The notes below the pieces were generated by a model. The model saw only the letters and a list, made by a program, of their open reading frames with translations. It was not told the origin of the DNA and ran no database searches. A stretch of DNA of 64,000 nt from Laetmonice hystrix (Eukaryota), in contig OZ249436.1 in the NCBI GenBank assembly GCA_965235115.1, positions 30,568,001-30,632,000 on the forward strand, in the 5' to 3' direction. Made by a program: the position numbers and the translations under genes. Numbering within the stretch: position 1 is the first letter of the stretch; every line of letters starts with the position of its first letter. Positions 1-64,000 of the stretch are shown here, in pieces.

Positions 1-877
1 GTGAGTGTATATAGAGGTCTTGCAGCTGTCCAAATGTGATTTTTGACTGGACTTCTCCTTTAAGGATCTTGACATTTTTGACGATTGCACTTATTGGCAC
101 CTGTTTTTTTAGGTTCTTTGAGATTCTCAGTAAAACTTAGAGTTTCTTGTGGAACCTGGAGGTTTTTTAGGAAGACGAAAGGTTGCTTGCAAGTGGGTAG
201 AGTTCCACAGAGAACCTGCACGTTCTTTAAGGGTTCTCTGAAATGTTGAGGGTTCCATCATACAATTAGTAACCAAGCACGAGTAGACTCTTTGTCCTGA
301 AGTGTCATCATAGGGGCGGGGCCTAGAACGCCGGCTAATGCGACCATAGCATAAATTAATAATAATATTAATAAGTCTTTGTCCTCTGGTGTTGAGTGGA
401 AGGTAAAAAAGTGGCCTAATTATGAAGTGTGATTCGTGAACATTGCTCTATAGGAAACACCATCTTTTGAGGCCAGAAGACGTTATTTAACTCCTTGGTA
501 CAGACAGTCGATATTTTCAGGCGGATTAGCTGGAGACGTTTGAACTTTTAAATACAACTGAACCGGTTTGAATTAACCAGGCCATACGGTTCGCACTAAG
601 ACTGGTTCTAAACTAGTTTAGATCCAGTATTGGTTTATTTCCTAACTCAAAATCGGCCGTAAATCGGTCTGTGTATCTGGGCCTTAAGAAGGGGATTGTT
701 TAGGGGGCACGCTAGATTTCGGAAAAGTACGGTGGTGTAGGCCTACTCTATGCAGACAAGTAATTTACTGTATTCGAGAAAGAGAGTGGAGCTGTAAGCA
801 GGATTACAACGCCATAACATTTTTAATGGAATGGACAAAAAGACCTGCTGCTGCGCTTAAACACCACGATATCCAGT

Positions 878-1250
878 CAGGAGCGGATGCAGCTTTTTCC
901 GTTAGGGGTGGTTCAACGTGTTCAGGGGCGACACCGACGTGACTGTGTATACGAGCGCCGAAGGCGCGAAGTCTGCAAGGGCCGACGGCGCGAAGCCTCC
1001 TAGGGGGTCCGGGGGCATGCTCCCCGGGAAAATTTTGAAATTCAAGGTGTAATTTGTTGCAATCCAATGCATTTTGGAGCAAAAAATAAGCTATTCAATG
1101 ACCAATGTGACCAAGGGCAAAAGGGCCTCCTCAACTCCAACAGCAACTTTGGCTATGCATGAAATTATGCCGAGCGTAGCGAGGAAATTTTTTTTTTAGG
1201 TGGTTTTTAGGGGGGTTCGAACCCCCTGAACCCCCCCTGGATCCGCCAGT
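878..1250. mobile_element. Degenerate hAT-like MITE (CAGNNGCGGAT...ATCCGCCNNTG family)
   Basis: Ends caggagcggatgcag and ctggatccgccagt; related copies or remnants at ~8015, ~42675, 55295-55457 and 57023-57164. Confidence 0.5.
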
Positions 1251-1290
1251 AAACTTTTCACGTCCTGGATGTTGAAACCCAGCGACTTAA

Positions 1291-1873
1291 AGGGAAATGT
1301 GAGTGTTCAAAGCGCCACCTAGTGAGTCGCGTTGGTATCACTGGGGAAATGTGAGTATTCAAAGCGCTACGAAGTGAGCTTTAACAGAAAAATGTTTGGC
1401 TTATTTATGCAGTCAACTAGTTTGATGTGGAAATCAGTAGAATTTTTTAAACCATGAACCAAACTGTGTGCCCGAACCTGTCTACTCCATTGAATGCTAT
1501 AGTTAAGACCCATGTTTTACCAAGGCACTGACTGTTTGGCAGGCTGTAACTTTTTTTTTAATTCGGTGACCCCCATTTTTTTTTGTTTTAAACTATTAGT
1601 CCTAATCCACTTTATCTTGTCACCGAGTTTTAGGAAAAAATTGGTGGTCATTTTTTAACTATTAGTCAAAATGTCTGAAAAATCCTGTTTTTTCCATTGA
1701 AACCTATAGTAAAGACCCATTTTTTACGGAGGCCTGTATAAAAAAATCTAATTCGGTGACATATGATTTTTTTTTTGTTTCTTTGTACTCCTGAGGACAA
1801 AGGCTATCCCCCATAAAAATATTTTGAAAATTCTAGTGGTCAATCAAATTCCGTCGAACACTCACATTTCCCT
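1291..1873. mobile_element. Non-autonomous TIR element with TTAA TSD (Kolobok-like)
   Basis: TIR AGGGAAATGTGAGTGTTC / GAACACTCACATTTCCCT; TTAA at 1287-1290 and 1874-1877. Confidence 0.85.
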
Positions 1874-2255
1874 TTAAGTACAGTATATAGGCCTACAGAT
1901 GCAGTCACCCAGGCGGCCATAGAGTGAGAATCCTTCACTGACAATCCAGATCGTTCCAGGGGTATTCAATCAAGGATTGTTCAGGCTAACTCTACTATTA
2001 CGAACTGAAGTTAATGACGGCGTATGACGTGTCAGAAGTCTTGGAGGATAAAAGTCCATTAAAGCGATGAGGACATGCACTCTTGAAATCGGTAATTATC
2101 ATTATCGTTGACAAGCCGCACCTAGGAATATAACCGTTAGAAAATGTTTGTGTGGGTTTAATTGTGGCACGCGGGAACCTAACGCGCCACGGGATATCTA
2201 TTATAATGATCCGGCCTTGGACAGAGTCGGGCTTGGGACCATTGTCAATACTCAC

Positions 2256-2678
2256 CGTTTGGAGTAAGTGAGGTGACAATGTTCATTATTGTGGTTCTAC
2301 TTTATTCCCAGGCTGACAGTGCAGTAGTCATTATCTGTGCCAGACGAACTGTGCTGTCAGCTGCCTGTTTCATACCCACACTCGCCGGCACAAATGGACG
2401 GCGCCGCTGGACATCGACTGGACTGTCTGACGCTCTGGTCAAGAGAAACAGGGCGCAATATGGAAGGAGACATTCCCTGGCATGGCCATATACCGGACGT
2501 CCATTTGGTGAAGTAGGGGCCTGCGCGCGGCTCCTCTCTTCATACACGTTTCCTCCTGAGAACGAACATTGTGATTTGGACGCACTCCTCGTGGGCTCTC
2601 CCACTAAATGCTCACGGATTCGGGAGTATCCGGCGATAGGCCAGGAGAGGGGGCGGTTGTAGCAGTTTGCGATTACAA
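2256..2678 (-). other. Possible exon (5' UTR plus start MNIVTSLTPN) of an unidentified gene running off the left edge
   Basis: Acceptor gatacag at 2679, ATG at 2286, strong donor ACG/GTGAGT at 2256/2255; candidate upstream donor GC/GTAAGT at 5096/5095 next to a CpG-rich stretch. No protein family recognised. Confidence 0.3.
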
Positions 2679-5600
2679 CTGTATCGATCTCACGGGAAGC
2701 AAGAGTTCAGTCATCAGTATCAGGGAATTAATTGCACGAGTATGAATCAGATCCAGGGGGTCTGTAGCTGGCAGACATGATCCTATTTACCCTTATCATA
2801 TTCCATACATGCCAACCGCTCCGATTTAATTGGAATCGTAACAATGTTCGTGTTTCCAGATATATAGCAGAAAAATAGTAACTTTCTGATTTTCGAATTT
2901 TGAGATATAGCAATATATTATAGGCCTACATCAAATAATGTCAACTTTTAAGGGTCACGGGGGCTCCGTGCCCTGTATACCCCCGTCGGGGCACTGCCCC
3001 TTTCAAAACAGCCTTTCTTTAGCTTTAAAAATGTCCAACCCCCATGGAGCTCGCGGGGTCCCCGCCCCCTGTACCCCAGCCGGGGGCCGATAGGTGGCCC
3101 CCTGGACCTCTCACGGGTAGTGTTTATAGATTTCAGGTTTTCCAATGTTGGCATGAGGTATGATATTGCTATAGCGTCGGGCACTTCCATATTTTGAGAC
3201 AACCGTTCGAAATTCAGTAGGAATATAGGCCCTATACAGTGTAGGCCTACATGGGAGGAGTGTATGTATTTGGAATTGTTGCCTATCATTGTTAAGCCAG
3301 CAATCCATGTGTCCGTAGTGCGTATTGCGTATTCAAAACAATGAAAACACGCACTATACGCACACCGCACATGTAGTTACACCTGGAATCACTCCAACTT
3401 GTTTTCATTGATTTTGATGACTACGCATTACGCATCACGCCCACACTATGTACACACATGGATTCCTGGCTTGCTACGGCGGCTGACATCCTAGTAGACT
3501 ATATAACAGAATCTCACAACCTACAAAAAGACGATCAATCACATGGTAAGACAAACTCTTACTGAACTTTCCTCTCCACGTTACAAAACCTTTAAGACCA
3601 CCATAACGGTGCATCATGATGATAGAAAATGCGTGTCTAACTACGGAGAAGGGGTTACGTTGTTATAGCTTGAACACGTTCAGTTTGAAAACTTTAATCC
3701 AATACAGTAATAGGCTAGAAACTTTCCTATTTTTGTGCGGTGAAGATTAATCGGCATCAATCTAAGGCTTAGCCTGTATTGCATTCAGGGGGAGCAGACA
3801 GAAAACAAGTCTTTACTATCCGAAACTTTCCTTAATGACCCCGATGGGACTTGGCCATCCACATGCAGTACCACACCACGATCAGCGTGACAGACATTCA
3901 TGACATTTTTAGTTCATTAAAGCTGTCTTTCACAGATTAAAAAAATAACCAAAGGTGTAAAAAGAATCAAATATGTTTTAAAACAGGGCTTAGTGGTAAA
4001 ACGGCTTAGCATACGGCCGTCCGCTGTTTTGTGATGGATTAGACTTCAATTTACTGAATAAATATCCCGCGCGGCCACATTAAAAGCAAACAAACGGATT
4101 CATTTTAATCTACAATTGAGAGATTAAACCAAGGGGAGAAACTTAAATAAATATTATCTGTCCTTATTTTATCATAATGTGTTGTGCTTTAACATCGTAC
4201 TGAAAATTACCGAGCGGGTTTTGATATATTATTAAGCCGGTAGAATATAATATGTTCGCCACCCTTCACCACGTTCCACTCTCCTGTATACAAAGGTATA
4301 CCGTTCGGTAATATGAGTATACAAGAGTGGGTAATGAAACCGTCCTTTACTATATAAGGAAGCCGAGAAAATGTATTTCAGATGAAAATATTGAACAAGT
4401 AAAATAAGTTAGATTAGAGATATTCTAAATAAATATAGAGCTACATAAATGAGTCAGACTTACTTATGTGGGTCACAAGGCCATGCGAGCACGGCCATAA
4501 TAAGGCCCTGCTGCCGGTGAGGGCTGAACCATTTTATATAGTCCGGATTATAGTATCTCCCCATGGCATGGATGATAGCTCCTTACAGTTTAATTACCTT
4601 AAAGTAACAGTCTCGTCCTTCAGCAATGTAGGGGGGGGGGGGCATCCTAACGGTTATTTATAGACATAAGTTCCTATATGGTCGTATAGTTATCAAATAG
4701 ACCACTAGGTGGCTGCGAGCATGGTCTAACGGACGAGACTAATAAGTCACAATATGATAAATAACACGTATTACGAGTTACATAACCGATCATGTCAGAC
4801 GGGTTGCGCCAATTTAGGTAAGTTCTGTTCTTAATAATCATTAATAGCCAACTGCATGTGCCAACAAATTATCGCGGTTTACAAACTGAATGCCAGTATC
4901 CCCTACGTAAACTTACGTGGTTTACTACACGAACTGGGTAATATTGTAACTGACTGAATCATTCCTTCCAGAAAACGGGGAATAAGAGAACGTTCCGGCG
5001 ATGTGCGGGTGTGAAAAACGAAGTTCGTCTCCCTAATCGGGCACTGGCATACAGAAATGGCCTGATCATTATATCCATTTCTCTATACTACTTACGCACA
5101 GCCTCAACCCACACTATAGGTCGCGTATATCAACGGGCCTATTGTAAATTGCGCAAGTTCAAGCTGGACCATTTAGCATTACAAAAAGAACAGAGGGCGG
5201 TCATGGCAGGCTGTTATGCAACGGGCAAATCTGACATACAAAGGAATTTTTGCATATTTATTTCCGGATACGTCCCAACTCGAGACGGACTGTCTGCGCA
5301 TGCTGACCTGTTGGCCGACTCGCCGCTGCTACAAATAGTCATGAGCAGACTTCGAGCAGTCGCGAACTAAAGCCTGTAGGCCATATCGGATCACGACAAG
5401 GGGTCATTCACAGGCGTTCGAATACAAATAGTCGAGAGCCATCGACCGCGTTAAATATGGCATAATTGTCTCCGTCACGGAGGTCATTTACTGCCAGTAT
5501 CGTAAAAACTCTCACTAACCGCACCTTCAAATATTGGCTTGTTGATGGCGATTGAGTCGGCCGAGCGCGTCAACGTGCCTGCCTGCAGACGACAGCTGGT

Positions 5601-5751
5601 CGGCGCCGCCCGCAGCCTAACCTCATCCTGAGACCTTGATAGGGCAGTAATGAACGCCCATCATTTACAGCCTCATTTGGTCTGCTCTAATAATCCGCAG
5701 CAGGCAATTCAGGCATCACTCTTGGTCACAAAGACATGTCGAACCGCGATT

Positions 5752-5873
5752 CTTTCTCCTGGAAGTTATAGAAAGTCCTTAATGCTCCTTCACTATACCA
5801 TTAACTTGTTCCTTTCTCCTGGAAGTTAGAAAGTCCTTAATGCTCCTTCACTATACCATTAACTTGTTCCTTT
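5752..5873. repeat. Local tandem duplication, ~60 bp x2
   Basis: ctttctcctggaagtta(ta)gaaagtccttaatgctccttcactataccattaacttgttc occurs twice. Confidence 0.9.
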
Positions 5874-6029
5874 CGGTTAGGTTACAATTTTGCAAATAAT
5901 TATTTATCTGAAAAGAAGTTACGTGTAAATTAGCATCAAAACGTAGGTCTAAGGCTATATAGTGCAATAGGTATAAGTTTAGCCGATTTCGCAACAACGG
6001 GGATCCAGACGAACTCGAGCGACATCAGT

Positions 6030-6420
6030 GCTGGCGCCACACTAGGCGATTCCGTTGCGATCACGTGCGATCAGGTTGCGATAAACGCATAGTGTAGCAG
6101 GCTCCGTCGCCCATCGCAAGGTCGTCGCAAACTCGTTGCTGCTTCGTCGCAAAGAATAAACATGTTCATTCTTTGCGACGACGGTTGCAGCTGAATCGCA
6201 CCATTGCCCTGCTTGCTACAAGTGTAGCCATCGCCGTCGCTCAGTGATTATCCGTACGAATATTGGTTGAAATGAGGCGGCAAATCGGGTGGGCGGTCCC
6301 CTCTTCGATCGCCAAGTGTAGCAACATTACCGATGCGACGAGCGAGCGACCGGCATCCCCCTGGTTGCGATGGGTCGTCGCAAGCAAATCGCTTGTTGGA
6401 TCGCCTAGTGTAGCACCAGC
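6030..6420. mobile_element. PIF/Harbinger-type MITE
   Basis: TIR gctggcgccacactaggcgat / atcgcctagtgtagcaccagc; internal TCGC/GCGA-rich repeats; TTA/TAA on the right, left TSD degenerate. Confidence 0.7.
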
Positions 6421-6758
6421 TTAAGGGCAAATTTCTATCAACTCGAAGTGCCACGGTCAAAATAATCATTTTTCGGAGATTCCTTTGGAGTCAACTTCTT
6501 CCATTCCTGTCCTATTACCTAAATGATTTATGTATTGAAAGCATGCCGTTAACCACATTGAAATCCATGATTATATGCTGGCAGTTTACATTACTCAACC
6601 CAGCCTAGAAACGATTTCAAAGAACGACTCGATCTGGTTTAGGCCAATACCATTACAAGGCTCGCCTATTCTTGGCTGGGAAACGACCGAGTTCGGTTCT
6701 TCATGGCACTTTAAACACGACCACACACAAGGAATGAATGAATATTTTTTTACCAATT

Positions 6759-9700
6759 TTATTGTGTAGAACGTGCTGACCTTAGTTTGGGATCACTTAT
6801 GGCCTTAGATGGGTCACAAGTAAATGAAATGGTCATAGCATATCGAGTGCCATCCGTCACCTTCTCAACGTAATGTACGTTCTCGGATCCTGACGTAAAA
6901 AACGAAAGCCGACCTGAAAACAAAATAACAAAGGATGTATTGTGAGGATGCATACAGTATGATACTCAGCATGAAGCAGCATCCTTGATAGTCGTATCAC
7001 TGAGGGGGTTGATTTAGAAACGTCTGCCTGGTTAAACGCAAATCGGGACGACTCGGCTGCAATATAGCGCGGCTTTCTGCCGGCTGCACACTGCCTCTGA
7101 AAGCCCGCCACTCAATAGCTTCTACTGCACAAACATCTTTTTTTTTCTTCTTCGTCTGCTTAAACAGAAACCCCGACAAACGGGCCCCGGGGGCGGATCT
7201 GGTCACGAATGGCACGGATCTAATGCAAACTAAAGAACAACTCGTGAATACGTGAGTTGTTTCTTCATATGACACCATGTGGAGTGTGTGACCTGATTTT
7301 CTGTCGGTTGTTTTGAAAACTCTTTCATTATGCGATTTACGGTATCACTCAACGATTCTCACTACTGATTGCTCAGTAATAGCGATTACAACTACAAGTA
7401 CATATCTTGGTCATCAAAAGATGTGAGAAGTATATTTGAAACGAGTTCCTCATAGGCTTAAAATATTGTTCTGAATTAAACATGAGCAGATATCGAAAAA
7501 TGGGGTGAAGTCGCTCTCTCTATGCATGTTTGTTTCGAGCATGAAATACACAAATTTCCTTATAGAACAACGGCTCAACCTACCAATCTTTGGTTCAATA
7601 ATTTGATTTGTAACATTGCCAACGAAGATAAACCGTCCGCCTTGGAAGCTTGTGCCATAATCACTCAGGTACAATAGTGAAGTGTAGTCAAAAGTTCCAT
7701 AGGTTTCCTGTAGAAAAAGGCGATGAAAGATAAAGTATTCTTCACCGAAAAAATACTGCATTGCAGGCTTTAACGAATTTACTGGCACAGATAAAGACAA
7801 CTCCCTCCCTGAACACCTCATGGTTAAAGAAAACCTGCCAGAATGGCCAGAATGGCTACAACAGAAAAGGTCTATATGGCCGACGTCCTCAGTCTAACCT
7901 TTTTTTGAATCAATTTGCACAAACGATGGGGGACATCTACTAATAATATAACAAATATAATAATATATAGGATGATTTTTTTGGGGGGGAAGACCCCCTT
8001 GCGCCCCCCCCCCCGGATCCACCAATGCCTCTAGCCCACCAATAGCCCCCCCCCCCCCCCTCCCCGACTAGAAACGTTGAGTTTAGGAGTCCATGCATTA
8101 GCCCTGACATCTGGTGGCAAAGTAAAGCACCAGCTGGCGCAAATGATACCAGATGGAACTATAGCACATCCCCTTGAAAATGCTTGCTTCACTCAAACTC
8201 ATTTGTCTTTTATGATGGATTGTTACGGCATACTAGTCAAATTTGACCTTCTAAAACGACAACTTTTCCCAAATTTACATTTTATATCAGTACAGGAAAC
8301 CATTAAATACCTTGTCAACATGAGCATGCCAATATTCATCATGAACTGTTTCAGCTGCTTTATTTGTCATTCTTGAAAAGAAGGTGGGTTTTGTGAGCTG
8401 AATGGAATGTTCAGGCACTGCAAACTGTCCAGAGATGGCTGACTGGACCTTCCTCCGGACGTTCCTGATCAAACACAAAGTATAACGTCCTACACTCACA
8501 TGTATTCTAAATTATCCAAGTTATTCAATGTAATCCATTATCAATTGCTGGTTAATCATTAATTGAAACCCCTGGAATTTGATTAATAGACAGTACATCG
8601 TGTTACATCAGGTAGTATCATTACCATACCTATATATTTCAAAGTCCTGTTCGGTAAAGACTGGTGCGGAGTCTGATATCACCCTTAAAATAAAAGAAAA
8701 TGAAAAGGTTACGGTGCTCTGTAGCCAGTCTCTTGGATTATGAAGATGTTATATTAAATGTGACATATCCTATCATAACCGTAGCATTTGACATCAAGCA
8801 GAACTGGCATGAACTTCCTGTACACTGATCACTGCTTTAAATGTAAATTTGCTTGTTTGAAAAAATCATTATCGAGAGTGCAGCTCATTCCGACAAATAG
8901 TACTGTTCTCTAAGCATCAATAACAGATATTACAATTACAAATATAATATCATTTTCATATGCACACCGTATAATTATATGACTATTCTGTTTACACTAA
9001 GCCAGTGACCATAATTCTAATATTGGATTTGTATGTAAAACACAAGAAAGTAATATTGTGGCTAAGGCTCTGGTAAATACTCAGGAAGGCATAAAACAAA
9101 GTGTTTCTTACGAGTATATATTAATGAATTTGGTTCCCTTGGAGAGAGCTCCCGAGTGTAAATCCAGTATGGATGCCTGAAAACAACAGGTTAACCCTCT
9201 TTTTAAAACCAATATTTTTTTCTTGAACAATTTAAAACCAATATTAGTAGGTTATAGATATGTTACTATGTAGATCTTTGCATCAGATCATTAGGAGACA
9301 GTCAACCTTTAATTCATGCCTTACCTAATATAATATAGATCATTGACAGAGATAGTGAGCTTGTAATCATTTGTTTATGAACTGAGTGAAAATTTATAGA
9401 CGTGTACACAGGGCATCAATAAACAGCGAACTGAGCAAAATGAACGAACTGAGATTGATTAGTTACGCCTGGGGGATTCCCGATAGGGACTGGCTATAGG
9501 GAGCCGAAGTAGGTCACGAGATGTTGCGTTACAACGCGATAAAAGTCGATTTTGTTGACACGTCATTATCGCTCACGCATGTTTAGCATTGCGCTGGCCA
9601 TAGGGAACGGCGACTGCCAACTTCAACTTGTGATTTCTCTGTAATTATGCTGCCCTTTGTAATGAAACCTTCCCAGATATTTGTATCAACCTGTTTTATG

Positions 9701-12159
9701 CTTGAATAAATGATTTTGATACATAACAACACAAAAATCTTCAAGACTAGGCCGATCTTCGGAACGATGTCTCTCCCTCCTATGTTAATCAAATGGGGAA
9801 ATTTGTGACGTAACATTTGGGTGTCAACATTGACGCTCCATTTGTACCTCCTATCCAGAAAATCCGTAACTGTGTCACGAGACTTCGGCGCCCTATTGAC
9901 ACCAACACAGAAACAGCCGACTGAAATTAGTTTGACTAATTCCGACACGAAACCGTGTGTTTGGGTTAGGGTATAGGTTAGGCCTAGGGTTAGTGTTAGT
10001 TTAATCCCGATTTATTGTTAAATAGGCACTAACTTCCGGCTGTGACGTCATACCTGAAGTCACGGGCTTGTAGCACGACTAATCGATCTCAGTTCGCTCA
10101 GTTTGTTCAGTTCGCTGTTTATTGATGCCCGTGTACACATGTCAACTGGTGTCAACAAGTGAACTAACAGTTTAACCTACCCCTCCACTACCGCCACCAA
10201 GAGCAAGCCCATTCTTTGCAATTCTGAAAACAAGTTGTTTTCCTTCAGTAACATAAACAGTGACTGGCCACCGCCACTGTAACGCTAATAATCTACATAC
10301 TTAATTCATATGCTAACAATACACTAAATACTCTTTATGTACATTAAAGTGGAGATAAGTTCATAAGCTTAAAATACAGCAGCTGCATATGGGCAAAGAT
10401 TTAGTCTGCCTTAGATTCCAAAAAGACCTTTAAACTATTTATATATTTTAACATTAAAATGCTGCATGTTTAGTACACTGGCACTGCATAGACTTCTAGT
10501 ATGTTGTATTTTCCCCCGAAAAAGTCTACATTCTCAACTGCTGTAATGGAGTTAACATACCTGAGCAGCTGTTCTGCTTCCTTTTTTGTCACAACATCAT
10601 CCATTACTATGCGACCACATCTTTTAGGTGTACATTCTGGAAACATATTTGTTTTTTAGTATTCGCGTAGATTTAAGTGTATGTGGACTTGAAAATAGGG
10701 GCAGGCCGATACAATGGTGAATCATTCCGCCGCTCCTTTAAAAACATTCTAATACTTTTGACCATTTAAAAAAGACCTGTTACTTTCAGATATTCTAGTT
10801 GACAACAGGTTGGGGAAAAGCGCAAATGAATAAGCAGTGAAATATTTATCCTAGCTTTATCAAATTTTCTTTAGATTTCTACTTTAAAAGAATTGTACTT
10901 TTGCATGGAGATACTCTCTTTAATAAACTATACTTACCTTTAAACTTTAGACGTTCTTTTTCATAATCTTTTGAGCAGGGAATCTCAATACCTCTGTGAT
11001 GTACATTTTCTGCAACACTGACAAAAACCTCCTTCGAAGGTCTGAGAAAATACTGTGCTGCAAAAACAACTCCAGCAACTACTAGTACGCGAATAATGAT
11101 TCGACGTTTTGTCAACAACGAAGGCTGGCCTGTGTCTGCTTCTTCTTGATTTCTGGATAGAAACAAATAATAAAACAGATAACAAGATCCATATCCAGTT
11201 AGTGTTGAAACTGAGTGAGAAGGAAGTGCTGAAACTAAATAAGAAAGTAGGATTTGATAATCTATGAAAAAATGCTTCTTGAAAATTTCAAATATGCAAA
11301 TAACAACCTGTGGCACACACAAATGTCTTTACACTTTACACTAACTTACAAGATAAATCATCGAAACAGATGATGCTCCTGGCCCTGGGAATAAGATTAT
11401 CAATATAACTACCCTTTTATCTCCACAAAATCAAACTCTTTCCCATTCATAATAGTAAACCTTCCTCTAAATATTGCATTGGAAATTTTCAAAAGAAAAC
11501 TCCTGACCATTTTTTCAATAATGGGGGAGGGGGGGGGTGCAGGATTCCTGCCATACAATTTTACCAAAAATGTGCAGAAAGTCTCACTAATACTAATAGA
11601 CCGACTGGCAATCTGGTTATTTTAATTAATTTTATTTAAAAAAAGTTATGTTGTGAACTTTTTTCCCATGAAAAAGCAGGGTTCCCCCAAGTCAAGGCAG
11701 GGCGATCCCATCCAAACTTTTAAACCGATATATAAGCAGGTCCTACCCCCCCCCCCCCACGGCCCCCCCTAACCGCCCCCTTGCAAGAATCCCCCCCCCC
11801 CTTTTTTCGGGGGGGGGGGGGGGGGGGCATATTCCCCGGGCCCTAGTTCCAGTTGGTACTACTACTAGCACCAAGAATATTGGGATGGGTACCCATCCCA
11901 ATATGGCAATATTATATTCTTGCTAGCACTAGAGAATCTAGCACTGTGTACTGTACTGTGTCTTTAGCCAGTGTGGGCCCTAGCAGGTGCGCCTCCTGTC
12001 CTAACCTAAGGCTAAGGCTAAGGGCAGGCTAAGGCTAAGCTAACGTATTCAAATTCGATGTTGAGTTCAAGCAGCTCATCTTCTTTGCACAACAACATAC
12101 ACTTCTGAACCTGGCTTCATGCCAGTTGGTTGTCTCTTCTGACGTCGACGATTGGACAT
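6759..12159 (-). CDS. OGFOD3: 2-oxoglutarate/Fe(II)-dependent oxygenase domain-containing protein 3, 9 coding exons, ~314 aa
   Basis: Exons 12159-12101, 11152-10938, 10636-10561, 10223-10181, 9176-9112, 8683-8630, 8464-8311, 7707-7584, 6913-6759. All introns are GT-AG with matching phases; total 945 nt. Peptides CTPKRCGR, ASILDLHSGALS, LTKPTFFSR, HDEYWHAHVDK, TYGTFDYTSLLYLSDY, FFTSGSENVHYVEKV and GTRYAMTISF match OGFOD3 as recalled (HxD...H iron triad, N-terminal TM helix). Confidence 0.95.
9410..10130. mobile_element. Non-autonomous TIR element in OGFOD3 intron 4
   Basis: ~55-bp TIR gggcatcaataaacagcgaactga... / ...tcagttcgctgtttattgatgccc, flanked on both sides by GTGTACAC (8-bp TSD or palindromic site); internal GGGTTA-like repeats at 9961-10000. 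Confidence 0.8.
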
Positions 12160-12361
12160 GTTTGACACTTGCCGGCCCCACTAACTTGACTAAGTACAGG
12201 CGGCAGATTCCCTCAGTGTTCGTTGTGCCAGCAACTCCGGAAGTCCACGAGCAACAATTGTAACGGGTAGTACCGGTAGGAACACCATATTATTTCTCCA
12301 CTTTTACATTATTCCACATGTTTCCGGTTTGCAACTTTGGCGAGAAGATAATTTGTTGAAA
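12160..12361. promoter_or_regulatory. Bidirectional promoter OGFOD3/REXO5
   Basis: Divergent start codons ~200 bp apart; ETS-type CCGGAAGT at ~12237-12244 and TTTCCGG at ~12321. Confidence 0.7.
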
Positions 12362-15300
12362 ATGAATCAATATCACAAGGACAAATTAAACCGAACCCGG
12401 AAACGAAAATATGCAAGAAAGGATTTCGTGAACAAGCTTCAAAAGACGAGTGAATATGAAGAAGCGACAAGCAAAGACAAGGTAAGTGCGGGCGTGGTAA
12501 CAATACACTGTCATGACTGTCACTGGTTTGACTAGCCAAAGAATTCGGCTCTGTGCTCTGTACAGAGCCGAAGATCGCTGTTCAGAATTTCCGAGCGTAC
12601 CCGGACAAATCTTCTGTCTGCCATGAAAAGCCCTCCCTTGTCTCTATATGTTGATGAAAAAGTGATGAATAAACTCAAAATAACTTATCTCTCATATCTG
12701 CAAGCTGGAAAAGCACGATGCGACAAAATAAAGACAGTCACATCTCTTGAACCGAGAAATTTCAATGCTCGTTGAGTGCCGCCATTACCGTCGGAGACAC
12801 CCTCCAACGCAGAGCTACTTCCGCTTCGCTTTCGCTTCACACAGTAGTAAGCGAGTCTCTGCGTAGGAGCGTGCGTCGGAGAGATGCATGCTGGGATCAA
12901 AGGCAACATGGCGGCCGGTAAAACGCCGTTAAACGGGTGATCTAGACATGAATTTGACGTTGTACTATTAAAAACACTGCTTCATGACCCCACACACTTA
13001 CTGTCGAGATAAATGGATGCCGGTGAGTTGATCAGTGCAAGCGGTGGTGGTCTGGCCTGGGTGTGGTCTGGCCCGCCAGGAATTTAAGCCATTGCCTGTA
13101 AGCCTTGTTGGCTCGGCACAAGGCTTACTACGTAGGCTATGGTTTGACTTGACTCTTCTTGAGTCTGTACGAGAGTCTGGGAAAGTCGGGGTTGTGTCTG
13201 GCGTTTGTTCGTCACAAGGTGGCGCAGTAGTCACGCCCCGTGCTCCATGTCGTAAGCGATCTCAGAGCGGTGTTTTGTTTTGGTCAGTTTGCCTGAATAC
13301 GATTGTTCTAGTATTATAACTAAGAATAAACAGTCTCTTGCGATGTCAATATGTTATTTAATGTCCAGCGTGAGTCATTGAAACATAATAATAGGCCTAT
13401 AATGAAGGGAGGGCTCTGCCCGACTGGGGTTGGCAGTGGAAGCTAGGCGAGACCAAGAGACGGCCACCCTCGCCGGCAGACCAGGCACTCGGGCGCGAGT
13501 CGCTGTCAGTGTCGGACAGCCGGCAATCAACTCGTATAATTTTTCATATACTCACTGCTCTAGGAATCGTTATGAAACGTACCACCCACAAAGGCTCATA
13601 TAATGTTCTAAAGCTAGGAGCATATATTTTTAAAACCTCAGACCGGTGTAAAATTTTTTAAAAAACGAGTGAATGGATAAATCCTGTGCAACAGCAGCAG
13701 ACCCGACGATGGGATCACCTGCTCACAACCCGCCTGGCATGATATTCCCACGCTCGGTCGCTGCATGCATGTGCCTCCCCCCCCCCCCCCCAATGCTCCG
13801 GCTCTTGATAGATTTTCGGTATGGACCAATCAGCTGCGAGCAAACCGGAAACTGGAACCGTGTAAACGGGCCGCTTATGGGTTCAATGAAACGAACAGCT
13901 TTTGGATACAAACTTGTCCAGACCCTCTGCTCGGGCCGCTGAGGGTCTGGATGATCGAGACTGCTTGAGACGAGACATGAGACGAGTGATGGCCCATTCA
14001 CACCGCAGCCGATACCGACACCGATGTTTTTTTTAAAACACATTATTTCCAGTGGGAGCATTCACACCAAGGCCGATGCCGACGTCGGTGGCCGACACCG
14101 ACGTCGGTGAGGCAAATAGAACTCGTTCTATTTTTTAAACGTCGGCCACCGAGACCAGGAGGTTCACGTGCATCTGGATCGGAGCAATCCCTCACCGATG
14201 CGTAGGACGGCCCCCAGCCGGGCCGGTGTCGGGGACCAGTCGGGATCTACATGTTGGTATCGGTGTTGGGCATCGGTACATCATTCACACTGCAGCCGAG
14301 GTCAGTGTGGACATCGGTGTCCCCCTCGGCATCGGCTGCGGTGTGAATGGGCCATTATGATTGTTATGGGCCTTTCAGTTTCACACCACAGCCGATGCGG
14401 ATACCGATGCCGACGGCGACACCGATGCCCACCCACACCGACCTCGGCTGCAGTGTGAATGATGCACCGATGCCCGACACCGGTGCCACATGTAGATCCC
14501 GACTGGTCGCAGGTCCCTGACACTGGCCCAGCTGGCGGCCGTCCTCTGCGTCGGTGAGGGATTGCTCCGATCCATCTAGTCCAGGACCCGTTTTTTTTGT
14601 TTACTTTTCCACCGTGAGCAAGGGTGAGCTGAGCTGAGCAAGGGTGAGCATGAGCTCATTCTCACCGTTTTTGTGGGGTTTTTTTTGTTGCTTTTTTCTA
14701 TGAGGCATGCTCATGGTGAGCAAGCTCACGGAAAAATACCTCAAAAAACGAAAACAGTGAGCATGAGCTTCTGCTCACCCTTGCTCAGCTCAGCTCACCC
14801 TTGCTCACGGTGGAAAAGTAAACAAAAAAAACGGGCACAGAACCTCCCAGTCTCCAAGAAAATCGGTGGCCGACGTTTGAAAAATAGAACATGTTCTATT
14901 TGCCTTGCAGACGTCAGTGTCGGTCACCGACGTCATCGTCGGTATCGGCCTTGGTGTGAATGCTCCCACTGGAAATAATGTGTTGTAAAAAAATATTGGT
15001 GTCGCCGTCAGTATCGGTGCCAGTATCGGCCTTGGTGTGAATGGGCCATAACTCTTGTGTTAGTACCAGTACTTAGTATTTAAGAGTAAGAAGTTTTAGG
15101 CCCATTCAGTGATTCACACCAAAGCCGAAATAGATACGTCAGTGTATTTTGTTAGATGTTTAGTAGGTGAAATTCTCAGTTTGTTTGGTCAAGTGCAGCG
15201 CAGTCGAAGCGCAGTGACCCAGTTTATCGGGTATAGGCCTATGTGTTTCCGACCAGTCACCTATATAGCATGGACCTGGAACGAATCGCATTAAGCATGT

Positions 15301-18300
15301 CTGTTCAAGTGAGGCAAGCCAGAGAAGCATCCCGTTTCAGGTACTGGTCCAGAGTGATCAATCTAACTTTTATCAGTTACCGGTCAATCGGTGCGCTGCC
15401 GATGGCTCAGGCAACTTGAACTGACTCTACTTGCTAGTAAACAACTGGACCGTGTGGACGTTATATTCGCCCAATAATCATAATCAAGGTCGGAATAGAA
15501 ATTTCAATACCATTGCTTTCTATAAAAATCAATTACATGCTCCGTGGGAAGAAGTTTAGTACCACAACGAAGGCCGCAATGTTGCAGAGCGGTTAGGAGT
15601 TAGGTTAGACATAATCTCTGATTGCATTAATTTCCCTCTCAAATGTCACCAAAATACACAAAATTTTTGCCAGAATTTTGAAATTTTCCTACCAAGGCAG
15701 AGGGGCCCCCACTGCCACCTCATAAGTTTCCATGATTTTAAGATTTTTTTTCTGTTCATGTCTGAATTATGGCCCTAAACTAAAGAACAGCATATCAGTC
15801 TTTTTGGTCGTGTGTATTGGAGTTAAAAATCCACGATCTGGCTGATGTGGCGAAAGTCTAGCTAGAACACTGGGGTCTCATGATACCAATAATTCATCTA
15901 TCATATTTCTTTTTCAGAAACTAAAGCAAAATAGTGAAATAGATGAAGACTACAACCAGAAAGCTAGTTCTGATTCCCTTTGCACGGAATCCCTAGAGGA
16001 AATTAAAGCTCGTGCACATGCCAGAAGAAAAGAAGCTATGGTAAGCTATGAAAAGGAAATAAATGGAGAAATTTAAGAGTGATCTTTTGGAACCAAGTTA
16101 AAAGCAATCAGTTGAGTTAGAAGGTAGAGAGGACTCAGGAGACACTAACAGTGCCATTAAATAATGTAACAGTCTATTATTATTAATTTTATTTATTGAT
16201 GTTTGGTAATCTGTAATTTATGTAACAGGTGGTTATAACTGAGTTTTACCAACTTGCAGCAAAAGCCAAAGTTATTCCTTGAAAACCCAGCTCCAGTTTT
16301 GAAGCAGGCAGGTTACAAGACACCATTGTTTGTGTTTGATCTGCAAACTCTGATAGTCCGTGCACTAAAGGGCAATGAGGCAAGCTTTACACCAAGGTGG
16401 GTCAGGAGATTCTGTTCCAGAAATCCTTGCTAAAATTTTTACAGTTATTAATACACATTAACTCTGATCTTTGTGCTTTACTGTTGTTGATAGTACACTG
16501 GTCAGCTTATCTCCACCCTAGTGTACCTGTGCACTAGCTCAGCCATTCTAGTTGTTTTCCTGCTTATCACTTATACATTATTTTCACATTAATAATATAT
16601 TTGTTTCAAAATATGGCAGCTTCATAATGTATCAGATCTCCCAAAAGAACTGTTCGGATTTTCATGTGATTTAACAGTGATTCTGTCTTGCAGGTTTTGC
16701 AGGTTGCTACGTTGGTCTAAAATTAAACAAGTCTTGGTGATAGTAGCCAAAGGGGTGTCCGAAGATGATTACAGAGAACATGAAGAATGTTTCCCTCAAT
16801 TGAAGGCAGCCTTTGAAATGGTATGCAACCCTGAGTTCATTCATCTCAGGTCATGTTGATTTTAAATAAGATTGGATGAATTTCTTTCATTTAAGCATGC
16901 AAAGACATAATAAAGAATACCATATTGTATTACATTCTAGGAAGTACCAATGATTACACCAGCTCAGTATGGAGAGAGCGTGTTGAAAGAGCTATTCCAG
17001 GTGCCCCTGACCCTCCGTAAGGCCACACCATCCGAAGGTAAATATGTTACCTTGGTCCAGTCCCCTGATCAACCAATACCAAAGTCGAACCATTATTTGG
17101 ATCTTATAATTGGAAAGTGTCAGTGAGGTTATTGTTGAATGCTGCAGGTGATGTCGACCAAAGTCAAGATGATAAATCTTCCACAGTGCCAGAACCTGTG
17201 ACTTTCTGGTTCAAGGAAAGGGAGGGGGGATCTCAACAAAGTAAGCCAGAATTAACAAGGAGAGGGGATTCCTCAAGTCCTGAAGCTACAGGAAGTCCGT
17301 ACAAGTGTGACCCTCAAGAACTGTTACTGAGTATTGAACAATTGGCAAAGGGTGATTACCCACTGCCATGTTTTGAAGGTAGGTAATATGATCTTGCAGG
17401 CTGTTGCACAAAAATAAAAACACAAAATGGCCTGAGAACAAACCATTTGGTATCTAGAATAGGAATTTGTCTGGGGCAGTAACCTGGGGGAGAGCAATGC
17501 AATTTTTTTTTCAAGCTAGTTTTCTGGGGGAATAATTAGGTATCCTTTGAACTCTTTAAAAAGAACTGATTTGCTTTATATCCCTCTTGTATATTTTGTT
17601 CTAGGCATGTATGATGACTTCGTCTTCACAAAAGATGAATATGAGAAAGTGAAAGAAACGAGTCCTTTGTTTGCAATTGATTGTGAAATGGTAAGTATGT
17701 AAATGACTGTCCTTTTTATCACGAATAATACTGATTGTCAGTGAGTAAGCACTGAACTTCAGCCCCACCTCACTATGGCGAAAAGTTCCACTATGTTGAA
17801 TGTTCACTATAATCAGGAAATTCCCTGTCATCAAATTTTGACTTATCAGTATATGTTTATTTGATTTTTTAAAAATTCTACATGTTTTTGTGTTAGTTTC
17901 TTAGTCTTCTAATGTTTTAAAATTACAGTGTGCCACAAGGACAAACCCAATGGCTTTAACCTGGGTGGCTGTCATTGATGAGAAGCTCAATGTAATTTAT
18001 TCTTCACTCGTCAAACCAAAGGAAGGCATCATAGATTACCGAACAAGGTACCTTAAAATCGGATCTGCTCCAAAACATAGAACTGATTGTGCTTCTTACC
18101 ACAGGATCTTTGAATGTTATATATTTTACAATCCATGAACCTGACTCAGAGGCATAGTTAGGCAGCAGGGGCAGAAATGAGAAGAAAATGGTAGTCAAGG
18201 GGGAAAGTGGATGACCTATTTGTATGAGACAAATTAATGAGTTATTCAGAGTATTTGTGGTGATAATATGATTTCAGTTTGTCAGTAATGTCACTTTCAT

Positions 18301-21271
18301 TATTTCCAACCAGATACAGTGGAATTACAGAAGGGATGATGCTAAATGTTGCAACAGGATTAAATGATGTCCAAAATGCGCTTCGGGAATTATTACCTCC
18401 AGATGCTATTCTTTGTGGACACAGCATAAACTCAGATTTGCTTGCATTACAGGTAACTCTCTTTCTTGAAAGGAAAGATCATAATAGGTTTCCTTTTTTA
18501 TGTGGCGAGTGATTATGCATTCACAAACCCTGTGAATTTGTAAATCCACACGCTTGGTAGCAGTGCTAACTGCATGACAATCTAACAATAGATTTCTTGT
18601 TATAAATAGAAAATTGCTTTTTTGAGTGATTTTGACTTAAAAAAAGTATCCCTTTCATTGATATAGGAATCTTAGAGGTAGTAAGTCCAACAGATCAAAA
18701 GAAAGGGCTTCCCAAAACTAACTCTGAAGATTTGTTTATTATTTTATGCTAAAAAAAGTTTTGTTTCTGTCTCATAGATGTTCCATCCATACCTAATTGA
18801 CACCGCCGTCATCTACAATCACAGTGGGAACCGATCCTACAAATTAGGTCTGAAATACCTCACCAAATATTACCTCGGGTATGCTTAATATCCTGTTTCT
18901 CTTTCATTTTTCGTCCTCTGTATTTTTTAAACCAGCAATCTTTGCTTTTTAAGTGAATTAACTATGCCTAAGCAACATGTAATATTATGTTGGTCATATC
19001 AGTGCTGTACATTGAACAGAAAAGCAGAACGACACAATACCAGAGAAACCAGTAATATTAATGATAAACTAAGGAGGGATTTAAACACCAGGATCATAGC
19101 ACCACTGTAATCGTCCTAAAGCATTGAGGTAATGAGAGTATACCTGACAGACCACCAGGTTCAGTCTTCTCAAACCCTTTTTACCTAGTACTCATGTTAA
19201 TTATGCTGCCAATTTTGAAAGGTCTTCATACCTGCCAACCCTTCCACATTCTGCGGAATCTTTCCGCATTTGAATGAGGTATTCCACATTCCGGATTACT
19301 CTCTAAGTATTACGGAATCATAAAATTTACAGAATAAGTATAGATTCCCTCCAAATACATGTTAAATCTCTCGCTCATGGCAGAGTTTCACTGGCAAAAA
19401 GATCGTTTGTGGTCCCTGCCATATCTAGATCTCTAGACTAAGTTTAGTAAATCATAGTTATGCTTTCTGTCAGTAATGGAGAGGAAGAGAGAGAGAGATG
19501 GATAAAAGAAAAGGGCCCATAGAGAGAGTATCAAAAGTCAATTTGGGATGATTCCGGATTCCGTCGACCAAATGTTGGCAGGTATGGGTCTTGTCTGGAA
19601 TCCTAGGTGTGCTTTCCCGCACCAACTTCTTCATTGATCTTCCAGAGAGGATATCCAAGACAACCCATGTGGCCACGATCCAGCCGAGGATGCAACTGCG
19701 ACCATGAAGCTAGTTCAGCATAAGCTCAGACAAGGTCAGTCAAGTCTACATGTAAACAGTGACGAATTCTGTGTTGTCCTATGATTGTAGGATTCATCTG
19801 TTACTTTGAGTCATCATTTTTTTATCAGGACTCTTAATGGCATATTTTTCTGATCTGGGAAGAGAAAGTGCTAGTAAGGGTACCAAGTTTGTTTTCTTTT
19901 CTCCCTAAAACCTTCCTAGATCATCATTTAAATTGCAGCCTGGGGGTTTGTAGTCACTTCTCTGGACAGACTTTGCATTTTTTTTTGGGGGGGGGGGGGG
20001 AACTACAGGGCTGCATATGCACTTCACATACAACTTTGATAGGTAGCATTACTGAAGGCCCCCGGGTAATATTATATTATCATAGAAATGACACCACCAA
20101 CCAACCTCCCTGCCCCCTAAATTGGATGAAAATGAACATCTCTATTCTTTCTTCCCTAGTCTCCAAGCCATTAAAGTATGAACTGAAACTGTGGATAATA
20201 CGAATAAGTATTTTTTTGTGTGACACAGGTGTGGGATACGGCGATGTCTGTATTGGAAACGTGCCTCTTCCGTTTGGAAAACAGAAAGAAGAAAAAGCTG
20301 ATGATTCCAAAGTTGGACTGCAGAAGAGCACGTATTTACGCCCTGGGCTTGACATGTACAACAGTTTATTCAGCATAACAAAGGAAAACCAAAAATCAGG
20401 TATGAATAGTAATAAAGGAATCATTCAAATTTAAACAGATGGTATTGTCTCAGACATACCCGTACCCAAATAAAATGGTCGGAGGTCTCATGTGTTTAGG
20501 TACTTAAGTCTACATACATGGATCTGGAAATATAGGACCCCAACCATGATTAAAATTTCAGTTAAATGTTTTCATATTACTAAAAATTATGAAAGCAGTC
20601 TCATAATCCCCCCCCCCCTTTAAAACCATTGTTTTACTAAAGAGGCCTGACTATTGCATTTCAGTTTTGTTTGTGGACAGAGAGACTGAACTCGAGCCAT
20701 ACAGGTCGCTGGTTGACATTCCGTGTGATTCTGTCCGTGACAAGGACAGTGTCACCAGTGCCTGTAACCAAATGACAGATCATTTCATGACTTTCGTACA
20801 GCTACATGACTTTTGTACCACATCGGAGGACAATCAAAGAAAACAGAAGGTATGCTCACGTGAATTTGTACAATGCCCAAGAAATAACATAAGGAAAAAT
20901 GCTCAAGTGCTACCGAATATAAATAAATTGCAATGAAGTAAGAATTAAATTTACCACTTCAGTTCTATGATTTTAGGTGTGAGGGCATTATTGTCCACAT
21001 GCTTCGAGAGGTGATGTGGTTTGAATGAAATATGCACTACCTGGAAATAATGCTAGCCTTCTAAGAATCTGCATGTTTCAAAGCTACATTTCTTCAACAG
21101 ATCATTTGCAGGATTTGTCTTTTATTTCAGAAACGGCTCTCCAAACTAGACAAACATGTGACAAAACTTGTGTCAGCTGCGAGGACAGACTGTCTTGTCG
21201 TGGTTCTGCTATCAGGCCGCATGGTGTTGGAACGCCCACGTGATGCCTTGTGTTTACTCAAACTAACGTGA
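12362..21271 (+). CDS. REXO5: RNA exonuclease 5-like (NEF-sp/REXO5 family) DEDDh 3'-5' exonuclease, 14 coding exons, ~621 aa
   Basis: Exons 12362-12481, 15918-16040, 16260-16396, 16694-16820, 16941-17037, 17148-17378, 17605-17690, 17929-18047, 18314-18452, 18778-18878, 19646-19734, 20229-20399, 20665-20849, 21131-21271 (1866 nt, in frame). Motifs ExoI SPLFAIDCEM, YRTRYSGIT, ExoII GHSINSDL, HPYLIDT, ExoIII GHDPAEDA. AATAAA at 21485-21490. The first two exons are less certain than the nuclease core. Confidence 0.85.
13990..15048. mobile_element. Two inverted copies of a Harbinger-type MITE (13990-14354; ~14368-15048); the second holds a palindromic insert (14587-14835); REXO5 intron 1
   Basis: TIR TGGCCCATTCACACC / GGTGTGAATGGGCCA with TGA/TTA/TAA flanks; insert TIR CCCGTTTTTTTTGTTTACTTTTCCACCGTGAGCAAGGGTGAG. 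Confidence 0.8.
19227..19586. mobile_element. hAT-like MITE with 6-bp TSD
   Basis: TIR CATACCTGCCAAC / GTTGGCAGGTATG; GGTCTT on both sides. Confidence 0.85.
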
Positions 21272-22739
21272 GACCGGTGGAATTACTAGTTTATACTTCA
21301 AGACAGTTTTCATCAATCAAGGTACAAATATCTAAAGAAGCCTGTATGAGTACTGGCGTAATATAATCTTGATGCCCTGGTCACGTGGGTACCGGGGTAG
21401 TTTCTTCAGCACATTTGTGTGCTAGAATCCTCAGACTGACATTCAGTTACAGAGTACTGTTAAATTTTTGGGGGAAAAAACAGCAATAAAAAGCTAGTCA
21501 CTATGATGGTTTTTAATCATTAATGCTATATGCCCGTTTTTATCAAGTAAAAGGTGCCTGGAAAAGGTTACACTCATGATCATCTCTTGTTGAAATATCT
21601 TATTCAAAAACTCTTTTCATAAGATACTTATGAACAATATTGGAATCAAATTCAAAGGCCAGTTTTTGAAAACACCTTACGCTATGACGTGGTTTTGAGG
21701 TGACATGATCTGGTGAAAGTGGGTCAAATAAAAATGTCAAAAATGTCTTTCAACTCTTGCCATATTTAGTGAAAAAATTCCCTTCGCCCCATGACGTACT
21801 GTGTTTGATAGAGAGAGCTGGCCATCAGTCTGCCATCTCAGTTTCATTCCAATAACTGTATGACACCATTTCAAATAAATTCTAAGTTTGCAATAGTTTT
21901 GCCACCACAACGACGGATACTATTTTGACAAGCAAAGGCTCTAGGAACTACGGGTAAGCTTCCATCAAGTCCTTACTGATTTTTCCTTACGACAAAAATG
22001 TACAACTATGGTTCATAATTATGCCTTTTTTATTTGTCAACAGTTCTCTCACAAATAACAATCCTTGGTAGGACATATATACAATCACATGATCAACACT
22101 TGTCCAAATATATACACATTCAAACTGCAGCAATACCGTTGATTAGCCATTTTAAATGGGTAGGTCCGTACACAAAAGGAAATGTTCACCCTACAATTAA
22201 CCTACACGTCAACTATTTTTTCCTCTTTCTCTCGACATGCATGACAAATAGAAAATATTCTGTGCAGACACCAAAAACAGATCTTGTGTCACTCTTTCAG
22301 AAAATGTATTTTGACTTGAGCAACGTGCGTTTTTGCACTACTGACACAATAAATTTAGATTACTGTACAATGTATGGAACCACGATTTTTTTCCATTTCC
22401 CTTTTGACTTCTAACCTTTTTTTTTATATATATCTTCATACCTGTTTATATGGATGTTTTCACCATGTACACTGCTGTTTATTCTGGCAGTAATCCAAAT
22501 TGGCAATAGAGAGGGCATGTTGTCGGATCACCCAATGGGAAGGTCAGACCTGAAGGGGCAGGGACTTTTTTCTCCATTTCCTGACTTCGTGACCACACTT
22601 CAGTCTGAGGTTAACATCTGCTGGGAAGCAGGGACAAGAGAATGGTGACTGACATTAGGGGGGGGGGGTGACGAGCATGGAATTTCTTTAATAGGGGTTT
22701 CAGGTTTCCGCCATTTTAGTTTTAACATGTATTAATTAA

Positions 22740-23259
22740 AGGGAGTCGTAAAATTCATTTTTTTCGATTTATGGCAGTCTTAGAAACATATGATTCGCAT
22801 ACCTTGGACTCCCAGTAACATCATGTGAGACTGTTATGGCCCAGCGAATAGTATTTAGTAAGCAAAATCTCGCAAATACGTAGCTCAGAATTAGCGAGCG
22901 GCCCACAGGATATTTGAGTTGGCTGCGGCCGGGCGATGATCACGCGTGATCACGTGACTTCCGGGTGTACATGTATGCGGTATTTAGGTCAACGCTCGAC
23001 TAGAGGGAGATTCCCTTCCACACCCGGAAGTCACGTGATCACGCGTGATCATCGCCCGACCATCGACCCTCAAATATCCTGTGGGCCGTTCGCTAATTCT
23101 GAGTTACGTATTTGCGAGAGATTTGGCATATTTTCCTTACTAAATACTGGTCGCTGGGCCATAACAGTCTCACATGATGTTACTGGGAGTCCAAGGTATG
23201 CGAATCATATGTTTCTAAGACTGCCATAAATCGAAAAAAAATGAATTTTACGACTCCCT
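22740..23259. mobile_element. Fold-back MITE with TTAA TSD (Kolobok-like), copy 1
   Basis: ~230-bp arms starting AGGGAGTCGTAAAATTC, ~50-bp spacer; TTAA at 22736-22739 and 23260-23263; second copy at 57356-57887. Confidence 0.92.
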
Positions 23260-26200
23260 TTAACACTGATTTTTATACTTGTGGGGGAGTGTGGCTAACC
23301 CCAATAGAAATGTTGTTTAACAAATAAAATATCCCAGTATAGTTCACTTGGTTGACAGCTCACATTTAAAAGTAATCGATACCGATGGTTCTAAAAGGAG
23401 TAAACATGTAGATATGAGATGCAGAGCGAGGCACAGAGTGACCAGAGAAGGACAGAACAATATGGTTGTACCTCATGTGACAGTGTAAATCGTCTTCGTA
23501 ACAAAAGGAGGAAATACAATAGCCCAAATATAAATTTCCACACAAATAGATGCACCATTACATTTCATGCACTACGTATACACTTTACAAACTTTCAAAG
23601 TTATATGGTACATCTAACTTTTCACCTTTACATTACCAATCCAGTAATTATTTCTCCGAAGTCCACTTTATTCCTTTCGTCCTGCTATGCTCCAAAAACT
23701 ACAGGAAAGGAGTGTCATTTCTACAAAGGAAAAAAATAAGCTGTCACTATTGTGCCAAATTCAGAGTACCGTATTCCATGTTTCTTGAGCAGTTTCCTTC
23801 CTTGTAATTAGACTTCGTTGACACAACATGATACATTCTCCTGCACGCTGCATTAAGTTAAACCTAAATGCAAACTATAGGCCATCTTTTAGGGGGATTC
23901 TAAGTCATTCTTTACAGTGCCGACAGGGGGTATGCCACACCAAGCACTTCTCTTCATGAATATATTCACTTGAGCCTTCACTGATATGGGAATATGTACA
24001 CATGACCACAATAAAACTGACATAAATAGTTGTTTATATGTATAAAAAGCATACGCCCTGTGGTTTGACAGTATACATGTACATGTAATGTAACTTAAAC
24101 ATAAAATTTGCTCTTCTAGCCATCACATATCTATACGACATAATATATGTATAACGAACCTCATATTGAAACTCGGCAGTAAATAAGTACCAGCACATGT
24201 GAGAAAATTGTATCTGCAAATTGTTTCAAAATCTTGAATGGTGTAATTAGTGTAATTTGACAATGTCAACCTCCCAGACCACAGTTCAGGGCACGACTGT
24301 AGAGCTGGTTAGAAACGGTTGTTCTGTTGGTCCTGAGGGCTGTGTTGACATCATTCCCTAATCACAGCGGTAGTCCCTTCATCACGTAAAGTTTACCTTT
24401 CGCCTCAAAAAAAAAAGTCAAACTTTTTTTGGGGCAAACTATTTTGCATAACGTAGACGTATAAACTTCTAAACATTGCATTAAATAAATATGGTTCCAT
24501 CATCATTTATAATCAGTTCGACATAATCTAACCTACCGTAGAATTATTCTGACCCATCTTTGGCAAGAACTCGAAATCTAACGATATTTTTAAAACGATG
24601 CAGGGTGTTACACAGCAGTGGTCACAGACTTCAAGGCAAGGCTACCCTCTGCCTACAACGAGTTACAACATTTCGTCATTTAAATCGGTACATCGCCCAT
24701 GATAACTTAAACCCCATGAAATCTGGTCGAAAGTAACGATCCATCGCCCTGACCTTATCCCTGGCCCCGGCCCCAACTCTTATCAAAAACATATCCCTAT
24801 CCCATACCTTAACCCGAACCCCTGCCCAACAATTTGGTGGGGAAATTACCATGGGGGAATAACCTTTAAATCAGAAACTTGTTAAAGGACCTGTTAAAGT
24901 AAAATAGAAGCCATTGGGCAGTACATTACGACTTTAGTCTGTGAATTATATCCAGAGAAGTAAGTTTGTGAATTTTCATCATGGTAAACATCACATTACC
25001 CATAACCTGACCAATACATCCTGGATCGGGGTCAGTTCTCTCAAATATGACGTGACAGACACTAAAGGGGAAACTTCAGCAACATTTGGTTGACCTGCAA
25101 CCCACCCCTTTCTCCCGACAGGCTGGGCAGTGATCAAATAAACAGAACGACAAGGACATTATTGATCCTATAGAGATAACAGTGCCTTTAAGTTAACAAT
25201 AAATGGGGTGACCTTGGCTTTATAGGGTATAAACATCAATATGGATAGCTTGATATACAGGGGTGTGATCTGGTGAAAAACGCCTGAACTTTTGTGGTGC
25301 AACTTGGGGAGGGTGTGAGAGGGGTGTCCCCTCCCTCAGCGAAAAATGTGACCATTTCATGTTTAAAATGGTGCAATCTGATGCATTTTGGAGGTTTTAT
25401 GTTAATACTGGAATGATTTCCAACCATTTGCTGGCGAGTTTTGACCAATTTGAACAAGTTTTACCCCCACCCCCTACATATGAATTATAAGATCTCAACG
25501 GATTTGCACCAATCACAGAGGGGTAACTTTTTGATATAAAAAAAGCCGGAAATCCGGCAAAACTCGGAAAAATCACAGGCCTGTATAAAGCCATAGAACT
25601 GTCCTGGAATGCTTCCGCTTGGGGCGCTAGTACAGTCTCATGTTTTTGCAGCGCCCCCAACGGTCGGAAGAAACGTAATGTCATCTTCCTTTGCCCAAGT
25701 GTAAACATCGGCAAGGGCGGTCTATTGTGTCCCAGTACAGTTCTATGATAAAGCCGAGTAATGGGGTTATTATAAAGATCTTTGTTTAAGACCATTTTTC
25801 ATGGTTGGAACAATCAGGGATAACAATTCATATCTTTTGGCAATACCGGTACATGTACACTGTACATGCATTTCAGTGCTAACTCCACTGTCTTTCTAAA
25901 ATAAACAATATTATTTTATTTTAATGTTTGCACTGCCCCCAGCACATCTACCTCTTTGAGTAAATATCATTGTTAAAGGACTGATAGAGTTAAAAGAATA
26001 ATTCCTCCTTTGTATTGTACAATGTATTTAACAAAACATTTAATGTCAGCAAAAGTGGCTTAAGTTAACAGCGGAGGGGTAAGAAAGAATGTGGCAAAAA
26101 TGCTTGAGCCTGGAACAGGCAATCTTCGACGTTGATTAAATCTACTTTCATTAAAACCTATTGCTAACCTGTCTTGTTGGGCACTCAGGAAAAGGACTAG

Positions 26201-26403
26201 ACTAGTAAGACTGAATAAGACGTGCCTGGACGGAGAGTAGCACATGTTTCCGCCAGCCTCAATTGTTCATTGTTACACAAATCCATGGCCAAAGAGCCCT
26301 TAAGTCCAGTGCGAGTGATAGCAATGATGATGACTTACTATGGGACTTGTTATAAATATGCTTGAGCCACACTTTTATCCTTAATAGTTTGAAGTGGTCC
26401 ACT

Positions 26404-26760
26404 TAAAGGAATCAGGTCCCGAAATTCAGGTTAATGCAGTCGATTCACAAATGAATCGAATTGAAAGGATGCCCCTAATGTTTCTTTTTCAGCGTCAATA
26501 TCGACGTTAAATATACAATAATAAAAGTACAGTATAGTAATAAAAGTATAGTAGCATGGCTGCCACTGGCCAGACCATACATGGAACTTGACCTGAACTC
26601 GGGGTCAAATATTTTAATTACCGTGAACATGCATGTGCACCCCGCGCTGCAGGTACGCGACCCATGCTTTAGGCTGTTTGAGGTGGTTGGAGGCGATCTG
26701 CAGTTGTAATGGCCAGTATAGTTACGAACCTCCACGCTAACAATGCAGATCTAGAATTCA
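26404..26760. repeat. Interspersed repeat fragment (possibly TTAA-AGG Kolobok-like), with a homologous inverted fragment at ~63700-63840
   Basis: atggaacttgacctgaactcggggtcaaatattttaattaccgtgaaca matches the reverse complement of 63707-63760; boundaries approximate. Confidence 0.6.
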
Positions 26761-27507
26761 ACTACACTGCTCGAAATTACAGTCTTTTTGTAATAAGGAT
26801 ACAACATATCGGAAATCTAAAGAGTTTCTGTAGGAACTACATAACATTCATTATCTGCGTCAGTCGTACAGTGCTGGGCTGTGTTGACATACCTTATCAC
26901 ACTGACTCCATTGTGTCTGACCTAGTTTAGAAACGGGTGCGATGGCCAGTCCGTGGTCACTTTTCTCATACTCAAGGCAAAAAGGATGGAATATGAGAAT
27001 TTTATCGCATGTCATCGATTACGGGTACAGTACCAATGTAGAATGTATATTACTGAAATGGCATATATTTGAGTCAAGGTAAGCATGAAATCTGAGGATA
27101 AAGAGTTGGGGGTGGACGATGCTCGAGGGGCCTGATTCCTTTATCTGACCCCATGTGTAAGATTATATCCTCAATAGCACATGACATAAATTATTTGTGC
27201 TAAAACAGACTCTCAAAATGAAAACACCAAAACAGGGTGAATCCTAAATGCGCAACGCATCCATTTCCATAATGGTAACCTTTTTCAACACACATTTTTT
27301 ACCACCTTTTCCATCCTTACCAGTCATAACACCTACCAAATGAGAAATCATAAAATAATATTTAACCTGGTCTGTGCTGCTTCCGAGCCAATATTTTCAA
27401 ATTACCCAACCCCTTTGTTGTGACCCCGTCTGTACTGGTCCCCATTCCTGGTGGTCTGTTGGCGTGTGTGCTGGGGACTGCACGCTGGGGTCCACCGAGA
27501 GCCACCC

Positions 27508-29643
27508 TCAGCTGATGTGGGTCTGACGTTGTACGTTACTGGAGCCCACCACAAGGCGGCGCCACAGGCTGTGGGCGGTCTCCAGGAGGCGTTTTGGCAG
27601 TGCACAAGGCTGAAGGCGAAGTAATGCTGACCCCAGCTGTTTGATGTAGTCAGTATTTATGAGTTAAGGAGTTAGCCATCTACCTGCAAGCAGGATGGAT
27701 TATATTATGTTAAAAATATCACTCTTCAAATGCCTTTTTAAAACAACCTAAGTACTGAACAACTGGATTTGTACATTGAATCCATCTAGGACAGACACGG
27801 GGAGTTAATTTATGACAGTCACAAGAAAGTTTTAAATGTTTATAAATCCAACCATAGCTCAACTTGAAGGGAACATTACATAAATTGTCAAATTCAATCC
27901 CAAATAAACCCATCCCCCCCTCAAAAAAAAAACTCTAATTCAACTACAACATTAGTATAACTACATCATGCAATTTTTTAAGCCAGCGTAAAGGATATAT
28001 GAATGTGAGTGGTGGTTGTCCCCCGTTGATATACAAGACGTATGAGTAGCCATCTCTTGGTGTAGCCTTGATGGAGTAGTAATATGGCAGGAAGCTATGG
28101 AGGCCAAACTGGCGCCGCTCATAGAATCGAATGGCAGTGGAGTTGGCCGTCAGAACATGAAGGTAAACTGCCTTCACACTGTGTTGATCTCCTGATGTCA
28201 GGTACGAGAGCAACGAGTCGAGCAGCAACGATGCTACCAGCAGCAAGTTTGACAAATATGTATCAACACAATAAACTTTGAACATAAAGCTGGCAGTCAT
28301 GGTACATGAGATCATACATATCACATTCTTTATGGATTGTAGTATAATTTCTACCGATTTACACATTGAAATATTGATTTTCATTTGTATGGTGAAAAAT
28401 TAGATGGTTGTACTTATGTTGATGCAAATTTCTTGATGAGATTTTATCATAATCATATTAAGAACTATGTCTTTCTACATTTTCTGGACGTGATATGATA
28501 TATACTGCTTGGTATATTACGGCCAGACTTAATTGATAGTTTGGTTAACATGCCTGCCGACTATAGATTTCCGAAATTTGAAGAAAAAGTTTTCCATGAA
28601 GCCAATTTTATTTATTTTCTCCCTGTCAACGATGTCTGTTAATGCTGGGACATTTGCACTAACCTTGAAGGACTTTGTACTGAAGTTTTCATGAACCGAA
28701 CTTTCAAATAAGCTTGGCCTAAGTTACACCACTCACCTATGCCATGCCTCCTAAAATCAGTAATGACTCCGAGACTGAGGATGTATGCAAGTTGTGTACT
28801 TGGTGGAAAATGGGACGCCAATATGTCTGCATCCTGAACCAATAAGACAATTATCCCCTTTAGTTTATCACCCATCCTTGAAAACTGTGATTTATTGGAT
28901 TACCAAGGTATGTGTAGACCTACCATACATATCCAAGATGCAAAATAATCCAGAAAATTTGACTGGCAAAATAAAAGTTTGATTCGCAAATAGTACTAAA
29001 TTATACTGAACTTTTTCGGAAAATGATTAGCAAAATGTATCAGTTGTATAGCAATTTGCGATGCGAAACAGCTTATTTTGCTTCTTGATATATGATCTAA
29101 CAGGGATGAGACAGACTGATGATGAAAAATAGGAAAAACTGTCCACTAATGCTCCCAGAAACCAACCTCTGTACACTTATAACAGTCTAATTTAGGACTC
29201 ACTTTACAAATTGTACATACCTCTTTGTTGCATCTTGTGCGAGGTTTCACCTCAGATACTATAAGACCTATGATGACAGAGTTGTATGTGGCTGCCAGTG
29301 AGTAAAACTTTGGGTTGGAAGTGATGTCTTCATACCAGCTGTCCGGGTAGCTGTAAATGTTCAGCAATACAACACTTTCCTGATTCAGATTGATGACAAA
29401 AACATACAGAAGATATTGCTGTCCATTTTAAATTTAATAGTAATTGTCACGAGTATATTTCTACAGTTTTCAACGAGTTCTGAGTTCTGACAGTTTTATT
29501 AAATCAGCTTATTAAAGCCTGACTCACTCTATGGGAAACCACTCCGCACACAACCGCTTGACCTCTGGTATGTCGGCTGGATTCAGGAACCGTAGCTGAA
29601 CCTCACGCTGGATGCTGAAAGACACAGTCTGTGTCGTTGACAT
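27508..29643 (-). CDS. NAA60: N-alpha-acetyltransferase 60 (NatF), 5 coding exons, ~240 aa
   Basis: Exons 29643-29528, 29350-29221, 28833-28737, 28233-27999, 27652-27508 (723 nt). Peptides WFPIDYPDSWYEDITSN, AYILSLGV, FRRHGI, YLHVLTAN, LPYYYSI, YVLYINGG and DYIKQLGSAL match NAA60 as recalled. An alternative in-frame ATG at 29670 adds 9 aa. Confidence 0.95.
27653..27998 (-). other. U12-type (minor spliceosome) AT-AC intron, 346 nt, last intron of NAA60
   Basis: Minus strand: 5' site ATATCCTTT starting at 27998, branch site TCCTTAAC at 27670-27663, 3' AC at 27654-27653. Splicing restores PPLTFI/DYIKQLG in frame. Confidence 0.93.
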
Positions 29644-30874
29644 GGTAATGCCACAGCTATCTCCTCCCATCACACTTGTGTGGCTGACATCGGAGCATAA
29701 TGGCTGGAAAAATAAAAATGGAAAATGTTGAATGGATACAAGTTTTGTACAGCTACACAAATCATCAAAACTCAAGAAAATGCCAAGACTTTGGTTTTAA
29801 ATGAGCCGTTTTAAATTGGTACATGCACCTCCTTCATTAAACTTAAAGATAGTATTACTCCTTAACGGGAACCAACTACATCTTATGTTGGAAAAATTCC
29901 AACTACTTCTGATATACGGGGTATATATAGCTAGCTGCATGTTTGCAAATTCATCTCAGACCAGATGGCAATCATGTTTGGCTTTATAAGGTCTAACACT
30001 TTTTGTCTGAGTCACTTTGAAGGGCTCAAAGGCAAGTTTACCAATGGCAATGATCAAAAAGGAGAAGTAATTTAAATTAACATTTTAATCAAATCAAATT
30101 AAAGTCAAGATCCTGGCTGAAAAAACAAACAATTATAATCATATGCAGTTATGCCCTGCTCTGTTATAGTCTACAGGCCCGGTTTTAGTTCATGATTTTA
30201 CCAATCTTTAGACTGAAATTTTAAGAATGACTTGTGACTTTTGTGTTATGGTCTCTCATTGACTGACAATAACTATATTTTTCTTTTAACGCTGCAACCA
30301 AGTCTGCACGAGAGAAGCTAATCAATAATAGCGAGTGCAGCAGCTCGCAAAGCGAGCTCTATGACAAGACGTGTGAAAGGGCAACACATTACTGTCTCAA
30401 ATAAAATTTTCGTCACGTAAAACCGGAACCAGTCCTGACATTGTATAATATGTATCCCGTCGCTGCGCTCACCCTCTCTAGGTAGCACCTACATCATATT
30501 ATATAATATGCAATAATTAATGGCTCACTATCAATGTTGACTCAAGAACTGTCGCTATGACCTTCATTCATTGTGATTACATTGCCATTAATGCCGGGCG
30601 TCATGATGTTTTTACTCGTCATTAGTCAGCCCGAAGTCTAAGCCTAGGCCCATCACTATGTAGTGTCAGTCAGTGACGGAGTGAGTCAGAGCAGGCTTTG
30701 GTCAGAGCAACTGACAGATGTGTCACTGGGGGCTTGTCAGTGTCACTTCTCAGACTCAGTCAGTCAGGTCAGTGACACTGAAAAATAATCGACTGTGGCT
30801 GGTATCATGAAACAAAAATTAACAGCAGTAATCAGCAACCTAGACGAAGCAAACCATGAAAAGCCAATACTCGC

Positions 30875-31037
30875 CTTTTAAAAATGAAAATGTATCTGCT
30901 AAATAGCTTTTCGTAAAAGAAAGGTATAACACTTCCTAAGCTGAACCTTCACGTCTCACACTCCCCTCCTCCTTCCGGATATGGTGCTCCGGATGTTGAA
31001 CTTGAATAGTTGACAATCCCACAATGCACTGGGATCA
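30875..31037. promoter_or_regulatory. Bidirectional promoter NAA60/RRP7A with ZNF143(Staf)-like and ETS motifs; probable non-coding first exon of NAA60
   Basis: TCCCACAATGCACTGGGA at 31017-31034; CTTCCGG and CCGGATGT at ~30972-30996; candidate minus-strand donor AAG/GCGAGT at 30875/30874. Confidence 0.6.
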
Positions 31038-34000
31038 ATGATGGCGGCGCCCACGATGGGATCGAGAGTGGTCGTGTCGGGATTTACAGGTTTGTTTTAT
31101 ACAAGTAACAGGGTACTATGGAGAAACATGGCAGATTTATTGATACATATAGAGATGTTCGTAATTTTTGGTTTAATCTTGTAAGTTGTAGGAATTAAAA
31201 ACGAAGCAATATTTATGCCAACCCTGTGGCGATAATGGGGGTCCTGACAATGTCAATAACTGAATTAGGGCAGCACATGACATGTGCCGAATACAACCAA
31301 AGATAACGTCAACAATATGGTCGTTACAACCATTACTAATGATCAAAGACGCCTTAAAGGGCAAATATAATATGGCTTTTTGGGTTACCAGACGCGAGTG
31401 CCTTGCATTACGTGCGCTCCGCTCTGTGCGCTACGTCGACTCGGTCAGGCCGCTGCAGGAAATTATAATTTATAGTCGATTCGCTCCAGATCGGTCTCAA
31501 CAACCTAGTCGTTTCACCCCACTCTTGAAATCTTTTCGCCCACTCTTGAAGTAGTTTTGTCCCATCCAATGATCTTGAAGATCATTTGCCCCCGTACATT
31601 TTGGGGCAGTAGTTTGCCAAGATTTATTCACAAATTTCGAGATAGGACACGTCTGGGGCGCTGGGGCTGTCATGCTTAGGTCGTAAGGCCAATGATTTTC
31701 CGCGATCGCGTGAAACGGACGGAAATGACGGAATTTGCATAATGAAACGGAATCATGAGTTTCAAACAGAATTTTCAAATAAAGTTAAAGTGTGGCAGAC
31801 AAGTTTTCTGGCCGGCCCAATACATGTAAAATCTGTGTATATCAGGCCATGATATACACGGAATGGCGGTACGTTTTCTATTGCTGGTAATGATTGGCTG
31901 ATAGTATGCTGAGCTAATGCGATCAGCCCCACTAATTTAGAGCCAAATAGACTAATTTTAACTATAAAATTACGAAACGGAATTGTATATTGGCTGAAAT
32001 GGAAAAGGTCAGATTTTGAAACAGAAAATCATTGTCCCTCAAGGTGGTACACAGGAGGTTCAGACATCAGTTGCTCAAAGGAAGCAGAAGGGAGGCACAA
32101 GCATTGCCGTGGGTGCAGAATGGAGGCACTTGTTGCGGTGGTTGCAAAATGGAGGCACAGTGGTCGCCCAATGGTCGTCGAGGAGGTTGCTTGCCCACAG
32201 GTGGCTCAAGGGTCGCCTAGGAGGCAGAAGCATGGCTGAATGGTTGCCCAGTGATCGCCGTTGGTCGCGATGATGGGACAGAGGAGTAGATTGCCATGAA
32301 AATGTCCGAAAATTGCATTTTTGGTGGTTCAAGGGAGGCACAAGGATCGCTGGACCAGTTACATAGCAGGCCTGATATTAAGGGAAACTTGTGTAACCCA
32401 TTTTTCGTTCGCCCGTTTTTAATTTTAGGTAACCAACAGGCGAACGAAACGACCATTTGCCTGTTAATCTCAGGCTTGCAAAATTTGCAGGTGAACGGAT
32501 TTCCGTTCTCGGCCTTTCAATTTTAGGTGAACGACACGCAAACGAAACGATCGTTCGAGTCTTAAAATCAGGCCTGCATAGAACCCGAAACATGATTTTC
32601 TGGGTTTAGGCGACCATTGAGTGTCCTGGCCATGGAGGTCCAAATCCCCCCTGCGGCTATCTTTTGGGTGTGGTTATCTATTGGATATACAGTAGCCTAC
32701 ATAAATATGCAGGAAAATTGCGTTAATGCAAACGCTGTTACTGTCAACCCATATTGAGATATTTCATGTTCGTCACCAATTTTTTACATTATAATATGTA
32801 ATACCAGGCCTCGAATTACATGACGGCATCAACGGCATTTGCCTTTTCCTTGTATCGTAAATTTTCTGCCATGCCCTGGAAAAATCTGACGTTGATTCTT
32901 ATGTATCGACGGCAGTTTTTGCCGTGCCCCTCTCAACTTCTAATTAGAGGCCTGTAATACTTAGAATGCCCTTAAGAATTTTAACCTTTTTTGTATTTTC
33001 CAGTGGTTCCAGTAAAGTTTAATGAAGCCAGCACTGCTTCTCACTTTCTGTACATAAAGGAGCATCTGGTGCGTGAAGCTAATCCAAACAAACCCAGAGA
33101 GAGGACTCTATTTGTACTCAATGTCCCACCATACTGCACTGAAGTAAGTAAATTTACTGTGTTTGTGTTTGAAAAAATAGAAGGTGTTGAACATTTTTTC
33201 CATGGCTATGAATAAGCTGCAGGTCATTTTTAGAGCAAAAGTCATAAAAACAAAAATTAATGCCAACCCTCTGAGATGTGTATCAGCTAGATGCTTTAAC
33301 AGCCTCAGGGGGAGATCTGGGGCCCGTCTTACTAAAGCTGGTTATTAACGATATAGTTAACCGCTGGTAAAGTAGGCCGTCGCCAAGGCGATAACCAGAC
33401 AACGTTACAACGTTAGCGGTACCCCCTCCCCAGCCGTTAAGTTAACCAGACCGCTCCCTATACGTTACGCTACTAACTAGACCTTAGTAAGACGGGTTTT
33501 AACCAGCTCTAGTTAATAACGATTTCTGGTTATTAACCAGCTGAGAGTTAACCAGATCGGGCTTAACCAGCTTTAGTAAGACGGGGCCCTGGGGTCTATA
33601 TTCAGGGGGGGGGGGGTCTGAGTCTGATCATGGTGTGAGAACTCATGGTCCAAATGCCAGTGTCACCATCACCTCCCATTGTTAATCGGGCTGTTGCTTT
33701 CCCTCAGCTTTTTTTTATTGGATCCATCATAATATTGACACATAAAACAATGGGGGTTAAAGGGGACACCACAGATTTTGGGATATAGCAGCCCAGCTCA
33801 CATTGGGAACCTTACGACCTAGGGAGAATATCCTGAACTAACTTATAGGCTGTCCTTAGACAGTAGCTACATGTATCTATAAGCTGCACCCCCGATTTAT
33901 AAGTAGTTTGAGGAGGAAAGAAAGTGTAGCCTGTACACGGATGATTAAAGCCTTACCTTGAGCTGAGGTTTCTTTGCCTCCCTCCCCCCCCCCCCCAAAA

Positions 34001-36114
34001 AAAATAAGGTATAGATATTAGAACTATGTAAGTGGTAGGCCTCTACTCTAATTTTTCTACCAGTTGGTTAACTTAATTTGTCTACTGGTCTTTAGAAACT
34101 GGAGTAAATTGCCCATGCACCTCACAACAAAGATGGGCTATCCCTACTCTATATTCGTAAAATGATATTGTTTCAGGCTGCCCTGAGAAGGATCTTTTCA
34201 GAATGTGGTAAAGTTGAGCGAGTGTACCTCCATAAAAAGCCAACATCAGCCGTTCCACCATCACAAGAGTCCTCATTCTTCCCAACATCAGAGCCGGTAA
34301 CAGTAAGTGTTGCCAACAGTAGATGTTCCCGACAGTAGACTAGATCACTGAGATTCCTGTTACATCAAGTAAAGCACCAAATTCAGACTTGATACTTTTC
34401 CTAACCTGAAGGGGTGGGACTTCTAATTCATCCTCCATCCATATATATATATGTCTGTACGTCCATAGACAGCGATTTCTCATAAGTGTATGGGTCAAAT
34501 TGTATGAAACTTTAGACAATGATCAGGGACAGTCTGACGATGATGCACGTCCTAAGCATGAATAGGAAGTCGTATGCCCTTTTCTTTTGCACCATTGATG
34601 ACGTAGTGGGACATATTCTTCCATATTTTCTGAGCATTTATTTTTTCGACAATCATATTATGTTTAAGACAGAATAGGTTTTGTTGAGGTCTGTAAAGTT
34701 CACAATACATGTATTGTGTTTTTTTGTATGTAATCAATGTGAATGCATTTTCCCTTCTGACATGAACCACAGAAGGCATACATGAAGAATAACTAACGTT
34801 GGTTGTATTTGCTGATTAATATGCTGTATCATTTCAGGGATTTAAGGTAGCATACATTGTGTTCAAGAAGGAAATAGCAATTAAAAAAGCAAAGAAGATG
34901 AGTTATGGTGAACCAAAGATATTATCAACTTCAGATGAACCTATACTAACTGGACTTGCAAGTAAGCACTGAAATCTTTCACTCGTACGATTCATGCCCG
35001 ATATGATTTTTACAAATGGCTAGTCCCGAATATTGCATCATTACTAGATAGGAATATAGGAATCCAATGGCAGAGATTGCATGAAGAACAATAAGATACG
35101 CAAAATATCTTTTGTTTAAACAGATATGGAAAATCTTAAAATTCAATATATCAGATTATTTTGTTGGGGGGGGGGAGAATAGGGAAAATCATTGAAATTC
35201 TATATATTCGATTTTTTGTTGTTGGGGAAAAAGAATGGCGACAAGCATACACAGATAACCAGCCGCATCCAGAACAGCTGAAGAAAGATGTTGCCACATT
35301 TATGGAAGAATATGACCAGAAAGTGAAAGAGGTAGGTATACTAACAGGGCTATTTCATCTTTGCATGTAAAAGTAATGTCTTGATATGTCGATGACCTGG
35401 TTAAAGTCAGAGGTGAAAAAAAGTTGTCTGTGTCATCAGCACAGAAAATCTTTCCATACTGCTTTCTTCACTCAGAGAACGTTTAATTTCAGGAGGAAGA
35501 CAGTCTTAAAAAGATGTCTGGTGTTGAGGACAGTGAGGGTTGGGTGACTGTCACGAAGTACGGTCGAAACAAGGGTATACCCAGAACAGAAGTCGCCGTG
35601 AAGAAGATTACTGCCAATGAGAAAAAGAAACGCCAGCAAAAGGTAGTTTTTTCATAGCAAGAATAAGTAATTTTTGTTCTTTTGGCCCAAGAAAATCACA
35701 ATTTCTTCTGGACACATAGTACGCATAATGAAATCTTCAACTAGTCTTGCATGTGATTGTCATGTTGAACAACCATTTTTATCCTACAGGAGCTGTTGAA
35801 TTTCTATGCATTCCAAATGAGAGAATCAAAGCGAGCAAGTGAGTATAGACTTGGGTTATTATCAGTGATCTGTAAACTAAATTCTAGACTTTGTTGTTTA
35901 AATATTATCTATGCTTATGTTTATATTTTGTAGTTGTATTTGTGTAAAATTCATTTATATCTGATTATAACACGCTGGATTTGGATATTAAATGGTGTTA
36001 GTTCTTAATGAAACTGTCTGAATTTCAGAAATTGCTGAATTAAGAAGCAAGTTTGAAGAGGATAAACAGAAGATAGCGCTGATGAAGGCAGCCAGAAAGT
36101 TCAGGCCATTCTAA
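31038..36114 (+). CDS. RRP7A: Ribosomal RNA-processing protein 7 homolog A, 8 coding exons, ~274 aa
   Basis: Exons 31038-31089, 33004-33143, 34177-34302, 34838-34961, 35234-35331, 35493-35642, 35790-35838, 36029-36114 (825 nt). Peptides RTLFVLNVPPYCTE, GFKVAYIVF, FMEEYDQK, EGWVTVT, KELLNFYAFQ, LRSKFEEDKQKI and RKFRPF match RRP7A as recalled. AATAAA at 36372-36377. Confidence 0.95.
32367..32576. mobile_element. hAT-like MITE with 5-bp TSD, RRP7A intron 1
   Basis: TIR CAGGCCTGAT / ATCAGGCCTG; CATAG on both sides. Confidence 0.8.
32805..32954. mobile_element. hAT-like MITE with 6-bp TSD
   Basis: TIR CAGGCCTCGAATTA / TAATTAGAGGCCTG; TAATAC on both sides. Confidence 0.8.
33320..33588. mobile_element. 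Harbinger-type MITE with CWG TSD
   Basis: TIR GGGCCCGTCTTACTAAAGCTGGTT / AACCAGCTTTAGTAAGACGGGGCC; CTG on both sides. Confidence 0.85.
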
Positions 36115-36997
36115 GCCACTCACCAAACATTATCACTACCATCAACGGTTCTCAATCAGTCTGATGTGTATGGGAGTGGAACACTTTATTGCCATGCTTG
36201 GACTTTGCATGTGTGCACGATTTTGATGAGGTATATTTGAGAACATACCACACTATTACTTGATGCCGAGTGAAGACAGTATGGATGGGGGTGTGATGGT
36301 TTATGGGTTATAAATGTGAAAACCGTGGAAAAAGTTACGCAAATATATGCATCAATATAAGTTTATTGGAAAATAAACTCAGCACTTTATACATACACTA
36401 CAAAATCGTTTTGAGTCTGGTCTCTTTGCATTTTTATGACAAACCATTCGGAGGTACTGTGCATTCACCGCTGGATGCAAATGTTTTCTTTTCCAAGTTT
36501 TGTTAATGCACGTTTAGAAATACCCATTTCGCTGCCACAATGCAGAGGGCTTTCCCTTGAGACCCTGGCTAGGATCATACTATACTTATGTTCATTCAGT
36601 CTTCAACTCGCGGCTACTCCATCCAATATTCAGGTAACTTCAAAAGCACAAAAGATGTTTTCCCTCCGCGGACAAAGTCTGTGAGTGCTCAAGTCGTATC
36701 CATGTGCCAGGCTACGAGTGTACAACACTACATTCAACCATTATCTACTCTCATAACGTCTTGATGACACCAGCTTCCATGACTACAAATGTAGCTCCAC
36801 TGTGTCTACTGTCTGTAGAAATCCCACCACGATATACGGCTAGCCACTGTGTCCTTTGTAGCCCTAGACTTGCCAGTATCTTGTGAGCCCTAGCATAGCG
36901 AAACCAACCTCAGTGTCTCGTCTTGTTCCAGTTCATAACTGTGCCCACATACAGCATGTCCCACTCACCATGCAGGGTTTTGATCCTTTTATTCCTG

Positions 36998-37297
36998 GTC
37001 GAATGGCAGTGATGTCCACTCATTCTAAACACCCCTACGGGTGTTCATGTAGTCGAATGGCAGTGATGTCCACTCATTCTAAACACCCCTACGGGTGTTC
37101 ATGTAGTCGAATGGCAGTGATGTCCACTTATTCTAAACACCCCTGCAGGTGTTCATACTCGAATGGCAGTGATGTCCACTCATTCTAAACACCCCTACGG
37201 GTGTTCATGTAGTCGAATGGCAGTGATGTCCACTCATTCTAAACACCCCTGCAGGTGTTCATACTCGAATGGTAGTGATGTCCACTTATTCTAAACA
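36998..37297. repeat. Tandem repeat, 54/52-bp units, ~5.6 copies, in the INTS15 3' UTR
   Basis: Unit gtcgaatggcagtgatgtccactcattctaaacacccctacgggtgttcatgta; GAATGG anchors at 37001, 37055, 37109, 37161, 37215, 37267. Confidence 0.95.
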
Positions 37298-37306
37298 GGT
37301 GTACTT

Positions 37307-40300
37307 TCACCTGGCCTCGTGGTGCATCAATGGCGGCGCCCTTGAAAGATGTTGGCTCTGCAATATGGCCAAGAGTCTGAAGAGAGAAAAAACGGAAACC
37401 ATTATTTTATCTGTTACCAAGGACACGTTAATTTTTTTTTAAACGAGAGCTCTACCAGACTTTGTAGGTTAAATTTCTATTGACAATTAGTATCAGAATA
37501 TCCAGTACATTAAGAGTCGACTTTGTCGCATTGAGCAATTTCCACTACTTAGTAAATGCATTGGGATGCAAGAATGTTTATACTTACTTGTTTGGTGGAA
37601 TTTGATTACATATATTCTGAAGATCACCTAGAAGCACACAATAATGAAGAGAATGGGATATCAGATTTCCAAATTTCACTTTATATCAAAGCACAGAATA
37701 CTAAAAATGAAAATCTGAATCAGCATAACTCGTTCGGCAAGAACGGTTCACCTTCGCTTATATATATTTTACTCTGAATTACTAATCCATAAAATCATTC
37801 TTTTTAATTACAGTGTTTATATTCAATGATATACCAATATATACAGTCAGGGTACAGCAGTAGTTGTAGTCTAAACGCCTAAATCTAGAGGGAAGTACCC
37901 CCTGGTGGCAGATGGCTCCCTTATAAGGAATTTTTACATATTAATATGATATTATAACAACTTTGATCCCAGGCACCGACTACTTCGACTGGACTCAACT
38001 GTATATAAATAATGACAGCTATTTTTGTTGGTATTCCATCAGTAACTTAATGAAACTTACTCAGACTACATCTAAAGCTTCCTGTTGTAAGTGCCACCTG
38101 TAGAATCTGCACTAGTCTGTTGATAGACTTCTGAACAAAGTCAGCTTCATTGAGGTGCCTGCCCTCTGAGAGCGTGGCATCCCTGCGACGTATCTCAGCA
38201 AGCAGTGCCCGTGTGTCCTTCACAATACGTAGCATGTCAGCCAGAGTCAGCAGTTCTAGTTGGTTGGCTCCAGGCAGTGTGGGGAAGGCCAGTAGGGTCT
38301 ACCAGCCACAACAACAAATGTTAGCACCTCTTAGTATAAACCAGATCACAAATTTATCCACTCACATCAGACAAAGTGAATGAATTTCAGATTTCAAATA
38401 CACGTTTGGCTGCTCTGGCAGGCAATAAATTTCTATAATTGCTGACTAAAACACGAATTCGGCCAACATTATTGATCACATTATTATTAAATTAGAAAAT
38501 ATCTGGAGACTGTAGTTTAAGTCATAGCAATTTTGTACTCCACGTTTTGGTCTATACATTTATAACGATTCAACCAATTACCCGGTACTCTGAGCATTGC
38601 ACAACACAGACTCGCCATTGGGGTTATATTCTCGACTATCCACTGTCTTTGAATTTGTGCCTTTTTTGTGATGTTTGTAATAATAATACTGATTAAACTG
38701 CTTGTTATTATTTTACCTGTAGTAAAGCTAGGTGCAGACGTGACCATATCTCTTCCTCCTTTAGGCTCATTTGTAGCAGTCTTTGTTCGCTTTCCGTCTG
38801 ACCATTGGTGATATCAATACTGCTCTGTCTGAGATAGCCAAGTCTGTGAAGGAGGGGCGACTGTGTACTCCACCTAACTAGGCCAGGAATTGGAGTCTGT
38901 GTGTTAGGCTTGGTGGGCGAGGTCCACAAACTGCTCCTTTGGGGCTGTTTATTAAAAATAGTCTTTATAAACAACCAAACTAGAAAACAATCTTTATAAA
39001 AGCGATATAAAATGATGATATAAAATTAAACTATAATTAAAAGCAGGCTACTTCTTCGTAAAGTTCTGGTAATATGACATACCTGAATAAAAGCATTCTG
39101 AGCATGGCAGAGTGATACTAGACACAGGTGTGAGTCCTCTAGGATCCAGTTAGTGATCAACTCCAAGAGTTCAGCAGGCAAAAGTTGCCTCCCTGCTCCA
39201 ACACCTGAAACAAGAAATGATAAAAGTCTATCCCTTGTCTTACCAGGAATACAATAATCATCCCTCTCATTGCTTTGGCTGCAGCAGTTGGTTGCTACAC
39301 CCTGAGTGCAGGATGAGGTGCCAAACTTGTAGGAAGAGATATCGGGTGGATAAAAAAAAACGCCCGAACTTTAAACTTTAATATTTCAAAAACTTTGCAT
39401 TATAATTCAATAAAATTTCTCTTAGTATAACTTCATGATATTAGCTCTTGTATGTTAACGTTTCAGCTCAATAGCTTTGATATGAATCCCGTGGCGCTAA
39501 AAACAAAAATCAGTGTCTTAAAACGCAATGCCGGAATTAGGTCAAATATCATGCAGCTGCCAGGTGTCCAACTTGACACCTGTTTGATGCACCGCATTGT
39601 ACCTTGGGTAAAAAAGGTTTCAATATTTAGTTTTTGCATGTTTTACAACATGTATAATGTTGTGAACCACTAGATATAATAAATTATGTGCTATTCCTAG
39701 TACTTCTAGAGAAACCCAGATGTTTAATTTGCCAAACCCTACAGAGAAACTGCAACATTAGGACGATATGACTGTAACCAGAAGTTTAAGGGAAATCGTA
39801 TCACTATCACGTTTAGCAACACGTTCAGAACGCTGCTTATTTCCCAATAATGGGAAGATAATTCCCTATCAGAGATCAGGAAGTGCATTGGCGAATGTAA
39901 AAAGAGACTGAGAGCAGTATGAAGTGAAAACGGGGGACCGATTGACCACCTACTCTAGTGTGAGGCCAGGGACTCTGGGTGCGACTACCACTCGCTTTAG
40001 CCCGGCATTGCGCTTTTGTACAATGATTTTTGTTTTTAGCGCTACGGAAATATTATCCAAGCTATTGAGTTGTAACATTAACAACTAAGAGACAACATCA
40101 TGAAGTTATAGTAAGAAAAATTCCATTAAATTACAATCGATACTTTTTGAAATATTGAAGTTTAAAGTTCGGGGCGTTTTTTTTTATCCACCCGATATAT
40201 ATGCGGTCCAAGAGCTAAAGAAAATCAACACTTACCTAACTATAATCAGAGTAGAGCTACAGTAATTTCTTCTATATGTGCTGCCATCTACTGGCAGCAC

Positions 40301-42552
40301 ATATAGGAGACAGTCGCATACAATCAAGAAACTCTTTTCAAGGTTTGCCTCTAAACTAAGATTCTAGTGGTATAGTCGATTAAGGATGGCCCCTTTCACT
40401 TACCAGTAGGTGTGTAGGTGGTGGCAAGGGCTGTGATAAAATTGCATGTGAAATGCGGCGAGAGCTTTGGTAGAGTGTGGAGACTAGATGCTGCTCCAGG
40501 TACCAAGAGGCAGTAATCGCCAACAATTGTCGTCACAACTTTAGCGACCGCATCTGTACTGCAGCCTTGCCTCTGTTCCAATTAAATCATGAGAAAAAAA
40601 AACCTCATTATTGCTGTATTTCAAATTTTACATCTACTGACATTATTTATACACACTTACTTGGTATGTGTAGCCAGGATGTGAAGTTTCATTCTAAGAT
40701 ATTATACAACTCATTTTAGCAATGAACTAATACCTGCATCCAAATCTCTGTTCATATCTTGAGGTGGAAACAGCTTTGAATGGAATTTCCATATAACTCA
40801 GATGGCTTAGCCTAAATAATGAATCTAGTATTAAATAAGAATAACTTTTTTGTAGATTCATATAAATTATTTGAAAGATTTCCCACCTGCATCCACACAG
40901 CAGCACAGTCGAGTAAAGAACTGTTGCTCACACCAATCGCCATGGAGACCAACTTTGCAAGAAAATCACATCTTGTAGGTGACAAGGTGCCAGAAAACAT
41001 TGCTTTGAAGACAGAATGCCTCAGCCAATCATTAGACATGTCTCTGCTGTAGTATTCCACCACAATCTCTAGGACCTGAAGCTGCTGAATAGCACTCAGT
41101 TTCTGAAATAAAAAAACATAGTACCTATATTACAACAGGGTGGGAAAATACTCTCAAAATGTAATTACAACTCTTGTTTGCTGATTCATTCTCCAGGGGT
41201 AGATTTCGTGCGTGATTTTTTAGGAGTCAGCAGGACTCCCAAGTTACAAAATTTAGGAGTCCGCCAAAAAATGCGGGAGTCCACTATCTTTAGTTTTAGG
41301 GAATACAACGTAACTGGATGTAAAAAAGACCAATTACAGACGGTGTTATTATATGCATATGGCATCGCTCCGAGTGCGAGATGGGCCTATCTCAGCACGC
41401 GTCAGGCCAGTTCAGGCCGAGCCTTTAGGCGAGGCCTGAACTGGCCTGACAAGTGCTGAGATAGGCCCATCTCGCACGAGGAGCAATGCCATATGCATTT
41501 TCTCGCATGATATCCATTTTCTACCAATTAAAACCAGTATTACAAGAGAAAAACAGCCGTTTCTAAGCTAATCATTGTGTTAAGCATTGTGCAATATATA
41601 TTACTACGCATAGGGTTTCTGGGCCATGGTTACGTCAGGGCGCGGTTTCTATTAGAATGACTACGTTATTATGACGGAACAGTTGTATTGTCATCACTAA
41701 GATACTGTAACGTCACAATAGTTTTGGACAAGTGCCATTGTTGCAGGAGGCCAGAGCAAAGACGATGTGACAACAAAACTCCTTGACCCGCGCCTCACTC
41801 TCGACGTTGCAAAGTCACTTTTAATACCCTTTATTAGAAATACTGTATGATATGCAAAATAAATCGTGAGAAATACAGATTCTGTGAGAGTATCTGTGTG
41901 AGGCACTACTTGATGACGCACAATGAGGCGTTTGTTTACATGCGTTATGCGTAGTCATTAGAACTACTTCCCTGGGAGTGCGAGATGGGCTCATCCCAGC
42001 ACTGGTGTCAACATTGTGTCGTCACATCAGAGTGCGAGAAGCCATAATAATTTGGCATAAACACTCATATTAGTCTTGTGACCCCTGCTGAGTAACAGAT
42101 ATTCTGTTCACCGTGACTGGGCGATCATCACCTTGTCCTCGGTTAAAATCTGCATCAGTCTGTGTGTAAATATCTAGGAGACAGCCGGACTCCTGGTCAG
42201 GTGGCTGCCAGGAGTCTGTCCCAATTTTTGGTAGTCTCGGACTCACGGACTCCCGTCGAAATCGACCCCTGTTCTCCCTTTTAGACAGCACTGAGATGCA
42301 CAACAACAAAATTTATAAACCTAAAAACAGACTACATAACAGCAGATACAAATCTACCTTTGTTTGGCCATTTCTCCCTGGTACTTCTTGAAAAAGGAAT
42401 TCGTTGGCCAACTGTTCAGCCACCTCCTCATCGGCACCTCCAAGGCCTGGGATACCAACATCTTGGGAGAAACACGATCCCAACCTTTCCAGTGCAAGAC
42501 GGCTTGATTCTGGAAAGGCCAGCCTCCTCAGCGAACTCATCATGTCTGACAT
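37307..42552 (-). CDS. INTS15: Integrator complex subunit 15 (C7orf26 homolog), 8 coding exons, ~425 aa
   Basis: Exons 42552-42358, 41102-40887, 40572-40404, 39204-39083, 38944-38717, 38298-38061, 37627-37588, 37376-37307 (1278 nt). Peptides LSAIQQLQVLEI, KLVSMAI, LLDCAAVWMQ, DYCLLVPG, SPHFTCNFIT, LELITNWILED, TPIPGLVRW, SRLHLALLQ and RLVQILQVAL align with C7orf26/INTS15 as recalled. A probable non-coding first exon ends at donor CAG/GTATGT at 43257. Confidence 0.88.
39342..40195. mobile_element. Tc1/mariner-type non-autonomous element, INTS15 intron
   Basis: Long imperfect TIRs (~200 bp) starting TCGGGTGGATAAAAAAAAACGCCC; TA flanks. Confidence 0.85.
41194..42271. mobile_element. hAT-like MITE with 5-bp TSD, carrying a nested element with a ~145-bp palindrome (~41353-42040)
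   Basis: TIR CAGGGGTAGATTTCG / CGAAATCGACCCCTG; TTCTC on both sides; GGAGTC/GACTCC subterminal motifs; palindrome at 41353-41498. Confidence 0.8.
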
Positions 42553-43533
42553 CTTTCCAGTCCACACCTTTTGCCCCTGAAATATATGTCAGAGGTGGAA
42601 CCGGGATGAAATACTGAAAATATTCATCTTTGTCACTTCTTCAAAAAAAAGGGGGGGGGGCACGCCCATCCTCTTGGATCCACGCCTGCAAACAATGAAC
42701 GGGGGCACTTCACCCTTTGTGCTAGTTATGTTAAATACTTATGGTACGGTACCGGTGTAGTTATTCATGGTTATGGTCTGATGTTATATGGGACCACCCA
42801 CTCCATGGCCATCATCTTGTTAGTAATGTTACGTGTAAGTGAAAACATGATATATAGGCCTACGAATTGGTGAATTCAAAAAAGGGCCCAAGCCAAGTCC
42901 ACCTCAGTTTTTCTAGGCTAAAGTCATGTTTTGCATGATTTGGCCTTTTGGCTTTAGGTGAAAAGTTTTAATTTGTGCGCCAGATCGTGCCAACTCCCAG
43001 CAATATGCATAATTTCCTAGAGTAAGAGTTGAGCCTTTTTTGAACTCACCGTGTAGAAAATTATTCCTTATGGTCGCCCTTATTGAATTCAAATCATAGA
43101 TTCTGCCTATTTCTAACAGATCCCCACCCCCTCCTACCGGCGGTAGGCCTAGTCTACTCTCAGTCTCACTCACTGTTGTGTTGAGTGTTGTGTTGAAACT
43201 TGGGAAAGCCTAAACGTATTTAGGCTAACACTGGGGTTATGTGTCGCCATACATACCTGGCTAAATGAGCGGAATACCCTAGCCAAATATGCACCTTTAG
43301 TCAGCCTTTAATAGATCTAGGCGGTTCATTTAGGCCTATCTAAACCGTCACATAGCATGATAGGCCCTACATGTGCATCAAACCCTCTCCATCCGACACC
43401 TGACACATTTCTACGACCGGAAACATTGAATCTAGGTCACGGTATTCAAACGGTAGATGGCGCTGCAAAAGAAATCTATCCACTGGGCCCCCTGTTGGTT
43501 CAAATCCGCATAGAACTGTACTGTATAGCCTAA

Positions 43534-44053
43534 AGCGGTGTTTCCATTAACGCGGCTGCGGCCCGGGCACGGGTACGGCTGATAAGACACGTCGTTGTTT
43601 TTAAAGGTGCGTCCCGGCTGCGTCTCAATGTTGTTGGTATAGCCTAAGGTCATAGGCCATACATCTGCCTAATCGATAAGTTTTTCGTTAAGTTTTTGGA
43701 TGTCTTGCTTGCTGACCACGTGAGGCATGGTGCCATCCATTTTTTGAGTGAAGAACATGCACGTGACCACCTGGGATCAAGGGGATCCCTCATGCGGCTC
43801 ATCTGCGGCTGTGCTCGAATCGCTCCATGACGCGATCGGGAACAGCCGCATGCGACGTCCGGACGGGCGCCGTACGGAGATCGCATTAATGGAAACACTT
43901 AGATCTACATTAAAAACAACGACGTGCGATATCAGCCGTACCCGTGCCCGGACCACAGCCGGGCCGCAGCCGCGTTAATGGAAACACCGCTTTATCAGCC
44001 GTACCGTGCCCGCACCGCAGCCGGGCCGCAGCCGCGTTAATGGAAACACCGCT
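43534..44053. mobile_element. Harbinger-type MITE family A, copy 1 (43534-43991) plus a duplicated right end
   Basis: TIR AGCGGTGTTTCCATTAACGCGGCTGCGG; TAA/TTA flanks; near-identical to the copies at 54302-54761 and 54765-55227. Confidence 0.9.
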
Positions 44054-44454
44054 TTATAGTGGGGCGGATATGTGAAAGTATTGTGGGTTTGATGAAACAA
44101 GCATGAAATTTGGTACACAGGTAGATTATGCCTCAGTGGTGATTTTTAGAAATAGGGCCATCTCAGATTCTACCTGTGTCCATGTTACCATGGCAACCAA
44201 TAAACCGTCTGATTTTGCTTAGCAACCGGCACTGTATGGCTCCAATGAGAGAATGAAACACCCCTAGTGCCCATACTCCCACCGAATCGATATCAGGGAT
44301 CAGCATGGTAACATCAGCATTTTCATATTATCAGTCTGTTGCTTAGCAACAAACCTAAAATCCACATTTCCTTAGCAACCAGCTTTATATTGCTTCAACG
44401 AGCAAATACAACACCCCTACCCCCACCAAATTGATATTAGTGATCAACATGGTA

Positions 44455-45234
44455 GGGGAAAGCGGGGCATAACGGGCCACACTTTTTCAAATGTTTTTTT
44501 TTGAAAAATCGTTACCCACCTGGAACATGAAAATAGTACAGCAGTATACCTACTACCAACCTTTATTACCAGTTCTGATTAGGAACAGTTTTAACTTCTA
44601 GGAAATAAAAAACACAACTTTTTAAAAATTGAACACTGTCCCATCGTGCCCCTTGAGTACGGGGTATTACGGGACGCTGTTAACACAGGGTCGGGGCTGA
44701 CCGGTACAGTCAGTTTACAGACACAAATCACAGACGTAATATGCAGGGGGACTGCCCCCATTGCCCTGCCCCCCCCCCCCCCCTCCGTGGATGCCCACGC
44801 GCTAACTACTCATGGGGTATGATGGGACAGTTACCCATTGTGGCCCATAAGCCACTGTCCCATTATGCCCCACCCTTAACGTCACAAAGATGTCCTCTTC
44901 CCGCCAGAGTAGATGATGCATCACGAGCTACGTAATGAATGTTTACTCCATAATGCCCACACTAACTGTTGGTGTGAGAATAGTCAGTCATTCTTAGTTC
45001 TAGAGACTCAGGGGGTGTCAAGTATTTACCTGGCGGAAGTTTGGGTGCCAAGACTTTCAGGTCTGTAGATGATTACAGAAAAATGTGGGTCTGACGTTCG
45101 GATCCGTCAACACCAATATGTCTTCCATCAAGGCTGTGACAACTATAGGGAATCCCAGCCCCATCTGATGGAAAGTGTAGAAGCTAGAGCCATGTCCCTT
45201 CATGCCCCGAGTCCCGCCATGCCCCGCTTTCCCC
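44455..45234. mobile_element. TA-TSD MITE (Tc1/mariner-pogo type) inside an Academ subterminal repeat
   Basis: TIR GGGGAAAGCGGGGCAT / ATGCCCCGCTTTCCCC; it splits catggTAccatcag, which is intact in the neighbouring repeat at ~45375. Confidence 0.88.
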
Positions 45235-45633
45235 TACCATCAGTATGTTTATATGATCATCCTGTTGCCTAGCAACAGGCATAACATCAAATTTTCCTTA
45301 GCAACCAGCACCATATAGCTCGAATGAATGACGAAAACACCCCTACCCCCACCAAATTCATACCAGCTGTCAACATGGTACCATCAGTATTTTCATATTA
45401 TCATCCTGTTGCCTAGCAACAGGGATAACATCAAATTTTGCTTAGCAACCAGAACCATACGACCCGAATGAGCGACAAATACACCCCTACCCCCAGCAAA
45501 TTGATACCAGGTGTCAACATGGTAACATCCGGTAGACTATACCTCAGTGTTGATTTTTAGCTATAGGGCCATCTCAGATTCGACCTGTGACAAAAATAGC
45601 GGCTATTTCCAAGATGGCCGCCATCGCTTATTA

Positions 45634-46081
45634 GGCTGAGTTCACATAGGAGTATACGGCACGGGTATACGGTGCACGTTTTGCAGGGCACGCGAATAGC
45701 TTAAATCGTACAATAGGATCTTATAATACCGGGTCACATCAGATGGCACTATTCGAAAAGGCGTATAGTATAGTATAGTGGGAATCGTGCGTGTTCGATT
45801 TTAGTGCAGCGTATACCTTGGGGTGCCTGTGTTTAAAAGTTCAGCATTTACACAGTTCTTGATATTTTTTAACTAAATTTTCAGCTCTAAGGGCCGATAT
45901 ATAGGGGTATTGACTCTGAAAGTTTCAAAGAAATCAGTTCAAGGGGAGGGGCAGGGGGGCACCTTTCAATTCATGTCGGGAATTAAGACACTGGCGGGCG
46001 TGACTCGCCGTGCCCGTATAGCGTATAGCGAATACCGAATACCGAATACCGTATACCGTTTTCTCCTATGTGAACTCAGCC
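45634..46081. mobile_element. Harbinger-type MITE
   Basis: TIR GGCTGAGTTCACATAGGAG / CTCCTATGTGAACTCAGCC; TTA/TAA flanks. Confidence 0.88.
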
Positions 46082-46702
46082 TAAGAAATTATTTCTTCTG
46101 TTTTTGTAGGTAGCAAAGGTACACACAATAGCTTGCAAGTCAATAGGATTGAAATTGTGTCCAAACAGTAATGAACTGTTCTCTGTGAGCCACGTCACTC
46201 AGAGCACTGTCCACCGCACTGACAAAGAGCTGTACATTGAAGAGATGCCTTGTGACATTTGCAGCGTCCTCTGCAGCCGTTCTTGCAGCCATATCGCAAG
46301 AGTTCCCTGCAAGCTTCTGATGCTTGAACTGGTAGTGTCGTCCAGGTTATACACTATCCACCACCAGGCTTCCTGTTCCAACCCCATTCACTTGGTGACG
46401 GAAGCTCTGGAGCAGGGGTCATCATTTGGGCCCAACAGTGATCAGCCTGGTAGGCAGCTCTCTTAGTGTGTTGGATGAGTGCAGCATGTGTGGGAGGCAG
46501 ACCATCAATAGCTCTACCTTTCTTGCTGAACAGCTGTTTCCTTGCCTGGTTCACACCCTCCTCTGTGCTGGTGCGATCATACAGAAGGACCACAAATCGC
46601 TCCAGTGGTTGCATCCACTCGTCAATGGGTCTGGCATGGTACCCAAGGCGCAGAATGCTGGTGTGACGTCTATATAGGTAGACCTGGGGCCCGTTTCACT
46701 AA

Positions 46703-49700
46703 TACCCCCATCACACTGGAAGGCGATCTAGCTGCGCTCTAGAAAATGGGCCAGATCGCCGTAGAGCGCGGATAGAGTGCCCTGAGGTCCTTCTCAGCGT
46801 CATAGGAGCGAGATAGTGTCTCCCTGGGTCGCCATGTCACCATGAGCGCCATGAGCGGCGACCACTTTTGAACATGCACAAAATTTACGCCGCGGGGTCG
46901 CCGTGGATCTAAAAGCGCAGTTAAGCCCCAGTCCCACCAAAGCCGATTGTACGACGTTCTATGCCGTTCTATCAAGATCTGAAATTTAGTTTAAGTCGTG
47001 ATGAATCGTGATAAAATCATGACAACCCGAAGAGCTAGCTACGAATCTATCATGTTCTATCCCGACATCGGCCCGACCTTCCCGACAGCACAACGACTAA
47101 AGCAACGTTCACTGCCGACCTATGCAGATTGAGCTTCGACCTATCAAGATCCCGGCCCGATGTATGGCGACCTATACCAAGATTGACAAACGATGTAGCA
47201 ACGTTCTATGCCGTGCCCCAGCCGAGCTACGACCTGTCCCGATGACATCAGGTCTAGATCAGGGCTAAAGCCCCAGTCCCACCAAAGCCGAATTAGCTAC
47301 GACGTGTCACGATCTGATAAATCGTGTAGAATCTGGAAAGGTCATAACTCGGTCGTAAAGTTGTCGTGATAGATCCTCATAGGTCGGGATAGGCCACGAT
47401 TGCACCCCAACAATTTTAAACTGTTCAAAACAATCGGCATTGGTCGGGGAAAAGCTCAAATCGGGGATATACCGTAGGTCAAACGTTGCTCAGTCGGGAA
47501 TAGTCGGGGGACAATCGGGATAGTTCGTTGTTCAGTCCTGGTTGATCGTAGGACAATCGCCAGACATTTCCTAGATCTAGCCCTGACGTCATCTGGACAG
47601 GTCGTAGCTCGGCTGGGGCTCAGACGGCATAGAACGTTGCTACATCGTTGGTCAAACATAGGGTCGGGTTCTTGATAGGACGTAGCTCAATCTGCATAGG
47701 TCGGCAGAGAACGTTGCTAAGTTGTTTCTCGGTCGGGAAGGTCGGGAGGATGTCGAGATAGAACATGATAGCACGCAGCGTGATCGTTGAGAGATCTTTG
47801 GAAAACCGTTGCCCAGTCGCCGTTGAACGTGACAATCCGTAGCTAGGTCTTCGGGTTGTCATTATTTCATCACGATTCATCACGACTTAAAATAAATTTT
47901 AGATCTTGATAGAACGGCATGGAACGTAGTACAATCGGCTTTGGTGGGAGTGGGGCTTAATTTTCTGGCAATTGTCCTACGATAAACCAGGACTGAACAA
48001 CGAACTATCCCGATTGTTCCCCGACTATATTCCCGACTGAGCAACGTTTGACCTACGATATAGCCCCGATCTGAGCTTTTTCCCGACCAATGCCGATTGT
48101 TTTGAACAGTTCAAAATTGTCGCGACCTATGAGGATCTATCAAGACTACTCTACGACCGAGTTAGGACCTTTCCCGATTCTACACGATTTATCAGATCGT
48201 GACACGTCGTAGCTAATTCGGCTTTGGTGGGACTGGGGCTTAAAGCCCCAGTCCCACCAAAGCCGATTGTACGACGTTCTATGCCGTTCTATCAAGATCT
48301 GAAATTTAGTTTAAGTCGTGAGGAATCGTTATGAAATCATGAAAACCCGAAGACCTAGCTACGAATCTATCATGTTCTATCCCGACATCGGCCCGACCTT
48401 CCCGACAGCGCAACGACTAAAGCAACGTTCACTGCCGACCTATGCAGATTGAGCTTCGACCTATCAAGATCCAGGCCCGATGTATGGTGACCTATACCAA
48501 GATTGACAAACGATGTAGCAACGTTCTATGCCGTGCCCCAGCCGAGCTACGACCTGTCCCGATGACATCAGGTCTAGATCAGGGCTGAAGCCCCAGTCCC
48601 ACCAAAGCCGAATTAGCTACGACGTGTTACGATCTGATAAATCGTGTAGAATCGGGAAAGGTCCTAACTCGGTCGTACAGTAGTCTTGATAGATCCTCAT
48701 AGGTCGGGATAGGCCACGATTGCACCCCGACAATTTTAAACTGTTCAAAACAATCGGCATTGGTCGGGGAAAAGCTCAAATCGGGGATATACCGTAGGTC
48801 AAACGTTGCTCAGTCGGGAATAGTCGGGGGACAATCGGGATAGTTCGTTGTTCAGTCCTGGTTGATCGTAGGACAATCGCCAGACATTTCCTAGATCTAG
48901 CCCTGACGTCATCTGGACAGGTCGTAGCTCGGCTGGGGCTCAGACGGCATAGAACGTTGCTACATCGTTGGTCAAACATCGGGTCGGGTTCTTGATAGGA
49001 CGTAGCTCAATCTGCATAGGTCGGCAGAGAACGTTGCTAAGTTGTTTCTCGGTCGGGAAGGTCGGGAGGATGTCGAGATAGAACATGATAGCACGCAGCG
49101 TGATCGTTGAGAGATCTTTGGAAAACCGTTGCCCAGTCGCCGTTGAACGTGACAATCCGTAGCTAGGTCTTCGGGTTGTCATTATTTCATCACGATTCAT
49201 CACGACTTAAAATAAATTTTAGATCTTGATAGAACGGCATGGAACGTAGTACAATCGGCTTTGGTGGGAGTGGGGCTTAATTTTCTGGCAATTGTCCTAC
49301 GATAAACCAGGACTGAACAACGAACTATCCCGATTGTTCCCCGACTATATTCCCGACTGAGCAACGTTTGACCTACGATATAGCCCCGATCTGAGCTTTT
49401 TCCCGACCAATGCCGATTGTTTTGAACAGTTCAAAATTGTCGCGACCTATGAGGATCTATCAAGACTACTCTACGACCGAGTTAGGACCTTTCCCGATTC
49501 TACACGATTTATCAGATCGTGACACGTCGTAGCTAATTCGGCTTTGGTGGGACTGGGGCTTAAAGCCCCAGTCCCACCAAAGCCGATTGTACGACGTTCT
49601 ATGCCGTTCTATCAAGATCTGAAATTTAGTTTAAGTCGTGAGGAATCGTTATGAAATCATGAAAACCCGAAGACCTAGCTACGAATCTATCATGTTCTAT

Positions 49701-51333
49701 CCCGACATCGGCCCGACCTTCCCGACAGCGCAACGACTAAAGCAACGTTCACTGCCGACCTATGCAGATTGAGCTTCGACCTATCAAGATCCAGGCCCGA
49801 TGTATGGTGACCTATACCAAGATTGACAAACGATGTAGCAACGTTCTATGCCGTGCCCCAGCCGAGCTACGACCTGTCCCGATGACATCAGGTCTAGATC
49901 AGGGCTGAAGCCCCAGTCCCACCAAAGCCGAATTAGCTACGACGTGTTACGATCTGATAAATCGTGTAGAATCGGGAAAGGTCCTAACTCGGTCGTACAG
50001 TAGTCTTGATAGATCCTCATAGGTCGGGATAGGCCACGATTGCACCCCGACAATTTTAAACTGTTCAAAACAATCGGCATTGGTCGGGAAAAATCTCAAA
50101 TCGGGGATATACCGGAGGTCAAACGTTGCTCAGTCGGGAATAGTCGTGGGACAATCGGGATAGTTCGTTGTTCAGTCCTGGTTGATCGTAGGACAACCGC
50201 CAGACATTTCCTAGATCTAGCCCTGACGTCATCGGGACAGGTCGTAGCTCGGCTGGGGCTCAGACGGCATAGAACGTTGCTACATCGTTGGTCAAACATC
50301 GGGTCGGGTTCTTGATATGACGTAGCTCAATCTGCATAGGTCGGCAGAGAACGTTGCTAAGTTGTTTCTCGGTCGGGAAGGTCGGGGGGATGTCGAGATA
50401 GAACATGATAGCACGCAGCGTGATCGTTGAGAGATCTTTGGAAAACCGTTGCCCAGTCGCCGTTGAACGTGACAATTCGTAGCTAGGTCTTCGGGTTGTC
50501 ATTATTTCATCACGATTCATTACGACTTAAAATAAATTTTAGATCTTGATAGAACGGCATGGAACGTAGTACAATCGGCTTTGGTGGGACTGGGGCTTAA
50601 TTTTCTGGCAATTGTCCTACGATAAACCAGGACTGAACAACGAACTATCCCGATTGTTCCGCGACTATATTCCCGACTGAGCAACGTTTGACCTACGATA
50701 TAGCCCCGATCTGAGCTTTTTCCCGACCAATGCCGATTGTTTTGAACAGTTCAAAATTGTCGCGACCTATGAGGATCTATCAAGACTACTCTACGACCGA
50801 GTTAGGACCTTTCCCGATTCTACACGATTTATCAGATCGTGACACGTCGTAGCTAATTCGGCTTTGGTGGGACTGGGGCTTTAGATCGAAATGCGATCAC
50901 CATCAGCGTCCTAGCGGCGCAGTACCAGATTCCTGAGAGCGCAGGTCGAGCGCCAGTGAACGGTGTAGCATCGGCCTTCCCGTCCCATGGCGCTGGCCCG
51001 GCGGTCTTACCACGATGCCACCGAGACCTCAGTGACCCTAATGAGCCCTTTACACGCTCCGCACGGTGCTGTCGCTGCGCTTATGACGTCAGAGCTGCGC
51101 TCTTGCTGCGCAGTGAGCGCAGTGTGATCGTTTAGGACGTGGTAGCAACGCCATACGACGTGGTAGGGACGGCCTAAATCGTCCAAGAATTGCATTTTTC
51201 CTCGTCGTGGCAGCGGGATGGGAGCGGCATGGCAGTCACACTTGGAGGGGTTTTCCGATGTTGACGGCGACCAACGGCGATCTGCTAGGTCGCCGTGGTC
51301 GCCGTTAGGTCTTCATCCAGTGTGATGGGGGTA
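46703..51333. mobile_element. Harbinger-type MITE C nested in B
   Basis: TIR TACCCCCATCACACTGGA / TCCAGTGTGATGGGGGTA; TAA TSD on both sides. Confidence 0.9.
46924..50880. repeat. Three tandem 1320-bp units of MITE D, each holding an inverted nested MITE D copy
   Basis: TIR AGCCCCAGTCCCACCAAAGCCGA; units 46924-48240, 48244-49560 and 49564-50880 separated by TAA; outer TSD TTA; inner copy 47269-47957 with TAA TSD. Confidence 0.93.
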
Positions 51334-51510
51334 TAATGGTGACATCCCCGCGACATCCCCGATTTAGGGACATCCCCACTCAAAGTGTTCCACTAACATG
51401 TCCCTCCCTGGGGACATCCCCAATTCAGGCAATGTTAATTTCGAGGACATTATAGTGAAACGGGATGTCTCTGAATGGTGGATGTCCCCACTTGGGGATG
51501 TCCTCGCTAA

Positions 51511-51800
51511 AGCCCCAGTCCCACCAAAGCCGATTGTACGATGTTCTATGCCGTGAACAACGAACTATCCCGATTGTTCCCCGACTATATTCCCGACTGA
51601 GCAACGTTTGACCTACGATATAGCCCCGATCTGAGCTTTTTCCCGACCAATGCCGATTGTTTTGAACAGTTCAAAATTGTCGCGACCTATGAGGATCTAT
51701 CAAGACTACTCTACGACCGAGTTAGGACCTTTCCCGATTCTACACGATTTATCAGATCGTGACACGTCGTAGCTAATTCGGCTTTGGTGGGACTGGGGCT
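51511..51800. mobile_element. Internally deleted MITE D copy (290 bp)
   Basis: Same TIR as MITE D; TAA/TTA flanks. Confidence 0.9.
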
Positions 51801-52149
51801 TTAGTGAAACAGGCCCCAGGTGTCCCATGCAGTCTTCTTGCCCCTGCCGCCAAAACAGGACAGGGTGTCACATCCAGTGAAGGCATGGAACATCGGCAAG
51901 GCCACACATCGGTCAGGACCAAGAGCTTTGGCGATCTCATGAGCAGCGATGAATCTGAAGCTCTTCCCAGCTCCAAAGGCAATCCACAGTTCAGATATGT
52001 TGAGGCGATTGGCTGATGCTATGGCCAGGACTGCCACATCTGTGTCAACTGTTCGTATTGCCACTTTGCTGTATCCCTGTTGTACGGCATCCTGTAGGTG
52101 CAGGAGGATACGAGTGTCAGCTCCTCATGAGTGCATGGCGTGGAGCAGA

Positions 52150-52831
52150 CACCCACACCCCACTAACCCCCACCCCCGGTCATGTAGTCCCACCCACACC
52201 CCACTAACCCCCACCCCCAGTCGTGTAGTCCCACCCACACCCCACTAGCCCCCACCCCCAGTCATGTAGTCCCACCCACACCCTACTAACCCCCACCCCA
52301 GTCATGTAGTCCCACCCACACCCCACTAACCCCCACCCCAGTCATGTAGTCCAACCCACACCCCACTAACCCCCACCCCCGGTCATGTAGTCCCACCCAC
52401 ACCCCACTAACCCCCACTCCAGTCATGTAGTCCAACCCACATCCCACTAACCCCCACCCCCGGTCATGTAGCCCCACTCACACCCCACTAAACCCCACCC
52501 CCAGTCATGTAGCCCCACCCACACCCCACTAACCCACAACCCCAGTCATGCAGCCCCGCCCACACCCCACTAACCCCCACCCCCTGTCGTGTAGTCCCAC
52601 CCCCACCCCCCAACCCCCACCCCCAATCATGTAGTCCCACCCACACCCCACTAACCCCACCCCCGGTCATGTATCCCCACCCACACCCCACTAAACCCCA
52701 CCCCCAGTCATGTAGCCCCACCCACACCCCACTAACCCACACCCCCAGTCATGCAGCCCCACCCACACCTCACTAATCCACAGCCCCAGTCATGTAGTCC
52801 CACCCACACCCCGCCCCCAGTCATGTAGTCC
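52150..52831. repeat. C-rich minisatellite, ~41-bp unit, ~16 copies
   Basis: Unit cccacccacaccccactaacccccacccccagtcatgtagt. Confidence 0.95.
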
Positions 52832-54301
52832 GTAATTTGAGCTTGTTTACTGCTGAAATGTCCCTGATACTACAGGGAGGAAGGACTTCGGACAGACTAT
52901 TTGTGCCATTTGTGGCCTTGACCTTGAATTTGACCTTGACTTTAATGTCAAATCACAAGACGTATGCCACAGTTGGATTGCCTGCCTCTATATTGTAAGG
53001 AAACACTCCATTAAAACCCCAGTTTTTTTGCCATTTTTGGCCTTGACCTTGATATTTGACCTTGACCTTGAATCACAAAACAAAATTTAATGTCAAAAAA
53101 ATGGATTCCCCGTGTTGATATTGTATAGAAAAAGTGCTATTACATATGATTCTAGGCCAAATGGTTTTCAAGTTACCAGAGCTTATGACGATTTGTTATT
53201 AATTATGCTAATTTATGCAAATTAGCTTATAAAAAAAAATTCCTCAACAGCCAACCTAGGCCAACAAAGCTGAAAATCTTCACAGAGCCTATGTGGACAC
53301 AAATCAATCATAATCTCTTGCAGGTCTAAAAATTTCCGGGTTAACTGGATTGGCTACCCGACTATTAGATCTGTTCCCTGCTTGGGCCTAGCCTACTCAA
53401 TAAGTTAGCTAAGAGTGTCATGGTTACCATGAAAACCAATTTATTCCTTCTTATGTCTATACATGTGCTTAATATATATAAGACCTACGCTGGTAACCAT
53501 CAAAAAGGGAGGGTTATTCAAATATTCTGGTTACTATGGGAACTAAAATATCACCAATTCCCTCCAAATGGTCAAAATCAGACGCTTTATTGGTTACCAT
53601 GGTAACCATATAGTGCGAACAGCTGTAATTAATTAGCTTCCGACATGTCCAATGGGAGATCTTTCATTTAAGGTATCATACGCTCAGATTAAAGCATATT
53701 TCAGTTCTGTATGATTAAGTAAACGATTCCCTGGAAATTTCGTCACTGAATCAGTTGGCTAAGATTATCCATGGTTACCATGGAAACCAAATTAAATAAT
53801 CTTCATTTCTGATGTGCTTTATATACAACACATATGTACCGGTCACACTGCGTGTAAAAAGGGGAGATTTATCTAATATTCTGGTTACTATGGAAACTGA
53901 AAGGTAAGCAATTCACCCAAAATGGTCAAAATCAAACGGTTTATTGGTTACCATGGTAACCATATAGTGAGGAGAAATCTAATTTGTTTTTTTTTCTGAA
54001 TGTCCTCTCTGCGATCTTTCATTTGAGGTATGACATGGGGGTGGGAGTGGTTATATGGATTGCAGGAGCCCCAGGAAACCTGTTACCAAACATACTAGTC
54101 CGTTGCTAGGCAACACTTCTATTTTGGGGTCTGTAGAAAAATCTAAGGAATTGTCGAAATGGCCCTATAGCCAAATATCTTCCCAAGCACCTTTTTTAAC
54201 TGTCTGCCAAGTTTCATGCTTGTTTCACCAAACCCACAATTCCCTCAAAATATTGCACCTATCCGCCGTACTATTAAGCGGTTAATGGAAACACCGCTTT
54301 A

Positions 54302-55227
54302 AGCGGTGTTTCCATTAACGCGGCTGCGGTCCGGCTGCGGTGCGGGCACGGGTACGGCTGATAAGACACGTCGTTGTTTTTAGAGGTGCGTCCCGGCTGC
54401 GTCTCAATGTTGTTGGTACAAGGTCATAGGCCATACACCTGCCGAATCGATAAGTTTTTCGATAAGTTTTTCGATATCTTGCTTGCTGACCACGTAAGGC
54501 ATATGGTGTCATCCATTTTTTGAGTGAAGAACATGCACGTGACCACCTAGGATCAAGGGGATCCCTCATACGGCTCATCTGCGGCTGTGCTCGAATCGCT
54601 ACATGATGCGATCGGGAACAGCCGCATGCGACGCCCGGACGGGCGCCGTACGGAGATCGCATTAATGGAAACACTTACATTAAAAACAACGACGTGCCAT
54701 ATCAGCCGTACCCGTGCCCGCACCGCAGCCGGGCCGCAGCCGCGTTAATGGAAACACCGCTTTAAGCGGTGTTTCCATTAACGCGGCTGCGGCCCGGCTG
54801 CGGCCCGGGCACGGGTACGGCTGATAAGACACGTCGTTGTTTTTAAAGGTGCGTCCCGGCTGCGTCTCAATGTTGTTGGTATAAGGTCATAGGCCATACA
54901 CCTGCCGAATCGATAAGTTTTTCGCTAAGTTTTCGATATCTTGCTTGCTGACCACGTGAGGCATGGTGTCATCCATTTTTTGAGTGAAGAACATGCACGG
55001 GAACACCTAGGATCAAGGGAATCCCTCATGCGGCTCATCTGCGGCTGTGCTCGAATCGCTCCATGACGCGATCAGGAACAGCCGCATGCGACGCCCGTAC
55101 GGGCCCCGTACGGAGATCGCATTAATGGAAACACCTAGGCCTACATTAAAAACAACGACGTGCGATATCAGCCGTACCCGTGCCCGGACCGCAGCCGGAC
55201 CGCAGCCGCGTTAATGGAAACACCGCT
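54302..55227. mobile_element. MITE family A, two head-to-tail copies (54302-54761, 54765-55227)
   Basis: Copies separated by a single TTA; same TIR and body as 43534-43991. Confidence 0.92.
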
Positions 55228-57355
55228 TAAGTAGTGTACGTAGTAGGCCTACAGTTCTATGGTCATTCAAATGGTTAAGGAGGGCAGAGCCGGGCAGGCG
55301 CGGACCCAAGGAGTATGCAAGCAAGCACCCCCTTTTTAGGAGTGGTTTTTTTTTTCAATTAGCCTAAAGTAGCCCTATTCTTTAATTTTTGCCTTTACCT
55401 TTTCACGGCTTTCTTTTGCCCCCCCCACCCCATTATGAAACCCTGAATCCGCGCCTGGAGGGTTGATTTACCCGAAATTTCTCTGTCCGACTTTTTTCTT
55501 GTTTTGCCCGAATTTGGGAGGGCAGCCCCTCCCCCCGGCTCGTTCGCCTATATTATGACACTAGGCCTATAGGCATTGAAACACATTTCAATCGTGGGTC
55601 TAGAACCGCTTCCAGACCCTTTATCCCAAGTTAACCTCATCTTTGACCTTTGCCATGCATAAGCCTCATAGGCCTATTTATTGAAGTAGGCTAAAACTCG
55701 AAAAAATCACTTAGGAATAAGCAATTTGGCATACCGGTAGGGCCTATGCTCTTGGATAGGCCTAGTTCATATTTCATTTGTATTTTTAGGCCTATAGTAT
55801 AGCTAGGGCCTACAGGAAGAATCAGCAGGCTTAAATTAGGCCTACGTGGCACATATTGGAAAAACCATTAAATAGGCCTATAGCCTAGGCCCCTAACATG
55901 TCTATAATAAGGCCTAGGCCTATGTTACAGCGTTTGATAGACCCTGGGCCCATAGTAGGACCGCATAGGTAGCCTATAGAGTAGGCCAAAAGCAAAACGC
56001 AAAAAAAAATCGTGCAAAATCGTAAAATAATCACGCAAAAATGAGAAAATAATGCAATTAGTAATATGCTATAATTCTTCTTAAGAAAGAAGACCCAAAC
56101 CAGGGGGTCGAGCAAAATGTAAAAACAGGGAGATCGGGGGGTTCGACCCCCCCCCCCCCCCGGCAAACCCGAGTTCCGCTCGAAAGCGAAGAGTTAGGCC
56201 TACGTTTTTGAGGTAAGCCTAAAGCTAAAGGGCGGTTCTTTATTTATTTATCTTTGCTTGTCAGAAATTATCCCCTGTAAAAGAACGAAGTGGTCTTTTT
56301 TTTTTGGGGGGGGGGGGGGGGGGAATTGTTTGTGTTTGTTTGTTTGTTTGTTTGCTTGTTTTTATTTGGGGGGGGGGCAGGGTTACTTGTCAGATTCTCA
56401 TCCCGCTCGAGATCGGTCGCTTCGCAACATCGCCGGTGAGTTCCACCTATACAAAATTTTAATGTAGGCCTATAAACCTATACACTGAAAAGAAGCTGCA
56501 CCCGGCCCTCTCTCGGATCTGTCTTACTGGGAAAATATGTGTCCCTGCCTCAAACTCAGCTATGCAAGGATTATAGAGACTCTCTATAATCCTTGCTATA
56601 GGCTTATAGGCCTACAGAGCCCCACAGGGTCTGTCATTCCTCTGAGTCCTGTCGGGTGTCATTTGATAAGCATACAAATTATTTTTAAGGTGTGGGTCGA
56701 TATTGAGGTTTGAGAAAGCTGTTCATATACTGACCTTTGCCCCTCAAGTGAAGTAAGAACTTTTGGTAGTAATTTTCGATTGACCAATTTGATGGGGAGG
56801 ACAACCCAGCGGGCACAGCACGTGGAAATCACGTGGATTTGTCACGTGGAAATCACGTGGCAAACTGGTGGTATGTGTAAACTAAATTCACGTGATTTCT
56901 TCACGTGGAATACACGTGGCAAAATCACGTGAATTCACCACCAGTTTCCCACCACCCGGCAGGCAAAACTCGTGGATTTCCCGTGGAATACACGTGGATA
57001 ATTATGACCCGTGGAATACAGGCAGTGGCGGATCCAGGGCGGTGTCGGTGACGTCCGGACCCTCCCTCAAATTTGCCAAATTTAATTTTTTATAACCAAA
57101 ATGCCTTAGGCCTATTGCTTTTACAACGCCCCCCCCCTGAATATAGACCCTAGATCCGCCCCTGTACATGTTGGGAAACTGTATGTAATTTGAAAGAGCA
57201 GTAGGCTACATGTGGATATGTCCATGTGGATTACAAGACAGTGTCAGTTTCCATGTCATATCACCCAGTTTTCCATTTCTCCCGGTTGCCACATCATACA
57301 CACCGTGGGTCTGATATCCGGCTATTTTTAGCCATGATATGGCCGCAATAGTTAA

Positions 57356-57887
57356 AGGGAGTCGTAAAATTCATTTTTTTCGATTTATGGCAGTCTTAGA
57401 AACATATGATTCGCATAGGCTACCTTGGACTCCCAGTAACATCAACTGAGACTGTTATGGCCCAGCGGCCAGTATTTAGTAAGGAAAATATGCCAAATCT
57501 CTCGCAAATTCGTAGCTCAGAATTAGCGAGCGGCCCACAGGATATTTGAGTTGGCCGCGGTCGGGCGATGATGACGCGTGATCACGTGACTTCCGGGTGT
57601 GGAAGGGAATCTCCCTCTAGTCTAGTGTTGACCTAAATACCGCATGTACACCCGGAAGTCACGTGATCACGCGTCATCATCGCCCGACCGCGGCCAACTC
57701 AAATATCCTGTGGGCCGCTCGCTAATTCTGAGCTACGTATTTGCGAGAGATTTGGCATATTTTCCTTACTAAATACTGGTCGCTGGGCCATAACAGTCTC
57801 ACATGATGTTACTGGGAGTCCAAGGTATGCGAATCATATGTTTCTAAGACTGCCATAAATCGAAAAAAATGAATTTTACGACTCCCT
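57356..57887. mobile_element. Fold-back MITE with TTAA TSD (Kolobok-like), copy 2, inverted relative to copy 1
   Basis: Same arms as 22740-23259; TTAA at 57352-57355 and 57888-57891. Confidence 0.92.
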
Positions 57888-57891
57888 TTAA

Positions 57892-57994
57892 GTGGGTACT
57901 GACTCCGAGACCCGTTCAGCTGCCGGGCACTGGTGGGACTCGAAACGTGGATCTCCTGATCACAGGTCCGCGTCTCTGCCCATTCGGCCACGCT
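57892..57994 (-). mobile_element. tRNA-derived SINE head (or tRNA pseudogene)
   Basis: Minus strand agcgTGGCCGAATGGgcagagacgcggacctgtgatcaggagatccacGTTTCGAGTCCcacc: Pol III A and B boxes at tRNA spacing, with broken stems. Confidence 0.6.
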
Positions 57995-60900
57995 TGTAGC
58001 TTGTATCTTGTTCGGTTGGAATCCTGCTTTTCCCCGTGTTGCTATCAATAAACCCCGGGCGTTACCGAGGGGGTTTATTGATAGCACCCCTCGGTTGATT
58101 ATTTTTCTCTCTCAATAAAATCCTCTACTTTGTCTCGTATTTTTTTCTCTATTTGTCAATTCAGAACATTTACCACAAACCCCTCGCTAACGCTCGGCTT
58201 TCAGTGATAGCACCCGTAAGGTAATGCGGGGTATTTCGCTAGAAAAAAAAATTGTCCGGAAAACCATCTAGATTCATCTAGATTTACACCACCGCCTTAA
58301 AGATTTACACCACCGCAACGCTAAACAAAGTTTCTAACTTCGTGATATATTTTTGCTTTTGACATTGCAATATAACAAATTAAATATAACAATATAACTA
58401 GTTTTTCGGGCCACCCTAGCGTCAGCTCTGTATACACACAGAGCTGAGGAGTTTGCTACGAATGATCCAGTTGCCATGCAATACTGTTAAACTTTCTGCT
58501 TCTCACATCGGTTCTTTCTCAAAGTCAATCGTCGTACAGAGCTGGCCAGTTTTTCTTTAGGGAAATGTTATCATTTACATATTTTAATATAACTTTCTCT
58601 TTCCATGGGACCCAGATATAAACTTGTATTCCACGAGAAAATACACCAATCATTTCCACGTGTAGATATCCACGTGTGTTCCACGAAAAATACACCAATC
58701 ATTTCCACGTGTACATCCACGGAGATAACAAAGGTAGAACTGGTGGATCCCCGAGTTCACCAGATTTCCACCAGTTATCCACGTGGAAATCTCGAGGTGT
58801 GCCTTCTGGGAACACCTTTTCCACCAGAAAGCTATGTGTTTTCAACGTGATACTGAAACCAAATTTCCCCGAGCTGGCAAAAATGATGCACATCACCTTT
58901 TCCACCAGAATGCCACGTGTTTTCAACGTGACACTGAAACCAAATTTCCCCGTCATAAATCCACGTGGAAACGACGTGAAAAACTAGTAGATTTCTGGTG
59001 GATCCACCAATCCACTGGTTTTCCATCAGTTATCCATGTGGTTTCCACCACCAAAAATTAAGGAGCATGGGATAAACGATTACAAGTATGTATACAATCA
59101 TGACATCCAGTCACTGTTATTCTTTCTAACATGTGTATTAGCGTTAGTCATATGCTCAGAAGGTCTGGGATATAGCTAGTGGGTGCTCCCGTCTCTTATA
59201 GTCAACCGGACCACCTCGATGTGGAACTGCTGCATCGATCGTGCTCGATTTAATCACCGCTCCCAGTTGTCGAACAAAGCATAAATTTCGATACTGAATC
59301 AAACCCTTATTACATTCGTGTCAGGCACACAATTTACTTGTGACAATAACCACAGAGAAGAGCCCTATAACATTATACCCGAACATATCTGGTTACTACA
59401 GTGTAGACACACAAAGCGCACGCCATTAGGCTATCGACAGCTGCTGTTCGATAGGACATTGACAGGTATACGTCATAGATTACGGTCTCCCATGATGCAT
59501 CCACTCTCTTTGATTTGGCTCAAGCCCGTTCAGTGATGTGCTTACGTATTGCACAAGCGCTACGTGTTGCACAAGCTGATGAGAAGAGAACAGCCCTCCT
59601 AGTCATGTATTGGTGCAGACAAAGAGCCTATAGTCTGTCAGCAGTTATGCATTTATGTCATCAATATCACTCCATGCATGGTAGGCTAGTGTGAACGACG
59701 ACAGGTTTCCATCCCACACTTTCCCACACAGCGAGACAGTGTCCGCGCCTGGTGAAAAAAACGATAATATAAAAGATTTAAATTCTTAGGGCTATAGGCC
59801 AACGACCAGTATCGCCCTTGCAAAATCAAAGATATGCTAACTACCCCCCACCACCGTACGTCAAAGTAGGCCTCGATTACCATGCATAATGCTAACATAG
59901 GCCAACTACAATATTTATATTCATCGCCGATAAAATTATTCTCCAAAATGCCGAGGCCTGTCTGTGCATGTATACCTGACAAAGCAAACACAATCTGTGC
60001 CCCGGTTCTGTTATCCTGTATTATTATTTCGTTGGATCCTCGGATATAGCACGTACCGAGCAAGGTCTATGTATACATTCTAAACATTCTATACCTATCT
60101 GTACTCAGCACGTGAAAGTTCTAGCATTCAGCACATACCTATATCACCGTATGCATTTGCATGTTTTAGGACCCGTTTTCAGCAAAATAATCGGAACTTA
60201 AACTTGTTCCGGCATTATTGTCGTAACAATATACATGTACCTTTTTGAACTGTACTTTACTGTTACCACTTTCTTTAAACCATTACCAGTATTACCACTA
60301 GGAGTCAGCCCAGAATAATGAATGATTAGTATAGGTCATTGTAAGCTTGCTAAATGTAATGTTAGGTTATCATGATTGTTCTTTATTGGTCATATTAAGG
60401 TTCTGTCTGCAGTGTCATGTATAGGCCTATTGCCTTGTTACTTCGTGGTGATCAGGCCACTTTATAGGAAATAATAGCCGATTAGTATCACATTTTTCAA
60501 TAGTTCTATAGCTTGCTGACATAATAGTACTGATGAGTCTTCTCTGAAAAGTCATTAGCCTATTTGTTTTACATGACTAAAGCTGCATCGTCAACATCAC
60601 ACTATTGCAAAATCTTCTCACATACACACAACGAGGCAGAAACATGATCGCGCGACAGGTATTAAAGGGGCCCCGTCAATTAAAGGCCACAAACTCGACC
60701 CCCTTTCATATTAAACGACCTAGATTTACCTGCAATCCCGTAATAAATTGGAGGCAAAACAACTGCGCGTTGTAATACGGAGCAGCGCCGGTGTGCCATC
60801 GGCAATTGCCTTTCTTCGCTCCACGCAGCCACGCCGCTTTAATTGCCACGGCGGTGAATATTATGTTGCTAAGGATGAAAGGTACGTTTCATGTTTGAGG

Positions 60901-61356
60901 GGGACTTGACGGAGTCGCTTTAAGGGGGGTATCATGCCAGGGATGAGACAGCTGTGTTCAATGAGACTCTGGCCTAAACTGACAGTTTGTCCATTTTCCA
61001 TTATTCTTCTCACCTGGCCCGTACCCATATCAATATGCGTTGAAGGGTCTGTCACGCACGTCAGATATCGGGGTCTACTTCCGGCCCGGGAAGAGTTCGG
61101 ATCATTCAGCACTCCTACATCTTCCGACCAAAGTTATTGGTTTCACTAGAAATAGAAATCATTCGCCTTTATGAGAGGAATATTCAATTTGATGGAATTA
61201 ATATAACCGTTTATCACACGCTGCAGAGTGCAGCGTGCAATTATTCCTTCAAAAAGCATGCAATTAATAACGATCTTCAGTTTGATTCGGTCACGTCATG
61301 CAGACACAGTAGCACCAACCCTGCCTAAGACGCGGGGCACCACGTTAACTACCCTG

Positions 61357-61614
61357 GGCCCGGTTTTTAGTTTGGAAACTGAGTCTTAAGATTCAAATCT
61401 TAAGACTGAACTCTTGTTTCAGAGCTTCTGATTGGCCCTTCAAATCAAGTCAGTCTTAAAATTCCAGTCTTAAGATTGGTAAAATGACGAACTAAAAACT
61501 GGGGCCAGGGGTGCGTTCCTCATCTATCGTTATCCTGTCGTGCGTTAAAATCCCCATTGAAAATACATTGGAGTTAACGATACGACAAGCTAACGACATG
61601 ATGAGGAACACCCC
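61357..61614. mobile_element. Two different CWG-TSD Harbinger-type MITEs side by side (61357-61505; 61509-61614)
   Basis: CTG-GGCCCGGTTTTTAGTT...AACTAAAAACTGGGGC-CAG-GGGTGCGTTCCTCATC...GATGAGGAACACCCC-CTG; partial relative of the first at ~30175-30240. Confidence 0.8.
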
Positions 61615-62995
61615 CTGGTCCGGCATTGCAATTCTTGATATGCAGTATTTCGACATTGTTGATACTTATTAGAAATAAATTGTATGAACCCAATAATACT
61701 GTGGATAGCGCAGATATCTTGCGGCTATAATGAAAATGACGAGAAACCTAACCTGGACCAACGCAGAACCTCGACCAGGAAAGCCTTTTAAGATCTTCAC
61801 TTGGTTCTAAACGCTATAGGCCCCTGTATTAGGCAGAGTAGGCCTAATCTATCATTGAATAATATGGATACTTCATTCCCTATTAGAGTTTGGCGGTCCG
61901 CATGTATGAACTATATTGGACGGGGACCAATGAGTCAATCACAGGACCCGCTAAAAATTCTTGTTCGATAGGGCTAATAAAAAAAGTACATGTAGTTAAC
62001 TGACCCTGGACATTATTTAATCCCTGGTCAATCCTCTACGTATAGGTCCCTTATATCTTACAGGTGTTTCTATATAGTAGCCTGATTATTGTCCTACTGC
62101 ATGTTAAACCAAAGACCTTTGATATACATGTATAGGGTTTAGACCATCTTGCACAAGACAAGACAACACGTTTGCATACATAAATCGTGAATTATGCACA
62201 GTGGGGGCCGAATTATGCACAACATGCACCCTGAGTCGTTTCTGTCATCACTCGTCTGCCTCTTAAACCCGCTATGATTGGTTATCCCTGTTGGCGCCAC
62301 AATGCACTTTGTCGTTGATGGGGGGGGGGGGGGGGGGGGGGGGTCCAGCCGTGTTCTGGAGCTCGTGATGTGAGGTCCACGAACAAGAGCCGCGATTAAT
62401 TTGCTCCCCCGGTTGTCGACTCTCGCTTGTGAAGCCTGCGTCAGCTTCCGAGGGAACACTTCCAGAGCTGAGGCTTCGACGGGACGATGTTCCGGGTGAT
62501 CGTTCTTACTTTGATCCTCTACAGGTCTACATGGGCGGTTTCAGGTGGGTATAGTATAGATCATTCTTGTTACTAGCTACTGGTACCAGCGCTGCAGGTC
62601 ATTGGGCCACTCATCTGGTGTGATGATAAAATGTATTTCCGGCTGAAGACGAGGATGATGGAGAGAAAATAGAAAACAGAGGACACAAAACTAGGTGATG
62701 TATAAGATTCCGCAATATATAATGATGTTATCTTTGTCTTTAAACACCATTTTGCAACAGAAGGAAAGATATCAAACGAAAACTCCCGAAAACAAAATAA
62801 AGTTATTTCGCTGCGCTATAGATAGGCATGTCTGCCTAAAGTAAAGCGGTGTTCTTCTGACTTTGACGTCATTGTTTTATTTCATTGCTGTTTTGACTAT
62901 TAAGGATGAACCCCAGTTCCAGAATCAGAGATTCACAGACCGCAACAACATATTACAGATTGAATTTCCACCTTTAAATTAAAACGGACGCCTTA

Positions 62996-63241
62996 AGGCC
63001 TGTACCCACTAGCGCGTTTTACCGCTGCGGTCCACGCTGAGCGACAAAACGCGCTAGTGGGTTCAGGCCTTACGGCAAGCACCACCGCCTTCAGGAGATA
63101 TGTGGACATTTCCGAATTACGTGGGATTCCGAATTTTATCACGATGAATACAACAATAACAGCTAAAGGCCTGAACCCACTAGCGCGTTTTGTCGCTCAG
63201 CGTGGACCGCAGCGGTAAAACGCGCTAGTGGGTACAGGCCT
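62996..63241. mobile_element. Pair of identical 75-bp hairpin mini-MITEs in inverted orientation (62996-63070, 63167-63241)
   Basis: Each unit has ~26-bp arms AGGCCTG(T/A)ACCCACTAGCGCGTTTT; outer flanks TTA/TTA. Confidence 0.85.
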
Positions 63242-64000
63242 TTAAGGAGAATCGCTTCAATTGGTCTGGGCCTGACCTTGTTTGTAGTCGCTATAGGAAT
63301 ATTACTATATAGGCCCTCTTATTGCATAACAAAAAGGTATTTAATTGATGCCTAATGCGCATGTAGAAATTACAAATTTTCACTAAAAGCATTTTATAGT
63401 CAATATCAATACCATAACGCGGAGTATGTTTATACATACGTGAAGAAATTAAAAGTAAATTTAAAATGGAAGTCACCTTTATAAAATAAGTGAATTCTAT
63501 CCTTATCAGACAAATGATCAAAGGAAAGCATAGCCCCAGGACGATAAGTCTATGGCGCTAATATACCCATGCCATTAACTTATTACCTTCCTACGGTTTA
63601 GATCTTGCAGTACAGAAAGAGTAAGACGCTTTTACATTCATTTTCTGTTCCTGGGGAACATGCAATGACGAAGGTGATCATAGACAGGTCATTGGGTTGA
63701 CAGTGCGTGTTTACCGTAATTGAAATATTTGATTCCGAGTTCAGGTCAAGTTCCATATGGCATGGGCAGTGGCGACTGTGCTTCTATAGTTTTAATATTT
63801 TATATTTAACAAAAGATACTTGCCGATATCGACGCGGTAAGCGGTGCCCAAGTGATAGAAAAACATTCACGGCATCGTTTCAATTCTATATACATGTATT
63901 TGTAAATTGACTCCATAAACCTGAACTCCTACGTCAAATTGCATTTACGTCCACTCATCCGATGAAGGTGTATACAACTGCTAAGCCTCGTGGTATCCGG

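Follow-up and report, generated by a model that had tools for sequence, protein, structure and literature searches.

The block of transposons upstream of INTS15 in the window, the 64,000-nucleotide stretch of Laetmonice hystrix DNA analysed here, probably arose through repeated recent insertions of non-autonomous cut-and-paste elements that favour element ends and junctions, with unequal flanking triplets left by a 3-base overhang from the donor site. The nest is an ordinary, if clean, case of MITEs piling up in an animal genome rich in repeats, and MITE nests are already known. The newer point is a natural swap of the middle base in flanking triplets; no middle-base-mismatched natural duplications were found in the literature covered, mostly the main texts of non-subscription papers. 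All levels named in an earlier note on this DNA are present with paired ends at junctions read from the sequence, each boundary it named is correct, and its two side insertions, E and F, are real.

The ATG of INTS15 lies at 42552, and the stack begins ∼980 bp upstream of it. A splice acceptor precedes the ATG, so a non-coding exon is expected further upstream; donor-like sites between the ATG and the stack are at 43049 and 43173. The earlier note put the stack about 100-250 bp from the first exon, a distance for which no confirmation was found. A protein search with an INTS15 exon as the query returned no match. If the stack proved heterozygous beside the INTS15 promoter, it would provide a natural allele pair for expression tests.

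Features of the transposon nest and its flank (positions in the window; a dot marks features without a strand)
Feature	Position	Strand	Ends, flanks and basis
INTS15 coding exon	40887..41102	-	Pfam PF14964, E 1.9e-19, frame 40815-41129
INTS15 first coding exon	42316..42580	-	Pfam PF14964 profile positions 1-61, E 0.009; sequence
Probable outer seventh layer, ∼55-bp remnant split by A array	43509..55261	.	12-bp inverted ends CATAGAACTGTA
MITE A1	43534..43991	+	TIR AGCGGTGTTTCCATTAA; TAA at left
A right-end remnant, 59 bp	43995..44053	+	nearest A2; TTA each side
Internally deleted AcademX-like element	44057..54273	-	TAG...CTA ends; TTA/TTA duplication; family contig without E, F
Insert E, 780 bp	44455..45234	.	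TIR GGGGAAAGCGGGGCAT; TA duplication, TA-specific type
Insert F, 448 bp	45634..46081	.	TIR GGCTGAGTTCACATAGG; flanks TTA/TAA
Academ ORF, C-terminal part	46198..46683	-	frameshift, stop, terminal Cys cluster
MITE B, 203 bp without inserts	46687..51816	.	CWG type, NuwaI/Harbinger3_DR-like; CTG left, CAG right
MITE C, ∼670 bp without D	46703..51333	.	TIR TACCCCCATCACACTGG; TAA/TAA; within left TIR of B
D unit 1	46924..48240	+	outer D plus inverted D 47269-47957 (TAA/TAA); TTA at left
D unit 2, crossover hybrid	48244..49560	+	unit alignment; TAA junction each side
D unit 3	49564..50880	+	29 differences from D1 (2.2%); TTA at right
D', deletion derivative of outer D	51511..51800	+	1 substitution from D1/D2; flanks TAA/TTA; in right TIR of B
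Academ ORF piece, core of FEN1/XPG-type 5' nuclease domain	51817..52121	-	93% identity to snow crab proteins
41-bp minisatellite, 16.3 copies	52150..52812	.	adjoins point of Academ ORF loss
Collapsed A remnant, 22 bp	54277..54298	+	TTA each side
MITE A2	54302..54761	+	paired ends, unit comparison
MITE A3	54765..55227	+	TAA at right

The Academ-like element comprises 3,851 bp after removal of its inserts and was inserted between two A ends. It is an internally deleted AcademX that was broken independently of B. The earlier note had proposed that removing B restores the reading frame; excision with the right triplet kept does rejoin TAWDTWSTYIDVTPAF, and the W-to-VT spacing is 5 in all 74 homologues with a motif match (120 searched), but the frame stays broken by a frameshift after MPDP and a premature stop, and the N-terminal 560-1,250 aa are gone. 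The ends of the element resemble those of ORF-bearing relatives (70-93% over ∼110 bp), with TAG...CTA termini in common. Target duplications are 3 bp in 10 of the 14 related loci with both ends, two of which (L006 and L017) look like one locus; the 3-bp duplications of these relatives end in A (TTA, TAA, ACA, AAA, CCA, GTA, TCA). The Academ nuclease is XPG-type. A structure predicted for homologue P0014 (pLDDT 73), which shares 84% identity with the window piece, aligns with XRN1 (Z 12.4, rmsd 3.9, 258 aligned), its structural matches being XRN1, XRN2, Exo1, T5 flap endonuclease and Rad2 (Z 12.4-7); Foldseek alone on this model gave weak matches (best E 0.019). Full-length relatives show only weak DUF6589 matches in Pfam, and the region for the DDE transposase is deleted in the window copy. 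Pfam returned no family for the two Academ pieces and two overlapping plus-strand frames, the homologue profile matched PDB sequences only by chance, at a Cys cluster, and no Academ relatives were found in viral contigs.

Of the smaller elements, A, C, D and F are non-coding and have short TIRs and high family depth. A, C and D have TWA flanks, F has a 3-bp target duplication as judged from its empty site, and the middle base is unequal in F and D'. Since the window yielded no transposase for A-D or F, their superfamily assignment rests on ends and triplets. Tourist-like TIRs usually start with A or G (PMC4482050); those of A and D start with A and that of F with G, with C (T) as the exception. 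Searches with the TIR patterns gave no matches for D and F and, for A, two in viral contigs that lack a second end and are attributed to chance; blastn of A-F against 80 Academ loci found no match. Insert E, putatively pogo/Fot-like, has an empty-site joint (44452>45235) that skips 782 letters, equal to 780+2, with two ambiguous letters. The joint for F (45632>46084) skips 451, equal to 448+3, in 3/4 runs, which rules out a 2-bp TA duplication; as the empty site is TTA, the right triplet of F is foreign.

MITE B lies in the Academ ORF as a CWG insertion, as the earlier note had it, but there is no true duplication, with CTG on the left versus CAG on the right. Its empty site is CAG, at which homologues keep a Trp codon, and hence the left triplet is foreign. 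This site agrees with the 15-bp Harbinger3_DR consensus at 11 positions, the central 11 being contiguous, and its context ACAC-CWG-GTCT ranks as the second-best distinct one among the 141 CWG sites of the peeled Academ element. A relative of B at 33320-33588 has flanks CTG/CTG, and a 16-mer of B gave 21 matches in prokaryote genomes, none with wider similarity. The right TIR of B holds D', a layer absent from the earlier note, and the empty site of D' appears to be TTA, judging from the symmetry of the B TIRs and the B-like element at 33320.

Two levels prove to be arrays. The A array (43534-55227, flanks TAA/TAA) has five members, two of them remnants that the earlier note had not recorded; A1, A2 and A3 are 4.0-4.4% apart pairwise. 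The 59-bp remnant is closer to A2, ruling out a local duplication of the A1 end. The D block (46924-50880, flanks TTA/TTA) is likewise newly recognised as a 3 x 1,320-bp tandem of 1,317-bp units, each with its own inverted D, which may already have been inside D on arrival. D2 carries D3-type alleles at unit positions 79-486 and D1-type alleles at 526-1098 (exception 737), with no private changes. In D2 and D3 the inverted D copies are flanked on the left by TGA, a change that either was inherited or arose later. All seven A and D tandem junctions are TWA triplets, equal in length to the target duplication: TTA at inner junctions and TAA at outer flanks in the A array, TAA at inner junctions and TTA at outer flanks in the D array. 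In neither array is the junction spacer identical to the outer flanking site. A tiny older element probably encloses the whole stack; its 12-bp inverted repeat was matched by 2/3000 random 40-mer pairs, and it has no surviving target duplication. An end resembling that of this remnant occurs at 25592-25747 with a direct-repeat flank.

The nesting is observed directly, and the timing of events is inferred from it. In the proposed order, a small CATAGA element would have been at the locus when A copies inserted head to tail, the deleted AcademX entered an A-A junction, and Academ received E, F and B. C would then have entered the left TIR of B and D would have entered C; a second D copy would have landed at the right triplet of the first, and unequal sister-chromatid exchange, evident from the hybrid pattern of D2, would have produced three units. 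Finally, a deleted D may have hopped into the right TIR of B. The earlier claim that nesting gives the ages of the families is overstated: it orders the copies at this locus, but the inner E is more diverged from its family contig (∼2%, 16/776; F ∼1.2%, 5/405) than the host Academ (∼0.7-1.3%; 7/1036, 6/598, 4/299). Contigs of the same sample show intermediate states, namely Academ copies without E and without F, and probably an Academ element without B, as one contig leaves the window at 46684, the left edge of B, and continues for 304 further letters outside the window match. No contig spans the whole stack, and the end-to-end order is that of the assembly. Word depth of the joints across E and F is ∼330-750 versus ∼30-67 in listed single-copy contigs; summed word depth, which is not a copy number, runs from the thousands into the tens of thousands across A, C, D, E and F, against ∼40 in the flank.

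The earlier note regarded each element as the supplier of a preferred TWA target for the next, within a self-reinforcing landing pad. Successive nesting and the use of element ends as targets are borne out, whereas the supply of a preferred TWA target is not supported: TWA occurs at 0.04 per base in the window (∼1 per 25 bp) and is not limiting. Nor is TWA a general target, as B used CAG, E duplicates TA, and Academ relatives use 3-bp sites ending in A. There is better support for repeated insertion at element ends and junctions. C and D' occupy the two symmetric TWA sites of the TIRs of B, two of its seven TWA sites, a pair with a chance of 1 in 21 if sites are drawn evenly. Neighbouring A copies and neighbouring D copies have a triplet in common where they meet, and Academ entered an A-A junction.

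Several other histories could yield such a block. Open DNA near a housekeeping promoter may act as a neutral sink, where abundant MITEs pile up in junk by chance, insertions elsewhere are purged, and insertions at element ends are coincidence. This account, possible but somewhat doubtful, draws on the high-copy families (word depth), a TWA about every 25 bp, the interior sites taken by D, inverted D, E, F and B, and the lack of a strong common 9-bp consensus among the used sites; the symmetric placement of both inserts in B (2/7) and the reuse of A-A and D-D junctions, with Academ at an A-A junction, oppose it, as does a single-copy contig in which, elsewhere, an A end is followed by a C-type start (43995>46708, intervening letters unspecified). 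It is compatible with the donor-overhang mechanism. There is a real chance, if short of an even one, that part of the stack was built elsewhere and moved as a unit, so that fewer than six events were local and junction triplets came from a donor multimer; candidates are D with its inverted D, and A or D multimers from excised circles or end-joined dimers. D1 and D3 share the inverted D position but are 2.2% apart, a larger distance than that between the host Academ and its family contigs, and both arrays have junction triplets unlike their outer flanks. Precise circles or dimers could form through complementary overhangs, and circle-concatemer models have been published (bioRxiv 10.1101/158386). 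A1-A3, however, are 4% apart pairwise, which fits independent copies, and in family contigs Academ lacks E and F while the ends of C and D have different neighbours, indicating that the middle layers were assembled within the present Academ copy or the one it directly came from. It is highly improbable that errors of assembly or consensus created the odd triplets or the D triplet repeat. A D3/D1 hybrid without private changes is also expected from a mis-join, no contig spans the stack, and the contig matches do not extend over the D array and the right half; unequal exchange itself predicts a hybrid middle unit, single-copy flank contigs show 0-1 differences from the window in X1, X2 and X4, the window is free of N, and base-call errors are improbable as the source of three independent changes that all fall on middle bases, which are mechanistically special positions.

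The middle base differs between the flanks in 3/7 single PIF/Harbinger-group inserts in this one window (B CTG/CAG, F TTA/TAA, D' TAA/TTA), a count that leaves out TA- and TTAA-type elements, arrays, the inverted D copies of D2 and D3, and the element at ∼13990-15048. An element elsewhere in the window (62996-63241) has flanks TTA/TTA. A mismatch tally from a de novo MITE scan of the Academ loci (71 candidate pairs) was discarded, since in any long inverted repeat the inner positions mimic TTA/TAA pairs. Point mutation hardly explains the unequal triplets, with P ∼4e-7 for 3/7 at 1% divergence and 1e-3 at 5%. Compared with the empty sites, known independently for F (contigs) and B (conserved Trp and the contig that leaves at 46684) and by symmetry for D', each insert has one foreign end, as an overhang model predicts. 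A donor-derived 3-nt overhang, as in mPing, is the likely source. The transposase would make cuts with a 3-nt 5' stagger at the two donor triplets, and a single strand of each triplet would stay on the free element. Where the target has the other middle base, the donor strand would pair with a central T:T or A:A mismatch; if sometimes ligated rather than trimmed, the mismatched overhang would let replication or repair fix the donor base at just one of the two ends. Tandem junction triplets unlike the outer flanks of the array would arise in this step too.

Quasi-palindrome mutagenesis is a known process, and the triplets might instead have become unequal after insertion, with the nesting unaffected, through template switching between TIR arms that converts TTA...TTA into the perfect palindrome TTA...TAA. 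Because the middle-base swap perfects a palindrome, such hairpin-templated correction predicts the same pattern as the overhang. The flanks form a perfect inverted repeat after each swap, F folds back strongly through its ends (z = -5.1), and TIR-TWA-TIR junctions are palindromes whose one-base centre could flip. This route is nevertheless unlikely: the two arms of B remain mismatched 6 bases away from the swapped triplet (GGGCCC versus GGGCCT), the distance between arms was ∼200-450 bp at insertion and now reaches up to 5 kb, the copies are young (host ∼1% from consensus), and mPing is known to deliver donor-derived TTA/TAA on 3-nt overhangs (PMC11254759). The mPing cut is staggered across the duplication, and a 5' overhang has been proposed (PMC4561436). 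Against the donor overhang, retention looks rare in yeast, where a TCA donor gave 45/46 insertions at TTA/TAA and one at TCA (PMC4561436), and free mPing insertions are described with intact duplications (PMC11254759). Non-matching flanks lower precise mPing excision (PMC4561436), so mismatched copies would tend to stay or leave footprints.

The PIF/Harbinger-group elements here may integrate in piggyBac style, often ligating the donor overhang, with a large share of natural insertions carrying non-identical duplications that record the donor base, although we hold this wider claim only tentatively. If true, a single base in each copy would mark its parent, the triplets at tandem junctions would come from the donor, and up to half of such elements would be discarded by pipelines requiring identical 3-bp flanks. 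At least one recent survey dropped candidates without identical 3-bp flanks (PMC13668399), a requirement that would hide the effect. Unequal triplets would be genomic evidence on the end step of PIF/Harbinger-group integration, overhang ligation versus trimming and gap fill.

AcademX elements have 3-4 bp duplications and a nuclease in place of the helicase (PMC10045372). The window copy shares with them the 3-bp duplication, the 5' nuclease fold, the TAG...CTA ends of its relatives and, in those relatives, a long ORF of 830-1,525 aa; unlike them, it retains only the last ∼265 aa, with a frameshift and a stop, and bears a minisatellite and subterminal repeats. The NuwaI group duplicates CWG (PMC4482050), and the zebrafish Harbinger3_DR target is AAACACCWGGTCTTT (PMC3016246). 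B and its relative at 33320-33588 have such CWG flanks, but those of B are unequal, and B is non-coding and without transposase. MITE multimers make up >10% of rice MITEs, and Tourist-like MITEs of rice and maize form multimers and nests (Jiang & Wessler 2001, via PMC5172404). Those nests are similar in having small TIR elements with TWA duplications in and beside each other through self-insertion in independent events; the present one differs in its animal host, in its five to seven levels, in the three transposon groups within one 11.7-kb block, and in its unequal triplets, which go unmentioned in the accessible part of PMC5172404. Tandem TE dimers have been documented to form by double insertion and to expand by unequal exchange (McGurk & Barbash, bioRxiv 10.1101/158386), and the coral CMITE forms tandem arrays (PMC2872659). 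The present arrays resemble both in their head-to-tail full elements, a spacer of one target length and more than two units, but their spacer differs from the outer flanks at the middle base and is no plain copy of the target. With mPing, Ping and Pong the elements share a 3-bp TWA target in which the middle base may vary, and a donor overhang explains the one foreign end; mPing showed the donor triplet at Cas9 breaks and matched ends at natural insertions, whereas here the donor triplet is kept in 3/7 natural inserts. In piggyBac, the donor target carried as an overhang can likewise alter the new target. Li et al. reportedly described, in 2013, piggyBac mutations at noncanonical integration sites. 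piggyBac belongs to another superfamily with a fixed TTAA target and rare noncanonical sites, whereas for TWA or CWG elements about half of the jumps would start mismatched.

The nest of elements described upstream of INTS15 in the earlier note is confirmed at every claimed level by self-comparison and end searches of the window, and is extended here; its interpretation is partly supported. The expected rejoining of the Academ reading frame on removal of B, a MITE with CWG-type flanks, holds only when the CAG triplet is retained, in which case TAWDTWSTYIDVTPAF is recovered. Retention of CTG at the excision instead replaces with arginine a tryptophan kept by homologues, as judged by homologue comparison.

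Nested elements and genes in the window, with flanking triplets
Feature	Position	Strand	Flanks	Placement
A array	43534-55227		TAA/TAA	outermost level of the claimed stack
Academ-like element	44057-54273		TTA/TTA	inside A array
E	44455-45234		TA/TA	side insert in Academ-like element
F	45634-46081		TTA/TAA	in Academ-like element, beside E
B	46687-51816		CTG/CAG	inside Academ-like ORF
C	46703-51333		TAA/TAA	within left TIR of B
D block	46924-50880		TTA/TTA	within C
Inverted D			TAA/TAA	within D
INTS15 (Pfam PF14964)	ATG 42552	minus		left of stack; splice acceptor ahead of ATG
NAA60 (N-alpha-acetyltransferase 60) exon	27947-28213	minus

Four sequencing runs (X1-X4) of one sample contain the stretch; the window may derive from them, so they do not represent an independent individual. 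None of their contigs, placed over 42000-47300, spans the whole stack. Empty copies, which the earlier note proposed looking for, exist for both side inserts: Academ family contig sequence joins across E with a skip of 782 letters, where 2 ambiguous letters are the TA duplication, and across F with a skip of 451 (448 + 3), giving TTA as the empty site. A second Academ contig diverges at 46684, on the C of CTG, and has a further 304 letters, as many as make up the Academ ORF piece beyond B; compared by overhang length, which falls short of proof, it fits a B-free CAG site. Some contigs also have the ends of C and of D next to different flanks. In each of three runs, X1-X3, one single-copy contig departs at 43528, five bases ahead of the stack, with 74 letters beyond; this overhang, known by its length, may represent a second haplotype without the stack, the whole of which would then be heterozygous. 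Upstream of 43528, contig paths are separated by gaps of 19 and 40 bases and by several substitutions. Single-copy contigs from elsewhere in the genome link the end of an A copy with a C-type start (43995>46708) and the interior of an A copy back to an A start (43900>43538), which hints that clusters of this kind exist at other loci. A high-copy repeat at 42070-42271, with a word depth >15,000 in X1 and X3, lies in the INTS15 intron directly below the first coding exon.

The Academ ORF piece has 412 homologues out of 536 candidates, at no more than 93% identity; full-length relatives comprise 830-1,525 aa, of which the last ~265 aa alone map to the window, and the copy here carries a frameshift and a stop. 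In structural comparison, the predicted model of a close homologue resembles 5' nucleases with the FEN1/XPG/XRN fold (for XRN1, Z 12.4, rmsd 3.9, 258 aligned); Foldseek by itself is weak. TAG...CTA termini are common to the element and its relatives, and 3-bp duplications, all ending in A and mostly not TWA, are present in 10 of the 14 relative loci with both ends. The AcademX lineage combines a 3-4 bp duplication with a nuclease (PMC10045372), and the element, with its 3-bp duplication and modeled nuclease fold, fits it. Degenerate repeats rich in GGTTACCATGGTAACC / GTTGCTAGGCAAC palindromes occupy both subterminal regions, 44190-45530 (144-bp units) and 53395-54031 (units of about 180-350 bp), and the left terminal region is duplicated at about 45530-45640. 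The flank of a related locus in another animal contains an inverted array of ~170-bp units (L056, 17500-20100). The minus-strand ORF pieces 51807-52121 and 46198-46683 are 93% identical in protein to Chionoecetes opilio (snow crab) sequences, and the ORF piece is ~90% identical in DNA to several metagenome contigs. In contrast with the crab match, the conserved NAA60 host exon is just 52-69% identical to named arthropod proteins, its best named match being Capitella teleta (75%), followed mostly by molluscs, Lingula, lancelet, and Owenia; these matches make a host among annelid-like lophotrochozoans likely. The crab likeness suggests, from sequence comparison, either horizontal transfer between marine invertebrates or a contaminated crab assembly.

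Several layers add to the claimed nest. The D block consists of three 1,317-bp units with TAA at the joins. Across 29 variable sites, the middle unit, D2, sides with D3 at the first 16 and with D1 at 12 of the last 13, and has no private changes; such a hybrid is the expected outcome of a D1-D3 dimer pairing out of register and crossing over. D', a deleted D copy of 290 bp with 1 substitution relative to D1/D2, lies in the right TIR of B, at the site that mirrors C. Five members joined at TTA make up the A array (A1, remnants of 59 and 22 bp, A2, and A3), and its full-length units are ~4% apart. Around the stack, a 12-bp inverted repeat at 43509 / 55261, reached by 2 of 3000 random pairs and similar to the termini of the 156-bp element at 25592, probably marks an older seventh layer.

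Elsewhere in the window, a 269-bp B-related MITE (33320-33588) is flanked by CTG on both sides and carries the same TAA within its two TIRs. In a 246-bp TWA element (62996-63241; TTA/TTA), either arm amounts to an entire small hairpin element, so that its ends look like two mini-MITEs. An older second nest (13990-15048) includes an element with GGCCCATTCACAC ends and palindromic long inserts at 14175-14574 and 14587-14835, and two copies of a ~530-bp palindromic element with TTAA-type ends (22736-23263 and 57352-57891) are 88-92% alike.

Seven single inserts of the PIF/Harbinger group have readable flanks: B, C, F, D', inverted D, and the elements at 33320 and 62996. The middle base of the flanking triplets is unequal in three (B, F, and D'), where the empty site, known from other data for F and B and deduced for D', shows exactly one foreign end each time. 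For three of seven to arise by point mutation, the probability is between about 4e-7 and 1e-3 across the divergences assumed. In both the A and D arrays, the junction triplets differ from the outer flanks. When mPing excises, its duplications are cut with a stagger (PMC4561436), and it brings donor TTA/TAA on 3-nt overhangs to Cas9 breaks (PMC11254759). A donor 3-nt overhang could likewise be ligated at a target with another middle base, and replication would then give a daughter copy in which a single end has the donor base, matching the observed pattern; odd array junctions would arise where a second copy inserts at the triplet of the first. That PIF/Harbinger-group elements here often ligate the donor overhang into the target, leaving many natural duplications unequal with the middle base as a record of the donor, has a little less than an even chance of being correct. 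The overhang model is weakened by the small sample (seven inserts, one window), and mPing leaving a TCA donor, with TCA at just 1 of 46 insertions (PMC4561436), counts against it. Hairpin-templated correction after insertion, an unlikely source of the unequal triplets, would yield palindromic flanks of the same form, but the arms of B still differ 6 bases from the swapped triplet.

The proposal that each element supplies the preferred TWA target for the next is poorly supported: TWA is abundant (0.04 per base), and B, E, and the Academ-like element use CWG, TA, and NNA, respectively. The target of B agrees with the consensus of the zebrafish element Harbinger3_DR (PMC3016246) at 11 of 15 positions, a long match supplied by the Academ ORF by chance. 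A neutral sink beside a housekeeping promoter, with no targeting, is a reasonable if less likely account of the accumulation. Both inserts in B occupy its two TIR sites out of 7 TWA sites, the Academ-like element inserted at an A-A junction, and A copies abut, as do D copies; on this modest evidence, the reuse of element ends looks non-random. Nesting order, put forward as a guide to family ages, does order these copies, but by divergence the families overlapped in time. The host Academ copy is 0.7-1.3% from family contigs, the inner E about 2%, and the inner F about 1.2%, while D1 and D3 diverge by 2.2%. The unit of D and inverted D may have arrived ready-made.

Descriptions already exist for MITE nests and multimers (PMC5172404), for tandem dimers expanding via unequal exchange (bioRxiv 10.1101/158386), for CWG-type Nuwa elements (PMC4482050), and for AcademX. 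In the literature searched, of which coverage is incomplete, no paper was found to describe natural duplications that are often mismatched at the middle base, and one survey excluded mismatched-flank copies by design (PMC13668399). The nest is a known kind of structure, and the triplet swap is a variant that can be tested.
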